Shown here piece after piece: positions 1 through 46,155 of a DNA stretch of 46,155 bases (positions are counted from its first letter, which is position 1; every line of letters begins with the position of its first letter). The stretch is taken from contig JBBTVP010000007.1 of the NCBI GenBank assembly GCA_038063175.1, positions 1 through 46,155 of the forward strand, given 5' to 3'. The translations under genes were made by a program, and so were the position numbers. The DNA is from Patescibacteria group bacterium (GTDB lineage Bacteria; Patescibacteriota; Minisyncoccia; UBA6257; 1-14-0-10-40-38). Under the pieces are notes generated by a model. That model was not told the DNA's origin, ran no database searches, and saw only the letters and a program-made list of their open reading frames with translations.

Positions 1-2
1 TG

Positions 3-1007
3 AAACGTATTTCGAAACGGGAGTTCGCTCATGAGTATGGGGATATTATTTCGGTTGAGAATCTATTATTAGCATGGCAGGAGTTTGTTTGTGGTAAACG
101 GAAAAAGCATGATGTTCAGGAATTCTCTTTCCGTTTAATGGATAACATCCTAGCAATACATGAAGATTTAGCGCAACAGCGATATAAGCATGGAGGTTAT
201 TACGCGTTTAAGATTTCCGATCCTAAGCCGCGCCAAATTCATAAGGCTAGTGTGCGAGATCGTTTAGTGCACCATGCAATTTACCGAATTTTATACCCAC
301 GTTTCGATAAATTATTCATTGCCGATTCCTACTCATGCCGACTCGGAAAGGGGACGCATAAAGCGTTACGAAGATTCAAATATTTTTCGAATATCGCAAG
401 TAAAAATAACACTCGTACCGTGTGGGTTCTAAAATGTGATATCAAAAAGTTTTTCGCAAACATCGATCATGAAATTCTATTTTCTTTGCTGGAGAAACGG
501 ATTCAGGACAAGAATATTATTGATTTGCTGAAAAACATTGTTTCCAGCTTTTCCGTGAAGCCTAGCGTTGGTCTCCCGCTCGGGAATCTTACGAGTCAGC
601 TTCTCGTAAATATCTACATGAATGAGTTTGACCAGTTTGCAAAGCACACCTTGAAAGCAAGGCACTATCTTCGCTATGCAGATGACTTCGTGTTTCTTTC
701 TGATGATCGAAGCTGGATAGAAAGTTTAATCCCTCGGATCCAAGAATTTCTCACCATGCGCTTACGGCTTACATTGCATCCCGATAAACTTTTTATCAAA
801 ACCGTTGCTTCCGGAGTGGATTTCCTAGGTTGGGTGCATTTCCCGGATCACCGCGTCCTTCGAACGGCCACTAAAAGGCGGATGTTTCGCGGTCTCCGGA
901 AGACTAAAGGTAAAAACGCAACGATACAGTCATATCTCGGCCTTATGAGCCATGGGAATACTAAAAAGCTGCAAAGTGAAATTGAGAAACTCCAAATGGA
1001 ATCGTAG
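3..1007 (+). CDS. Reverse transcriptase, diversity-generating retroelement (DGR) type; 5' end runs off the window
   Basis: Frame 3 is open from nt 3 (KRISKREFAHEYGDIISVENLLLAWQEF...), so the ORF-track Met at 138 is internal. RT motifs: SYSCRLGKGTHKA, LPLGNLTSQLLVNIY (the [ILV]GxxxSQ signature of DGR RTs, versus QGxxxSP in group II introns) and YADDFVF. Length and order are co-linear with Bordetella phage Brt as I recall it. Confidence 0.8.
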   Translation, partial: KRISKREFAHEYGDIISVENLLLAWQEFVCGKRKKHDVQEFSFRLMDNILAIHEDLAQQRYKHGGYYAFKISDPKPRQIHKASVRDRLVHHAIYRILYPRFDKLFIADSYSCRLGKGTHKALRRFKYFSNIASKNNTRTVWVLKCDIKKFFANIDHEILFSLLEKRIQDKNIIDLLKNIVSSFSVKPSVGLPLGNLTSQLLVNIYMNEFDQFAKHTLKARHYLRYADDFVFLSDDRSWIESLIPRIQEFLTMRLRLTLHPDKLFIKTVASGVDFLGWVHFPDHRVLRTATKRRMFRGLRKTKGKNATIQSYLGLMSHGNTKKLQSEIEKLQMES

Positions 1008-1012
1008 AAATA

Positions 1013-2098
1013 TTATTTGTCCTTCACTAATTTCACGAAATCTTCTTCTCGTTCGTATCCATGTAGTCGTCCTTCGAGCATTCCTAATCGGTAACTTACC
1101 CCGTCCGTCATAAGTCTCCAGTTCGTTTCTTTAAGGGTTTTTCTGAGGAGTTTTTCGAGTTCGTAGGTACTCGCACGATCTTCTCGATCAGGGCGCTGCT
1201 CATAAACTACGAAAGGGACCACTACGTCCTTCGTGATTTCCGGAGTCTTGAACTGCAATTTTATATACCCTTCCTTTTCAAGTACAGGTGCGAGCAGTTG
1301 CTCTAACTCAATAATTTTCAATTTCTTTAGCTTGGCGACCTTGTCATAGAGTTCTTTGTTCTTATCTTTTTCCTTTAGTTCATCCATCATCTTACTGACC
1401 TGCTCCAAGTTGTATTTTTGCTGTATGAATTCTTGACCCTCCTTTTCTGAAAGGCAGAATCGGGCGCGATCTTTTGCGTAGTCGGGATCGGGTTTGGATT
1501 CCTCATGGACTGTTCGTTTTATTTCACTCGTATCGGTGTAGTCGCATTTCGGGCAAGTGACGTTCGTAATGAATGCGGCATCCGTTACCGTATCTTCTTC
1601 GTTGACGGGAGTTTTGCACTTCGGGCAGCGTGGGGGATCATGTCTGAATTCTTCTCCGTTTTCATAGAACGCCCGGTGAGGGATGTGGCCCAGTGGGCAG
1701 TCATAGAAAAAGAGGATGGTATCCGGTTTCTTATCCCAGCCCATATTCAAATGCTTTGAGCTTACGAACGTGAGTCGCCCGCAGGTAAGGCAGGTAATGT
1801 TTTCCGGAGCCTTTGCCGCTTCAAAGAACTTGTCCCGCGCCTCGTCCTCCCGCATCCATTCCCGAATTGTTTCTTCTTTTTTGATATATCGCTCACCGGT
1901 ATAGAAATAGTTGTGGAGATGGTTTATGTAGGCGAGTGCCTGTTTCTCCTCTTTTTCGCTCAGTTTCTTCTCATTAGGATCTTTGGCGAGAGATTTCGTG
2001 TCTATGGAATGGGAAAGCCACCATCGACATTTCTCGACGGTGTAGCGGTCGTAGCGATCGATATACTCCTGTTTGGGACGCAAATACTTCTCATTCAT
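1013..2098 (-). CDS. Hypothetical protein with several CxxC zinc-ribbon motifs
   Basis: Clean 361-aa ORF. Cys pairs: CLTCGR, CPLGH, CPKCKTP, CPKCDY. The C-terminal half is coiled-coil-like and K/E-rich. Convergent with the RT, 5 nt apart. No family recognised. Confidence 0.6.
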   Translation of the reverse strand: MNEKYLRPKQEYIDRYDRYTVEKCRWWLSHSIDTKSLAKDPNEKKLSEKEEKQALAYINHLHNYFYTGERYIKKEETIREWMREDEARDKFFEAAKAPENITCLTCGRLTFVSSKHLNMGWDKKPDTILFFYDCPLGHIPHRAFYENGEEFRHDPPRCPKCKTPVNEEDTVTDAAFITNVTCPKCDYTDTSEIKRTVHEESKPDPDYAKDRARFCLSEKEGQEFIQQKYNLEQVSKMMDELKEKDKNKELYDKVAKLKKLKIIELEQLLAPVLEKEGYIKLQFKTPEITKDVVVPFVVYEQRPDREDRASTYELEKLLRKTLKETNWRLMTDGVSYRLGMLEGRLHGYEREEDFVKLVKDK

Positions 2099-2148
2099 AT
2101 AGCCATGTATTCTATAGCTTCTTTTCGGTTTATGACATAATAAATACT

Positions 2149-2286
2149 ATGGAAAGCGAAGAGAAAGTCAGTCCTCCCGATCTTAAGCAGACATTCTCCG
2201 TTGCGGAGTATATTGAGTTTTTAAACGTCTTTTTCAAGAAACAAGAAGCTCGTGTTATTGGCGAGGTTTCCACTTGTAGAATTTAG
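2149..2286 (+). pseudogene. xseA: N-terminal fragment of exodeoxyribonuclease VII large subunit, ended by an in-frame TAG (2284-2286)
   Basis: The ATG at 2149 is in the same frame as the 2299 ORF. It reads MESEEKVSPPDLKQTFSVAEYIEFLNVFFKKQEARVIGEVSTCRI*. With the downstream PSGHVYFTVKD this reproduces the XseA OB-fold motif GE[IV]S-x6-SGHxYFxLKD with no gap. Confidence 0.65.
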
Positions 2287-2298
2287 CCATCAGGGCAT

Positions 2299-3279
2299 GT
2301 GTATTTCACGGTAAAAGATAAAAGCGGGACCGGAGTGCTCGACTGCATTATGTGGAAGAGTACCTATACTTTGTGCGGGATAAAGCTGGAAGCGGGTATG
2401 GAGGTAATTATTTCGGGCCACCCGCAGGTATACCCAGAAAATGGAAAGTTTTCAATTATCGTGGATACGATCGAGCTTGTGGGCGAAGGTGCTCTGAAGA
2501 AGGCGTACGATGCACTACAGAAAAAGCTTGCCGCAGAAGGACTCTTTGATGTTTCTCGGAAACGAAAGATTCCGGAACTAGTTCACAGGATTGGAGTTAT
2601 CACTTCAAGCGAAGGGGCGGTGCTTAGCGATTTCAGAAATAATTTAGGGAAATTCGGCTTTAAAATCTCACTCGCTAATTCCCGGGTTGAAGGACAAGCA
2701 GCCTTAAAAGATCTCCACGCGGCCTTCCAGGTCATGAAGAAACAGAATATTCAGGTGTTAGTTGTCATTCGTGGTGGGGGATCGCTTGAGTCACTACAGG
2801 CATTCAATAATGAAATGCTAGTGCGCGAGGTAGTGAATTTTCCCGTTCCAGTCATCGCAGGCATTGGGCACGACAAAGACGTGCCACTTTTTGCACTTGC
2901 CGCTGACTGTATGACTTCAACCCCAACTGCTGCAGCTCATGTATTAAATCAGTCTTGGGAAGAAGCGTATGCGAAGCTTCATCAATTCACATATCTTTTC
3001 GCGCGTATGACTAAAGAGTTTGGTCGCATTCGTGCAGACCTGGATACTTCCGGGAGTTCGATGATAGACCACACTGAAGCACGAATAAAAAGCTTGAAGG
3101 AACGGATGGCTTTTGCAGCGCAATCTATAAGGCTCAATGATCCGACTAGGCAGTTGAAACTCGGTTATTCAATCGTGCGGCAAAGTGGTAAAATTGTTAA
3201 AAGTATTCAGGACGCAAAACCAGGAAGTAAGTTAGACACGCAAGTAGGAGATGGGACCATACAATCGATCGTAGAATAA
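2299..3279 (+). CDS. xseA: Exodeoxyribonuclease VII large subunit (main body; GTG start in the ORF track, N-terminus separated by a TAG)
   Basis: VYFTVKDKSG..., IGVITSSEGAVLSDF, VIRGGGSLESLQAFNNE, AGIGHDKD and TPTAAA match XseA landmarks. xseB follows directly. Confidence 0.85.
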   Translation: MYFTVKDKSGTGVLDCIMWKSTYTLCGIKLEAGMEVIISGHPQVYPENGKFSIIVDTIELVGEGALKKAYDALQKKLAAEGLFDVSRKRKIPELVHRIGVITSSEGAVLSDFRNNLGKFGFKISLANSRVEGQAALKDLHAAFQVMKKQNIQVLVVIRGGGSLESLQAFNNEMLVREVVNFPVPVIAGIGHDKDVPLFALAADCMTSTPTAAAHVLNQSWEEAYAKLHQFTYLFARMTKEFGRIRADLDTSGSSMIDHTEARIKSLKERMAFAAQSIRLNDPTRQLKLGYSIVRQSGKIVKSIQDAKPGSKLDTQVGDGTIQSIVE

Positions 3280-3284
3280 ATATC

Positions 3285-3491
3285 ATGCCCAAAAAAGAAA
3301 CAAGCGAATTTAAGCATCACCTTGAGGAAATTGCCCGAATTCTCGAGTGGTTTGATGCTCAAGAAGAACTAGACGTGGAACAGGCTCTCGAAAAAATTAA
3401 AAGCGCTGCAGAGCTTATTAAGGCCAGTAAAAAGAGATTAGTTGAAATCGAGAACCAGTTTGAAGAGATTAAAAAAGAAATAGATGAGTAA
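3285..3491 (+). CDS. xseB: Exodeoxyribonuclease VII small subunit
   Basis: 68 aa. MPKKETSEFKHHLEEIARILEWF... is helical and acidic. It lies 6 nt after xseA, the canonical position and size. Confidence 0.8.
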   Translation: MPKKETSEFKHHLEEIARILEWFDAQEELDVEQALEKIKSAAELIKASKKRLVEIENQFEEIKKEIDE

Positions 3492-4308
3492 CGAAATCAA
3501 AGAAGTCTCCCTGATTGCATCCATGCGCCTTCTTTCAGAGGCAGCAGCTGCAACGCAACGGCGCATGGTCGAAATGTCGGATATAATGATCGCGCCATTT
3601 CAGCGCTTCCAAAAGAATATGGAGCCTATTACGAAAGCAATCAACGAAATGCGGGGAATTCTTTTATCTGGATCGAATACATCTTATTTTCAAAATTCGA
3701 TGATTGAGAAAGATGTTTTTGTCATAGCTCCTCCGCCGAGGCGCGCCTCCACCGAAGAGATCGTTGATGTCGTGATGAGAAGAATAGAACTTGAGCATAA
3801 AGCTGATTTGCGGCAAATCAAAATAGAAAAATCAATTGCAATTCCTGATGGTGTTCGATGGGATGACATTCGAATAGACTTAAAAGACAACAGGTCAGCC
3901 GACATTTTTTGTAAAAAGGAATTGATTGGGACCTACGATTATGAACTCCTCGGACTTGTTCGTAGGAACACTTCTGCAAAAATTCCTAACCAGCAAAGCG
4001 AATTTCTCAAACAACTCGCCTTCGCTTCTATGTCTGAAAATTTATTTAAACCAACGGTCCAAAATATCGCTCAAGAAATGAAGATTAAGTCGAACGATTG
4101 CCACCAGATCAAGAGAAGTCTCTCTAAAAAATTAAAAACCGTATTTGGTATACCTAAAAATCCTTTCCATCGATATGATCCGATAGAGGGCTATCGTCCT
4201 CGTTTTGAACTCAGGCCGCCACCGCTCTTACGCAGCAAAGGAGAACTCTACTCCTCAGGAGGTAGTCTCTACGCCGAGACCATAGATTATACCGACACCG
4301 AAGAATAG
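3484..4308 (+). CDS. Hypothetical protein, translationally coupled to xseB
   Basis: 274-aa ORF. Its ATG overlaps the xseB stop (ATGAGTAA). A strong terminator follows. No recognisable domain. Confidence 0.6.
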   Translation: MSNEIKEVSLIASMRLLSEAAAATQRRMVEMSDIMIAPFQRFQKNMEPITKAINEMRGILLSGSNTSYFQNSMIEKDVFVIAPPPRRASTEEIVDVVMRRIELEHKADLRQIKIEKSIAIPDGVRWDDIRIDLKDNRSADIFCKKELIGTYDYELLGLVRRNTSAKIPNQQSEFLKQLAFASMSENLFKPTVQNIAQEMKIKSNDCHQIKRSLSKKLKTVFGIPKNPFHRYDPIEGYRPRFELRPPPLLRSKGELYSSGGSLYAETIDYTDTEE

Positions 4309-4309
4309 G

Positions 4310-4344
4310 CACCCGCTGAAAACTCAGCGGGTGTTTTTGTTTTT
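4310..4344 (+). terminator. Rho-independent terminator
   Basis: Perfect 10-bp stem cacccgctga (4310-4319) / tcagcgggtg (4324-4333), loop aaac, then tttttgttttt. Confidence 0.85.
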
Positions 4345-4429
4345 AGCGCACTGATTTCGCGTCTTTTTTCATTGCTGACTGAAATTTAAGTAGATATACC
4401 TAAGAAGTTAGTTAAAAAAATCATTTAAA

Positions 4430-5716
4430 ATGCCGAATAAAAAACTGGTGTGGCATACAGAAAAAAGAAAGGTCAATGACCTTATTCCGTTTGAGAAAAA
4501 CCCAAGAACGCTAAGCGATAAGCAGCTAAGAGATTTAAAAAAAAGCCTACAGGCCTTCAACCTTGTTGAAATACCGGCTATAGGGCGTGACAACCAGATA
4601 CTCGCCGGACATCAGAGAGTAAAGGTACTGCAAATCCTTGGGAGAGGAGAAGAAGAGATCGACGTTAGGGTGCCAAATAGAATACTCACAGAAGAAGAGG
4701 CAGAAAAGTATCTGATTTCGAGTAATGCCTTGGGCGGGGACTGGGATTTTGAAAAATTGAAATCCTTTGATCTTGATCTACTTACCGATATCGGTTTCGA
4801 CAAGGCGGAGCTTGAAGACATTTGGGCTGAAAATCTAGAAGTAGAAGAAGATTACTTCGACGAAAAAGCTGAGTTGGAAAAAATAGGTAAACCGAAAACA
4901 AAGCTGGGTGACATTATCGCTCTCGGAAAGCATAAAATTATTTGTGGCGATGCCACGGATCCTGCCGTACTAAAAAAATTGTTCGGTAAGGAAAAGGCAT
5001 CAATGATTTATTCGGATCCAGTTTATAACCTGAAGATAGATTACAACACTGGAATCGGCGGGAAGCAGCGCTATGGTGGGAACGTCAATGACAACCGTAG
5101 CGAGTCGGAATATAAAGAGTTTCTCAAGAAGAGTCTCATAAATGCTCTCTCGGTCACAAAAAATGACGCGCATGTCTTCTACTGGAGCGATCAAATTCAT
5201 ATCGGCACCCTTCAGGATTTGTATCGCGAATTAGGGATAGAAAATAAGCGAGTTTGCCTCTGGCTTAAAAACGCGCAGAACCCGACTCCCGGTGTAGCGT
5301 TCTCAAAATGTTACGAGCCGTGTACCTACGGAATTCGTGGAAGGCCCTATATTAGTAAAAATCTCCAAAACCTCAACGAGGTTTTGAACAAGGAAATCAC
5401 AACGGGCAACAATCTGATCCAGGAAACGTTGGACCACTTGGACGTATGGATGGTTAAACGACTATCGACTAAGGACTACGAACACGCAACCTCAAAGCCT
5501 CCAAAACTCCACGAGAAAGCGATCCGCCGTTGCACGCGCCCGGGAGACATCATCCTGGATAGTTTCTCGGGGTCGGGGAGCACCATGATCGCCGCAGAGC
5601 AACTCAGGCGGCGGGTATACGCGGTTGAGCTTGAGCCAGCGTTCTGCGACCTGGTAATACGGCGATACGAAAAACTTACTGCCAGGAAAGCTTGGATAAT
5701 TTCGCACGGACCATGA
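4430..5716 (+). CDS. ParB-like nuclease domain fused to an N6-adenine/N4-cytosine DNA methyltransferase (orphan, phage-type)
   Basis: N-terminal ParB-N motifs (LIPFEKNPRTLS, ILAGHQRV). MTase motif IV variant SDPVYN. AdoMet motif DSFSGSGST near the C-terminus (beta-class order). No restriction gene adjacent. Confidence 0.8.
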   Translation: MPNKKLVWHTEKRKVNDLIPFEKNPRTLSDKQLRDLKKSLQAFNLVEIPAIGRDNQILAGHQRVKVLQILGRGEEEIDVRVPNRILTEEEAEKYLISSNALGGDWDFEKLKSFDLDLLTDIGFDKAELEDIWAENLEVEEDYFDEKAELEKIGKPKTKLGDIIALGKHKIICGDATDPAVLKKLFGKEKASMIYSDPVYNLKIDYNTGIGGKQRYGGNVNDNRSESEYKEFLKKSLINALSVTKNDAHVFYWSDQIHIGTLQDLYRELGIENKRVCLWLKNAQNPTPGVAFSKCYEPCTYGIRGRPYISKNLQNLNEVLNKEITTGNNLIQETLDHLDVWMVKRLSTKDYEHATSKPPKLHEKAIRRCTRPGDIILDSFSGSGSTMIAAEQLRRRVYAVELEPAFCDLVIRRYEKLTARKAWIISHGP

Positions 5717-6138
5717 AGAAAAATAAAGTCAGGGATGCCTTCTTAGAACAGTTAAGAAAAATACCAATTATTCAGGTCTGCTGCGAGAAGGTCGGTATCT
5801 CTCGCAATAGTGTATACCGCTGGCGTGGTGAAGATAAAGAATTTCAAGAGCAAATGGACGCCGCCTTGGTTGAAGGCGAAACGTTGGTCAACGAAATGTC
5901 GGAAAGTCAGGTGCTTAGCCTTATCCGCGAGAAGAATTGGCAAGCCATATCTTTTTGGTTAAAGCACCGAAATCCAAAATTCCGTGACCGTGTAGAGGTG
6001 ACGGCAAAAGTAGAAACAAGTCATGTCCTTACTTCTGAGCAGGAGGCATTGATTGAGGAGGCGCTTAAACGAGCGGCTCTTCCCCTCATTGAACCATTAG
6101 AAATAAAACAAAACGACCATGGAAAACCCAAGCAATAA
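5713..6138 (+). CDS. Phage terminase small subunit-like HTH protein
   Basis: MKKNKVRDAFLEQLRKIPIIQVCCEKVGISRNSVYRWRGEDKEFQEQ is a helix-turn-helix of the kind found in small terminases. The ATG at 5713 overlaps the methylase stop (ATGA). The ORF-track start at 5692 is a TTG. The gene lies directly upstream of the large terminase. Confidence 0.6.
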   Translation: MKKNKVRDAFLEQLRKIPIIQVCCEKVGISRNSVYRWRGEDKEFQEQMDAALVEGETLVNEMSESQVLSLIREKNWQAISFWLKHRNPKFRDRVEVTAKVETSHVLTSEQEALIEEALKRAALPLIEPLEIKQNDHGKPKQ

Positions 6139-7591
6139 TTTAGAAATAGATCCCGAGGACCCCTTCTGGAAAAAGGTTATTAGCGATCAAGAAGTTAGGC
6201 GAGCAGTCGTAAGGAAAAATCACCTATTATTTTTCAATGTATATTTTCCCCACTACGTGAAATCTAAAACCGCACCGTTCCAAAAAGAATTTTTCTCGAT
6301 TACCGAGGACGATGCGGTGGAATTAGCCGTGATTGAGGCTTTTCGAGGATCTTCAAAATCAACCATTATGGCCATGTCGTACCCGATTTGGGCCATTCTC
6401 GGGCGTCCGCAAAAGAAATTTGTAGTCCTGTTCGCTCAAACACAAAACCAAATTAAAATTCACCTTGCAAATATAAAGCGAGAGCTTGAATTCAATGAAC
6501 TCCTGAAAGCGGATTTGGGTCCATTCCAAGAGCAGAATGACGAATGGCGATCGGTCACGCTCGTTATTCCTAAATACGATGCCCGAATTATGATCGCATC
6601 ACTTGAGCAGCAGGTACGCGGACTGCGTCATGGAGCGCACCGTCCAGACCTGATTATTTGTGATGATTTGGAAGATTTAGATTCGGTTAAAAGTCGAGAC
6701 AATCGGAATAAAGTATACGATTGGTTCAAAAAAGACATCGTACCGCTTGGAAATCCCCAAACAAAAATCCTTGTGATTGGTACCAGGTTCCATGAAGATT
6801 CTCTAATTATGCGTTTGCGAAGGGAGATTTTGGAGGGCAAAACTTCAGGCATAACCCGTTCCTATCCACTCCTGGATAAAGAGGGAAATATCGCATGGCC
6901 GGGGGAATTTCCCAATCAGGAGGCAATAGAAAAGCTCAAAAAGAAAGTTGGCGACGAGCGTGCATGGAGGCAGGAGTTTCTATTGGAGATTGTCGGCGAT
7001 CTTGATCAAATCATCGAGCCGGTCTGGATAGAGCGCTACACCTGCTTTCCTCATCCCGATAATTATCTCTTAACCATCATCTCCATAGATCCTGCATTTC
7101 GGGAAACAGAAAGATCTGACTATAGCGCGGTTATAGCGGCCAAGGTCTATGTAATCAACGACAAACCGTATGTCTATATCCTGCCAGAGGTAATTAATGA
7201 GCGTCTTAAGACACCAGACTTGATTGATCGGATCAAATTACTCATTAAATCTATCCTGGCGCAGGGAGCTCACGGTGCATACCTGGTTATTGAAGCGGTG
7301 GGTGGACAGATAGGAATTGGGCAGCAGTTTGAGCGGCTGGGAATGAACGTCCGTGAATTCAATCCCGGTCGGATGGATAAACGAACACGATTATCGATCG
7401 TATCTCCGATGGTTCGTGATGGGCAGGTATTCTTTCCTGAAAAAGGAACTGAGGAACTTGAAAATCAGATCATTAACTTCGGCGTCGAAGCGCATGATGA
7501 TATGGCCGACGCATTCTCAATGCTCCTCATAGAGATACTCGAGAGATATAGCTCATTTCCGAGAGTTACCGCAGGCAGTTCGGATGAATAA
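6119..7591 (+). CDS. Phage terminase large subunit
   Basis: Walker A-like FRGSSKST and Walker B DLIICDDLED. C-terminal RNase H-like nuclease acidic residues (IISIDPA, HDDMADAF). 490 aa, typical size. Confidence 0.8.
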   Translation: MENPSNNLEIDPEDPFWKKVISDQEVRRAVVRKNHLLFFNVYFPHYVKSKTAPFQKEFFSITEDDAVELAVIEAFRGSSKSTIMAMSYPIWAILGRPQKKFVVLFAQTQNQIKIHLANIKRELEFNELLKADLGPFQEQNDEWRSVTLVIPKYDARIMIASLEQQVRGLRHGAHRPDLIICDDLEDLDSVKSRDNRNKVYDWFKKDIVPLGNPQTKILVIGTRFHEDSLIMRLRREILEGKTSGITRSYPLLDKEGNIAWPGEFPNQEAIEKLKKKVGDERAWRQEFLLEIVGDLDQIIEPVWIERYTCFPHPDNYLLTIISIDPAFRETERSDYSAVIAAKVYVINDKPYVYILPEVINERLKTPDLIDRIKLLIKSILAQGAHGAYLVIEAVGGQIGIGQQFERLGMNVREFNPGRMDKRTRLSIVSPMVRDGQVFFPEKGTEELENQIINFGVEAHDDMADAFSMLLIEILERYSSFPRVTAGSSDE

Positions 7592-7593
7592 GA

Positions 7594-8673
7594 CTACTTA
7601 CACGTCTCGTGCAGTATTCTATCCGAGTACGACTGAAGCAACGCCTCTGCACTCAGAAACGACTTCAGGTATTTTGGTGACAACCCCTTCCAACCGTCGT
7701 CGGTATCGCAGTAGTAGAACTTGGCGCTGTAGTAGGAGCTTGTATAAAAGGTATGCCCTCCTGGCTGCGCCGCTGGAGGCGGCGGATTCGAACTCTCTTC
7801 TATACACGCATCGTCTGCCCAGAGGCCGAGCTTTGCCGCTCTCGCCTCGGCCTCTGCGGCTTTGAATTCCTCCTGATATTTGTATGGGACCTTGTAGGTG
7901 TACTCCGAGGCATAACCATCTGCGATCATCTGCTTATTAAAAAATGTTCCATCTTCAAGCCAGGCGTATCGAAGAAGCCGTCCGTATTTATCACGATCTC
8001 CTTGGGTAGGGTCGGATTCAAGTTTTATATTTTTACTCGTAAGTAGGGCCTTAGATCTATTCGAAGCTTCTTTCCCAAAACATTGGACTGGCTTTCTTGG
8101 GTCAACCGTTTCAGGTGTATCGATGCCGATTGCGCGAACCGTTTCAATAGTTCCATTAATGTTTACCTTGAAGGTATCGCCATCGGTAACAGAGACTACT
8201 GGATAGTAAATAATTTGCGGAGATGGTTTAGACGCTGGTGGCGGAGTTGCTGGCTTTGGCGCGGGTGCTGGCGCTATGGGCTTCACTGCTGGCTGCGGCG
8301 GAGGAGCGACTTGATTACTTATTCCTTGAGGAGCCGGTGGCACAACCGTATTCGTTGCCTGAACATTTTCATTTATCTGATTGACTACCTCAGCTGTCGG
8401 CTTAATCGCTCCAACAATAGGAGCGGCGATCACAAGAATGAGTACGATGATAAATTTCAGTGGTCCGGAGATCGCAAAATTCCATTTCTTTTTTGCGAAC
8501 GCATTCGCGGGTGGCAGGAGAATTAATGCAGCAACGATAAAGAGTGCTCCGGTGACAAAGGAGGTGAATATTACGACAAATCCGATGAGCCAGAACACCA
8601 GCGCAAAGATCCAACTTACGACCAAGCGGAGCGTCATTCTCTTCGGTTCAGTATTGTCATTTTGTTCAGTCAT
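7594..8673 (-). CDS. Membrane-anchored thermonuclease (Staphylococcal nuclease/SNase homolog)
   Basis: N-terminal TM helices and a Pro-rich linker. SNase core: VTDGDTFKV...IGIDTPET...FGKEAS...DKYGRLLRY...GLW. A C-terminal Cys-containing module follows (FYYCDTDDGW...HETC). Confidence 0.8.
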   Translation of the reverse strand: MTEQNDNTEPKRMTLRLVVSWIFALVFWLIGFVVIFTSFVTGALFIVAALILLPPANAFAKKKWNFAISGPLKFIIVLILVIAAPIVGAIKPTAEVVNQINENVQATNTVVPPAPQGISNQVAPPPQPAVKPIAPAPAPKPATPPPASKPSPQIIYYPVVSVTDGDTFKVNINGTIETVRAIGIDTPETVDPRKPVQCFGKEASNRSKALLTSKNIKLESDPTQGDRDKYGRLLRYAWLEDGTFFNKQMIADGYASEYTYKVPYKYQEEFKAAEAEARAAKLGLWADDACIEESSNPPPPAAQPGGHTFYTSSYYSAKFYYCDTDDGWKGLSPKYLKSFLSAEALLQSYSDRILHETCK

Positions 8674-8691
8674 ATTTTTCTGTTGAGATAT

Positions 8692-9189
8692 TTATTCAAG
8701 ACTGCGATAAAGATCTTCTATTTTCTCTGTCGTATCGAGGACCTGTTGATTAAGCTCAAGAGGTGGATTTGTTTCTTTCCCATCTGAGAAGAAATTCGTA
8801 CCTCCAAGATCAAACATTTCAATCTGCCAGCTTGTTAAGTCTTTCGAAGATCCGCCAGTAAGGCGCAGTTCTAGAAAAAAATGACTTCTTAAGAGCCCTC
8901 CTAAAGCGTTCTGCGAATCAACATCTCCGAAGACTACGAAGAAATCTGGCTCACTTATTAATTTTTCGTGGGAAATAATACTACTGAACTGTGCTGATCC
9001 GGGAGATACAAGATACGAGGTCACTATTTTTTTTGCAACCTGCTCAGCATCCTGAGTTTTATTTACTTCAGGTAAGGAAACGATAGAGGGTGCCTCATTA
9101 GTATTGTTAGTTATCACGACGTGAATTATGGCCAACACCACAACTATCAGAATTCCTACTATCAAGTAAATGATTTTTTGCTTACTCAT
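8692..9189 (-). CDS. Hypothetical membrane-anchored protein
   Basis: MSKQKIIYLIVGILIVVVLAIIHVV is a signal-anchor. The ATG at 9187-9189 is preferred over the ORF-track start at 9315, which extends into a structured GC-rich intergenic region. Same strand as the nuclease gene, 18 nt upstream of it. Confidence 0.6.
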   Translation of the reverse strand: MSKQKIIYLIVGILIVVVLAIIHVVITNNTNEAPSIVSLPEVNKTQDAEQVAKKIVTSYLVSPGSAQFSSIISHEKLISEPDFFVVFGDVDSQNALGGLLRSHFFLELRLTGGSSKDLTSWQIEMFDLGGTNFFSDGKETNPPLELNQQVLDTTEKIEDLYRSLE

Positions 9190-9260
9190 ATTATGATTAG
9201 TTATTGAGTCTTTAATTATCTTTTGTCGACCAATTATCTCGGCAGAATGAGTCAATGATC

Positions 9261-9373
9261 GTGGAGATTTTAAAACACAAAACTCCACGCTGACCCGACC
9301 CCTTGCGGGATCCACACCCTTTCGGATGTGACTCTAGGTGAATAGGCCAAACGTGGAGTTTGGTATCACCTAG
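9261..9373. other. Cluster of nested inverted repeats/hairpins (candidate ncRNA or recombinase site)
   Basis: gtggagatttt (9261-9271) / aaaactccac (9279-9288). gacccc-ttgc-gggatc (9297-9312). cacaccc-tttc-ggatgtg (9313-9330). ctaggtga (9334-9341) / tcacctag (9366-9373), enclosing ccaaac/gtttgg. Confidence 0.5.
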
Positions 9374-9510
9374 AGAATTTCTTGAGCCATGCCGCCCGAT
9401 TACTCGGAGGGTTTAGGCTACTACCGCTATTCAGTTGTTAATGACCATAATATCCCTAAACCCTCGCCCCTCCAAGACCCTATCGCAGATCATTAGTTCT
9501 GCTAAGCCGG

Positions 9511-9531
9511 GTTGCCAACACGTTGCCAACA
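9511..9531 (+). repeat. Tandem direct repeat gttgccaaca-c-gttgccaaca just upstream of the recombinase start
   Basis: Two perfect 10-nt copies at 9511-9520 and 9522-9531. Confidence 0.7.
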
Positions 9532-9573
9532 GCTCTTCTTTACTCCTGGGACCAGTCTGTCATCAATGGTGGC

Positions 9574-10893
9574 ATGGAAATTCAACCCACGGCGCTTATA
9601 GGCTCTCCAGCAGCGATTCCAACGATAAAAGTGAAGTATTGCCTTTACGCTCGTAAATCGACCGAGCAAGACGAAAAACAAGCCCTATCTATCGATTCCC
9701 AGGTCAAAGAGATGCTCGCTATTGCAGAACGAGATACCCTTGAGGTTATAGATATTCGAAGAGAAGCTCATTCCGCAAAGGATTCTGGTCAGCGCCCGGT
9801 TTTTAAAGAAATTCTAGAAGACATAAAACGGGATAGGTTCAATGGAATACTCACCTGGGCACCTGACCGATTAAGTAGAAATGCAGGTGACCTAGGCAGC
9901 GTCGTTGATCTAATGGATCAAAAACATCTTGTAGAAATCCGTACCTACGGCCAACAGTTTAGAAATTCTCCGAATGAAAAGTTTCTTCTCATGATTCTCT
10001 GTAGCCAAGCAAAACTAGAAAACGACAATAAAAGCATCAACGTAAAAAGGGGATTGAAGACTCGGGTTGAAATGGGTCTCTGGCCCGCTCCCGCCCCTAC
10101 GGGATACATAAAAGAAAAACGGATGGATCGGAAATGCGAAACTCTCATTGATCCTGCTCGGGCACCGGTAATTAAGCAGATGTTTGAAAAAGTAGCCTAC
10201 GAAAAATGGAGCGGAAGGAAAACATATCACTGGCTCAAATTCGATCTCAATTTTAAAACCATTACCGGGAACAAAAATCTTACTCTTGGCAATGTGTATC
10301 TACTTCTGCAAAATCATTTCTACTATGGGGTTTTCGAATATCCAAAGAAAAGCGGAAATTGGTATACCGGGAAACACGAGCCGATCATATCTAAAGAGTT
10401 ATTCGATGCAGTTCAAAACCAAATCAAAACTCAATTTATACGATCCGAAAGTAAAGAATTCGCTTTTACGAAGCTAATGACTTGTGGATTATGTGGGTCA
10501 GGCATAACCGCCGACGAGAAATTCAAGAAGCAAAAAAACGGCAACGTTCACCGGCACGTCTACTACGGATGTGCGAAGACGAAAGACAGATTTTGCAAAG
10601 GCGGCTATATAAACGAGATAGATTTGATCAAGCAATTTGAAGAGCTTATTGAGAAAATTGATATTGATGAGATTGGGATAAAAGAAAAAATTAAAACCGA
10701 AGTTGAACGCTTTAAGAAATTTCAGCAGGTAGTTCTTGGTAGTAAAGAAAAAGTAATGATTGCCGATATCGATATACGGAATTATGCAAAATATCTTCTT
10801 AAAGAAGGAACGGATATTGAGAAGAGAGAGCTACTAGGATGCCTAAAAAACAGAATTTCTTTAAAAAATAAGGAGATTAGTCCGTCGATTTAA
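9574..10893 (+). CDS. Large serine recombinase (resolvase/invertase N-domain + recombinase domain + zinc ribbon)
   Basis: YARKSTEQDEKQALSIDSQ contains the catalytic Ser motif. Also APDRLSRN and a Cys cluster, CGLCGSGITADE...YYGCAKTKDRFC. The start is uncertain: TTG 9523, ATG 9574 and GTG 9631 are all in frame. Confidence 0.85.
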   Translation: MEIQPTALIGSPAAIPTIKVKYCLYARKSTEQDEKQALSIDSQVKEMLAIAERDTLEVIDIRREAHSAKDSGQRPVFKEILEDIKRDRFNGILTWAPDRLSRNAGDLGSVVDLMDQKHLVEIRTYGQQFRNSPNEKFLLMILCSQAKLENDNKSINVKRGLKTRVEMGLWPAPAPTGYIKEKRMDRKCETLIDPARAPVIKQMFEKVAYEKWSGRKTYHWLKFDLNFKTITGNKNLTLGNVYLLLQNHFYYGVFEYPKKSGNWYTGKHEPIISKELFDAVQNQIKTQFIRSESKEFAFTKLMTCGLCGSGITADEKFKKQKNGNVHRHVYYGCAKTKDRFCKGGYINEIDLIKQFEELIEKIDIDEIGIKEKIKTEVERFKKFQQVVLGSKEKVMIADIDIRNYAKYLLKEGTDIEKRELLGCLKNRISLKNKEISPSI

Positions 10894-13800
10894 CCAGGGG
10901 TAGGAGTTGTTATGGTTAGTGCCGGGATTACTGCCACTTCGGTTACATTGTCATCTAGGACTTTATAAATCAACGGTACGTTTTCTTTGTACGATGCTTC
11001 ATCGTTACCAACGAAAACGATTTTTTCCTTTTCGTGTAAATTAAGTGCCTTAATTGTCGCGCTATTTTTTTGCCAATACTCCGCAAGTTTTACTTTGTCT
11101 AGAACTTTTGTAAATTCATTGATGCTTGGTTCATATTTTCGCCCATCTTCACGAGCAGAAGCGAATACGCTAGCAAAGTTTCTAAACAAGTAATCTATGA
11201 GATGCTCAACGTTTTTTGGTTCAGATGGATTGAAGCAGATACTAAAAAGATAATCATTTACAATTCCACGAATTACTTGTTTATCTTCTTTCCCTGTTGG
11301 ATCATAGTAGCCACAACCAACACCGTGGCTGATTTCACTATTACCAAGTTGATAAAGAATAAAACTACTCACTCGGGTTTTAAGCTCGGTAGATTTTTTG
11401 TCGATATCAGATTGTTTAATTCTGCCTTCCGCAATCTTTTTTAGTAGATAATTATTAGATTTACTCGCGAGATCTGCTATCCGAAGAGCTGCAGTATCGT
11501 CAAAAATATTTCTACCAGGGTCAATATACCGCGCTTTAAATATCGAAAACACTTTTTGCGAAATTTCTCGCATTTCTTCGCGTGCAATAATACGCATATC
11601 ACCTTCGGTAGGAGCCTCTTCATCGGCGTGCTGCGCTAGCGCTCGTGAAAGATTGAATATATCTCCACCTCGATCTGCGCTGCATGCTAAGCGGAAAATC
11701 ATTAAATCGTATACACCAAGGATCCCGCGATCCGATTGTGACAGCGTTGTGAGAACCCCATTTTCCGCGTGTCTACCAGTTCCGAAAACCCACTCACTAA
11801 TTTCTTTAATATTTTCTGGAGTATTACGAGAATGTTCTCCTGCAGCATCAATCCAGCCGGCATCATTTAATAAACGGGTTAGGAAATAATCAAGATCATG
11901 ACGTAAACCCATGCCAAAATCTTTTAGTTCTAATAAAGAATATTCGGGGATGCTTTCTAGTAAATAGATTATTATTGAATTAGCTGGATTCTTTTTAAGC
12001 CCATGGGCATTGTTAACTAATATGCGCCAAAGTTTTTCTCGAGTACTCTCACCACTGTTGTATGTAAATTTCTCATCCGCAAAAGCACTCTTGGGGCTGA
12101 CTTCTCCTTGAGTGATCTGGTCTCTTCTATTCATGTAAAAACGATGCTGGCCTACGTCTTCTGGCTTCGAGAGTTTTATGATCAAATCTAAATATGTTTC
12201 AAGATTTCTACCATTGGTCCACTCACCATTAAAACAAGCTAGCGAAGTACGTATATCATCTGGAACATTATCTATTTGTGCATATCTATCACCGTCCGGG
12301 AAATTACTTCCAATAGCATTTTTTAGTCTGACATTTACATTGAAGATCTCATCTAGTAGAAAACGCTGTCGACTATCTTTCCGAAATTGTTTTAAATAAT
12401 CATGGTAATAGAGAGAATTTTTATAAGTAGAGTCGCTAAAAGATGATCGGGATTGACCCGAGGTTTCAGGTGGATAACCATCATCGTGAGGTATTACTAG
12501 AGAAAAGAAGCCCCGGCCACCATTTGTCTCAGTGTCATATATCTTTCTAAAGACATCTGGGTAGTGAATATAGATAAGTAGTAAATTGATCAAATCTCGC
12601 TTATCAAAATCGCTATTTTTAAAATCGGTCCCCTGAAGATCAAACATCATCACGGTATTAATAAGACGTTTTAGTTTTCGCACATCACCTATAAAAGGAA
12701 GGTATTTATGATATGAAGATGATTTATAGATATCTAATAATCCACCAATGGCCTGCCTTATGGGAAGGGGATCGACTATGCTTGTTGAAAGAGCTTTCTC
12801 TAGATTTTCAGAAACATATTTTGATAGATCATCTCTATCTAAGTAGAGACTAATTTTTATGTTAATAAATTTCTCTAAGAACTCACGGATTTTTTCAGTT
12901 TCAGGGCTTTTCGCATCTAATGCATTAATATTTTCAGTATCGTAACAAAGGACGTATGAAATATTCGGAAGAATAAGACTTTTTCTTATGACGAATAAAA
13001 TATCTTTGATTTCTGTAAAATCGATTCGATCGAGATCATCAACGACAATGATTATTTTTTTATCAAAACGACGCAGGATAGCATTCAAGTCATTAAATGC
13101 TTCGTCAGCCGTATAATTTACTGATAGTGTCGGAAGCGTAAATCCGAACAGAGAAAACCGACTTACTTCTTTGAGTAGCCGAGAATAGCGAGAAATAAGA
13201 GGCTTAATCTCGGGCACGAATGAATCTTTTTGGATTGCGTGAATAAGGCCATCGATAAAGACTTCGAGAAGTTGAGTGGTGCCCGAGTGGCGCAGGGGAC
13301 TGAATTTATAGACAATTGTTTGGCTAGGATGTTTTTCTTTCCAATATTCTTGGCAAAAATTGATAAAGGTTGATTTTCCGATTCCCCAGGGTGCATCAAC
13401 CCCGAATACGAAACTTTCTGGCGAACCACCATTGAAAATTCTCTCAGCGAATCTATTAGCCTTTTCGGCGAAATTGAGAAGGTCGTCGTTTTTCTCTTCT
13501 AGCTCTAGATCAACGACGAGCGACGATTCTATTTGATCTCTTTTCCAAATGCCCGATCTCGTTAAAACTAAGAATCCTAAAATAAATGGTGTTGAAATTA
13601 TTGTTAATAATTGAACGGTATCTAGGGCGGCGATGGTATTAATATACCAACCAGAGAAATGGCTACTCCATACAATACTCAGCCAAATACCAAAAGAAAA
13701 CGCGATCAGAATATCTAATCGGCCACTTTTTAAAATCTTTTTGAAGTTAGCGTAAAAGTCTCTGGCTAAAAGATAGAAGGTCAGAATAAGGAACCCCACA

Positions 13801-13997
13801 ACATAAATCACGAGTATTTTATACCTGTGGTTTTCTAAGTCGAGCGGAATAATTTTCCCTGTGGTTAGTATTGAAATACGGCAAATCTCAGTAGCAAGAA
13901 CACCAAAAAAAATTGTTCTAATAAGTACCGTGAGATTTGCGGTAGTTATTCTTAAATCAGTTAGACTCTCTTTAAGTCTAGTAAAATATTTCTCCAT
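10890..13997 (-). CDS. KAP-family P-loop NTPase with an N-terminal multi-TM domain
   Basis: About 150 aa of hydrophobic helices. Walker A: GVDAPWGIGKSTFINF. Walker B: KIIIVVDDLDR. A roughly 550-aa uncharacterised C-terminal region follows. The stop overlaps the recombinase stop by 4 nt (ttaa). Confidence 0.75.
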   Translation of the reverse strand: MEKYFTRLKESLTDLRITTANLTVLIRTIFFGVLATEICRISILTTGKIIPLDLENHRYKILVIYVVGFLILTFYLLARDFYANFKKILKSGRLDILIAFSFGIWLSIVWSSHFSGWYINTIAALDTVQLLTIISTPFILGFLVLTRSGIWKRDQIESSLVVDLELEEKNDDLLNFAEKANRFAERIFNGGSPESFVFGVDAPWGIGKSTFINFCQEYWKEKHPSQTIVYKFSPLRHSGTTQLLEVFIDGLIHAIQKDSFVPEIKPLISRYSRLLKEVSRFSLFGFTLPTLSVNYTADEAFNDLNAILRRFDKKIIIVVDDLDRIDFTEIKDILFVIRKSLILPNISYVLCYDTENINALDAKSPETEKIREFLEKFINIKISLYLDRDDLSKYVSENLEKALSTSIVDPLPIRQAIGGLLDIYKSSSYHKYLPFIGDVRKLKRLINTVMMFDLQGTDFKNSDFDKRDLINLLLIYIHYPDVFRKIYDTETNGGRGFFSLVIPHDDGYPPETSGQSRSSFSDSTYKNSLYYHDYLKQFRKDSRQRFLLDEIFNVNVRLKNAIGSNFPDGDRYAQIDNVPDDIRTSLACFNGEWTNGRNLETYLDLIIKLSKPEDVGQHRFYMNRRDQITQGEVSPKSAFADEKFTYNSGESTREKLWRILVNNAHGLKKNPANSIIIYLLESIPEYSLLELKDFGMGLRHDLDYFLTRLLNDAGWIDAAGEHSRNTPENIKEISEWVFGTGRHAENGVLTTLSQSDRGILGVYDLMIFRLACSADRGGDIFNLSRALAQHADEEAPTEGDMRIIAREEMREISQKVFSIFKARYIDPGRNIFDDTAALRIADLASKSNNYLLKKIAEGRIKQSDIDKKSTELKTRVSSFILYQLGNSEISHGVGCGYYDPTGKEDKQVIRGIVNDYLFSICFNPSEPKNVEHLIDYLFRNFASVFASAREDGRKYEPSINEFTKVLDKVKLAEYWQKNSATIKALNLHEKEKIVFVGNDEASYKENVPLIYKVLDDNVTEVAVIPALTITTPTPG

Positions 13998-14196
13998 GCT
14001 TGGGTGGCGTTTTTACGCCCCAATCATAGCAAAAAAAGCCTCTTTCCTGAATGAGGTAAAACTCGACGCTTCTCGAGCGCGAGAACCTATCACGAGTTGG
14101 CTGGCCTCCTCGAGCTACCTACCCACCGAAGCCTTGGCGCAGGCGGGGAACCGTGGGGGATCAAGCTGGGTAAGGAGAATTTAAGTTATTTTATTC

Positions 14197-15060
14197 TCAT
14201 TTAAGCAGCACAATTCCTAAAAATACAACAACAGCACCGAAGATCCTTCTCCTAAGGTTTGACCGTTCTCTAAGAAAAATAATTCCACCGAGCGAGGTGA
14301 GAATTGTTGAGCTATATAGAGCAGGTGATGCAACCGATGCATCAACTAAGGCAAAAGCTTTCAAAAAAAGAAAATATCCAGCGACACTCAAAAATGCAAG
14401 GAAAGGAATTTTCCAAGTGCGAAGAACCAACTCTCGCTTTATTAGCCCGAGGGCATCCTTTCGCTGAAAGCGAAAGATTAAAAATATGAGAATACCCGGA
14501 ATTCCGTAGGTGATTAACATGTAGAGGCTAAGGGGGAATGAGGGCGAAGCAAATTTATCGGCGACATAAGAAAGTCCTATTGCTACAGCTCCCAAGAGAA
14601 CGATGCGAATTCCCTGGAGAGATACTTTCCCGTCGTGTTTATAGAGCGCGATCATGTTACCTCCAACAATAAGTACTACTGCAATTAATCTGCGCAATGT
14701 GATTTCTTCGTGCAAGATGAGCGCAGATCCAATGAAGGTAGCAATGGGAGCGATTTGAGTAAGTTGCGTTCGATACGAAACTTCAATGTATTTATGGCCA
14801 AAGAATTTTGTTGCAGAGAAAATGGTGTATCCAATACACGATAAAATAACCGCAATCCATACCCATACGCTCAACTTTCCGGGGAATGCTGGTCGGATTA
14901 CAATGAACGCCATTAAAGAAATAACAGTGGCAAAAAAATCATGCAATATTGCAATAGTCATTGGTTCATCGCTTTTTACCGCAGTTACGCGTGAAAGTAA
15001 GCTATACAAGGTAAAAATCAATGCAGATCCAAGTGCAAAGGAAATTCCTAGGGCAGCCAT
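14197..15060 (-). CDS. EamA/DMT-family transporter
   Basis: 287 aa, about 10 hydrophobic helices arranged as two repeated halves typical of EamA. Confidence 0.7.
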   Translation of the reverse strand: MAALGISFALGSALIFTLYSLLSRVTAVKSDEPMTIAILHDFFATVISLMAFIVIRPAFPGKLSVWVWIAVILSCIGYTIFSATKFFGHKYIEVSYRTQLTQIAPIATFIGSALILHEEITLRRLIAVVLIVGGNMIALYKHDGKVSLQGIRIVLLGAVAIGLSYVADKFASPSFPLSLYMLITYGIPGILIFLIFRFQRKDALGLIKRELVLRTWKIPFLAFLSVAGYFLFLKAFALVDASVASPALYSSTILTSLGGIIFLRERSNLRRRIFGAVVVFLGIVLLK

Positions 15061-15084
15061 CGTAATGTTTTAAGTTTTCATGAG

Positions 15085-16848
15085 TCAACCAACTTCTGCC
15101 TGGTAGCAGGTTTCACAATACACAATTTCCTTCCGGTCAGAGGCATATGGAGTATCAAAGGTATTAGGGCAGCGGCCTTCAGTATGATGAATGTGCTGCC
15201 TTGTATTAGTATGATTGGCATAATCGCAAGCGCATTGGCGCCGGTAAAGTTTGTAGGTGGTCAGACGCTTCATTCTTTCGTAATGGCGACAGTTGGGGCA
15301 CAGGCGTGGAAGTGCGATATTCTTAGTTTTGTATAGCTGAAATTCCGAAGGAATAATACGGAATCCCACGGTACATTTCTGGTTACAAAAACCTTTATGC
15401 AGGCATCCAATCGTTTTTCCCACAATACTCTCATTGGCATCTTTAATATGATCTGGTAGATCGCTTGGGGAAATATCAATTGCAGCGGTTCTCTCAGCTT
15501 CTTCTTTCCATCGCCATCCCTCACCGGTTACTTCTCTTTCGGTGAGCGGGAACCAATCGTGCGCCATTGTTTCATTGTAAGCGAAGGGAGCTATCTCGAC
15601 GGGAAAAAATTCCCCGTACTTATATATTCGCCCTTTCGCATCGACATAGGGTACTTCATCCATCTGTTTCCTAATTTTCGGTACCAACGCCTCGTACTCT
15701 TCCTTTGGATACTGTTTGTTCAAAATACAGTATTGTTTTCCCCGAATGCCGATAGAACCGAAGAGATCCGATGCACCGCCGCGACAGGATTCGCAGTACT
15801 CGAGGTTGCGAACTTGCGGCCAAGTGTCCGAGGAAAACTTTATGTTGTAGACCTCAACACCGCTTGTGGAGTTTTCGTAGCAAAGTTCCATTCCATCGCC
15901 TATATTTACATCCATACTATCCTTAGCTTGGCTTCCAAATAGCAGATAGCGGCAGTTTTCGATATCCGATCCATTGAAACAGTAGTAAGCATTTTTTGTG
16001 TTACTAAACGCATGACCGGTTGAGTTCGTAACATTTTTAGAATTCGCGTATCGGTGAATGCTTTTCGCGTACATATCCGCAAATTCTTTTTTGTACCCTT
16101 CGAGTTTTTTGTAGGAGCCGGTGTCGATTTCGGCGATGCTCTTCGCGTACTCTTCTTTGTCGAGCGGTTTGTTACGGAAGTAGTGGGAAGAACGACGCAA
16201 ATTAGAACTCATAAAGCAGTTATCCGAACCGCTCGTGTCGTAGCAAAAGAGTAGGTTCAAACCATCGGCGATATCTTGAGAAAAGTAGAGCAGTGCCGAA
16301 TCACGGCTCTCGATCGTTTCGTAGCATTGTTCATCTTTAAAGATGAAGAACGAATCGGTGATTTTTCTTGAGGAAATGATTCGGTAGGAATAGTTGCAGT
16401 CTTCGTTCCACCCCGCGCCGAAAACAAGGTAGCAGTTTTTACAGTCGATAATTTGATTTGTATAGTCGCAGTTCACGCAATTGTCGATCTGAAGTGAAAT
16501 GCGGGGGACTGCATCAAGTAATTCCCGGAACTGGCTGAAAAAGGTCTTTGAAAAATCGTACGCTCTACCATAGCTCAGCGGATCCCATTTGTCGGAGTAC
16601 CAGCAGGAACGGCAATATACGGGGAATTTCGCATCTGCAGGGTACATCGCAACGATGGAAGTTTTGCAGAGGTCACACGTGCGTCGGTAGAGGGTTCTTT
16701 CGTTCCGCCAGACTTGTCGGCGTTGGAGGCGACATTGTGGGCAAAATGTCGGAGGAGGAACTTTGAACTTTTCGTAAAATCGGAAATCTTCCGGTTCAAT
16801 AACGAACTGCTTTTTACAGTTCTGACAAGTTTTTTCTTCTGAATTCAC
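15085..16848 (-). CDS. Cysteine-rich protein with matching zinc-ribbon modules at both termini
   Basis: GTG start. N-terminus: CQNCKKQFVIEPEDFRFYEKFKVPPPTFCPQCRLQRR...LYRRTCDLC. C-terminus: CTVGFRIIPSEFQLYKTKNIALPRLCPNCRHYER...LYRRQCAC. No named family recognised. Confidence 0.65.
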   Translation of the reverse strand: MNSEEKTCQNCKKQFVIEPEDFRFYEKFKVPPPTFCPQCRLQRRQVWRNERTLYRRTCDLCKTSIVAMYPADAKFPVYCRSCWYSDKWDPLSYGRAYDFSKTFFSQFRELLDAVPRISLQIDNCVNCDYTNQIIDCKNCYLVFGAGWNEDCNYSYRIISSRKITDSFFIFKDEQCYETIESRDSALLYFSQDIADGLNLLFCYDTSGSDNCFMSSNLRRSSHYFRNKPLDKEEYAKSIAEIDTGSYKKLEGYKKEFADMYAKSIHRYANSKNVTNSTGHAFSNTKNAYYCFNGSDIENCRYLLFGSQAKDSMDVNIGDGMELCYENSTSGVEVYNIKFSSDTWPQVRNLEYCESCRGGASDLFGSIGIRGKQYCILNKQYPKEEYEALVPKIRKQMDEVPYVDAKGRIYKYGEFFPVEIAPFAYNETMAHDWFPLTEREVTGEGWRWKEEAERTAAIDISPSDLPDHIKDANESIVGKTIGCLHKGFCNQKCTVGFRIIPSEFQLYKTKNIALPRLCPNCRHYERMKRLTTYKLYRRQCACDYANHTNTRQHIHHTEGRCPNTFDTPYASDRKEIVYCETCYQAEVG

Positions 16849-17106
16849 CCTTGTATTCTAATCCTATCTTGACTCGAATCCTAGATCGATTACTTTTCGC
16901 GAAGCTGAAAAATCGCTGTGTTAACGCGTCTCGGGCGCGAGGACCTATTCATGTACGTCGAATCTAAAAGATTCGACGCCTCGGTTTCCTGATTTAATTG
17001 GGCCTATGCCGAAGGTAGGCCGAATTCTGTTGAATTCGGCACCTCAGCCTTCTCATCTTAATGGGCCGTTGGCCCCTAGAAACTAGATTTAGTGTGCGGC
17101 TTCGAG

Positions 17107-17177
17107 CTGCGGGACAGGGAATCGAACCCCAATTTCGACGTTCAGAGCGTCGCGTCCTACCATTAGACGATCCCGCA
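17107..17177 (-). tRNA. tRNA-Gln (anticodon CUG), CCA not encoded
   Basis: The reverse complement folds as a cloverleaf. Acceptor UGCGGGA/UCCCGCA has the U1-A72 pair, and G73 is the discriminator. D stem GUCU/GGAC. Anticodon stem CGACG/CGUCG with loop CUCUGAA. T stem-loop UGGGG-UUCGAUU-CCCUG. Confidence 0.9.
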
Positions 17178-17302
17178 AAACGACTCACAACTTACAACAA
17201 ATAACTGATAACTTGAAATGATAAGTAAAAGAAACTCATTGAGTTTCTAGTTTGAGGTTATACGTTTTAAGTTATTAGTCACTTTGTAGTATAATTTAAT
17301 GC

Positions 17303-17770
17303 GTGAACAAAAACAATTCTGCTCTTTGGGCGGGCGTGTTGCTTTTTGCAATAATCGCAGTGCTTTTTGTGTGGCCGCGACTTACAAATCCAAACCGCAA
17401 AATCATTGGAATATGGAAAGATCTCGGCATGGGGTGTCTGCCGAGCCATCAAAACGCAGCACTCCACATTCACGCGGGACTTCGGCTTTTTGATGCTGAC
17501 AAGACGGAGGTAATTCCGGCGAATATCGGTATTGTGCAGGGGTGTATGGCCGAAGTTCATACTCACGAGTCCGATGGGGTAATCCACATTGAATCCGTGA
17601 AAGCGGGGGAGACATTCACGCTTGGCCAATTCTTTTCTGTCTGGGGCAAAACAATCGCGCGGGAGGGGTTTGGGATAGAAGTTACGCTGAACGGAGAGAA
17701 CGTAGAAAATCCAGAAGCAATTATCCTTAATAATGAGGACGCAATTGAAATCACTTATGCCCGCATCTAA
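17303..17770 (+). CDS. Hypothetical secreted/membrane-anchored protein with His-rich motifs
   Basis: GTG start. N-terminal TM helix ALWAGVLLFAIIAVLFVW. Also HIHAGL and EVHTHESDGVIHIE. The antisense 218-aa ORF is a shadow. Confidence 0.6.
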   Translation: MNKNNSALWAGVLLFAIIAVLFVWPRLTNPNRKIIGIWKDLGMGCLPSHQNAALHIHAGLRLFDADKTEVIPANIGIVQGCMAEVHTHESDGVIHIESVKAGETFTLGQFFSVWGKTIAREGFGIEVTLNGENVENPEAIILNNEDAIEITYARI

Positions 17771-19040
17771 CGATAAAAATAAAGCAGTGAAACCGGAAGA
17801 CGCGGAGCGGCACAGCCACAAATCGAGCACCGATGAGATAAAAAGCGAGCTCGCGGGAGCGTCGGCGCAAATTTCAATCATCCGTCTTGTGGATTCTCTC
17901 ATCGCGACTGCGTTCGAAGCGAGGGCGTCCGACATCCACCTTGATCCGGAGGAACATCAGATTCGGGTTCGATTTAGAGTCGACGGCGTACTCCATGACA
18001 ATTTTATTTTTCCAAAAGAGTTACAGTCGGAAATCATCACTCGTATTAAAATTCTTTCCGGGATGAGGACTGATGAACACCAGGCGGCGCAGGATGGAAG
18101 ATTTAAGATGGTAATTGCAGGGCACGAAGGGCTCGATGTCCGTGTTTCGATCGCCCCGACATACTATGGCGAAAACTGTGTGATGCGGCTCCTTGCACAG
18201 CAGGCCGGGGCGCTCTCCCTCGAAAGTCTCGGGTATTCAGCAGGAAATCTCGAGCGTCTGAATCGGGCAATAAAAAAACCATACGGCATGATTCTCGCGA
18301 CGGGTCCCACCGGGTCAGGAAAGACAACATCACTCTACGCGATTTTAAAAAAACTAAACACGAAGGAAGTTTCCATTATCACGGTTGAAGACCCGATTGA
18401 ATATTCAATTGAAGGCATTGATCAGATCCAGGTAAACGCGCGGACCGGACTTACCTTTGCCCAAGGACTCCGTTTTATTCTTAGGCAGGATCCAAACATC
18501 ATCATGGTCGGTGAGATCAGGGATAACGAAACCGCGTCGATTGCGGTGAATGCGGCGATGACCGGCCACCTTGTGCTTTCAACGCTCCACACGAATGATG
18601 CGGCAACCACACTTCCGCGCCTTCTCGACATGGGCGTCGAGCCGTTCCTCATCGCATCGACGATAAATGTTGCAATCGGACAGCGGTTGGTGCGTACGAT
18701 TTGTCCAGACTGCCGGGCTGAACGCGAACTCACCCCTGCGGAACTTCAGAGTTTGAAGGGACTTGTTTCGGAAAAGATTCTCCAGGATAAAAAGGATTTT
18801 TCTGTGGGAGTTGGATGCAAAAAATGCGATATGAGCGGTTTTCGCGGAAGAGTTGGGATTCACGAGGTAATCGAAATGAACGACGAGCTTCGGGAGCTTA
18901 TTATGAAACGGGCTACCTCTGCAGAAATTAAGGTCGCAGCAGTGAAGAACGGCATGGTACCGATGCTCGAAGACGGTATACAAAAAGCAATTCAGGGACT
19001 TACCACGATCGAAGAAGTACTTCGGGTATTTCATGAATAA
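17733..19040 (+). CDS. pilB: Type IV pilus/type II secretion assembly ATPase (PilB/GspE family)
   Basis: Walker A GPTGSGKTT, Walker B IIMVGEIRD, His box TGHLVLSTLHTN, and tetracysteine CPDC...CKKC. An alternative ATG lies at 17757. Confidence 0.9.
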   Translation: MRTQLKSLMPASNDKNKAVKPEDAERHSHKSSTDEIKSELAGASAQISIIRLVDSLIATAFEARASDIHLDPEEHQIRVRFRVDGVLHDNFIFPKELQSEIITRIKILSGMRTDEHQAAQDGRFKMVIAGHEGLDVRVSIAPTYYGENCVMRLLAQQAGALSLESLGYSAGNLERLNRAIKKPYGMILATGPTGSGKTTSLYAILKKLNTKEVSIITVEDPIEYSIEGIDQIQVNARTGLTFAQGLRFILRQDPNIIMVGEIRDNETASIAVNAAMTGHLVLSTLHTNDAATTLPRLLDMGVEPFLIASTINVAIGQRLVRTICPDCRAERELTPAELQSLKGLVSEKILQDKKDFSVGVGCKKCDMSGFRGRVGIHEVIEMNDELRELIMKRATSAEIKVAAVKNGMVPMLEDGIQKAIQGLTTIEEVLRVFHE

Positions 19041-19102
19041 TATGCGCAAAATTACAATCATCAATTCACAATGATTGTTTATCGTTCATTGTTTATTGTC
19101 AT

Positions 19103-20158
19103 ATGAATTTATTCCTCCACGTATCGCTACAAGAAAAAATCCTTTTCACGAAGAACATGGCGCTTGCCCTGAAGTCGGGAATTTCGCTCGTGAATAGTCT
19201 GAAAATGGTGCAAAAACAGGCAAAATCAAAAACGTTCAAACGGATTCTTACGAGTCTTATGGACGATGCGAACAAAGGAGTGTTCCTTTCGGCGGGACTT
19301 GCAAAGTTTCATTTCGTGTTCGGGGAGTTATTCGTAAACATCATTCGGGTCGCGGAAACATCAGGCACGCTTCCCGAAAACCTTCTCTATCTTGGTGATG
19401 AACTCGGGAAGCGGGATGCGCTCCGTAAAAAAGTGAGAAGTGCGCTTATATATCCGGTCATCATCCTCATTGCAACTATCGCGATCGGTGCGCTCATGAT
19501 TCTTTTCGTGTTTCCAAAGATTCTCCCGTTGTTTCAGGGCGCGAAAGTTGAATTGCCTCTTACCACCCGGATACTTATCAGCGTGTCAGGGATTATCAGT
19601 AACTACGGCATTTTTATACTCATCGGAATTATATTATTTATAATCGGATTTCGACTCTTGCTCCGGCTTCCGCCGTTCAAAGCGATCTATGACCGGATGT
19701 TGAGCTATGCTCCTCTCTTCGGTCGGGCGATTATAAATTACAACATGGCGAATTTCACACGCACATTCGCCCTTCTTTTGCGGAGTGGCGTTCGCATCAC
19801 CGAGGCGCTTGATATCACGAGCGCGACGGTGACAAACCTTGTGTACCAGCGACACCTGCGCGCGGTAGCCGATGGAGTGCGGAAAGGGGAGTTTTTATCA
19901 AAATACCTTTACGGCTATCCGCACGATTTTCCTATCATTCTCACGAATATGATCGAAGTCGGCGAGAATACGGGGAATCTCAATGAAAATTTGAATTACT
20001 TATCCGAATACTATGAAAATGAAGTCGACGATTTTACAAAAAATCTCTCCTCAATCCTCGAGCCGATTTTACTGATCGTAATGGGTGGCATGGTTGCGTT
20101 TATCGCGCTTTCGTTTATTACCCCCATTTATCAAATTACCAGAAGTATCAATCGGTAA
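19103..20158 (+). CDS. pilC: Type IV pilus platform protein (PilC/GspF family)
   Basis: 351 aa. Two GspF-type repeats with three TM segments. Immediately downstream of pilB. Confidence 0.85.
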   Translation: MNLFLHVSLQEKILFTKNMALALKSGISLVNSLKMVQKQAKSKTFKRILTSLMDDANKGVFLSAGLAKFHFVFGELFVNIIRVAETSGTLPENLLYLGDELGKRDALRKKVRSALIYPVIILIATIAIGALMILFVFPKILPLFQGAKVELPLTTRILISVSGIISNYGIFILIGIILFIIGFRLLLRLPPFKAIYDRMLSYAPLFGRAIINYNMANFTRTFALLLRSGVRITEALDITSATVTNLVYQRHLRAVADGVRKGEFLSKYLYGYPHDFPIILTNMIEVGENTGNLNENLNYLSEYYENEVDDFTKNLSSILEPILLIVMGGMVAFIALSFITPIYQITRSINR

Positions 20159-21981
20159 TGGAACAGCTGCGAAGCCATCGGCATGCCATCCAAAGACGCA
20201 ACGGATTCACGTTAATCGAAACGTTGATCGCGGTTGCGATTATGACGGTAGTCGCATTCAGCGTGTACCGCGCGCTCGCGGTGCTTTTGGAGATTTTAGA
20301 AACATCAGAGGTTCGAGTTGCCGCCGCGGCGCTCGCGAATGAAAAACTGGAATATATTCGAAATATGACATATCCGGATATCGGCATCGTTGGCGGTGCG
20401 CCTTCCGGATACGTAGAGCCGATTGATCTAAAAAAACGGCGCGGCATTGATTTTACCATTTCCACGATCATAAGAAACATTGATGATCCGTTTGATGGAG
20501 TGATCGGAGGGAACCCAAACGATCTTTCACCTGCAGATTATAAATTGATTGAAATTACCGTTCAGTGCAGCTCGCCATGCTCCGATCCGCAGCCATTTGT
20601 GTTTACCGGGCGGGCGGCTCCACGCACACTCGAAAATGCGAGCACGAACGGATCGCTTTTCGTGCAGGTGATCGACGCGAGCGGACAGCCCGTTTCTGGC
20701 GCAACCGTGCAGGTGGTGAATACCGCCGTAACTCCTCAAGTGAATATTAACGATATTACGGATGTGAATGGCTTTTTGAAAATTATCGATGTTCCACCAT
20801 CGGTTCAGATGTATCACGTCGCCGTGACAAAAAATGGATACTCTTCAGATCAAACCTACGCGATCACCCCGCAAAATCCAAATCCAATAAAACCAGATGC
20901 AACCGTGGCGCTCCAGACGGTAACCCAGGTAACGCTTTCAACTGACAGAGTAAGCACATTGAATTTTTCAAGCGTAAATGAAGCGTGCACGCCTATACCA
21001 AATATCGATTTTTCGCTTGCCGGCGCAAAGCTCATTGGAACCGCCCCAAACGTCCTGAAATACAATCAAAACTTTGCGACTGACGGATCTGGCCTTCGAA
21101 CGGTTTCGGGTCTCGAATGGGATAATTATACGTTGACCGTGCCGGTCGGCGCATACGCACTCCGCGGAGCAATACCATTATCTCCAATTGCGGTGTCTCC
21201 GAACTCTACCCAGAGTGTAAAAATAGTAGCGACACCCCAAGTTCCCCAGTCGCTTCTTGTGACGGTCCGAGATTCCGCCTCGCTTCTGCCACTGTCGAAC
21301 GCCTCCGTGCGGTTGACCGGTGCAAGCTATGATACCACCCTTGTAACCGGAAGGGGATTTCTTCGCCAAACCGACTGGTCTGGCGGTGCAGGGCAAGACA
21401 TCTATCAGAACCAAACCAAATATTTTGATCAAGATGGGAATATCGACACGGCGAATCCCGCAGGAGATTTAAAACTGCTCGAGACTGCAACTTCAACCTA
21501 TGCAAATTCTGGGGTGCTCACCTCATCGACATTCGACACTGGTTCCCCAAGCACCTTTTACGCGTTCACTTTTAATCCTGGTGCACAACCCCCTCAAACT
21601 GGACAGGATTCAGTAAAATTCCAATTCGCAACTGCCACTACCACGAGCCCTACGACATGGAATTACCTTGGTCCTGACGGCACATCGGGAACATACTACA
21701 CGGTGAGCGTAACGGACATCAATGCGGTACATACTGGAGATCAGTATTTTCGTTACCGCGTGTTTCTTGGAACGCCAAATCAGAACTATTCCCCAACGCT
21801 TTCCGACATTGCGGTAACATTCGCTTCGAGTTGCGTGCCACCCGGCCAAGTGCTTTTTACGGGGCTTCCGAACGACACCTACACCATCGAAATCCAGCGA
21901 ACCAGCTACCAAACGCTCAATGATATCACGACGGTAAACCAGGCATGGCAAGAATTTCCCGCATCGCTATTCGTGCAATAA
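20158..21981 (+). CDS. Large prepilin-type N-terminal cleavage/methylation domain protein
   Basis: RRNGFTLIETLIAVAIMTVVAF is a class III signal (G/FTLIE). The 580-aa extracellular part includes a carboxypeptidase-regulatory-like beta segment (LFVQVIDASGQPVSGATVQVVNT). The ATG overlaps the pilC stop by 1 nt. Confidence 0.8.
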   Translation: MEQLRSHRHAIQRRNGFTLIETLIAVAIMTVVAFSVYRALAVLLEILETSEVRVAAAALANEKLEYIRNMTYPDIGIVGGAPSGYVEPIDLKKRRGIDFTISTIIRNIDDPFDGVIGGNPNDLSPADYKLIEITVQCSSPCSDPQPFVFTGRAAPRTLENASTNGSLFVQVIDASGQPVSGATVQVVNTAVTPQVNINDITDVNGFLKIIDVPPSVQMYHVAVTKNGYSSDQTYAITPQNPNPIKPDATVALQTVTQVTLSTDRVSTLNFSSVNEACTPIPNIDFSLAGAKLIGTAPNVLKYNQNFATDGSGLRTVSGLEWDNYTLTVPVGAYALRGAIPLSPIAVSPNSTQSVKIVATPQVPQSLLVTVRDSASLLPLSNASVRLTGASYDTTLVTGRGFLRQTDWSGGAGQDIYQNQTKYFDQDGNIDTANPAGDLKLLETATSTYANSGVLTSSTFDTGSPSTFYAFTFNPGAQPPQTGQDSVKFQFATATTTSPTTWNYLGPDGTSGTYYTVSVTDINAVHTGDQYFRYRVFLGTPNQNYSPTLSDIAVTFASSCVPPGQVLFTGLPNDTYTIEIQRTSYQTLNDITTVNQAWQEFPASLFVQ

Positions 21982-21983
21982 AT

Positions 21984-22595
21984 ATGACGCACCAAGAAAA
22001 AAACTCCGGCTTCACACTCCTCGAATTTCTTATCGCGTTCGCTATTTTTATCATCATTGTGGGAACCGTCATAATCTTTATGCGGGATTTTATAACTCTT
22101 GGTACCCTGTTTGAATCGACAGTTCTTGTCGAGCGTGAACTTGAGGCCGCGGCAAAAGGCGCAGTTTCAGAAATTCGGGAAGCGACACAGTCGAGTGTGG
22201 GAGGATATGCGATTGAAATTGCGTTGCCGAATTCTCTTGCGTTTTATTCAAACATTGATGGCGATCCACTCCTTGAACGCATTCACTACTTTTTAGACGG
22301 GACTGATCTTAAAAAGAGCGTGGTGAAACCCGCCGGGCAACCGCTTACGTATAGCACCACTACCGCGCAGGAAACGCTGCGGACGCTTTTACGAAACATC
22401 GATGTGGGCACCACAACACCGCTTTTTCTCTACCGAGGTGAATTTGCTACGAGTACGCCGACCACAGGCACGTTATTTCTTGAAGATATACGCCTGGTGA
22501 TACTTCGCTTCACGGTAGATGCCGATCCGCAACGCCCTCCGCCATCTGTGAATATCTTCAATGTGGTGAATCTGCGGAACTTGAAGAACTATTAG
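21984..22595 (+). CDS. Prepilin-type (pseudopilin) protein
   Basis: MTHQEKNSGFTLLEFLIAFAIFIIIVG is a class III signal. The ATG at 21984 is preferred over the ORF-track start at 21945. Confidence 0.75.
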   Translation: MTHQEKNSGFTLLEFLIAFAIFIIIVGTVIIFMRDFITLGTLFESTVLVERELEAAAKGAVSEIREATQSSVGGYAIEIALPNSLAFYSNIDGDPLLERIHYFLDGTDLKKSVVKPAGQPLTYSTTTAQETLRTLLRNIDVGTTTPLFLYRGEFATSTPTTGTLFLEDIRLVILRFTVDADPQRPPPSVNIFNVVNLRNLKNY

Positions 22596-22596
22596 T

Positions 22597-24045
22597 ATGC
22601 AACCCATGGCTGAACGAGGACAAATGCTCATTCAAGTACTCCTTGTGACCACGCTTGCGATTGTGGTTATTGTGGTGCTAATGAACGCGGCACTCTTTCA
22701 TCTGAACGAGGTGACGCTCTCGGTGGAACAGGAACAGGCATTTGAAATTGCAGAAGCGGGAATTGAATATTATCGATGGCACCTCGCGCACGCCCCGCTC
22801 GATTTTACCAATGGAACCGGGCAGCCCGGACCATATGCTGTAGATTATTATGATCGAAACGGGATATTAATCGGCAGATTTGAACTCACTATTACTACTC
22901 CTCCTATTGGTACGACGGTAGTGACGGTTCGGTCAAAAGGGATACTCAATTCGGACATACGAGCAGTGAGGACTATCGAAGTCAGGTTCGCCATAGAATC
23001 GATCGCAAAATTTGCGGTGGTTGCAAACGACGACATGAATTTTGGTCCTGGCACTGAAACGTTCGGTATTATTCACTCAAATGGAGGTATTCGCTTTGAC
23101 GGGATCGCGCATAATCTTGTTTCAAGCGCTAAAACTCAATACAACGATCCAGACCACTCCGGGCAGGATGATTTTGGCGTGCACACCCACGTAGACCCCG
23201 CCGATCCCTTGCCGCCGAGTCCCGTGCCGAATCGTCCCGACGTATTCCAGGCAGGACGGCTATTTCCGGTGCCGGCAGTTGATTTCGATGGGATCACGGC
23301 GGATCTCGCCCAGATGAAATCAGGAGCGCAGGCAAACGGGCTTTATCTTTCTGATTCGGGAGCGGAAGGATACGAAATAATACTGAATTCCGATGATACG
23401 GTAACCGTGGCCCGCGTTACTTCATTGAAACCAAAACCAAACGGATGTTCGAATTTGATTGCTGATCCAGACTGGGAGATATGGAGCGTTGAGGCGACTA
23501 CCACGATTGGAACATATCCAATGCCCGCAAACGGACTTGCATTCTTTGAAGATAATATTTGGGTAACGGGGAAAATCGACACCGCGCGGATCACCATCGC
23601 TTCGGCAAGATTTCCAGACAATCCGGGGCAACGAACAAATATTACCGTCAACAGTGATCTACGCTACACGAATTACGATGGGAGCGATGTGATTGGTCTG
23701 ATCGCACAAAATGATTTTAACGTTGGCCTCTACAGCGAAGACGACCTTCGCATTGATGCGGCGATTATCGCAAAGAATGGGCGGGTCGGCAGGTTCTACT
23801 ACCGGGCTCCGTCGGGACCGCAAACGTATTGCGAATCGGAATCAGTCCGGAGTACGATCACGCTCTATGGCATGATTGCAACGAACGAACGGTACGGCTT
23901 TAGTTGGACCTGCAGTGGGGTATTTTGCTCGGGTTACGCGGTACGAAATATCATTTATGACGCAAATTTGCTCTACGGACCGCCACCAAGTTTTCCACTC
24001 ACCGCGGATCAATACGAACCGATTTCCTGGGAAGAGATACGGTAG
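22597..24045 (+). CDS. Pilus-associated protein with a PilX-like N-terminal hydrophobic segment
   Basis: ERGQMLIQVLLVTTLAIVVIVVLM. A 482-aa extracellular region. Last gene of the pilus operon. Confidence 0.6.
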   Translation: MQPMAERGQMLIQVLLVTTLAIVVIVVLMNAALFHLNEVTLSVEQEQAFEIAEAGIEYYRWHLAHAPLDFTNGTGQPGPYAVDYYDRNGILIGRFELTITTPPIGTTVVTVRSKGILNSDIRAVRTIEVRFAIESIAKFAVVANDDMNFGPGTETFGIIHSNGGIRFDGIAHNLVSSAKTQYNDPDHSGQDDFGVHTHVDPADPLPPSPVPNRPDVFQAGRLFPVPAVDFDGITADLAQMKSGAQANGLYLSDSGAEGYEIILNSDDTVTVARVTSLKPKPNGCSNLIADPDWEIWSVEATTTIGTYPMPANGLAFFEDNIWVTGKIDTARITIASARFPDNPGQRTNITVNSDLRYTNYDGSDVIGLIAQNDFNVGLYSEDDLRIDAAIIAKNGRVGRFYYRAPSGPQTYCESESVRSTITLYGMIATNERYGFSWTCSGVFCSGYAVRNIIYDANLLYGPPPSFPLTADQYEPISWEEIR

Positions 24046-25560
24046 TTATTTTGAGGAATCGCTAATCTTATCGAAGATGCTTTTGCTTCGCTCGGTAAGA
24101 GGAGCAGGGCGGCGCTTCATGCGGATTGCGTGAATAATAAAAGAGAGAATGCCGATGCCAAGCGCTATAATAAGCGCGACGAAAGCGAGTTTTTTACCTG
24201 AAAAAAAGGTTACCTGATTGGCTGCGCCAAACGTAAACGGTAATGGTTCACCGAATTGTTCTAATACTCCATTTCGGTCAATAAAAACCGTGATGAGATA
24301 TTTTCCCGGGCCAAGATTCGAAATCACAAGCTTCCGGCTTTCTGCGGTGGTGGTAAGTTCTTCAATTAATTCATTTTGTTCATTTCTAATCTGAATCTTA
24401 TATCCGGTGATTCCAATCGTATCCGGCGGCGGATTCCATGTGATGGTGATGGTTGTGAATGATATATCGAGAGAAATGGGGGATGGAGTACCACCACTCT
24501 GCGGTGGAGGAACGGGCGGCTCAATTCCACTACCGGTATTTCCGCTAAAGGGCGGCGGATTAACCGGAGGAGGCGGAATGTTTGTCCCTGGTGGAGGCGG
24601 CGTATTTCCTGGCGGGGGAGGACCTGGTGGTGCGATTGGGGGCGGAGGCGGCGGGTTTCCTGGCGGCGCCGGTGGAGGAGGCGTTCCGGCATCAGGCGGA
24701 GGGGTGCCTCCTCCTGGTGGCGGAGGTGGAATAGAATTTCCCGGGGTCGTAAATGCATGAGAAAGCGATGCGATGTTTCCCCATTCATCTTTAGCAAAAA
24801 GAGTGGATTGGTAGGAGGTATTTTCCAGCACAGAGGCGGTAAATGCGCACGGATCACTTGTGGTGAAACAGGTACGGAATGTTCCGGTGTACGCGCCGCT
24901 TACGGGTGACCCTCCGGATGGAAAAAGATCGACACGATAGTCCACTGGTTCATTCGCGTGGAAAGAAAATTCAACACTTTGTGGGCTAAGGACCGTGGTA
25001 GATGCATTTGAAATTTGCGGGGGGACACTTTCGGTTGATTCAGATAGCGCAAATTTGAACGCAAAGTTTTGAGGGGCCGATCCGAGGAGTGCAGTCTCTA
25101 CGCTGTAGTAGGCGTTCGACTGTGCATTGTGCGCCAAGATTTGAAATTGGTCAGCGTAGTAAAGAGAAAAGTTTGGGAGCGATGTGGTGACACGCATCTT
25201 ATAGAGTTTTGTGGATGATACGGGGATAGGGGAGGCAAAATCCACGTGGAGCTTCGTTCCGCTGTAAACAGGCGGAGTTCCCGGAACGGTGACGGTTCGT
25301 GAGGAGAGGAGTACATTCTGATCATCGCGGAGAGAAAAAGTGGCGCTTCCGGCAGCACCGGTATTTGCGAACCACACATCAAACCCATCAAGAAAATCGT
25401 TCGGGGCAAAAAATGGTTGTGAGGGAGTTTGAAAAAGCGCGGTGTGAAGCGATTTTTCAGTATCAGGCGCGAATTCAAAATAGGTAGTTCCGTGCGCAAA
25501 CACCGTCCAAGTGGTGGTGATGAAAAGCACAAAAATGAGTAAGCTTAAAATGCGTTTCAT
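24046..25560 (-). CDS. Secreted surface protein with a proline-rich tract, an Fn3-like module and a C-terminal TM anchor
   Basis: Signal peptide MKRILSLLIFVLFITTTWTVFA. A run of about 90 aa of P/G low complexity. C-terminal helix AFVALIIALGIGILSFIIHAI followed by RMKRR. Confidence 0.7.
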   Translation of the reverse strand: MKRILSLLIFVLFITTTWTVFAHGTTYFEFAPDTEKSLHTALFQTPSQPFFAPNDFLDGFDVWFANTGAAGSATFSLRDDQNVLLSSRTVTVPGTPPVYSGTKLHVDFASPIPVSSTKLYKMRVTTSLPNFSLYYADQFQILAHNAQSNAYYSVETALLGSAPQNFAFKFALSESTESVPPQISNASTTVLSPQSVEFSFHANEPVDYRVDLFPSGGSPVSGAYTGTFRTCFTTSDPCAFTASVLENTSYQSTLFAKDEWGNIASLSHAFTTPGNSIPPPPPGGGTPPPDAGTPPPPAPPGNPPPPPPIAPPGPPPPGNTPPPPGTNIPPPPVNPPPFSGNTGSGIEPPVPPPQSGGTPSPISLDISFTTITITWNPPPDTIGITGYKIQIRNEQNELIEELTTTAESRKLVISNLGPGKYLITVFIDRNGVLEQFGEPLPFTFGAANQVTFFSGKKLAFVALIIALGIGILSFIIHAIRMKRRPAPLTERSKSIFDKISDSSK

Positions 25561-25563
25561 GCC

Positions 25564-26424
25564 CTAATTATACGGCAAGTTAGTCCATTCAACCTCTTTT
25601 GGTTTCTCTCCTGCAAGCTGGACTTTGGTAAGGACTAGGCGGTTTCCTAATATAATCCCATCGAGAAGTTTTAGTCTTTTCCTAGACAGTTCAGTGTATA
25701 CCCCTGGCTCAACGCCCAGGGCACGTATTTTTTGGATGAGGATTTGAGGAAGGTCATCTTTACCAGAGAGAGCATCGCGAAGTATATCTGCGGGGATATA
25801 ACCATCTTCGGTTTTGAATTTTTTCGTGAAAGTTGCGGAATCGTGATCCTGCTCATGCGGATGAATTTCTCCTTTCAAAAATTTCGGCAGGGCATCGACT
25901 AATAGTTTTCCTCCAATTTCGGCTAATTTTCTTTCGAGCGTGTTATACGTATCGTCAGTGGCTAGTGGTAAACGGCTCGTAGCTAGTATTGGCCCGTGAT
26001 CCACTTTTTCATCCATAAGATAGAGAGTGACACCTGTCTCTGTTTCACCCCCTAGAATTGCGCTCTGGATGGGGGTAGCGCCGCGATACTTCGGGAGAAG
26101 CGAAGGATGGACTCCGATAATGCCAAGACGCGGTGCTTCCACGATTTCTTTCGGGAGTATTTTTGAGTATGCGGCAACGACCGCGAAATCAACTTCGCCA
26201 ATTTCCAGTTTCCAATTCCCAATTTCCAACTGTTCCGGTTGCCAGACGGGGATGTTATGGGTCTCAGCAATAACTTTTGCAGGAGGCGAGGTAATAACCT
26301 TTTTACGACCCACTGGTCGGTCAGGGTTTGTGACGACAACTGACGGAGGAAGACCGGCGCGCACGAGCGCCTGGAGTATAGTTGCCGCAAATTCCGGGCT
26401 TCCGAAGAATACGTAGCGGATCAT
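25564..26424 (-). CDS. fmt: Methionyl-tRNA formyltransferase
   Basis: FFGSPEFA, NPDRPVGRKK and HPSLLPKYRGATPIQ. 4-nt overlap with def upstream. Confidence 0.9.
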   Translation of the reverse strand: MIRYVFFGSPEFAATILQALVRAGLPPSVVVTNPDRPVGRKKVITSPPAKVIAETHNIPVWQPEQLEIGNWKLEIGEVDFAVVAAYSKILPKEIVEAPRLGIIGVHPSLLPKYRGATPIQSAILGGETETGVTLYLMDEKVDHGPILATSRLPLATDDTYNTLERKLAEIGGKLLVDALPKFLKGEIHPHEQDHDSATFTKKFKTEDGYIPADILRDALSGKDDLPQILIQKIRALGVEPGVYTELSRKRLKLLDGIILGNRLVLTKVQLAGEKPKEVEWTNLPYN

Positions 26425-26984
26425 TTTTTGGTTCGGTCTGCGTCTTCTGATTTCCTTTTTTCTCGGGTAGCGAGCCGATCAGATTTTGCGATTTCATAAA
26501 ATTTCTTCGCACGATCAAGAATTAAAAAACCATTCAAATGGTCAACCTCATGCTGAAATACGCGCGCAAGGAATCCCCACGCTTTTATTTTCAGGGGTTT
26601 GCCGTTAGGGTCGAGCCCAGAAATAACAATGCGGGTGCTCCGTGCAACTGGTCCATAAATATCAGGCACGCTTAAACACCCTTCTTCAAGAAGGTCAGTT
26701 TCTTTCCCTTGCTTTATAATTTCGGGGTTTACCACGGCGTAGAATTTTGGTTTTCCTTTCCCGTTCGGAGGTGGCACCTCCGCGACAAAAAGACGCATAT
26801 CGAGTCCAATCTGATTTGCGGAAAGGCCTACGCCCTCTGCGTCGCGCATCATGACCCTCATATTTTTTATAAGATCTTTAAGTTGAACCCGGTTTTCTTC
26901 GGTGATATGAACGAGAGAAGTCTTTTTCCGGAGAATCTTCGGATCGGGATCCGATACGGTGACAATCAAAAGATCCTTATTCAT
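26421..26984 (-). CDS. def: Peptide deformylase
   Basis: GVGLSANQIG, EGCLSVP and QHEVDHLNG, the three canonical motifs. Confidence 0.92.
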   Translation of the reverse strand: MNKDLLIVTVSDPDPKILRKKTSLVHITEENRVQLKDLIKNMRVMMRDAEGVGLSANQIGLDMRLFVAEVPPPNGKGKPKFYAVVNPEIIKQGKETDLLEEGCLSVPDIYGPVARSTRIVISGLDPNGKPLKIKAWGFLARVFQHEVDHLNGFLILDRAKKFYEIAKSDRLATREKRKSEDADRTKK

Positions 26985-27250
26985 TTTTTAGCGTTAAGAT
27001 TCGCAATAATCCTCATGAAGTATGCGCCCTGGTTTGATATGCCCTTTTTCTCCGCTACCGACTTTGCGATGCGGAGAAGCGCGGACGCATCTTGCTCTTT
27101 TGCGAGTTTAATATAGAGGGACTTATGGAGACGATCGCCGAGAATATCAGCGATTTCGAGCCCCACTACTTGATGCTTCGCGTATGCGCGCGTTTTTTTT
27201 GAGCGCTTCGTGAGTTCCGCGAAATAATCGCTGTCGCGGAGGCGTTCCAT
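26981..27250 (-). CDS. Hypothetical small protein, first gene of the def-fmt operon
   Basis: 89-aa ORF. 4-nt overlap with the def start. Helical and basic. No family recognised. Confidence 0.5.
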   Translation of the reverse strand: MERLRDSDYFAELTKRSKKTRAYAKHQVVGLEIADILGDRLHKSLYIKLAKEQDASALLRIAKSVAEKKGISNQGAYFMRIIANLNAKK

Positions 27251-27328
27251 ACCCTAAAAGTATAAACCGATTTTCGGATTTTCCCAAGTTTTGCATTCAT
27301 ATATACTGCGTAGTAATATAGAGAACAT

Positions 27329-28579
27329 ATGTTTATGGATATACTAAAAAAACTATTTTCGAAGCGAACGATCGCGGTTTTTGTAGGTGCGGTGATCCTC
27401 GTTGGTACTGGCGGTGCATCGTATATAACCGGATATCAAAGTGGAACTGAAAATCCTAAGACGATTCGAATAGAAGGCGTAGCGAATATCGACGATCCAG
27501 ACACCACCATTGATTTCGCTTCGTTTTGGGATGCGTGGGACAAACTGAAGAGATACCACTTGAAAGCGAAGAACGCGGCGGATAAGGATTTTCTCTATAG
27601 CGCAATCGACGGACTCGCTGCGACTTTTAAAGATCCGAACACCGTCTTCTTTCCTCCAGAAGAAGCAAAAAATTTCACGCAGACCATGGAGGGTCACTTC
27701 GGGGGGATCGGGGCGGAAATCGGGCTTAATCGTTCAGACGAACTGGTCATTGTTATTCCACTCAAACGTTCACCGGCAGAACGCGCGGGGCTGAAAGGAG
27801 GCGATAAAATTTTAGAAATTAATGACATGAAAACCGACGGTATCACGATTGATGAGGCGGTTTCGAAGATTCGTGGACCGGTAGGTACCGGCGTGACACT
27901 TGCCGTGCTCCGCGAAAGCTGGGGTACACCGCGTGATATCGAAATTCAACGGGAAACAATCGTGGTGCCCACCATCGATACAGAAATCAAGGATGAAATC
28001 AGTCATGTCCGGCTCTATAACTTCAATGCAGAAGCAGGATCAGCATTCCATGTGGAAGGGTATCTGAAATCGGTAACCGAAGGCGCAAAGGGCATGATCC
28101 TCGATCTTCGCGACAATCCAGGAGGATTTCTTGAAGTTGCCGTGAATATCGCTGGCTGGTTCTTGAATCGCGGAGATATTGTTGCAATCGAGAGATTTGC
28201 GGATGGAAGTGAAGACGAATTCCGCGCAAGTGGCAACGAAGCACTCAAAGATATGCCGCTCGTAATCATCGTGAACGAAAATTCCGCTTCTGCATCGGAA
28301 ATTCTCGCAGGAGCAATCAAAGATCACCGAGGTATCACTATTATTGGAGAACACAAACAAACGTATGGGAAAGGCACGGTGCAGGAAGTTCACCCACTCT
28401 CGGGTAATAGCGGTTCGCTTAAAATAACCGTTGGTGAATGGCTTCGACCAAGTAGGCAGAGTATCGAAAAAGTGGGTATCACTCCGGATCTCGTAGTTCC
28501 AGTCAGTGAAGATGATGTGCTTGCGGGACGTGATCCGGCGCTCGACCGGGCGTTCCAAATACTTAAAACGAAGATTTAG
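27329..28579 (+). CDS. Carboxy-terminal processing protease (peptidase S41) with PDZ domain
   Basis: N-terminal TM helix. GGIGAEIG. PDZ: GLKGGDKILEINDMKTDG. Catalytic NENSASASEILAGA and YGKGTVQ. Confidence 0.88.
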   Translation: MFMDILKKLFSKRTIAVFVGAVILVGTGGASYITGYQSGTENPKTIRIEGVANIDDPDTTIDFASFWDAWDKLKRYHLKAKNAADKDFLYSAIDGLAATFKDPNTVFFPPEEAKNFTQTMEGHFGGIGAEIGLNRSDELVIVIPLKRSPAERAGLKGGDKILEINDMKTDGITIDEAVSKIRGPVGTGVTLAVLRESWGTPRDIEIQRETIVVPTIDTEIKDEISHVRLYNFNAEAGSAFHVEGYLKSVTEGAKGMILDLRDNPGGFLEVAVNIAGWFLNRGDIVAIERFADGSEDEFRASGNEALKDMPLVIIVNENSASASEILAGAIKDHRGITIIGEHKQTYGKGTVQEVHPLSGNSGSLKITVGEWLRPSRQSIEKVGITPDLVVPVSEDDVLAGRDPALDRAFQILKTKI

Positions 28580-28585
28580 CTCCCT

Positions 28586-29023
28586 ATGAAAGTGCTACTC
28601 CTCAAAGACGTGAAGGGGGTAGGTCGGAAAATGGAAGTGAAAGATGTTTCTGACGGATACGCACGGAATTTTCTTATCGCCCGTGGTTTTGCAACTCCGG
28701 CAGATAAAGCCGCGCTCGGGGTGCGTGGAGAATACGCTCGTAAGGAATCCGAAACAAAAGCCAAGTATCAAAAACTTGCCCAGGAAATCTCTGCTCAAGT
28801 TTTTGTGTTTGAGGTAAGGGTAGGATCAAGAGGGGAAATATTTGGATCGGTAACTACGAAGGATATTTTGGCAAAAATCGGGGCACGGGGAGCGGGCGAT
28901 GCGGAAGTTCAGCTCGAAAAGCCAATCCGAGAAATTGGCGTTCATAAAGTGCCTATCAAATTCCCGACGGGAATTCCAGGAACGCTTACTATTTCGCTCC
29001 TCGCAGTACGCTCACGAGCTTAA
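28586..29023 (+). CDS. rplI: 50S ribosomal protein L9
   Basis: [36 protein letters not shown] is the canonical L9 N-domain. 145 aa. Confidence 0.9.
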
Positions 29024-29273
29024 TGCCACGGCGAGAACCGTCGAATTTAGTCTTATTTCGGCTCGCGATTTTCACCGTACCCGAAAGCACTGCGTAGAGG
29101 GTGTCATCGCCCGCGCGTTTCACATTCCGGCCAGGCACAAAGTAAGTACCGCGCTGACGCACGATCACCTCGCCATTCCGGACTGCCTGTCCGTCGTTTT
29201 TCTTAATACCGAGACGCTTTGAAATAGAATCGCGTCCAAGTTTTGTTGAACCACCAGATTTAGTATGTGCCAT
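28989..29273 (-). CDS. rpmA: 50S ribosomal protein L27
   Basis: [31 protein letters not shown]...IVRQRGT matches L27. Its 3' end overlaps the rplI 3' end by 35 nt. Confidence 0.9.
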
Positions 29274-29292
29274 ATTTGCCTAAATTTTTTCA

Positions 29293-29369
29293 AAATTTAG
29301 CTGCAAATATGAGCATCCGCCGAATCCGCCGGCTGGCGGAGAAGGTGGATGCCCACCGCTGCTAAATTT
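29293..29369 (+). other. 77-nt three-tier stem structure in the rpmA/exonuclease divergent intergenic region
   Basis: aaatttagc (29293-29301) / gctaaattt (29361-29369). gcatccgcc (29313-29321) / ggtggatgc (29344-29352, one G-U on the + strand). tccgcc-ggct-ggcgga (29325-29340). Confidence 0.5.
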
Positions 29370-29396
29370 ATTGAGGAAGTATAGTATACTATCCCC

Positions 29397-30119
29397 ATGC
29401 CGTCAACCTTAAAAAAACTGGTATTTGATATAGAAACGATTGGTGAAGATTTCAGTACGCTCGACAAAACAACGCAGGATTCGCTTACCCGATGGATTGA
29501 AAAAGAAGCCGGGGATAAGCAGGAATATGGGCTTCTTCTCGATGATTTGAAAAATGAACTTGGGTTCTCGCCACTCACCGGTTCCATTGTGGCAATTGGA
29601 GTGTTAGACGTTGATGCGGGCAAAGGCGGAGTGTACTACCAGTCACCAGACAAAAAAGCGGAACGATTCGAAGAAGATGGGGTAACGTATGAGGCGATGG
29701 ACGAAAAGGGAATTACGCGAAAATTTTGGGATATTGCAGAGCAGTACCAGGTATTTATTACGTTCAATGGCAGAAGTTTTGATGTGCCGTTTCTCCTAGT
29801 CCGGTCAGCGATACACGGGATACGCGCCACAAAAGATTTAATGAAAGGGCGGTATCTCTACCAGCAGCACGCGGATGCAATTCACATTGATCTTCTTGAC
29901 CAACTCTCTTTTTACGGAGCAATGCGGAGAAAAGGGAATCTTCATCTTTGGACAAGGGCATTTGGTATTCAAAGTCCGAAAGCGGGAGGAATCACCGGTG
30001 ACGATGTTTCGCTCCTTTTTAAAAAGAAAAAATACATCGATATCGCGCGCTACAACGCGCGTGATCTTGAAGCAACAAAAGAACTCTACAAAAAGTGGGA
30101 AGATTACCTAAATTTTTAA
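29397..30119 (+). CDS. RNase H-fold 3'-5' exonuclease (PolB-exonuclease-like)
   Basis: LVFDIETIG (Exo I), FNGRSFDVPFL (Exo II), YNARDLEATKELY (Exo III). Confidence 0.75.
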   Translation: MPSTLKKLVFDIETIGEDFSTLDKTTQDSLTRWIEKEAGDKQEYGLLLDDLKNELGFSPLTGSIVAIGVLDVDAGKGGVYYQSPDKKAERFEEDGVTYEAMDEKGITRKFWDIAEQYQVFITFNGRSFDVPFLLVRSAIHGIRATKDLMKGRYLYQQHADAIHIDLLDQLSFYGAMRRKGNLHLWTRAFGIQSPKAGGITGDDVSLLFKKKKYIDIARYNARDLEATKELYKKWEDYLNF

Positions 30120-30145
30120 GTGAAACGTAGAAGGTAAATGGTGGA

Positions 30146-30325
30146 ATGGAACAAATAGAAAACGCCATGTTTGATAAAATTAAAAGTTGGTTTCATGAAC
30201 ACAAGCGCGAGGTGGTGCTTTTCCTTTTCATATTTCTTGTGTCAACGATAAGTTTTGGGGTTGGGTATCTTATGGGATTAGACCAAAGCCGGGCGCCGAT
30301 TGTGATTGAGAAAATAGCGGAATAG
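30146..30325 (+). CDS. Possible small membrane protein (59 aa, below the ORF-track cutoff)
   Basis: MEQIENAMFDKIKSWFHEHKREVVLFLFIFLVSTISFGVGYLMGLDQSRAPIVIEKIAE. One clear TM helix. ggtgg lies just upstream of the ATG. Confidence 0.4.
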   Translation: MEQIENAMFDKIKSWFHEHKREVVLFLFIFLVSTISFGVGYLMGLDQSRAPIVIEKIAE

Positions 30326-30360
30326 CGACAAGGATAATGTGACATGCGACAAGAGAAGCG

Positions 30361-30400
30361 GATAAATTGTAAAGCGCCGATGCAGGGAGTGCAGCGGCGC
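30361..30400 (-). terminator. Probable terminator of the 31116-30427 minus-strand gene pair
   Basis: Stem gcgccgatgca (30374-30384) / tgcagcggcgc (30390-30400) with 1 mismatch, loop gggag. On the minus strand it is followed by tttacaattt. Confidence 0.5.
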
Positions 30401-30426
30401 TTCGGCGTAGCGCGTCCAGAGACGTT

Positions 30427-30615
30427 TCACTTCTTCGGTAGTTCGGTTTTCGCCGCGACTCCTTTTATGATCACTTCGCATTCTCTTTGAAGTTCCGGAT
30501 CGTCTCGTAAGACTTCCCGAATGGATAGCAAGAATGCCACCATGCGAAGATCGAGTTTTTTTCTCTCTCTTACTCGATGAGTTGCAGATGTTTTGCCAGT
30601 TTTTCTCTTGGCCAC
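30427..30615 (-). CDS. Hypothetical small basic protein
   Basis: 62-aa ORF downstream of, and on the same strand as, the 3D-domain gene. No homology recognised. Confidence 0.4.
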   Translation of the reverse strand: MAKRKTGKTSATHRVRERKKLDLRMVAFLLSIREVLRDDPELQRECEVIIKGVAAKTELPKK

Positions 30616-30642
30616 GGGTACCTCCGGTTCAGGGACTTTTGG

Positions 30643-31116
30643 TCAGATTCTTGGAGTTGAGATGATCGAGACTTGAAGCCGCTTCACGCCCCACGCGCGA
30701 GCTTCCTTGTGTGTGGGAAAGCGAAGATCGATGTGATATTCGCCATCGCTTGTGCTTTGCCGCATCGCGCCTCCAGTGTCGTCCACGATCCGTGTTCCAG
30801 CACCAGGGACTAGAAGGATTGTTCCGTAGGAGAGTACGGATGGATCTGTGGCAGCTCCGCCGGGATCAGATGCCTTTCGGCCAAGCTTTACCTCGCGATC
30901 CGGTCCAAGCTCTGCCCAACTACCACAGCAGTCGGTGCATGGGCAATAGGCAGTGATTGTCATCGGGATGATCTGCCGATTGGGCTCGGTGACCCCCTGT
31001 TCTTCTTGTGAGGTTGGCCAGTTGCCCGCAACCATCGCAATGATCTGCGACAGGAGCACTACCCCCGCAGTGAAATCGACGACGAGCACAAACGCTACGC
31101 GAAGCCATGAACGCAT
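30643..31116 (-). CDS. 3D-domain (MltA/RlpA-like double-psi beta-barrel) protein with N-terminal membrane anchor
   Basis: ITAYCPCTDCCG...AATDPSVLSYGTILLVPGAGTRIVDDTGGAM...HIDLRF matches the 3D (Asp-Asp-Asp) domain seen in cell-wall-active and phage proteins. Confidence 0.7.
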   Translation of the reverse strand: MRSWLRVAFVLVVDFTAGVVLLSQIIAMVAGNWPTSQEEQGVTEPNRQIIPMTITAYCPCTDCCGSWAELGPDREVKLGRKASDPGGAATDPSVLSYGTILLVPGAGTRIVDDTGGAMRQSTSDGEYHIDLRFPTHKEARAWGVKRLQVSIISTPRI

Positions 31117-31182
31117 AGAAGCTCCTTCTTCTCTGGTGGGTTTTCAGCGTACCGTGCAAAAGTATATGACAAACAATGGCTA

Positions 31183-31211
31183 TTGTCAAATCCTGCAAAT
31201 GGCGCTATAGT
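31183..31211 (+). promoter_or_regulatory. Sigma70-like promoter of rnpB
   Basis: TTGTCA (31183-31188), a 17-nt spacer, TATAGT (31206-31211). The predicted transcription start, near 31217-31218, coincides with the first base of the P1 5' strand. Confidence 0.6.
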
Positions 31212-31216
31212 TGCAT

Positions 31217-31860
31217 ACGGTAGTTCAGGCGCTACCCCCCTCCCTCAGACTATGTACTACGTGTATGTTCTGCAAAGTCTGAAAGATGGTAAGTTGTATA
31301 TCGGATACACCGCCGATCTTCGACAACGCTTTCAGGAACATCAGCAGGGACATTCTCGGGCAACCGCTTATCGCCGTCCATGGCATTTGTCGTACTACGA
31401 AGCCTATGACTCGGTTGATGACGCACGTGCGCGAGAAAGGCAACTGAAAAGATTTAAGTCAGCGTACGGTCAACTCAAAAAACGTCTCACCAAAAGCCTG
31501 AAGCTTAGATACATAGATTGAGGGAGGGGGGAGGAAAGTCCGGACACCCATCCGCCGATGAGGCGGAATAGGTAGCGGGTAACGCCCGCCAGCAGTAATG
31601 CAGAGGTGCGAACAGTGACGCCGCGTGGCGAAAGCTTTACGCGGGAGCCCTATCCCAAGCTTGATGGCTCAATTCCGCTATAGGGATGACAAAGCGGAGG
31701 TGCAACGGCTAAATCCTTACCTGGGTGCAAGGCCGTGTCCTCCGTAGCTTTATGCGAAGGAGGAAGTGCCGCTACAGGCGTAGAGCAATCTACGTCGCAG
31801 ATAAATTGCCGCCGCCCGCCGATGAGGCGGGAACAGAATCCGGCTTACGAACTACCGCAC
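31217..31860 (+). ncRNA. rnpB: RNase P RNA (bacterial type A) with a 273-nt insertion in the P3 loop
   Basis: GAGGAAAGTCCGGAC (31531-45), GGGTAACGCC (31577-86), GCAAGGCC, AGATAAAT and ACAGAATCCGGCTTAC (31833-48). P1: cggtagttc (31218-26) / gaactaccg (31849-57). P3: cccccctccctc (31235-46) / gagggagggggg (31520-31). Confidence 0.88.
31252..31521 (+). CDS. Small GIY-YIG (URI-domain) nuclease, encoded inside the rnpB P3 loop
   Basis: MYYVYVLQSLKDGKLYIGYTADLRQRFQEHQQG...YYEAY...ARERQLK has the GIY...YIG...R...E motifs of the roughly 90-aa stand-alone GIY-YIG family. The ORF-track start at 31183 is a TTG inside the promoter -35 box. Confidence 0.8.
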   Translation: MYYVYVLQSLKDGKLYIGYTADLRQRFQEHQQGHSRATAYRRPWHLSYYEAYDSVDDARARERQLKRFKSAYGQLKKRLTKSLKLRYID

Positions 31861-31862
31861 AA

Positions 31863-31895
31863 CTGCCCCGACTTCGGTCGGGGCAGTTTGTATGT
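31863..31895 (+). terminator. Intrinsic terminator of rnpB (also abuts the rnhA 3' end)
   Basis: ctgccccgac (31863-72), ttcg loop, gtcggggcag (31877-86), then tttgtatgttgt. Confidence 0.85.
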
Positions 31896-31899
31896 TGTA

Positions 31900-32355
31900 T
31901 CAGAGAAGACGTGGTGCGTCTTCGGAGGGGATGGGCGATCCATCGAGTGCCTGGTTCACCATTTTATCTGCCTCCTTATTTTCTTCCCGGGGGATTTTTT
32001 TAAACGTTACGGATTTAAAATCCTGAATAAGATTCCACGCCTCTATAAAAAGAGTTTGAAGTTCTGGTTCGAGGATTTTATATTGTCCGCCGATCTGTTT
32101 GTATATAAGTTCTGAATCAAGACGAAGTTCGACGTCGGTTTTTTTAGCTTCAGTTTTTCCTAAAAGCTGCTTCGCCTTTTTCAGTGCCGCAATGACCGCT
32201 TTGTATTCGGCAACATTGTTTGTAGTGTTGCCAATCACTTCACCATAACGACGACCCCCGACAATATAGCCGATTGCGGCAGGACCCGGGTTTCCCCTTG
32301 CGCCGCCATCGGTTGAAATAAGGAGCTTTGCGTCAGTAAAAAGTTTTTCGTCCAT
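31900..32355 (-). CDS. rnhA: Ribonuclease HI
   Basis: STDGGARGNPGPAAIGY, NNVAEYKAVIAAL, LDSELIYKQ and EENKEADKMVNQA carry the DEDD catalytic residues of type 1 RNase H. Confidence 0.85.
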   Translation of the reverse strand: MDEKLFTDAKLLISTDGGARGNPGPAAIGYIVGGRRYGEVIGNTTNNVAEYKAVIAALKKAKQLLGKTEAKKTDVELRLDSELIYKQIGGQYKILEPELQTLFIEAWNLIQDFKSVTFKKIPREENKEADKMVNQALDGSPIPSEDAPRLL

Positions 32356-32358
32356 GGT

Positions 32359-33198
32359 TTAAGCAATAACTCTCCAGGGAAGGTTTTCGCCTTTTTTAAG
32401 AAGAAAACCGGCAGCATTCCGATGACCACCCCCCCCATATTTGCGCGCAATTCGCGTTACATCGACGTTTCCTTCGGATCGAAGAGAAACCCTTAACCCT
32501 TGCGAAAATTGATGCCAGACCACGCCTATGCGCGAGGAACTCATAAGCGCAAGTTCATGTCCTAATTCCGAGGCAAAAATAGAAGAATTGACCGCGTAAC
32601 AGGTTTTTCTGTGCCATGTAACACGCACCGCCCTCGTAAGAATACGACGCATAAGTGCTTCCTCATATTCGCGCATCGCTTTTCCCTTTTCGATAAGGCG
32701 TTTTCGAATATGGGGATGTTCGAAATTTGTTACAAACCGATCCCACGCCTTGAATTCATGCGGGATGAGCTCAAAAAGAACCGAGACAACTTTTGTATTT
32801 GGGAGACTAAATTTCCAAAGATCAACATCTTCGACGTAGCGTAAAAAGAGAGGAACCTGTTTCTTGGGGTGAAAATAATGCCAGGCGAGCACCGCACCAG
32901 AACGGTTGAGTGCAAAATGCTTCTCATCCGCGAGATTCGCAGAAGGTTCCGCCATCCGGTGGTGATCAATCGCGATGACTCGCGCTGCTTCCCTTACCAC
33001 TTTTTCCATCACCGGAACCGGAAACGAAAAATCTATAATATAAATCGTCCGACCTTTCAGATTTTTAGGAAGAGGCGCTTGGTGGTGTGCGGCGATATAG
33101 TCCGCACGATTCCCGAATTTTTTCCAGGCAGCCCATCCGCCACTCATGCCGTCCGGACAATCGGCATGGTAGATCACAACCGGGCGTTTCATGCCCAA
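32359..33198 (-). CDS. DHH/DHHA1-family phosphoesterase
   Basis: HADCPDGMSGG, IAIDHH and a C-terminal GGGHRNAAGF. Confidence 0.75.
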   Translation of the reverse strand: MGMKRPVVIYHADCPDGMSGGWAAWKKFGNRADYIAAHHQAPLPKNLKGRTIYIIDFSFPVPVMEKVVREAARVIAIDHHRMAEPSANLADEKHFALNRSGAVLAWHYFHPKKQVPLFLRYVEDVDLWKFSLPNTKVVSVLFELIPHEFKAWDRFVTNFEHPHIRKRLIEKGKAMREYEEALMRRILTRAVRVTWHRKTCYAVNSSIFASELGHELALMSSSRIGVVWHQFSQGLRVSLRSEGNVDVTRIARKYGGGGHRNAAGFLLKKGENLPWRVIA

Positions 33199-33201
33199 AG
33201 G

Positions 33202-34332
33202 TTACCTTAATTTCTTGGTTTTTTCCAGTGCGGCAAGACCAGGCAAAGTTTTTCCAGAAAGGTATTCAAGCATAGCTCCTCCGCCGGTCGAGAGGAATCC
33301 AACCCGCTTCGTAAGACCAAGTGCGTGCATAAGTTGGGTGGTCTCACCGCCACCCACCACAGAAAAAGCTTCACTTTTTACAATTGCTTTTGCGATCGCT
33401 GCAGATCCGATCCGGAACTTATCCCGCTCGAAATATCCAAGCGGCCCATTCCAGAAGATGGTTTTTGCGTCCGCAATTTCTTTCTGGTATGCCGCGATGG
33501 TTCGGGGGCCGACATCAAACATTTTCCCGCTTTGCCAGACAAAATCTACGGGGAGCACGATATTTTTTTCTCGGAGGAGCTTTTTCGTGGCGGGAAGCAT
33601 GCTTGTTTCGACAATTGATGTTCCAATGTCGAAACCGCTCGCCTTAAGAAAAGTATTTGCAGGAACTCCACCTAAGAGAATCCGGTGTGCACGCGCGAGA
33701 AAATGAGTAAGCACCCCAATCTTATCCGATGCCTTGGCTCCTCCGAGGATAATCACAAGGCGGTCATCATGATTTTTCTTGAAATCGTTCAGTCCGAGAA
33801 GTTCTTTTTCAAGGAGGAGACCTGCCACCGACGGTAAAAGCCCGGGAAGTCCGGTTACCGAGGCATTCGCACGGTGTGATACCGAGAACGCGTCGTTTAT
33901 GAAGAAATCACCGAGGAGTGCAAGTTTTTTTGCAAATGCGGGATCATTCGTTTCCTCCCCAGGATCAAAACGCAAGTTCTCAATAAGGAAAATAGATTTC
34001 GGAGCAGCCGCATCTATTTTTCTTCGCGTGTCGTCTCCGATTTTTGATATGAAACGAACCGGACGCCCAAGATTTCGCTCGAGAAACAAGCGAACAGAGC
34101 GCAAGCTAAGTTTCTTCTGGTCGCGGAGTGATCGGGGTCTGCCCCGATGGCTGATAATGACGATTTTTACATTTGCGGCGATGAGAAATTTAAAGGTGGG
34201 GAGCGATGCGCGCAGCCGAAAACTCTCTTCCTGGTTTTCAACGTTAAAATCTACGCGAATAAGGGCTGTTTTCCCGCGAATTAAGGCCGGAAGCGTGTGC
34301 GATAGATATTGCATAATAGAAAAGGCGTACAT
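33202..34332 (-). CDS. pgk: Phosphoglycerate kinase
   Basis: IRVDFNV, ISHRGRP, FINDAFSVSHRANAS, WNGPLG and VVGGGET. Confidence 0.92.
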   Translation of the reverse strand: MYAFSIMQYLSHTLPALIRGKTALIRVDFNVENQEESFRLRASLPTFKFLIAANVKIVIISHRGRPRSLRDQKKLSLRSVRLFLERNLGRPVRFISKIGDDTRRKIDAAAPKSIFLIENLRFDPGEETNDPAFAKKLALLGDFFINDAFSVSHRANASVTGLPGLLPSVAGLLLEKELLGLNDFKKNHDDRLVIILGGAKASDKIGVLTHFLARAHRILLGGVPANTFLKASGFDIGTSIVETSMLPATKKLLREKNIVLPVDFVWQSGKMFDVGPRTIAAYQKEIADAKTIFWNGPLGYFERDKFRIGSAAIAKAIVKSEAFSVVGGGETTQLMHALGLTKRVGFLSTGGGAMLEYLSGKTLPGLAALEKTKKLR

Positions 34333-34358
34333 TGCGGAACGCCCTTTAGTTAGTAAAA

Positions 34359-35021
34359 CTAACCGCCGATTTCGAATGTTTCGCCGAGACCGAGAGATTT
34401 AAAAGCGATACCAGCGCTCTTGAGCGTTCGTTCAGCCATTCCATAAATTCGAGTGAGCATGAAATCCTTAATAATCGCATCGTGAATAGGAATAACCACC
34501 TTTGGCTTTATGCGGAGCGCGGTTTCGATCGCTTTCGTGGTTGTAAGCCAAGGGGCGGCAATAGGGAGAAAAAACACATCAAGGTGCTCGGCAAGCGTGA
34601 AATCGAGCGAATCTCCTGGATGAAAAATTTTATTATTTATAAGAAATCCGATGTTTTCCGGCGCAGGGATTGGCAATGATCCATGCGGTGCTTTTATGCC
34701 GGTAATAGAAAAGCTGCCGATCTGAATCTTGCTATCAGCCAAAAGGACTTCAGAAGACATCATTTTAACTTCTTCGAGGAGTGAAGTAATGCATTGGTGA
34801 GTGATAATCCGAATTTTTCTTTTTGCATCGAGCGCCCGGAGTGCAGCAGGAAAATAATGATCCGAGTGTTCATGGCTTATGAGTACGGCGTCGGCTGCCG
34901 GCAAATCTTCTGGTACAATCATTTTTTCAATGAAACTAAATTCACCCGGATCAATAATAAGCGACGAACTGCCGGATTCAAGATAAATACAGGAATGTAA
35001 AAACTTTTTTATGATCATCAC
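34359..35021 (-). CDS. MBL-fold metallo-hydrolase
   Basis: ISHEHSDH motif, 220 aa. 4-nt overlap with pyrG upstream. Confidence 0.75.
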   Translation of the reverse strand: MMIIKKFLHSCIYLESGSSSLIIDPGEFSFIEKMIVPEDLPAADAVLISHEHSDHYFPAALRALDAKRKIRIITHQCITSLLEEVKMMSSEVLLADSKIQIGSFSITGIKAPHGSLPIPAPENIGFLINNKIFHPGDSLDFTLAEHLDVFFLPIAAPWLTTTKAIETALRIKPKVVIPIHDAIIKDFMLTRIYGMAERTLKSAGIAFKSLGLGETFEIGG

Positions 35022-36670
35022 GGTATGCGTCGAGTAGATGCCGCGCGGAGAAATGCAACGAACAGGGGATGCGGAGAAAGTGGTCGGGATTTGAGCTCCG
35101 GATGGAACTGTGTGCCGAGGAAAAACGGGTGAATTTTTCTAGGAAGTTCCATAATTTCCATAAGTGTTCCGTCCGGGGATTTGCCCGAAAACACGAGCCC
35201 TTTTCCCGTAAGGCGGTCAACGTATTCAGGATTCACTTCATAGCGATGTCGGTGACGTTCAGAAATCTTTTGTGAACGGTAAGCGTGGGCAGCGTGGGTA
35301 TTCTTTAGGAGTTCTGCAGGATAAGCGCCGAGCCGCATAGTGGCGCCAAAGTTCTTTTCCGCAAGGTTTTTCTTCTGTCCGGGCATGATATCAATGACTG
35401 GGTGTGTCGTATCTGATTTGACCTCGGTGGTGTGGGCATCTCGAAGTCCTGCAACCTCTCTCGCGTATTCAACGACGGCGAGTTGCATGCCGTAGCAGAG
35501 GCCGAAATAAGGTATTTTGTTCTTTCGGCAAAAACGTATCACGGAAATTTTTCCCTCGACACCACGCCCACCGAATCCTCCGGGAACAATGATGCCGTTA
35601 AATGTGCGGAGTTTCCTTAGGTTTCCTTTCTGTGTTTCGAATTCTTCTGAATTAATCCATGTGATGATGGGTTTTTTATGAACTTTTGCCGCCGCGTGTT
35701 TCACCGCTTCGATAACCGATATATAGGAGTCTTCAAGAACGAAGTCGCCGGTCCCAAAATATTTTCCGACGATGCCGATTTTTAATTCTCCCTTTGACCT
35801 ATGAATGCGTCCTACAAGATTTTTCCACTCCTTGAGATCTTGCTTCCGGGGGCGGAGCGAAAGTTTCTTTAGAATTCGCTGACTTAATTCCTCGCGCTCA
35901 AAGTTTAATGGTATGTCGTAGATACTCTCTACGTTCGGGGCTGATATCACATCGCCCCGGTTTAAGCTACACATGAATTCGAGTTTTTCCTTACGACGGG
36001 CATCAAGGGGAATATGGGCACGTCCAAACACAAGGTCCGGATGGAGTCCTACAGAATTTAACGATCGGACTGCGTGTTGTGTGGGTTTTGTTTTAAGCTC
36101 GTTACCGCCGGCGCCGAGCGCGGGAACATGGCTCACGAGGGCAAGGAGTATATCGCCGGGATTTTTGAACTTGAGCATGCGGATAGCTTCGAGGTAAATC
36201 ACATTGTCGTATTGACCCACGGTTCCGCCAATTTCTACCACCACGATTTCAGCATCATTCTTTTGCGCTGCCCGCTCGAGGCGACTGATGACTTCAAGGG
36301 GAATGTGCGGGACAACTTCCACGCATTTTCCTCCATACGCAAGGTTCCGCTCGCGCTCGATGACTGAAAGATACACGCTCCCGGTTGTCATGTAATTCGT
36401 TTTGCTCAAATCGCGGTTCAGGAACCGTTCATAGTTACCCATATCTTGGTCACATTCGGTGCCATCGTCCAAAACAAAAACCTCACCGTGTTCGGTGGGG
36501 TTCATAGTTCCGGCGTCGACGTTCACATATGGATCAATCTTGACCGCGGTGACTTCAAATCCCCGTGCCTGAAGGATTTTCGCAATTGACGAAGAAGCGA
36601 CGCCTTTGCCGACGCCAGACATAACGCCTCCTACTACGAAAATATACTTCGTTTTTTTCGACAAACGCAT
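35018..36670 (-). CDS. pyrG: CTP synthase
   Basis: KYIFVVGGVMSGVGKG, the DPYVNVDAGTMNP region, and glutaminase GLCYGMQ...HRHRYE. Confidence 0.95.
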   Translation of the reverse strand: MRLSKKTKYIFVVGGVMSGVGKGVASSSIAKILQARGFEVTAVKIDPYVNVDAGTMNPTEHGEVFVLDDGTECDQDMGNYERFLNRDLSKTNYMTTGSVYLSVIERERNLAYGGKCVEVVPHIPLEVISRLERAAQKNDAEIVVVEIGGTVGQYDNVIYLEAIRMLKFKNPGDILLALVSHVPALGAGGNELKTKPTQHAVRSLNSVGLHPDLVFGRAHIPLDARRKEKLEFMCSLNRGDVISAPNVESIYDIPLNFEREELSQRILKKLSLRPRKQDLKEWKNLVGRIHRSKGELKIGIVGKYFGTGDFVLEDSYISVIEAVKHAAAKVHKKPIITWINSEEFETQKGNLRKLRTFNGIIVPGGFGGRGVEGKISVIRFCRKNKIPYFGLCYGMQLAVVEYAREVAGLRDAHTTEVKSDTTHPVIDIMPGQKKNLAEKNFGATMRLGAYPAELLKNTHAAHAYRSQKISERHRHRYEVNPEYVDRLTGKGLVFSGKSPDGTLMEIMELPRKIHPFFLGTQFHPELKSRPLSPHPLFVAFLRAASTRRIP

Positions 36671-36697
36671 TGCCCTATTCTATCAAAAAATTATGAC

Positions 36698-37969
36698 TCA
36701 GTCGAAAGAGCCGTCACAAAGGCGTGGAATGCGCTTATCGTACGGGGGCTCGCCAGGCGGCGGACAAATGCGATATACCACTCCTACTTTGTCGTCGGAA
36801 ACATAGAGATTGTGGTCGGGGCCAAAGACGACATCCACTGGGCGGCCCAGTGCGCCCTGCGGGGTAAGCCAGCCGGTTACGAAATCTTCTACGCCTTCGT
36901 AAGTTCCCGATGGACTAAATTTGTGTCGCACGAGTTTGTAGCCAGTAGGATCACTCCGATTCCATGAACCGTGGTATGCGACAATGAGGTCACCACGATA
37001 ATCCTCGGGCCACCACATTGAGTCCCACGGAATAAACGCGAGCCCAAGCGGAGCCGAATGCGCAGGTACATCAATCGTACTTGGCATTTCAAACGGTTCC
37101 ATGCAGGGGTTGCGGATATAGGTGTTTTTGTCAAACTCGGTATCGTGAATGTTTTGTCCATAGCATATCGGCCAACCAAAATTCGCCGAAGGCGAATTTT
37201 GGCCCGATCCCGTCGAGGGACTACCGATGCCGAGTATATTAATTTCATCTGGCGGCACGTCATCACCTAAAAGATCTCGACCCATATCGGTACCCCACAT
37301 TTGTCCGGTTTTCGGATGCCACGTAAAAAAAACGGTATTGCGAAGACCGCGAGCGAATTCCGTCATTGTTTTCTTAGCGGTATCTACGGTGAAAATCTTT
37401 GCGCGACGGTCGTCGGATTCGAGACACACATTGCATGATGAGCCAACCGAAACATAGAGACGATTATCCGGACCAAATTTGATGGTTCGCGTGTAGTGAC
37501 CGTTTCCAGAGGGAAGATCCGCAATTGGTTCAAGTATACCCTCCGGGGCATGAAACGTCGGCAACTGTGTAATTCTTGCAATCCGATGTTCTTCGGCGAT
37601 GTAGCGAACATCGTTTTCCCAATCAACCGCGATCCCATGCGGTTTATTGAGGTTTTTTAAAACTAATCCTTTGCCGTTGAATTCACCGTTTTCAATATAA
37701 ATCTCGGTTATCGTTCCTTCGGAAGTTTGACTCACCCACATACTTGAAACATCAAACGCTATCACCCGTGCTCCTGGTACGTTGTCTGCAAATATCTCAA
37801 TCGAAAAACCAGGAGGAATGGAAAGGGGAATACTAGTGGTATTTCCATCTCCAATACCATCAGGTGCGGGTCCGATCGCAGGCCATAATCCGGGGAGGTA
37901 GCGATAGCCAAACAGGCCTCCCACGAGGATGATGGCAAGAATTGAGGTGATTGTCGTTATTCGCTTCAT
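36698..37969 (-). CDS. PQQ-dependent (soluble glucose/sorbosone) sugar dehydrogenase-like beta-propeller
   Basis: N-terminal TM/signal. PHGIAVD, RLYVSVGSSCNVC, DMGRDLLGDDVPPDEIN, PAHSAPLGLAF and LYVSDD are typical of the GSDH family. Confidence 0.7.
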   Translation of the reverse strand: MKRITTITSILAIILVGGLFGYRYLPGLWPAIGPAPDGIGDGNTTSIPLSIPPGFSIEIFADNVPGARVIAFDVSSMWVSQTSEGTITEIYIENGEFNGKGLVLKNLNKPHGIAVDWENDVRYIAEEHRIARITQLPTFHAPEGILEPIADLPSGNGHYTRTIKFGPDNRLYVSVGSSCNVCLESDDRRAKIFTVDTAKKTMTEFARGLRNTVFFTWHPKTGQMWGTDMGRDLLGDDVPPDEINILGIGSPSTGSGQNSPSANFGWPICYGQNIHDTEFDKNTYIRNPCMEPFEMPSTIDVPAHSAPLGLAFIPWDSMWWPEDYRGDLIVAYHGSWNRSDPTGYKLVRHKFSPSGTYEGVEDFVTGWLTPQGALGRPVDVVFGPDHNLYVSDDKVGVVYRICPPPGEPPYDKRIPRLCDGSFD

Positions 37970-38005
37970 ATCTTCGAAAGAAAACCAGATTCTATATTAT
38001 CACAA

Positions 38006-38034
38006 AGAAAATACCCCTTGGTATGGGGTATTTT
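38006..38034 (-). terminator. Terminator downstream of the 38056-38970 gene
   Basis: gaaaatacccc (38006-16) / ggggtattttc (38024-34), 7-nt loop. T-rich on the minus strand after the stem. Confidence 0.7.
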
Positions 38035-38055
38035 CTCGGAATCACTTAACCTGAC

Positions 38056-38970
38056 TTACGGCAGAGTAATAAGCTGCTGCTCGGCGCTCGTGGTCGGATT
38101 ACCTGCAGCATCTGCTGAATATGCGCGGTAGTAATAAGTAGTACTCGCGGTGAGGCCGATGATCGGGAGGTTGTGGCTTACGACAAGGGTTCCATCACTT
38201 ACCATTGCGGCGGTAGTGGTAGAGAATCCGCTTGTGATAGAGTACCAAACTTTACTTGTAGCAGACTCATTTGTGCTCCAGATTATGTTTGTAGTGCTCG
38301 CGGTTGTGCTCGTCGCAGTGAGGCCAGAGATGACGGGCGGTGTCGTGTCCGGCGGAGGAGGGGGAGTCGGCGGAGTTGAGGTGCTCGACGTGCCATGCGG
38401 ACCACCCTGCCCTAATAATTTGAGGATACCAGGGGGAAGAGGCGACTTGCATGGAGGAAGGTTTGGAAGACCCTTTTTCGCCTGACCCGGGGAGATCAAA
38501 TGTCCGGGCGGAAGGCATGCTTTTTTACCGCCAGTCTCATCCGGTTCAATTGCAACGACAGGGGTTTCGCTCGCGTTCACCGCATATTTTTCTTTGATCT
38601 TCGCCATGGTCTGCGGTCCGGCATTTCCAACCGGTGATATACCATGCTTCAGCTGAAAGGATTTCACCGCTTCACGGGTGATCGGTCCGAAGACGCCAGT
38701 AATCCGGGGAAAGTTGAATACTCCCTCTGCCCTTAGAATTGCCTGGAGTTCTTCAACCGCCGGACCCCGATCACCTTCTTTTAAGGTGGTTACCAGGTCT
38801 TTTACGACCGTGGCTTGTTGTGCTTTTAGTATATTAATTTTTTCTTGCAATTCGGCAATTTGCTTCAAAAGATCAGAAATATTTGGAGTTGCGGTCTGCG
38901 CGAAAACAGGACCTGCCACTAACAGAGCGCCAACTGCGAAAACGAAAATAAGTGTGCTGGTTTTTTTCAT
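38056..38970 (-). CDS. Secreted protein with a peptidoglycan-binding (PG_binding_1) domain and a C-terminal Fn3-like module
   Basis: Signal peptide. GDRGPAVEELQAILRAEGVF...FGPITREAVKSFQLKHGI. A Pro-rich linker. The C-terminus is TATSTTASTTNIIWSTNESATSKVWY. Confidence 0.7.
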   Translation of the reverse strand: MKKTSTLIFVFAVGALLVAGPVFAQTATPNISDLLKQIAELQEKINILKAQQATVVKDLVTTLKEGDRGPAVEELQAILRAEGVFNFPRITGVFGPITREAVKSFQLKHGISPVGNAGPQTMAKIKEKYAVNASETPVVAIEPDETGGKKACLPPGHLISPGQAKKGLPNLPPCKSPLPPGILKLLGQGGPHGTSSTSTPPTPPPPPDTTPPVISGLTATSTTASTTNIIWSTNESATSKVWYSITSGFSTTTAAMVSDGTLVVSHNLPIIGLTASTTYYYRAYSADAAGNPTTSAEQQLITLP

Positions 38971-39061
38971 GAGTGCATAATTGAGTGAGTAATGGTTCGA
39001 TCTGAAAACAGTTTATTCAATACTAACACAGTGTATGAGGCGATGTGATGAAGCGTGTGAA

Positions 39062-39871
39062 TTACCCGGAAATCACAAAGTATCTCCCGTGGCGCCGCAG
39101 AAACCCCTCATTCACAAGCTCGGCAGTAATGTGCGTAAGCGCTTTATGTTCAATATCAAGCAGATTCGCAAGTTTCGAAATAGGGAGAGACTGGTGAGAG
39201 AGCAACACGCGCAGTAATTTACCGCGAAGTTCACGTTTCGATCCCTTGAACGATGCCTGGAGGTGATATGACTTACTGCGACGATTGGGATTCGGAACAG
39301 TTTTTCCAAGAAAAGAACCATAGTCCATGAGTGCATAGTACCAATCCCGTGGGTTTTCTCCGCGGAGCGTTTTTTCGACAAGCGAAAGTATCACTGTGTC
39401 CGAAACAAGCCGCTGACCTTTAAAAAACGCATGGATGAATGTGCGGCGAATATTTGTTTCTATAAAAGGCACTCCGATGCCAAAGGAGTAGGCGAGTATA
39501 GCACCGGCTGTTGCAGGGCCGATTCCGGGGAGCGATTCGAGTTTTTCGCGAAACCGAGGAATAGTGCCAGAAAAATCACGCATTATTATTTCGGCCGAAC
39601 GCTTGAGCATGATTGCTCTGCGGTTATACCCAAGACCCTGCCACGAACGAAGCACATGAGCGATTGGCGCCTGCGCAAGCACAGAAATGGTTGGAAAGGA
39701 AGTCAAAAAATTTTTATAAAAATCGTGGACACGCGATACCTGGGTTTGCTGAAGCATTATTTCGGATACAAGGATACGATAAGGATTTTTCGTATTGCGC
39801 CATGGAAAATCCCTCCGATGGGTGCGGTAATAGTTCCAGACAGTTTTTTTAAAATCGTGAATGCGAGTCAC
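39062..39871 (-). CDS. HhH-GPD base-excision DNA glycosylase (MutY/Nth-like N-domain) with a C-terminal winged-helix-like tail
   Basis: FPWRNTKNPYRILVSEIMLQQTQV and LPGIGPATAGAILAYSF (HhH-GPD). No CX6CX2CX5C iron-sulfur motif is visible. Confidence 0.7.
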   Translation of the reverse strand: MTRIHDFKKTVWNYYRTHRRDFPWRNTKNPYRILVSEIMLQQTQVSRVHDFYKNFLTSFPTISVLAQAPIAHVLRSWQGLGYNRRAIMLKRSAEIIMRDFSGTIPRFREKLESLPGIGPATAGAILAYSFGIGVPFIETNIRRTFIHAFFKGQRLVSDTVILSLVEKTLRGENPRDWYYALMDYGSFLGKTVPNPNRRSKSYHLQASFKGSKRELRGKLLRVLLSHQSLPISKLANLLDIEHKALTHITAELVNEGFLRRHGRYFVISG

Positions 39872-40185
39872 TGAATTTTTGCGCCTGGTGGAACTTCACG
39901 CTCCGGAACGAGGATGACGGGGGATCCATCTGAAGCGGCAAGGAGCATTCCCTGGCTTTCAAAACCCATAAGTTTTCGTGGCTCGAGATTTGCAACGATA
40001 ACGATTTCACGGTTTACGAGTGTCTCGGGCGCATACGCTTTCCCGATACCGGCAATAATCTGCCGCACTTCGGTGCCGAGGGTGACTTGGAGTTTGAGAA
40101 GTTTTTCGGAATTTTCTACGCGCTCTGCCACGGTAATTTTTGCAATACAAAGCTCTACTTTCGCAAAATCATCAAATGAAATCAT
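39868..40185 (-). CDS. tRNA-binding domain protein (CsaA/Trbp111-like)
   Basis: FAKVELCIAKITVAERVENSEKLLKLQV...IVANLEPRKLMGFESQGMLLAA. The ATG at 40183-40185 is preferred because the ORF-track extension runs into the FKBP terminator. Confidence 0.8.
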   Translation of the reverse strand: MISFDDFAKVELCIAKITVAERVENSEKLLKLQVTLGTEVRQIIAGIGKAYAPETLVNREIVIVANLEPRKLMGFESQGMLLAASDGSPVILVPEREVPPGAKIQ

Positions 40186-40199
40186 ACTCACATCATAAC

Positions 40200-40231
40200 A
40201 AAAGAACCCCGCCAAATGGAGGGGTTCTTTT
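40200..40231 (-). terminator. Terminator of the FKBP gene
   Basis: aaaagaacccc (40200-10) / ggggttctttt (40221-31), 10-nt loop. Confidence 0.7.
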
Positions 40232-40247
40232 GTGAACCGAGAGAATC

Positions 40248-40724
40248 TTAACGAATTCCTACGAGTTCAACCTCAAAGACGAGAGTTGCATTTGAGGGAA
40301 TCACTCCACCTCCTGCTCCTGCTTCGCCATAGGCGAGCGTGGGAGGAATAGTGAGCGTTCGCTTTTCCCCAACCTTCATTCCAAGGATCCCTTCTTCCCA
40401 ACCCGGGATTACCTGGCCGGCACCGAGAGTGAATTCAATCGGCTCGCCTCGATCAACGGAGCTGTCAAACTTTGTTCCATCAGTGAGCGTACCGGTGTAG
40501 TGAACTGCAACCGTATCTCCCGACTTTGCAGCTTCACCAGTGCCGCTCGCACGAACCACATACTTCAAACCAGAAAGTGTGGTGATCGCGGATGCGGTCC
40601 CATCTTCGCCATTTTGATTCATAGCTTCTCCATCGGTATCCTTGTCATTATTCATGAGACTTACGCCAACGAGAAGAATCGCAATTACCAGCAATCCTCC
40701 CCACAATGCTTTTTTTGTATTCAT
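40248..40724 (-). CDS. FKBP-type peptidyl-prolyl cis-trans isomerase, membrane-anchored
   Basis: [18 protein letters not shown]...[15 protein letters not shown]...MKVGEKR...[10 protein letters not shown]. Confidence 0.9.
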
Positions 40725-40872
40725 GTATAGCTTTTAGATTATTGTCTTGGCATTTCTTGCCGCATCGACCATTCCTTTATGGTAATCCCCCGGAAGGGAA
40801 TTAACAAGGAAATTATACACATTAAATCTTGTATCTGTCAATAGCACTAACAAAAACCCCGCTTCGAACAGA

Positions 40873-40907
40873 CAACCCCCTCCTTTCGTTATGAAAGGAG
40901 GGGGTTG
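40873..40907 (-). terminator. Terminator of the RRM protein gene
   Basis: Perfect 14-bp stem caaccccctccttt (40873-86) / aaaggagggggttg (40894-907), starting 8 nt after the stop. Confidence 0.75.
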
Positions 40908-40914
40908 GGGGGAC

Positions 40915-41211
40915 TTAGTATCTGTCCCGACCGCCAAAACCTTCGGAGCGCGGTGCGCGCGCTTCCATTGGCCTTGCCTCATTCACCGTAAGCATTCTGC
41001 CTCCGAACTCTTTGCCATTCCACATTTCAATGGCCTTGTCGGCTTCGGAGTCGTTTGCCATCTCGATGAATCCAAAACCCTTCGAGCGGCCCGACATCCG
41101 GTCGGTGATGATGGTGGCGTTTGCTACCGCTCCAGCCTTCGAGAACGCTTCGCGAAGTGCATCCTCGGTGGTGCTGTAGGGCAGACCGCCAACGTACAAT
41201 CTCTTTGCCAT
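40915..41211 (-). CDS. RNA-binding protein (RRM domain, glycine/arginine tail)
   Basis: RNP-2 LYVGGL and RNP-1 KGFGFIEM. 98 aa. Confidence 0.9.
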   Translation of the reverse strand: MAKRLYVGGLPYSTTEDALREAFSKAGAVANATIITDRMSGRSKGFGFIEMANDSEADKAIEMWNGKEFGGRMLTVNEARPMEARAPRSEGFGGRDRY

Positions 41212-41399
41212 CAGTACGTAATATTCAGTTAGTAATCGTTTGTAGGGCGACCACTCACCTGGCTTACGCTTCGGGATTCAAAACCTAAAGCTATCCTGAC
41301 TTATCTAAATTTTACGAGATAAGGAGACCACCAATTGAGAACCTACATTGGCATCATACCATAGTTTCATTAGAAATGCAATATGCACACTTTTTGACC

Positions 41400-41428
41400 A
41401 AAAACCCTCTGATAATCAAAGGGTTTTT
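41400..41428 (-). terminator. Terminator of the 41447-43498 gene
   Basis: aaaaaccct (41400-08) / agggttttt (41420-28). Confidence 0.65.
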
Positions 41429-41446
41429 GCAGTTTTGCCCATAAAA

Positions 41447-43498
41447 CTATTTTCCACTGCGTCCTGTAGCTTCCTTATCTCTGCGCCGTCGGAAAATGAA
41501 GTAGATTGCGCCGAGAATCGCAAGTGCAACGATCCATCCGACTAAAACATTTCCGGTTCCCAAGGTGAGGAGGTTCAGAGTGGCAGAGAGGAAGCCACCG
41601 TTGTCTGATCCTGTTTCACTCTCGGTTTCAGTCGCAGTTTCGGTTTCTTCAAGGGCGGCTTCGAGATCCAGTTCAGTGTCAGCATTGATTCCCTCGAGCA
41701 GATCGATTTCACGAAGGGTTTGTGGCGCTTGGCTCACCGGACTCTGAAAACTTACAAGTGCAAGTCCAGGATTATTTGGCTGCTGGGGAGGCGGGATCGT
41801 ACCAGATCCGCCGGGTGGCGGTGGCGGAATCGGAGTAGTGATACTTCCATTGCCTGTTCCTCCGCCACCACTGTTGCCGCCGGAAGGAGGCGGGGGAGGG
41901 GGAGGATTTTGAACAGTTTCAACAGCCGCAAAATTAGATGCCTTTGTTGCGGTGAATGTGCATACGCCAAGCGCTACGACACAAGCTGAAGGTGAACCAA
42001 TCCCGTCACTTGTCCATCCACCGGTTCCGGTCGTTGAACGAAGAATTCCGAGTGTTACCCCGTCGAATCCAGAACCGACGAAAAGAGAAAATTGGACAGG
42101 CGCGCTCATCACGGTTTCGACTCCAGGAAGCCCCCACTGAATTGCGGCACGAGGGGTAACACTTCCCGGAAAACCACTAAGTGAAGAAAGGGCAACACTG
42201 TCCGCGCTAAATGCGTTCACATTGATTGGCTGCGCATCGCTTCTTGTGAATTGGGTTCCGGCAGAAACCGTAACAAGGGTTTGTCCTCCGTTCGAGGTGA
42301 TCAGTGTCGACGAAGTATCAAGCGCGAATGTCTCGTGCGTCATCGCAGGATCACCGGAGAGCGGAACAAATTTAATTCCGACAATATCGTAAAAGTGAAC
42401 GATGCCGAAATTTTTATTAGTTTCGCCTTGGCCGCTTGTCTGGATATCGGCCGTATAGGTAGCTGGATTTAGCGGAAACGTATGGCGCCAATCAGAGGGA
42501 AGATGTTCCTGGATAAACCACGAACCGAGTTCATCCGGAGCAAAAATAAATTGATATTCTCCATTCGGAGCAGTCGCCACATTCTTAGTAGTGCCGCCGG
42601 TTGCGGTAACTGACCAACCCGGCAGCGCAGGTTCGGGATAAACTCCACTTGGCTGCCAGATACCATCAGCATTCAAGTCGTGCCATGAAAATCCGGATAC
42701 CATCGCATACGCAAAGTTCCCAAAATTCAGATTCGCTATTATCTGATTCAATCCAAGAGTCACCTTGTAGGTATCACGCCCGATTGGACTTGTTCCGGTA
42801 GCCGGGATCGTAAGCGCGTCGGATGAGGCATTATGTGGGATTGGTTCAATTGTGCCAATCGCGGGGATAGAAGAAACTGGTATTGGATCAATTGGCGCAT
42901 AGGGAAACGGTACGACATCTGGAGGCACGGTAGTACCCCATGGATCAGCAGAAAGCGGTCCGCTCGGAAATGTCTGAATCCAACGAGGCGGTTTGCCAAT
43001 CTCGCGAACAATGTAGATACCGACGGGGAGATTAGCGAAAGCATAATTTCCAGTAGCGTCGGTCATTGCCGTTCCAATAGGGGCTACGTCCGCATTAGGA
43101 TTGAACAGGTAGAGTTCAACGGTCCAGTCGGGAAGCCCGGGTTCGCCGGGAGTAAACTGATGATTGCCGTCTATATCCTCGAATACCATTCCCGAGATTT
43201 TCCCAGCCGGGACTGGGGGTGGAACAAAAACAGTTGGTTCAATAGGCGTGAAGTAGCCACCTGACCCGCCGCCAGGCGATGGTGATCCGGAAACCGGAAC
43301 AACGTCTACTTCACTAAGGGGTGCAACTGACGAGGAATCCGTTGAAGAAACCGCCGCATCGGCATCTGAAAATGCGTGAGCGGGAATTGGCCCGGAAAAC
43401 GACGTAACAATAGAAATAATCGTGAGGAATGCGGAGAGGGAAGATATGACCGATCGCCCCCGGCGCAACCTCAAAAAATGGTTGACCATAATACACAA
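41447..43498 (-). CDS. Large surface protein with SdrD-B/Cna-B-like fold repeats, a poly-Pro/Gly tract and a C-terminal anchor
   Basis: Signal-like N-terminus. GKISGMVFEDIDGNHQFTPGEPGLPDWTVELY...TDATGNYAFANLPVGIYIVRE. PPPPPPPSGGNSGGGGTG. The C-terminus is LTLGTGNVLVGWIVALAILGAIYFIFRRRRDKE. Confidence 0.75.
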   Translation of the reverse strand: MCIMVNHFLRLRRGRSVISSLSAFLTIISIVTSFSGPIPAHAFSDADAAVSSTDSSSVAPLSEVDVVPVSGSPSPGGGSGGYFTPIEPTVFVPPPVPAGKISGMVFEDIDGNHQFTPGEPGLPDWTVELYLFNPNADVAPIGTAMTDATGNYAFANLPVGIYIVREIGKPPRWIQTFPSGPLSADPWGTTVPPDVVPFPYAPIDPIPVSSIPAIGTIEPIPHNASSDALTIPATGTSPIGRDTYKVTLGLNQIIANLNFGNFAYAMVSGFSWHDLNADGIWQPSGVYPEPALPGWSVTATGGTTKNVATAPNGEYQFIFAPDELGSWFIQEHLPSDWRHTFPLNPATYTADIQTSGQGETNKNFGIVHFYDIVGIKFVPLSGDPAMTHETFALDTSSTLITSNGGQTLVTVSAGTQFTRSDAQPINVNAFSADSVALSSLSGFPGSVTPRAAIQWGLPGVETVMSAPVQFSLFVGSGFDGVTLGILRSTTGTGGWTSDGIGSPSACVVALGVCTFTATKASNFAAVETVQNPPPPPPPSGGNSGGGGTGNGSITTPIPPPPPGGSGTIPPPQQPNNPGLALVSFQSPVSQAPQTLREIDLLEGINADTELDLEAALEETETATETESETGSDNGGFLSATLNLLTLGTGNVLVGWIVALAILGAIYFIFRRRRDKEATGRSGK

Positions 43499-43539
43499 AT
43501 ATCCTCGAAATGTATCAAAAAGTCAAGAGAAGCGGGGGC

Positions 43540-43567
43540 TTGCTTATTTAAGTATACGTGGTATAAT
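43540..43567 (+). promoter_or_regulatory. Sigma70-like promoter with an extended -10
   Basis: TTGCTT (43540-45), a 16-nt spacer, tgg-TATAAT (43562-67). Then AAAGGAG lies 6 nt before the ATG at 43607. Confidence 0.55.
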
Positions 43568-43606
43568 AAAAACAGTCTCGAGTCTCATCCGAACGAAAGG
43601 AGACAC

Positions 43607-43936
43607 ATGGCTCGACAAAAAAACCCGTTCCGGCATCCCGAACTGCGGAACGCTTACGCGGTTTTGTGCGAGTATCTCGTGGAAGACAGACTGATCTCTC
43701 GCCACAAGTTTTTTGGTGCAGGGGCAATCGAAGCATTCTCGCGATGGCAGGCGGAGCATATTGCCGCAAAGAAGTTTCGGAAAATGTTCCAGCTTCCGGA
43801 GCGGACGAAAATCTGCTGCGTTGCCGAGAGAACCCCAGATCGCACGCCGAGGAGTTCTCCACCGACTTCCACGGTGCCGCACAAACCACGCCCGATCCAG
43901 GGCACACTGTTCTCGAACCCCAGCCTCATCCATTGA
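43607..43936 (+). CDS. Hypothetical protein (109 aa)
   Basis: Best-supported frame in a stretch open in many frames, given the promoter plus strong SD (aaaggag) plus ATG. The N-terminal half looks globular. The C-terminal half is P/S/T/R-rich. Confidence 0.45.
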   Translation: MARQKNPFRHPELRNAYAVLCEYLVEDRLISRHKFFGAGAIEAFSRWQAEHIAAKKFRKMFQLPERTKICCVAERTPDRTPRSSPPTSTVPHKPRPIQGTLFSNPSLIH

Positions 43937-43954
43937 GGCGGGGGTTCTTCATTT

Positions 43955-44437
43955 CTAGAAGAGCGAGGCGATGAGAAATCCAGCCATTCCGGCAATAACC
44001 CCAAGCTTTAAAATAGTCCCCGCGAGGAAGCCAATGAAAGTTCCGACCGCTCCCCGCGTTGCTTCTTCGGCAGTTCTCCCTGCGATAATTTCGCCAAGGA
44101 ATGCTCCGGCGATTGGACCTATGACAATACCAAAAGGGCCCGCAAAGAAAATTCCCAAAAGAAGACCGATACTCGCACCGATGACTCCATAACGGGAGGC
44201 ATTCCACCTGCGCGCGCCGATCACAGGAGCAACAAAGTCAAAAACAACGGTGAGGATTGTAGCTCCGAGGAATAGAAAAACAATCCAGAGTGGTATGGTG
44301 GTGAAATCGGTTACTGCGGCATAGATAAAAAAACCAATCCATGCGACGGGAACTCCCGGGAGAAGAGGAAGGAATATTCCAAGAACCCCTACGAGGAAGA
44401 GCAATACGGCTGCAATAAATGAAATAATTTCTGCCAT
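43955..44437 (-). CDS. DUF456-like small integral membrane protein
   Basis: Four hydrophobic, Gly-rich helices (GPFGIVIGPIAGAFLGE). The ATG at 44435-44437 is preferred over the TTG at 44446. Confidence 0.65.
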   Translation of the reverse strand: MAEIISFIAAVLLFLVGVLGIFLPLLPGVPVAWIGFFIYAAVTDFTTIPLWIVFLFLGATILTVVFDFVAPVIGARRWNASRYGVIGASIGLLLGIFFAGPFGIVIGPIAGAFLGEIIAGRTAEEATRGAVGTFIGFLAGTILKLGVIAGMAGFLIASLF

Positions 44438-44524
44438 AGGAAGCAATCAATAACGATATTCACTTTTCATAACGATTTTATGATGGTAGCATATTGGTAA
44501 CCCTTTTGAGGAAAGGTACTAACC

Positions 44525-44644
44525 ATGTGGGAGTTCCTCGGAGTCGTAGGTCTGGCACTCGTGGGAATCTGGGTTGTCGAGGTGATCGTGTTTGCGATCA
44601 GCTATCGGCGAATCCCGCATTCCCCCGGTGGAAGGGTGGGCTAG
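44525..44644 (+). CDS. Possible 39-aa membrane peptide (below the ORF-track cutoff)
   Basis: MWEFLGVVGLALVGIWVVEVIVFAISYRRIPHSPGGRVG. An aggaaagg SD-like element lies upstream. A strong hairpin follows at 44671-44697. Confidence 0.35.
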   Translation: MWEFLGVVGLALVGIWVVEVIVFAISYRRIPHSPGGRVG

Positions 44645-44670
44645 CCGAAGCGGCTGGCCTTTCGCTAATC

Positions 44671-44697
44671 GGGCGGTGTGCGAAACGCGCACCGCCC
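44671..44697. terminator. Strong GC hairpin between convergent genes (probably a bidirectional terminator)
   Basis: gggcggtgtgcg / cgcgcaccgccc, 12 bp (one G-U), loop aaa. On the + strand it is followed by gtcactttatttgtt. It abuts the stop of the 44699 minus-strand gene. Confidence 0.7.
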
Positions 44698-44698
44698 G

Positions 44699-45016
44699 TC
44701 ACTTTATTTGTTCGATATGTTGTGCGAGTGAAAAATCTTTTTCCGAAAGTCCGCTTACACTGTGTGTCGAGAGTTCGACAATAACCTTTCCATAGGAGAT
44801 AAGGAGATTTGGATGATGGTTCTCCCGATCGGCAATTACCGCGATTTTGTTTGCAAATTGCATCGCGTTTCGAAAGTTGGGAAACAAAAAAGTACGGTGA
44901 AGCGCTTTTGATTTAATGTTCCATCCGGGATGAATATCGCGAGCGAGCTGGCGCGCTTCCATATTGGTAAGTCGCCGTACATCGCCACTTTTTACTTTCC
45001 GGGTCCGAATGGTCAC
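44699..45016 (-). CDS. Pterin-4-alpha-carbinolamine dehydratase (PCD/DCoH)
   Basis: FPNFRNAMQFANKIAVIADRENHHPNLLISYGKVIVELSTH is the diagnostic HHP motif region. Confidence 0.85.
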   Translation of the reverse strand: MTIRTRKVKSGDVRRLTNMEARQLARDIHPGWNIKSKALHRTFLFPNFRNAMQFANKIAVIADRENHHPNLLISYGKVIVELSTHSVSGLSEKDFSLAQHIEQIK

Positions 45017-45417
45017 AAAAGGAAAAAACTATTTATAAAGAGAAGAAGTGCGGTGAGAGCCGAAAGGAGGCAGTAGAAACAGTAATCCTTGATTGCAATC
45101 ATCTGAATAAGAGTAAGAAATGCAGAATAAAGAGCCCCGGTACCGGTTGCGTATATAAAGGAACGGTTTATGGTGCTGCTTGTCTCGGGGACGAAAATGG
45201 TCACAAGCGCCGCAATAAATAATCCGGCATAAAAAAGGACACCGAGGTATTCGTTCCGGATTCCGAGAATTTTATTCCAGCGGCTTTCAACTACCGCGTT
45301 ACAGTCGTGATCGAGTGGGCAAACGAGCGGCTTTCCTTCCCGATGCTTAAACGCAAGATATGCGGCATTTGCAATGCCGAGAGCCGAAAGAACAATAAAT
45401 GTCGCGGTAAATGGCAC
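45013..45417 (-). CDS. Vitamin K epoxide reductase (VKOR) family membrane protein
   Basis: Four TM helices, a loop Cys pair (CPLDHDC) and CFYC (CxxC) in the last helix. Confidence 0.75.
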   Translation of the reverse strand: MPFTATFIVLSALGIANAAYLAFKHREGKPLVCPLDHDCNAVVESRWNKILGIRNEYLGVLFYAGLFIAALVTIFVPETSSTINRSFIYATGTGALYSAFLTLIQMIAIKDYCFYCLLSALTALLLFINSFFLL

Positions 45418-45418
45418 G

Positions 45419-45790
45419 TTACGGATTCGGAGATTCCTTTCGGTGAAGTGCTACGATTGCGAGCGCGGCAGCGAGAAGCCCAATATCTCTAAACACGATA
45501 TCGAGGTTCGTGATATTGGTGATGGTAATTCCAAACATCGTAAGTGCGGCGAGCGCTCCTGCGTAGCGGGCGTGCTTTCCGGAAATAAGCCATAACCCGA
45601 GTGCGATTTCAAAAAGCGAAAATGCGATAAGCAATGGTTCTGCCGGAATAATTGAACGCATCCACGCAGGAAGATAGCCAATCCAGGAATTAGGGTCGAG
45701 AAAAGATGCGGTCGCCGCATAGAGAAGCGTGAGCGCGATGCCGGTACGGAGCAGGAACGAAGGAAGACGAATAGAGTCCATACCGATCAT
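45419..45790 (-). CDS. DoxX-family membrane protein
   Basis: 123 aa, four hydrophobic helices. Its stop is separated from the VKOR start by 1 nt. Confidence 0.6.
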   Translation of the reverse strand: MIGMDSIRLPSFLLRTGIALTLLYAATASFLDPNSWIGYLPAWMRSIIPAEPLLIAFSLFEIALGLWLISGKHARYAGALAALTMFGITITNITNLDIVFRDIGLLAAALAIVALHRKESPNP

Positions 45791-45830
45791 AATATCTCGG
45801 TATGGACTCCAACATCAAGTAAACTGATTT

Positions 45831-46155
45831 TTAGTGTCCCGCGGTCGTCGCACGCTTAAACGAAAAACCTGAAGATAGAGCATGTGCTTCCGCACTTCCT
45901 CCAAGACGACGCGCCGCGAAGAAGGCAATAAGCGCGATAATGACGATAAGGAGGATCCAACCAAGCGGGATATCAAGACCGAAGAGGGCTGCAAGGAAGC
46001 CAGAAGCGTTCACGGTAAGCGTGAGATAGGCGCTTGTTGACTGTGTTCGGTTTGAAGCGTCTCGCCAATCGGTTACCGCACCGATCACAAGATTGTCGCC
46101 ATCCTGCAATGCATTATCAACTTTCAATTTAAGCTCAAGTTCACCAGAGCTGCCA
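45831..46155 (-). CDS. Hypothetical protein with a C-terminal TM anchor; 5' end runs off the window
   Basis: The reading frame stays open upstream of the ORF-track TTG at 46127 to the window edge (GSSGELELKLKVDNAL...). Confidence 0.5.
   Translation of the reverse strand, partial: GSSGELELKLKVDNALQDGDNLVIGAVTDWRDASNRTQSTSAYLTLTVNASGFLAALFGLDIPLGWILLIVIIALIAFFAARRLGGSAEAHALSSGFSFKRATTAGH

Follow-up and report, generated by a model that had tools for sequence, protein, structure and literature searches.

A tRNA-associated, capsid-less genomic island family of Patescibacteria carrying a complete terminase and a large serine recombinase

Introduction

Large terminases (TerL) are rare among phage satellites: of the known families, only the cfPICIs encode one, together with capsid genes, and they are the sole described family to combine TerL with a small terminase (TerS) (PMC10085698). 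PICIs such as the SaPIs occupy 10-20 kb at a specific site and carry their own integrase, TerS and cargo but no virion genes; the core set listed for them includes an integrase at one end, a small terminase, a regulator of the AlpA/MerR/Stl type and a primase-replicase (PMC10085698). In a different class of elements, represented by SPbeta SprA, SCCmec CcrAB and the phiC31-type integrases, mobility depends on a three-domain large serine recombinase encoded near one end, and the hotspots of P4-like elements and PICIs hold defence genes in variable slots.

The island described here resembles the PICIs in size, site specificity, integrase at one end, TerS, cargo and lack of virion genes, and its relatives carry a comparable repressor-controlled divergent switch. 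It differs from them in having a complete TerL, a recombinase of the serine instead of the tyrosine type and a ParB-methylase in its core, in lacking a primase-replicase and a capsid-size-redirection gene, and in residing in Patescibacteria, with no known helper. Unlike the cfPICIs, which bring their own capsid, head-tail adaptor and connector, neither the island, nor its genome, nor the relatives examined encode any of these. The recombinase has the same three domains as the SPbeta, SCCmec and phiC31-type enzymes and its gene is likewise close to one end, with a CcrAB-like tandem pair in two relatives (L056 and L065), but the target is a tRNA 3' end with shared cores of 17-22 nt, a preference typical of tyrosine integrases, and no recombination directionality factor was identified. 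As in the P4-like and PICI hotspots, its variable slots and those of its relatives hold defence genes (a PifA-like KAP NTPase, restriction-modification (R-M), CBASS and nucleases); the host phylum, the core machinery and additional cargo (copper resistance, cation efflux and diversity-generating retroelements, DGRs) set the island apart.

Patescibacteria comprise a large share of bacterial diversity, and their tiny genomes have few known prophages or described mobile elements. Papers on prophages of the candidate phyla radiation (CPR) describe ordinary full prophages, and no paper joining Patescibacteria, terminase and serine recombinase was found, the island family being undescribed in the literature searched. 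The window analysed (46,155 nucleotides, contig C7) belongs to a genome of 771 kb, about 95.6% complete and split into several contigs, among them C36, C49 and C50. We conclude with high confidence that it contains one intact copy of a widespread family of mobile, capsid-less islands of the ultra-small Patescibacteria/CPR. A satellite-like island that uses helper capsids and carries defence cargo is, by a narrow preference, the best explanation of the data as a whole.

Organization of the packaging core

The packaging genes form a tight plus-strand run:

3484..4308, plus strand, 274-aa protein in a variable slot directly upstream of the methylase
4307..4336, plus strand, intrinsic terminator before the packaging operon (13-bp stem with 7 GC pairs, then a T run)
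4430..5716, plus strand, N6/N4 DNA methyltransferase with a ParB-like domain at its N-terminus, core gene 1
5692..6138, plus strand, small terminase (HTH), core gene 2 (phrog_4044, 4.3e-13)
6119..7591, plus strand, large terminase, core gene 3 (phrog_38, 1.5e-81; Terminase_6C)

A first-pass annotation, based on the sequence alone, had proposed a ParB-methylase, TerS, TerL, a nuclease, a serine recombinase and a KAP NTPase in this region, and profile searches recovered all six at the positions given in this text, both terminases included. The methyltransferase matched N6_N4 DNA methylase in Pfam (1.7e-25), phrog_498 (2.4e-88) and the ParB-like phrog_620 (2.5e-25). The strong terminator reported near 4310 and the start/stop overlaps (25 nt between methylase and TerS, 20 nt between TerS and TerL) are real, and TerL is full-length, as described, with a Walker A (RGSSKST), a Walker B (DLIICDDLED) and the acidic nuclease residues (IDPAF and HDDMADAF); the ATPase and nuclease motifs are invariant across the three island TerLs aligned.

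Comparison of about 84 loci (80 of them from the GTDB genome collection), together with about 25 IMG/VR contigs, showed that the core of the family is a single co-directional module formed by ParB-methyltransferase, TerS, TerL, a variable slot and the large serine recombinase. The methyltransferase cluster was present in 78 of the loci, TerS in 77, TerL in 81 and the recombinase in 56. The methylase, previously regarded as cargo, is thus a core gene. In some members a second methylase (MTase2) is added; the short variable slot is used for surface-exposed proteins and often led by a LOOT RNA, and swappable cargo surrounds the module.

The 274-aa protein had no match in Pfam, PHROG or PADLOC, and a PDB sequence search gave nothing useful. 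It has a homologue at the same position in island L074 (26% identity, 7.7e-16); none of the family's 11 other genomes encodes it. A fifth core gene upstream of the methylase was considered and discarded, as the protein families found there are unrelated by hhalign (probabilities below 2%).

The nuclease operon and its LOOT RNA leader

Between TerL and the recombinase, the slot is occupied on the opposite strand:

7594..8673, minus strand, membrane-anchored staphylococcal-nuclease homologue (SNase, 2.9e-25)
8692..9189, minus strand, 166-aa protein with a signal anchor, the operon's first gene (phrog_13160, 2.8e-11, function unknown)
9297..9419, minus strand, LOOT RNA (RF03000), forming the 5' leader of this operon and divergently oriented to the recombinase gene

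The two genes are convergent with TerL, in agreement with the first-pass annotation. The nuclease described there as secreted is indeed a nuclease (PADLOC SNc+LTD, 7.1e-48); because it has N-terminal hydrophobic/TM segments and a Pro-rich linker, it is membrane-anchored, not freely secreted. SNase homologues fill the same slot in the second copy of the island in this genome (C49) and in L007, L008, L033 and L045. The long structured spacer preceding the recombinase proved to be the LOOT RNA heading this operon, matching the full model above threshold (positions 1-121, 73.5 bits vs a gathering score of 46.4, E 2e-12). An nhmmer search gave about 30 matches, and in those loci that were mapped the RNA takes a comparable position, 5' of an OB-fold/SNase-type gene adjoining TerL.

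Recombinase, tRNA target and extent of the island

The recombinase-side end of the island is defined by three features:

9523..10893 (likely start near 9574), plus strand, large serine recombinase, the integrase, core gene 4 (phrog_95, 1.4e-62)
17093..17109, no strand assigned, candidate attR core TGTGCGGCTTCGAGCTG straddling the tRNA-Gln 3' end (17-mer match on C50)
17106..17177, minus strand, tRNA-Gln(CTG), integration target with its 3' end facing the island (ARAGORN; Rfam 58.4 bits)

Resolvase, Recombinase and Zn_ribbon_recom domains all scored above cut-off, as in large serine recombinases, and a YARKST motif is conserved with the paralogue. Identity is 64% to the C49 copy and 87% to L010. 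The stop codon overlaps that of the 1035-aa KAP NTPase, as had been observed (10893 vs 10890).

The element had been delimited to 4430-13997. It is larger: the right end is at tRNA-Gln(CTG), the left end is placed beyond the contig start, and the genes flagged earlier represent the core and some of the cargo belonging to a single genomic island of at least 17 kb, its total length being probably at least 20 kb. GC content is 0.428 to the left of this tRNA and 0.486 to the right, with a low-GC block covering 1-17092, and the step coincides exactly with the tRNA for each of the two island copies of the genome, the second of which abuts tRNA-Gln(TTG) on C49 and has its TerL cut by the contig end. 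Synteny with relatives of the same family begins at 17303.

The left junction probably lies on contig C50, to judge from a single 17-nt match: TGTGCGGCTTCGAGCTG recurs there identical, in the same orientation and in an intergenic position (C50:6134-6150), such a match being obtained in 9 of 2000 shuffles, and its placement resembles that of the 20-22-nt repeats bounding L041 and L073. No contig overlap joins C50 or any other contig to the start of C7, or any contig to the end of C49, and neither a direct nor an inverted repeat of the tRNA-Gln end was detected within positions 1-17000. Comparison of the tRNA-proximal ends of the two copies with each other and with L010 revealed no conserved arm past the tRNA; the difference between the tRNA-adjacent sequences of the window and L010, despite recombinases 87% identical, is a point against the explanation favoured here.

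Among the relatives, L041 lies between direct repeats of 20 nt that enclose 9.6 kb devoid of structural genes, and L073 between repeats of 22 nt that enclose 18.3 kb. Across loci, tRNAs on the recombinase side have their 3' end facing the island in 31 of 36 cases, compared with 5 of 11 on the other side. The type of tRNA clusters on the recombinase tree (10 changes vs a shuffled mean of about 13.4, a value reached in 1 of 500 shuffles). This evidence strongly supports that the recombinase-side end abuts a tRNA 3' end, here tRNA-Gln(CTG), that members of the family are bounded by direct repeats of 17-22 nt (20-22 in the two relatives, with the 17-nt candidate in the window), and that islands occupy different tRNA sites in different genomes.

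No empty site could be reconstructed by comparison with the family's other 11 genomes, and six relatives show no synteny upstream of the conserved PilB operon. The predicted attB had no match in the assembled metagenome contigs; a degenerate attB/attP/attL/attR pattern matched C50 alone, in the source assembly (ERZ1292623, only about 4x coverage), and neither an excised circle nor an empty site was found in the assembled contigs. Among 38 whole contigs, terminal repeats were found in L065 alone (44 bp), whose extra ORFs gave no structural match.

Cargo and accessory genes

Both arms of the island carry additional genes:

3..1007, plus strand, reverse transcriptase of the DGR type, truncated at the contig start, probably island cargo (RVT_1, 8.7e-24)
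1013..2098, minus strand, 361-aa zinc-ribbon protein of cluster c12, recurrent island accessory (weak Zn-ribbon matches only)
2299..3491, plus strand, xseA-xseB, exonuclease VII (Exonuc_VII_L, 1.4e-57; Exonuc_VII_S below cut-off)
10890..13997, minus strand, KAP P-loop NTPase of 1035 aa, PifA/QatA-like, defence-type cargo (KAP_NTPase, 1.4e-38)
14197..15060, minus strand, EamA-family transporter, cargo (EamA, 1.1e-25)
15085..16848, minus strand, Cys-rich protein of 587 aa containing several zinc ribbons, cargo, function unknown

The KAP NTPase is cargo, as had been proposed. Its PADLOC matches are to PifA (4.3e-29, with the top segment spanning residues 162-260 only) and QatA (6.3e-10), and it is a single-copy gene in the genome. 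Reverse transcriptase paralogues number four in the genome, and such a gene recurs with an Avd-like gene inside islands L008, L019, L047, L052, L099, L103 and L104; members of cluster c12 occur in 7 island loci, with a paralogue of the window copy on C36. The xseA-xseB pair is probably part of the island, being located within the low-GC block, and xseA occurs in only 2 of 12 genomes of the family. None of the family's 11 other genomes has the EamA gene. No Pfam, PHROG or PADLOC match was obtained for the 587-aa protein, and a PDB sequence search gave nothing useful.

Elsewhere the family carries an R-M system (on C49), CBASS (SMODS with HNH-SAVED, in L073), copper resistance, cation efflux and DGRs. 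No regulator, whether of the AlpA/MerR/Stl or the LexA/S24 type, was matched among the island ORFs of the window; LexA/S24 or XRE repressors are found in many relatives, and LexA-type control is common. Primase, helicase and Rep domains were absent from the large ORFs of positions 1-17 kb, from L041 and from L073.

Conservation across Patescibacteria

The order ParB-methyltransferase, TerS, TerL, recombinase was found in most of the 80 genome loci and in the IMG/VR contigs. The arrangement at 4430-10893 is the same in L007, L008, C49 and most of L010-L114, and synteny is conserved in three relatives of the same order or family as well as in the second copy in this genome. Within 401 evenly sampled Patescibacteria genomes, 45 carry the TerL, and 50 of 52 TerL matches have no internal stop. 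For the methyltransferase, MTase2, TerS, TerL and recombinase, dN/dS was 0.01-0.09 in a close pair of islands with differing flanks and target tRNAs (L079/L086), indicating strong purifying selection on the islands.

A decayed prophage that retains packaging and integration genes had been suggested as one origin of the locus, in keeping with the phage derivation of these genes and with the TerL of the second copy, which a contig end cuts. The recurrence of the same subset and order of genes with open frames, in most of the 80 loci and in 45 of 401 genomes, together with the low dN/dS, leads us to reject this explanation, which we consider scarcely credible, as random decay would not spare the same four genes across classes.

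The window methyltransferase shares 44% identity with its L127 counterpart and the window TerL 35% with that of L009, two temperate Caudoviricetes whose order of methyltransferase, optional MTase2, TerS and TerL is homologous to that of the island; in these phages head-module ORFs follow TerL (portal-sized and not profile-checked in L127; profile-confirmed portal, minor head and major head proteins in L009), whereas in the islands the recombinase follows instead. Phage-type relatives of the window TerL are followed by a head module, confirmed in one of them, and island-type TerLs never are. Among the IMG/VR matches, L090-L114 (TerL identity at least 37%) all have the island layout, and those from L117 on (29% or less) are phage-like, with TerL followed by co-directional portal-sized ORFs. 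In the TerL tree, islands and phages are split by one branch, itself unsupported, and the window TerL falls in the island-type group.

Absence of virion genes

The earlier observation that the window lacks structural genes was borne out, since its ten largest remaining ORFs had no match to head, portal or tail modules. Searches of the whole genome with HK97 capsid (PF05065), portal (PF04860), phrog_64 and phrog_1328 returned nothing at E<=1, and the structural ORFs of related true phages have no homologue there. In place of the layout of a functional tailed prophage, with TerL ahead of portal, major capsid, tail and lysis genes, TerL is followed here by the convergent nuclease operon. Across the loci no structural cluster is conserved, and the core genes are the only shared ORF clusters; that these islands never carry virion genes is strongly supported.

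It could be argued that the locus is a complete virus or GTA-like system whose structural genes are too divergent to be recognized or are located elsewhere in the genome. Island ORFs of 274, 587 and 166 aa lack detectable homologues, profile libraries represent the proteins of CPR phages poorly, and the genome is not closed. This explanation is very improbable when confronted with L041, in which the repeats enclose 9.6 kb and, apart from the core, the ORFs encode a SAM methyltransferase, a histidine phosphatase, a protein with DUF4352 and a 302-aa protein of unknown function, along with two short ORFs of 58 and 70 aa that were left unscanned, a size and content that leave no room for a virion. 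Moreover, a TerL at 40-50% identity normally brings portal and capsid homologues, but only core clusters are shared here; the CPR phage L009 has recognizable portal and head proteins, and these have no homologues in the window genome; and the 587-aa ORF encodes a zinc-ribbon protein rich in Cys.

A satellite-like model and the role of the terminase

Based on the anatomy of the locus and the comparative data, both of which fit the satellite-like element proposed in the first-pass annotation, a model can be put forward in which, upon induction, the recombinase would excise the island as a circle, TerS would recognize a site on it, and TerL would cut the DNA and pump it into the procapsids of a helper, an infecting or co-resident phage belonging to the lineage that gave rise to the module. 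The ParB-methylase may mark this DNA so that it escapes restriction in the cell it enters next, where the recombinase would integrate it at a tRNA. The island would then be a satellite-like phage parasite that repays its host with defence cargo. Dependence on a borrowed helper virion is inferred, and we hold it to be an evenly balanced proposition.

Exchange of the packaging genes is consistent with this model: between L007 and L052, 88% nucleotide identity is confined to the methyltransferase-TerS-TerL block, which has been swapped as a unit, as expected if these genes have to fit an outside partner, for instance a portal. On the other hand, no helper phage was identified, no IMG/VR phage TerL exceeds about 35-38% identity to an island TerL, and no resident prophage with a related TerL was found in the island-bearing genomes searched. 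Nor was a replication module found that would supply DNA for packaging. A LexA-type switch with no co-induced resident helper would be futile, which counts against the mechanism.

A less probable reading, but the most serious alternative, is that the module works without any capsid, exapted for defence or interference or for non-virion export, with the recombinase providing mobility and nothing else; the module might cut or sequester the DNA of invading related phages, the methylase marking self. No helper and no closely related phage TerL were found, the island-bearing genomes searched have no resident prophage with a related TerL, the island has no replicon, both arms are full of defence genes (the PifA-like KAP NTPase, the R-M system of C49, the CBASS of L073), LexA-type control is common, and the pairing of methylase and nuclease is formally R-M-like. 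Yet TerS and the full-length TerL keep every ATPase and nuclease motif of working motors, the methyltransferase-(MTase2)-TerS-TerL arrangement is that of the phage-like L127, and exchange of the block as a unit again points to an external partner; we know of no precedent for a capsid-free function of a terminase. A stricter version, in which methyltransferase, TerS, TerL and recombinase form a self-sufficient machine, either an exapted cut-and-translocate device against phage DNA or a non-virion mover of the island, is in our judgement unlikely. If true, this family of tRNA-targeting serine-recombinase islands would rank as the chief carrier of defence genes, metal resistance and DGRs in Patescibacteria, bacteria that lack conjugation and have few prophages.

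Implications

An intact element present in about one ninth of the genomes, moving among tRNA sites with defence genes, copper resistance, transporters and DGRs, would represent a major route of gene flow in this phylum. Should the satellite-like model be correct, a full terminase combined with a serine integrase, and with neither capsid genes nor a replicon, would widen the known designs of phage parasites and imply an unseen population of helper phages. The recombinases constitute a compact and diverse tRNA-targeting set, possibly useful as integration tools, and the orphan LOOT RNA gains a genomic context, serving these islands as a leader for genes of surface nucleases and OB-fold proteins.

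Gene content of the island

The evidence strongly supports that contig C7, which the window covers entirely (assembly of 771 kb in 72 contigs, 95.6% complete), carries an island that is intact, selected and mobile, uses tRNA 3' ends as insertion sites and encodes a complete terminase without virion genes. All the genes named in the first-pass annotation are present and passed searches with Pfam-type and PHROG profiles, and the terminator claimed near 4310 is real and located at 4307-4336. The features of this part are the following:

4430-5716, fusion of a ParB-like domain and an N6/N4 DNA methylase (MTase), profile match
5692-6138, HTH small terminase (TerS), profile match
6119-7591, large terminase (TerL), 490 aa, profile match
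7594-8673, convergent, staphylococcal-nuclease homologue (SNase) with an N-terminal membrane anchor
8692-9189, same strand as the SNase gene and 5' of it, small protein with an N-terminal membrane anchor
9297-9419 (-), LOOT RNA (RF03000), 73.5 bits
9523-10893, large serine recombinase with three domains, profile match
10890-13997, convergent, KAP NTPase, 1035 aa, profile match

TerL displays Walker A (RGSSKST) and Walker B (DLIICDDLED) motifs and the nuclease acidic residues, and the stop of the KAP NTPase gene overlaps that of the recombinase. The LOOT RNA accounts for the long, structured spacer 5' of the recombinase gene and is located 5' of the nuclease operon, 108 nt from its first gene.

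Recurrence and selection

Among 60 relatives of the same order, three contain a TerL homologue. Two of these show MTase-TerS-TerL followed by a convergent SNase gene, with the recombinase next in one and the contig stopping earlier in the other; in the third, L009, which is a genuine phage contig, TerL precedes portal, minor head and major head proteins. A scan at one genome per species detected at least 275 relatives, and the ORFs of about 84 loci (the best 80 of these, the window and the relatives' loci) were clustered. In this set the MTase (78 loci), TerS (77), TerL (81) and the recombinase (56) kept a fixed order, and no further widely shared cluster, nor any of portal or capsid size, was found. 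In a sample of 401 genomes drawn evenly across Patescibacteria, island-type TerL occurred in 45 (41 of 320 genera), and 50 of the 52 matches had no internal stop. In one island pair (~92% identical, with unrelated flanks) dN/dS was 0.01-0.09 for all five core genes.

The possibility that the region is a decayed prophage, one of the two readings proposed initially, is contradicted by the recurrent layout, the open TerL frames and these dN/dS values, a pattern of recurrence and selection that a decaying prophage cannot give. A phage origin of the packaging module is, at the level of gene order, consistent with IMG/VR contig L127, one of the phage-like contigs of low TerL identity, in which MTase, a second methylase (MTase2), TerS and TerL are followed by co-directional ORFs, portal-like by size alone. 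All IMG/VR contigs with TerL identity of at least 37% displayed the island layout, and those at 29% or below (L117 onward) looked like ordinary phages with co-directional head modules. The TerL tree separates 109 island sequences from 17 phage sequences by a single branch, which itself has no support.

Two island-type TerL genes, G447:C11:8185-9618 and G135:C1:248073-249509, have one in-frame stop each (TGA, TAG) and may be pseudogenes or instances of recoding in lineages with an altered genetic code.

Element ends and tRNA targeting

Of the 36 tRNA genes located on the recombinase side of the loci, 31 are encoded on the opposite strand and point their 3' ends toward the island; on the other flank this holds for 5 of 11. 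On the recombinase tree, tRNA types are clustered (10 changes vs ~13.4 expected, reached in 1 of 500 shuffles). In two relatives the element lies between exact direct repeats containing the tRNA end:

L041, repeats of 20 nt, element of 9.6 kb, tRNA-Ser
L073, repeats of 22 nt, element of 18.3 kb, tRNA-Trp

The tRNA gene that faces the island in the window is tRNA-Gln(CTG), at 17106-17177 (-). GC content changes from 0.428 on its left to 0.486 on its right (genome average 0.494), the same step is seen at tRNA-Gln(TTG) on C49, the contig with a second island copy, and synteny with other genomes of the family starts only at 17303; on these grounds this tRNA gene is taken as the right end. The extent flagged originally, 4430-13997, does enclose core and cargo genes of the island, but the right end is ~3 kb farther, adding an EamA transporter that is missing from relatives and a 587-aa zinc-ribbon protein, and the island runs past the contig start. 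The latter is indicated by the 274-aa gene 5' of the methylase, whose sole detected homologue occupies the same position in another island, the rarity of xseA in the family, and the recurrence in islands of the zinc-ribbon cluster c12 and of reverse transcriptases (RT) of the DGR type.

The window contains no left-end repeat. A 17-nt word straddling the tRNA end (17093-17109) has one further occurrence in the genome, at C50:6134-6150, where it is intergenic, in the same orientation and flanked by further imperfect similarity; a match of this kind arose in 9 of 2000 shuffles. Next after it comes a DGR cassette that, in protein sequence, is ~70% identical to the cassette adjoining the recombinase of island L008. 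This site is regarded as a candidate attL of the island; no contig overlap joins C50 to C7.

The C50 region 6134-9394 (L139) comprises this candidate junction and the cassette, made up of an Avd-like gene and an RT that appears frameshifted near 8826-8873, and the genome has four DGR-type RT paralogues (C7, C19, C21, C50). In L010 (18935-19106), 53 nt from the 3' part of tRNA-Gln(TTG) occur a second time as an exact partial copy, 47 nt from the full tRNA, which resembles a trace left by integration or by an earlier tandem element. Beyond the right end, the position of a 155-aa ORF at 17303-17770 (+), 5' of a PilB-like ATPase, is kept in five of six family relatives examined, so the overlapping longer ORF of 218 aa at 17279-17935 (-) is probably spurious.

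Absence of virion genes

The claim that structural genes are lacking was upheld by the window ORF scan and by whole-genome searches. Among the remaining ORFs of the window, the ten largest had no more than incidental domain matches in PHROGs, and in the whole genome nothing was detected at E<=1 for HK97 capsid or portal, nor for the portal/major-head families matching a related CPR phage. Structural ORFs of 17 related true-phage contigs had no homologues in this genome. The 550-aa protein at 35018-36670 (-), with a full-length match to phrog_28378 (9e-166, function not annotated), is by size and context probably the product of a host housekeeping gene also found in some phages, and not of a phage gene.

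A virus concealed in such islands is also contradicted by L041, whose non-core ORFs encode a SAM methyltransferase, a histidine phosphatase, a DUF4352 protein, a 302-aa protein without assignment and two small unscanned ORFs; with this content L041 cannot encode a virion.

Cargo and regulation

The ParB-MTase, regarded at first as cargo, is a core gene. The KAP NTPase matches the PADLOC PifA and QatA models and SNase matches the SNc+LTD candidate. Elsewhere in the island family, variable positions are occupied by R-M systems, CBASS, copper resistance (CopA, multicopper oxidase, DsbD/DsbA, cupredoxins), cation efflux, nucleases (DUF2779 and NucS-like) and DGRs.

A LexA/S24 repressor divergent from the packaging operon occurs in ~25 loci and a small XRE protein in others; both are absent from the window's copy, and the only LexA homologue of the genome is on C51. 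In the repeat-bounded island L073 (4750-7810), a CBASS pair (SMODS cyclase and HNH-SAVED effector) lies directly 3' of a LexA/S24-type repressor, with a cation-efflux gene also in the cargo. Leftward operons resembling this one recur 5' of the methylase in other loci.

With an nhmmer model trained on Rfam-confirmed instances, LOOT RNA was detected in ~30 loci. In those mapped, it directly precedes the gene adjoining TerL, whose product is a surface-exposed protein of the OB-fold (tRNA_anti-like), DUF4352 or SNase type; in most of them the RNA and the recombinase gene are divergent. The RNA resembles a cis-acting leader of these genes. Examples are:

L010, 12214-12326
L018, 6262-6373
L008, 8036-8152
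C49 (L003), 17123-17228

Possible mechanism and relation to known elements

The satellite-like reading put forward initially is supported in outline, with its boundaries and core/cargo split corrected as described. According to this model, the serine recombinase would excise the island, TerS/TerL would recognise and cut its DNA, packaging would occur into procapsids of a helper phage, methylation would protect the DNA and the island would re-integrate. L007 (7525-10713) and L052 (8274-11462) share 88% nucleotide identity confined to MTase-TerS-TerL and stopping at the TerL stop, and the other genes of the two islands differ; the block is swapped between islands as a module, and exchange as a unit is in keeping with a module that has to be matched to a partner outside the island. 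Recombinase and terminase have different histories: the recombinase nearest to the window's, from L010, is 87% identical, with TerL at ~53%.

Against the satellite reading, no helper was identified, no phage TerL above ~35-38% identity is known, the island has no replicon, and an SOS-type switch without a co-induced helper makes little sense. Given the missing helper and replicon and the puzzle of the switch, a capsid-independent role of the packaging module, albeit rather improbable in our estimation, is kept as a serious rival to packaging by a helper.

Compared with the core gene sets of phage-inducible chromosomal islands (PICIs) and their capsid-forming counterparts (cfPICIs) listed in PMC10085698, the island has an integrase and TerS in common with PICIs, without their type of regulator and primase-replicase, and encodes TerL in addition. 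TerL is what it has in common with cfPICIs, whose capsid and connector genes are missing from it. Judged by these gene sets it is a member of neither group, though plausibly working like both, and belongs with phage-derived integrative islands and satellites. No paper describing this family was found among those searched. The island is of substantial interest, being prevalent in a phylum of which little is understood and unusual in design.

Second copy and other related loci

The same genome holds another island copy on C49 (9927-18453, minus strand), with a TerL cut by the contig end, LOOT RNA, an SNase gene and a recombinase sharing 64% identity with that of the window. Its cargo includes an R-M pair (a 728-aa methylase-specificity fusion and a type II endonuclease) and an 820-aa protein without assignment, and it ends at tRNA-Gln(TTG); its MTase, TerS and TerL N-terminus are absent from the assembly.

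L065 (JAFGMD010000010.1, whole contig of 17334 bp) has a 44-bp exact terminal overlap and may be a circular extrachromosomal form. It encodes MTase-MTase2-TerS-TerL and two tandem serine recombinases (576 and 582 aa) resembling the CcrAB pair; none of its ten other ORFs gave a structural match, and an Ntox44 toxin domain is present in one of them. A tandem of two full-length TerL genes, often without a recognisable TerS ORF, was observed in islands L019, L023, L093, L094, L097, L098 and L112, which derive from MAGs labelled Peregrinibacteria/Peribacteria and similar unlabelled IMG/VR contigs.

Follow-up and report, generated by a model that had tools for sequence, protein, structure and literature searches.

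How can a protein-coding gene come to lie inside the gene for RNase P RNA, an essential ribozyme, and does the interrupted gene still have the architecture of a bacterial rnpB? This question is raised by a locus in a groundwater Patescibacteria (CPR) genome, examined here in the context of a 46,155-nt stretch of DNA (contig JBBTVP010000007.1, hereafter the window). An earlier note described an RNase P RNA gene in the window whose P3 hairpin loop is filled by an ORF for a GIY-YIG nuclease, and every sequence feature that it listed was recovered. The features of the locus are collected in Table 1.

An RNase P RNA gene interrupted between P2 and P4

The gene contains the rnpB elements GAGGAAAGTCCGGAC, GGGTAACGCC and ACAGAATCCGGCTTAC, and the conserved P4 strands (GAGGAAAGUCCGG ... 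ACAGAAnnCGGCUUA) occur in the correct order. The P1 helix, formed by cggtagttc and gaactaccg, is perfect over 9 bp and was matched by 0 of 2000 shuffled sequences. The proposed P2 helix is too short to be significant by shuffling (7-147 of 500 shuffles), and is accepted only on the basis of its position and its identity to relatives. The minimum free energy fold of the gene recovers P1 and the stem that closes the ORF (z = -6.6).

A search of the whole window with Rfam at gathering thresholds reported only LOOT and one tRNA. In a relaxed search, the RNaseP_bact_a model (RF00010) matches 31519-31863 with 75.8 bits (gathering threshold 100; E=4.9e-23), with P1-P3 forced wrongly into the 3′ end of the ORF. 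This failure is expected if the true 5′ strands of P1 and P2 lie 300 nt upstream, and the shortfall in score is explained by the 270-nt interruption between P2 and P4. An independent assembly from the same site is identical across 31149-32196, which covers both junctions of the insert.

Table 1. Features of the interrupted rnpB locus, in coordinates of the window
Position	Strand	Feature	Support
31183..31211	+	sigma-70-type promoter of rnpB (TTGTCA-17-TATAGT); predicted start at about 31218, the first base of P1	10 of 12 matches; the -35 hexamer TTGTCA is invariant in the window and four syntenic relatives
31218..31857	+	RNase P RNA gene (class A type), 640 nt including the cassette; about 343-367 nt without it	partial RF00010 match; P1; orthology to insert-free rnpB of relatives
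31218..31226 / 31849..31857		P1	shuffling test
31228..31234	+	P2 5′ strand GGCGCUA, proposed to pair with 31807-31813 (UGCCGCC) with one C-C mismatch	read from the sequence; 5′ strand identical in relative L163
31235..31531		hairpin cassette, 297 nt	inverted repeat and ORF
31235..31256	+	left arm of the cassette (perfect core CCCCCCTCCCTCA, 31235-47); acts as the P3 5′ strand; inner part covers the AUG	inverted repeat with 22-nt arms, 91% complementary
31252..31521	+	intact ORF of 89 aa; minimal GIY-YIG nuclease of the Slx1/UPF0213 type; TGA (31519-21) lies in the right arm	PF01541, E=4.9e-17
31510..31531	+	right arm of the cassette (perfect core TGAGGGAGGGGGG, 31519-31); acts as the P3 3′ strand; last G is the first G of the P4 strand	inverted repeat, as for the left arm
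31531..31545	+	P4 5′ strand GAGGAAAGUCCGGAC (universal core)	sequence; RF00010 match
31552..31566	+	native hairpin CCGCC-GAUGA-GGCGG between P5 and P7 (P5.1-like position)	present in insert-free relatives
31577..31586		rnpB element GGGTAACGCC	sequence
31815..31831	+	native hairpin CCCGCC-GAUGA-GGCGGG between the P2 3′ and P4 3′ strands (P19-like position)	RF00010 match; alignment with relatives
31833..31848	+	P4 3′ strand ACAGAAUCCGGCUUAC	sequence; RF00010 match
31861..31888	+	intrinsic terminator (12-bp stem, UUCG loop, U-rich tail)	terminator prediction
40873..40907	.	ORF-less 15-bp perfect hairpin CAACCCCCTCCTTTC/GAAAGGAGGGGGTTG with arms resembling the cassette arms; possible solo or miniature relative (uncertain)	inverted-repeat and hairpin searches

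The hairpin cassette and its nuclease

Immediately before the P4 5′ strand, where P3 would be expected, the gene contains a hairpin whose arms enclose the ORF. The perfect stem is 13 bp rather than the 12 bp given in the earlier note, and the inverted repeat continues to 22 nt with 2 mismatches, such that the AUG pairs with CAU at 31512-14. This is the first-listed inverted repeat reported for the whole 46 kb. The only promoter-like site ahead of the ORF is the rnpB promoter. The absence of a Shine-Dalgarno sequence before the ORF is uninformative, because only 3 of 29 long ORFs in the window have one. No second copy of the ORF was found in the window.

The encoded protein, which includes the peptide MYYVYVLQSLKDGK..., matches the GIY-YIG profile PF01541 with 62.4 bits against a cut-off of 22.6, and is related by sequence to the proteins of PDB entries 1ZG2 and 1YWL. 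Among 50 homologs, Y5, Y16, G18, R26, H30 and E50 are invariant and E62 is at least 90% conserved. An AF2 model (pLDDT 91.8) gave Foldseek hits to UPF0213 and Slx1, whereas I-TevI is only a weak structural match (E=0.3). The GIY-YIG domain covers residues 1-69, leaving a 20-residue basic helix and no DNA-binding domain. The nuclease belongs to the Slx1/UPF0213 minimal branch rather than to the I-TevI homing branch, so classical sequence-specific homing is doubtful. Synonymous sites are saturated while dN is 0.29-0.50, and so no dN/dS ratio could be calculated.

No intron family was reported at E up to 10 within 31100-31950, and only about 27 nt of the 297-nt cassette lie outside the ORF. The insert is not a group I or group II intron, as the earlier note had concluded.

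Empty sites and recurrence of the cassette

Four syntenic relatives (L163/L164, L165, L167 and L169; loci are designated here by L numbers), whose neighboring RNase HI is 77-90% identical, retain the gene order DHHA1, RNase HI, rnpB, 3D-domain protein. Their rnpB genes score 83.6-105.8 bits with RF00010 and can be aligned with that of the window along the whole gene except P3, where they contain only an 18-24 nt hairpin between matching flanks. In L163, the upstream flank GGUAGUUCAGGCGCUA and, immediately after P3, the downstream flank AGGAAAGUCCGGACAC are shared with the window. These loci are empty sites, and the insert is therefore a recent rather than an ancient acquisition.

The same layout recurs in five other CPR rnpB genes (L002, L036, L085, L086 and L087), in which the ORF directly precedes GAGGAAAGTCCG and is enclosed by 16-19 bp arms that differ in sequence but remain complementary. 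P1 upstream of the ORF pairs with the 3′ end in all five complete genes, with 0/2000, 0/2000, 0/2000, 52/2000 and 1/2000 shuffles reaching the observed score. A sixth rnpB gene, L122, carries the cassette at the hairpin after P5 instead. Six of seven rnpB copies of the ORF are intact; the L036 copy carries a frameshift, and the L002 ORF reads on through P4. A search for decayed GIY-YIG remnants in the other large expansions of these six rnpB genes found nothing significant.

Relatives of the ORF, enclosed by similar C-rich/G-rich arms, are also present in other stable-RNA genes and operons of CPR bacteria. Fourteen loci lie inside 16S (for example L089, L094, L096 and L102) or 23S (L029, L114 and L160) rRNA genes, 49 of 161 lie within 200 nt of a same-strand tRNA, and 3 lie beside tmRNA. 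Closing stems scoring 12 or more (roughly 12 bp) were found at 62 of 148 loci, against 5 of 148 decoys, and the arms share a common core, CCC(C)nCAC(A)CC..TTTT, across loci. Genomic context follows the GIY-YIG tree. Notably, L036 in rnpB and L089 in 16S have identical arms, CCCCCATCTAATTTTGT / ACAAAATTAGGTGGGGG, with unrelated flanks, and L085 and L083 share arms that differ only in the outermost base pair, in different contexts. A scan for perfect ORF-less mini-hairpins recovered only about ten with family-like arms, and so the idea of miniature derivatives is weakly supported.

The arms travel with the ORF. Contrary to the picture of an ORF in the loop of the native P3, which the earlier note had favored, the cassette probably replaces all of the native P3 hairpin, or all but its outer few pairs. 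However, the outer 6 bp of the stem could be native P3, since L163 has CGCUCC/GGGGUG where the window has CCCCCC/GGGGGG, and replacement cannot be fully separated from insertion into the loop in the window itself. The element resembles transposons and MITEs in its terminal inverted repeats, but no target-site duplication was found at the rnpB or 16S junctions, and the only ORF is the GIY-YIG domain rather than a recognized transposase. No defined cleavage site was found.

Relationship to known elements

The element belongs to the non-intron, GIY-YIG-encoding insertions that have already been reported in 16S and 23S rRNA genes of CPR bacteria (Brown et al., 2015, as cited in, and Tsurumaki et al., 2024; PMC11270868). 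In that survey every GIY-YIG ORF lies in a non-intron insertion, and CPR rRNA insertions in general are reported as removed from transcripts. The protein family, the host clade, the lack of group I or II intron features and the location at the tip or base of a peripheral stem-loop are shared. Here, however, the host gene is the RNase P ribozyme, and whereas that study doubted homing, empty sites and identity of arms across host genes are observed.

A resemblance to the ORF-bearing intervening sequences of rRNA is also supported, as the earlier note had proposed. In those of bacterial 23S rRNA (Salmonella, Leptospira, Coxiella and others), a peripheral hairpin of an essential structural RNA is replaced by a longer stem-loop that can carry a small ORF (23S_rRNA_IVP) and is excised by RNase III without religation, the distribution among relatives is sporadic, and the host RNA stays functional. 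The cassette differs in its host RNA and in encoding a GIY-YIG nuclease rather than the four-helix IVP, and its cleavage by RNase III is only inferred.

Like the free-standing GIY-YIG homing endonucleases of T4-like phages (SegA-G), of which SegB lies in the tRNA gene cluster (PMC2330249), the nuclease gene is not housed in an intron and is lodged beside or within conserved stable-RNA genes, and its presence/absence polymorphism between relatives is consistent with gene conversion. Seg and I-TevI proteins, however, are probably larger (about 200-250 aa) and carry DNA-binding domains. The protein has the same minimal domain architecture and (predicted) fold as the stand-alone prokaryotic Slx1-like/UPF0213 (YhbQ-type) proteins of unknown function (Dunin-Horkawicz et al., 2006; PMC1564403), among which the CPR family is embedded. 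Finally, rnpB genes that fall below Rfam thresholds and carry large helix extensions needing manual refolding have been described in CPR bacteria (Lui et al., 2021; PMC8172020), but that work reports only non-coding extensions and missing helices, and mentions no ORF and no GIY-YIG.

Interpretation

The explanation that best accounts for these observations, and that appears likely, is that a small mobile cassette, consisting of conserved inverted-repeat arms and an 85-90 aa stand-alone GIY-YIG nuclease, occupies the P3 position of a functional, syntenically conserved RNase P RNA gene. This agrees with the suggestion in the earlier note that the locus records invasion by a small selfish GIY-YIG element. 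How the cassette operates can only be inferred. The ORF would be transcribed as part of the RNase P RNA precursor, and the 13-22 bp closing stem would bring the P2 and P4 strands together, so that the ribozyme core folds as if P3 were a simple hairpin, while the same stem sequesters the AUG. The long duplex is then probably cut by an RNase III-type enzyme, as in rRNA intervening sequences, releasing the ORF RNA and leaving a two-piece RNase P RNA held together by P1, P2 and the stem stub, although a 13-bp perfect core is short for a classical RNase III site and the 22-nt version has two mismatches. Alternatively, the insert could stay in place as a giant P3 loop. At the DNA level, the nuclease is inferred to promote spread of the cassette into hairpin positions of stable-RNA genes. 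Because the protein has no DNA-binding domain and resembles Slx1, recognition of a hairpin or cruciform structure, formed by its own arms or by the target hairpin, is more likely than I-TevI-like recognition of a sequence, but an 89-aa catalytic domain without a DNA-binding module is not known to mobilize anything.

It is conceivable, though unlikely, that the cassette is not selfish but serves a host function, with the nuclease processing or repairing tRNA, rRNA or RNase P precursors, or excising its own insert at the RNA level, and being embedded in stable-RNA transcription units for co-expression with its substrates. The striking association of the family with tRNA arrays, tmRNA, rRNA and rnpB and the intact, conserved ORFs are consistent with such a role, as is the observation that prokaryotic Slx1-like domains are fused to, or neighbor, the methyltransferases TrmH and COG4123, from which a role in RNA metabolism was suggested (PMC1564403). 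However, close relatives lack the cassette at the same locus, it moves between unrelated host genes with its arms, some genomes carry several copies (L052/L063 and L013/L077 come from the same assemblies), and one rnpB copy is frameshifted.

Slightly less probable still is that the insert is a passive relic of an ancient insertion, with an ORF that is no longer expressed or active, tolerated as an oversized P3 in the mature RNA. Peripheral helices of CPR RNase P RNAs, including P3, are often greatly expanded without any ORF (P3 of L122, and L002, L036, L086 and L087), as was also reported by Lui et al. (PMC8172020), the AUG is buried in the stem, and L036 is frameshifted. Against this, the ORF in the window is intact with all catalytic residues and is identical in two assemblies, the acquisition is recent, and most rnpB copies are intact although synonymous sites are saturated.

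That the ORF is an ordinary upstream gene followed by the true start of rnpB, as the placement of P1-P3 by the Rfam model might suggest, or that the arrangement is an assembly chimera, is refuted by the alignment with the empty sites. This part of the Rfam alignment consists of mismatches and deletions, the P1/P2 5′ strand at 31218-34 is identical to that of insert-free relatives and pairs with the 3′ end, the conserved promoter lies upstream of P1, an independent assembly spans both junctions, and six other genomes show the same design.

More tentatively, the locus may expose a type of mobile element that, as far as the searches made here show, has not been recognized as such: a self-contained hairpin cassette that specializes in swapping itself for peripheral hairpins of stable-RNA genes and that probably recognizes nucleic-acid structure rather than sequence. 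In rnpB, it would make an essential ribozyme precursor the only mRNA for the nuclease and would yield a naturally two-piece bacterial RNase P RNA.

RNase P RNA is one of the few universal ribozymes, and in the literature that could be searched, which returned only mitochondrial genomes and unrelated papers, no report was found of a protein-coding gene inside a bacterial rnpB. The insertion explains why rnpB goes undetected in some CPR genomes, since the model score drops below threshold, and it offers a natural test of whether RNase P RNA can work in two pieces or with a 270-nt loop. It also links the puzzling GIY-YIG inserts of CPR rRNA genes to a family with conserved arms that populates tRNA operons and tmRNA loci. 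An 89-aa nuclease that moves with its own hairpin would be one of the smallest autonomous mobile units, and would suggest how Slx1-like stand-alone GIY-YIG proteins, whose function is unknown, are used in bacteria.

Structure of the interrupted rnpB gene

The features listed in the earlier note, which described an RNase P RNA gene with a complete GIY-YIG nuclease ORF filling its P3 hairpin loop, are all present in this 46,155-bp contig of a Patescibacteria (CPR) genome bin from Hainich groundwater (table). The stem that closes around the ORF, however, is somewhat longer than the 12 bp given in the note, and in its extended form it includes the AUG. This stem is the top-ranked (first-listed) inverted repeat in the contig. 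In addition, thermodynamic folding of 31218-31857 recovers both P1 and the ORF-closing stem (z = -6.6), and a separate assembly from the same site is identical from 31149 to 32196, a stretch that covers both junctions, so that a chimera is unlikely.

Rfam searches behave as expected for an interrupted gene. No rnpB is reported at the gathering threshold, whereas in a relaxed search RNaseP_bact_a aligns to 31519-31863 at 75.8 bits, with P1-P3 pushed wrongly into the end of the ORF, as would be expected if the true 5′ strands lie 300 nt away. In the contig as a whole, only 3 of 29 long ORFs are preceded by a Shine-Dalgarno-like motif, against a background of 13%, and the organism seems largely SD-independent.

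Features of the contig and of rnpB loci from other genomes, with their coordinates
Sequence	Feature	Coordinates	Strand	Remarks
Window	LOOT RNA (Rfam RF03000)	9297-9419	-	Full-length match, 73.5 bits against a gathering score of 46.4
Window	3D-domain gene	30643-31116		
Window	Near-consensus promoter, TTGACA-17-TATACT	31161-31189	-	Divergent from and overlapping the rnpB promoter; presumably serves the 3D-domain gene
Window	rnpB promoter, TTGTCA-17-TATAGT			Ends 7 nt before P1
Window	P1	31218-26 / 31849-57		9 bp, perfect; matched by no shuffle out of 2000
Window	ORF-closing stem, perfect part	31235-47 / 31519-31		13 bp
Window	ORF-closing stem, extended	31235-56 / 31510-31		22 nt with two mismatches
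Window	GIY-YIG ORF	31252-31521		PF01541, E=4.9e-17
Window	P4 strands	31531-45 and 31833-48		
Window	GAUGA-loop hairpins	31552-66 and 31815-31		The same 15-nt hairpin, CCGCC-GAUGA-GGCGG, at 31552-31566 (P5.1-like position) and 31816-31830 (P19-like position)
Window	GGGUAACGCC motif	31577-86		
Window	Terminator	31861-88		UUCG loop
Window	RNase HI gene	31900-32355	-	
Window	Intergenic hairpin, CAACCCCCTCCTTTC/GAAAGGAGGGGGTTG	40873-40907		15 bp, perfect; arms resemble the cassette arms
L036	rnpB-borne ORF	1482-1746		1-nt frameshift near 1503-1526
L002	rnpB-borne ORF	1501-1809		No stop in the right arm; reads through the P4 strand to 1809 (102 aa)
L002	Large non-coding expansion of rnpB	1830-2100		
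L087	Large non-coding expansion of rnpB	1090-1380		
L036	Large non-coding expansions of rnpB	1866-1975 and 2172-2262		
L086	Large non-coding expansion of rnpB	1060-1230		
L122	Large non-coding expansion of rnpB	107-233		
L007, L015, L084 (tRNA-Ala), L017 (tRNA-Lys)	Cassette directly upstream of a tRNA	around locus position 1460-1800		

Insert-free rnpB alleles in close relatives

The RNase HI gene that neighbors rnpB has homologs of 77-90% identity, and the contigs that carry them keep the gene order DHHA1 protein, RNase HI, rnpB (convergent) and 3D-domain protein. The rnpB genes of all four relatives (five contigs, of which those designated L163 and L164 carry the same allele) are insert-free, are about 370-405 nt long and score 83.6-105.8 bits. 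In a multiple alignment, the promoter, P1 and P2 (GGUAGUUCAGGCGCUA) and the P4 strand (AGGAAAGUCCGGACAC) line up with the window, but between them the relatives have only an 18-24 nt hairpin, for example CGCUCCGCA-GCAA-UGCGGGGUG in L163, whereas the window has about 275 extra nucleotides at exactly that spot. This comparison of insert-free and insert-bearing alleles, which the earlier note had called for, shows that the cassette was gained recently in the window lineage. It also shows that the two GAUGA-loop hairpins are native to the clade. Hairpins with this loop at the same two positions, and as P3 in the relative L165, are shared by insert-free relatives and may be a protein-binding or tertiary-contact motif.

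Recurrence of the cassette in other rnpB genes

A scan of species-representative genomes and metagenome contigs with the protein revealed the same design in five further, different rnpB genes, at the loci L002 (Kazan), L036, L085, L086 and L087. In each, the ORF is enclosed by a 16-19 bp stem whose last G is the first G of GAGGAAAGUCCG. The arms differ in sequence but stay complementary, as exemplified by CCCCCCACCACTTTTATA, CCCCCTCCCTACTTTTTTT and CCCCCATCTAATTTTG, the last of which has one G-U pair, and in every complete gene P1 and P2 5′ strands upstream of the ORF pair with the 3′ end. Rfam confirms RNase P RNA in L036 (142 bits), L002 (111.8), L085 (61.6) and L087 (54.9). In a further rnpB gene, L122 (105.1 bits), the cassette sits instead at the hairpin between P5 and P7, and an ORF-less hairpin with similar arms is found at the P19 position.

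The ORFs are intact and keep the catalytic Tyr, Arg, His and Glu residues, with the exceptions that L036 carries a frameshift, reflecting either decay or an assembly error, and that the L002 frame runs on through P4. Synonymous sites are saturated, while dN is 0.29-0.50. CPR rnpB genes also carry further large non-coding expansions at P12, P19, J5/7 and P3, some of which, in L036 and L122, are closed by arms resembling those of the cassette (CCCCCATCTTTT.., CCCCCCACACCTTTT..). No trace of a decayed GIY-YIG ORF was found in these expansions. The intergenic hairpin of the window may be an ORF-less relative, and similar ORF-less hairpins lie near ORF copies at the loci L004, L006, L017 and L122.

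Arms and ORF as a unit in stable-RNA genes

Among 161 loci encoding relatives of the ORF, closing stems scoring 12 or more (roughly 12 bp) occur in 62 of 148 testable loci, against 5 of 148 decoys, and the arms share a core, CCC(C)nCAC(A)CC..TTTT, paired with its complement. Fourteen loci lie inside 16S or 23S rRNA genes. The family is also strongly enriched next to same-strand tRNA genes, with 49 of 161 loci within 200 nt and often between two tRNAs, and three loci (L020, L021 and L134) lie just upstream of tmRNA. Genomic context follows the protein tree: there are tRNA-Cys, tRNA-Ser, tRNA-Ala and tmRNA clades, each protein subclade is tied to one particular tRNA, and one clade holds all the P3 copies. 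Interestingly, where the cassette lies directly upstream of a tRNA in L007, L015, L084 and L017, the first 7-11 nt of that tRNA (for example GGGCCCGTAGC) are repeated just upstream of the left arm, and the right arm overlaps the tRNA 5′ end by about 4 nt, which may be a footprint of the insertion mechanism.

The most telling comparison is between L036, at the P3 position of rnpB, and L089, in the V2 region of a 16S gene. Their arms are identical and their ORFs are about two-thirds identical at the DNA level, but their flanks are unrelated; homology begins and ends exactly at CCCCC...GGGGG, and there is no target-site duplication. A second case is provided by L083 and L095 (unknown context) and L085 (rnpB), in which near-identical arms (T/CCCCCCACCACTTTTATA) enclose GIY-YIG ORFs in unrelated flanks. 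Thus, arms and ORF move as one unit, and in rnpB the arms serve as P3.

The encoded protein is a minimal GIY-YIG domain. The nearest solved structures by sequence are the UPF0213 proteins 1ZG2 and 1YWL, and a confident AlphaFold model (pLDDT 91.8) matches UPF0213 and the Slx1 nuclease domain (E 3e-4 to 0.025) far better than I-TevI (E 0.3) or UvrC (E about 4).

Relation to known insertions and proposed mode of action

CPR rRNA genes are known to carry many insertions. Every GIY-YIG ORF among them is reported to lie in an insertion that is neither a group I nor a group II intron, and insertions usually sit at the top or base of stem-loops (Tsurumaki et al., 2024). CPR rRNA insertions, which often carry intron-like sequences and ORFs, are removed from transcripts (Brown et al., 2015, as cited in Tsurumaki et al., 2024). 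The window element is a member of that family, and it is the host gene that is new. Diverged, expanded CPR RNase P RNAs have been described, but with no ORF (Lui et al., 2021), and no paper describing a protein-coding insert in bacterial rnpB was found in literature searches that left out many subscription journals, which is absence of evidence rather than proof.

The interpretation offered in the earlier note, that a small GIY-YIG element may have invaded rnpB, is supported, with two corrections: the stem, taken in the note to be P3 with the ORF in its loop, probably belongs to the cassette rather than being native P3, and the nuclease is Slx1-like rather than I-TevI-like. Among less likely alternatives, a host role for the protein in RNA metabolism is supported only by the association with stable RNAs and by old domain-fusion hints, and the insert could also be an inert relic. 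That the ORF is an ordinary upstream gene, or the arrangement an assembly chimera, is refuted by the alignment with the empty sites.

The stem closes exactly around the ORF, and the only promoter-like site ahead of the ORF is the rnpB promoter. In the absence of RNA or protein data, the mode of action can only be inferred, but most likely the ORF is transcribed within the RNase P RNA precursor, and the stem insulates the ribozyme fold and hides the AUG, so that translation would be rare or limited to the nascent transcript. Probably, an RNase III-type cut in the duplex releases the ORF RNA and leaves a two-piece ribozyme, or else the loop is simply tolerated. At the DNA level, the nuclease is inferred to promote copying of the cassette into hairpin positions of stable-RNA genes, probably by recognizing structure rather than sequence.
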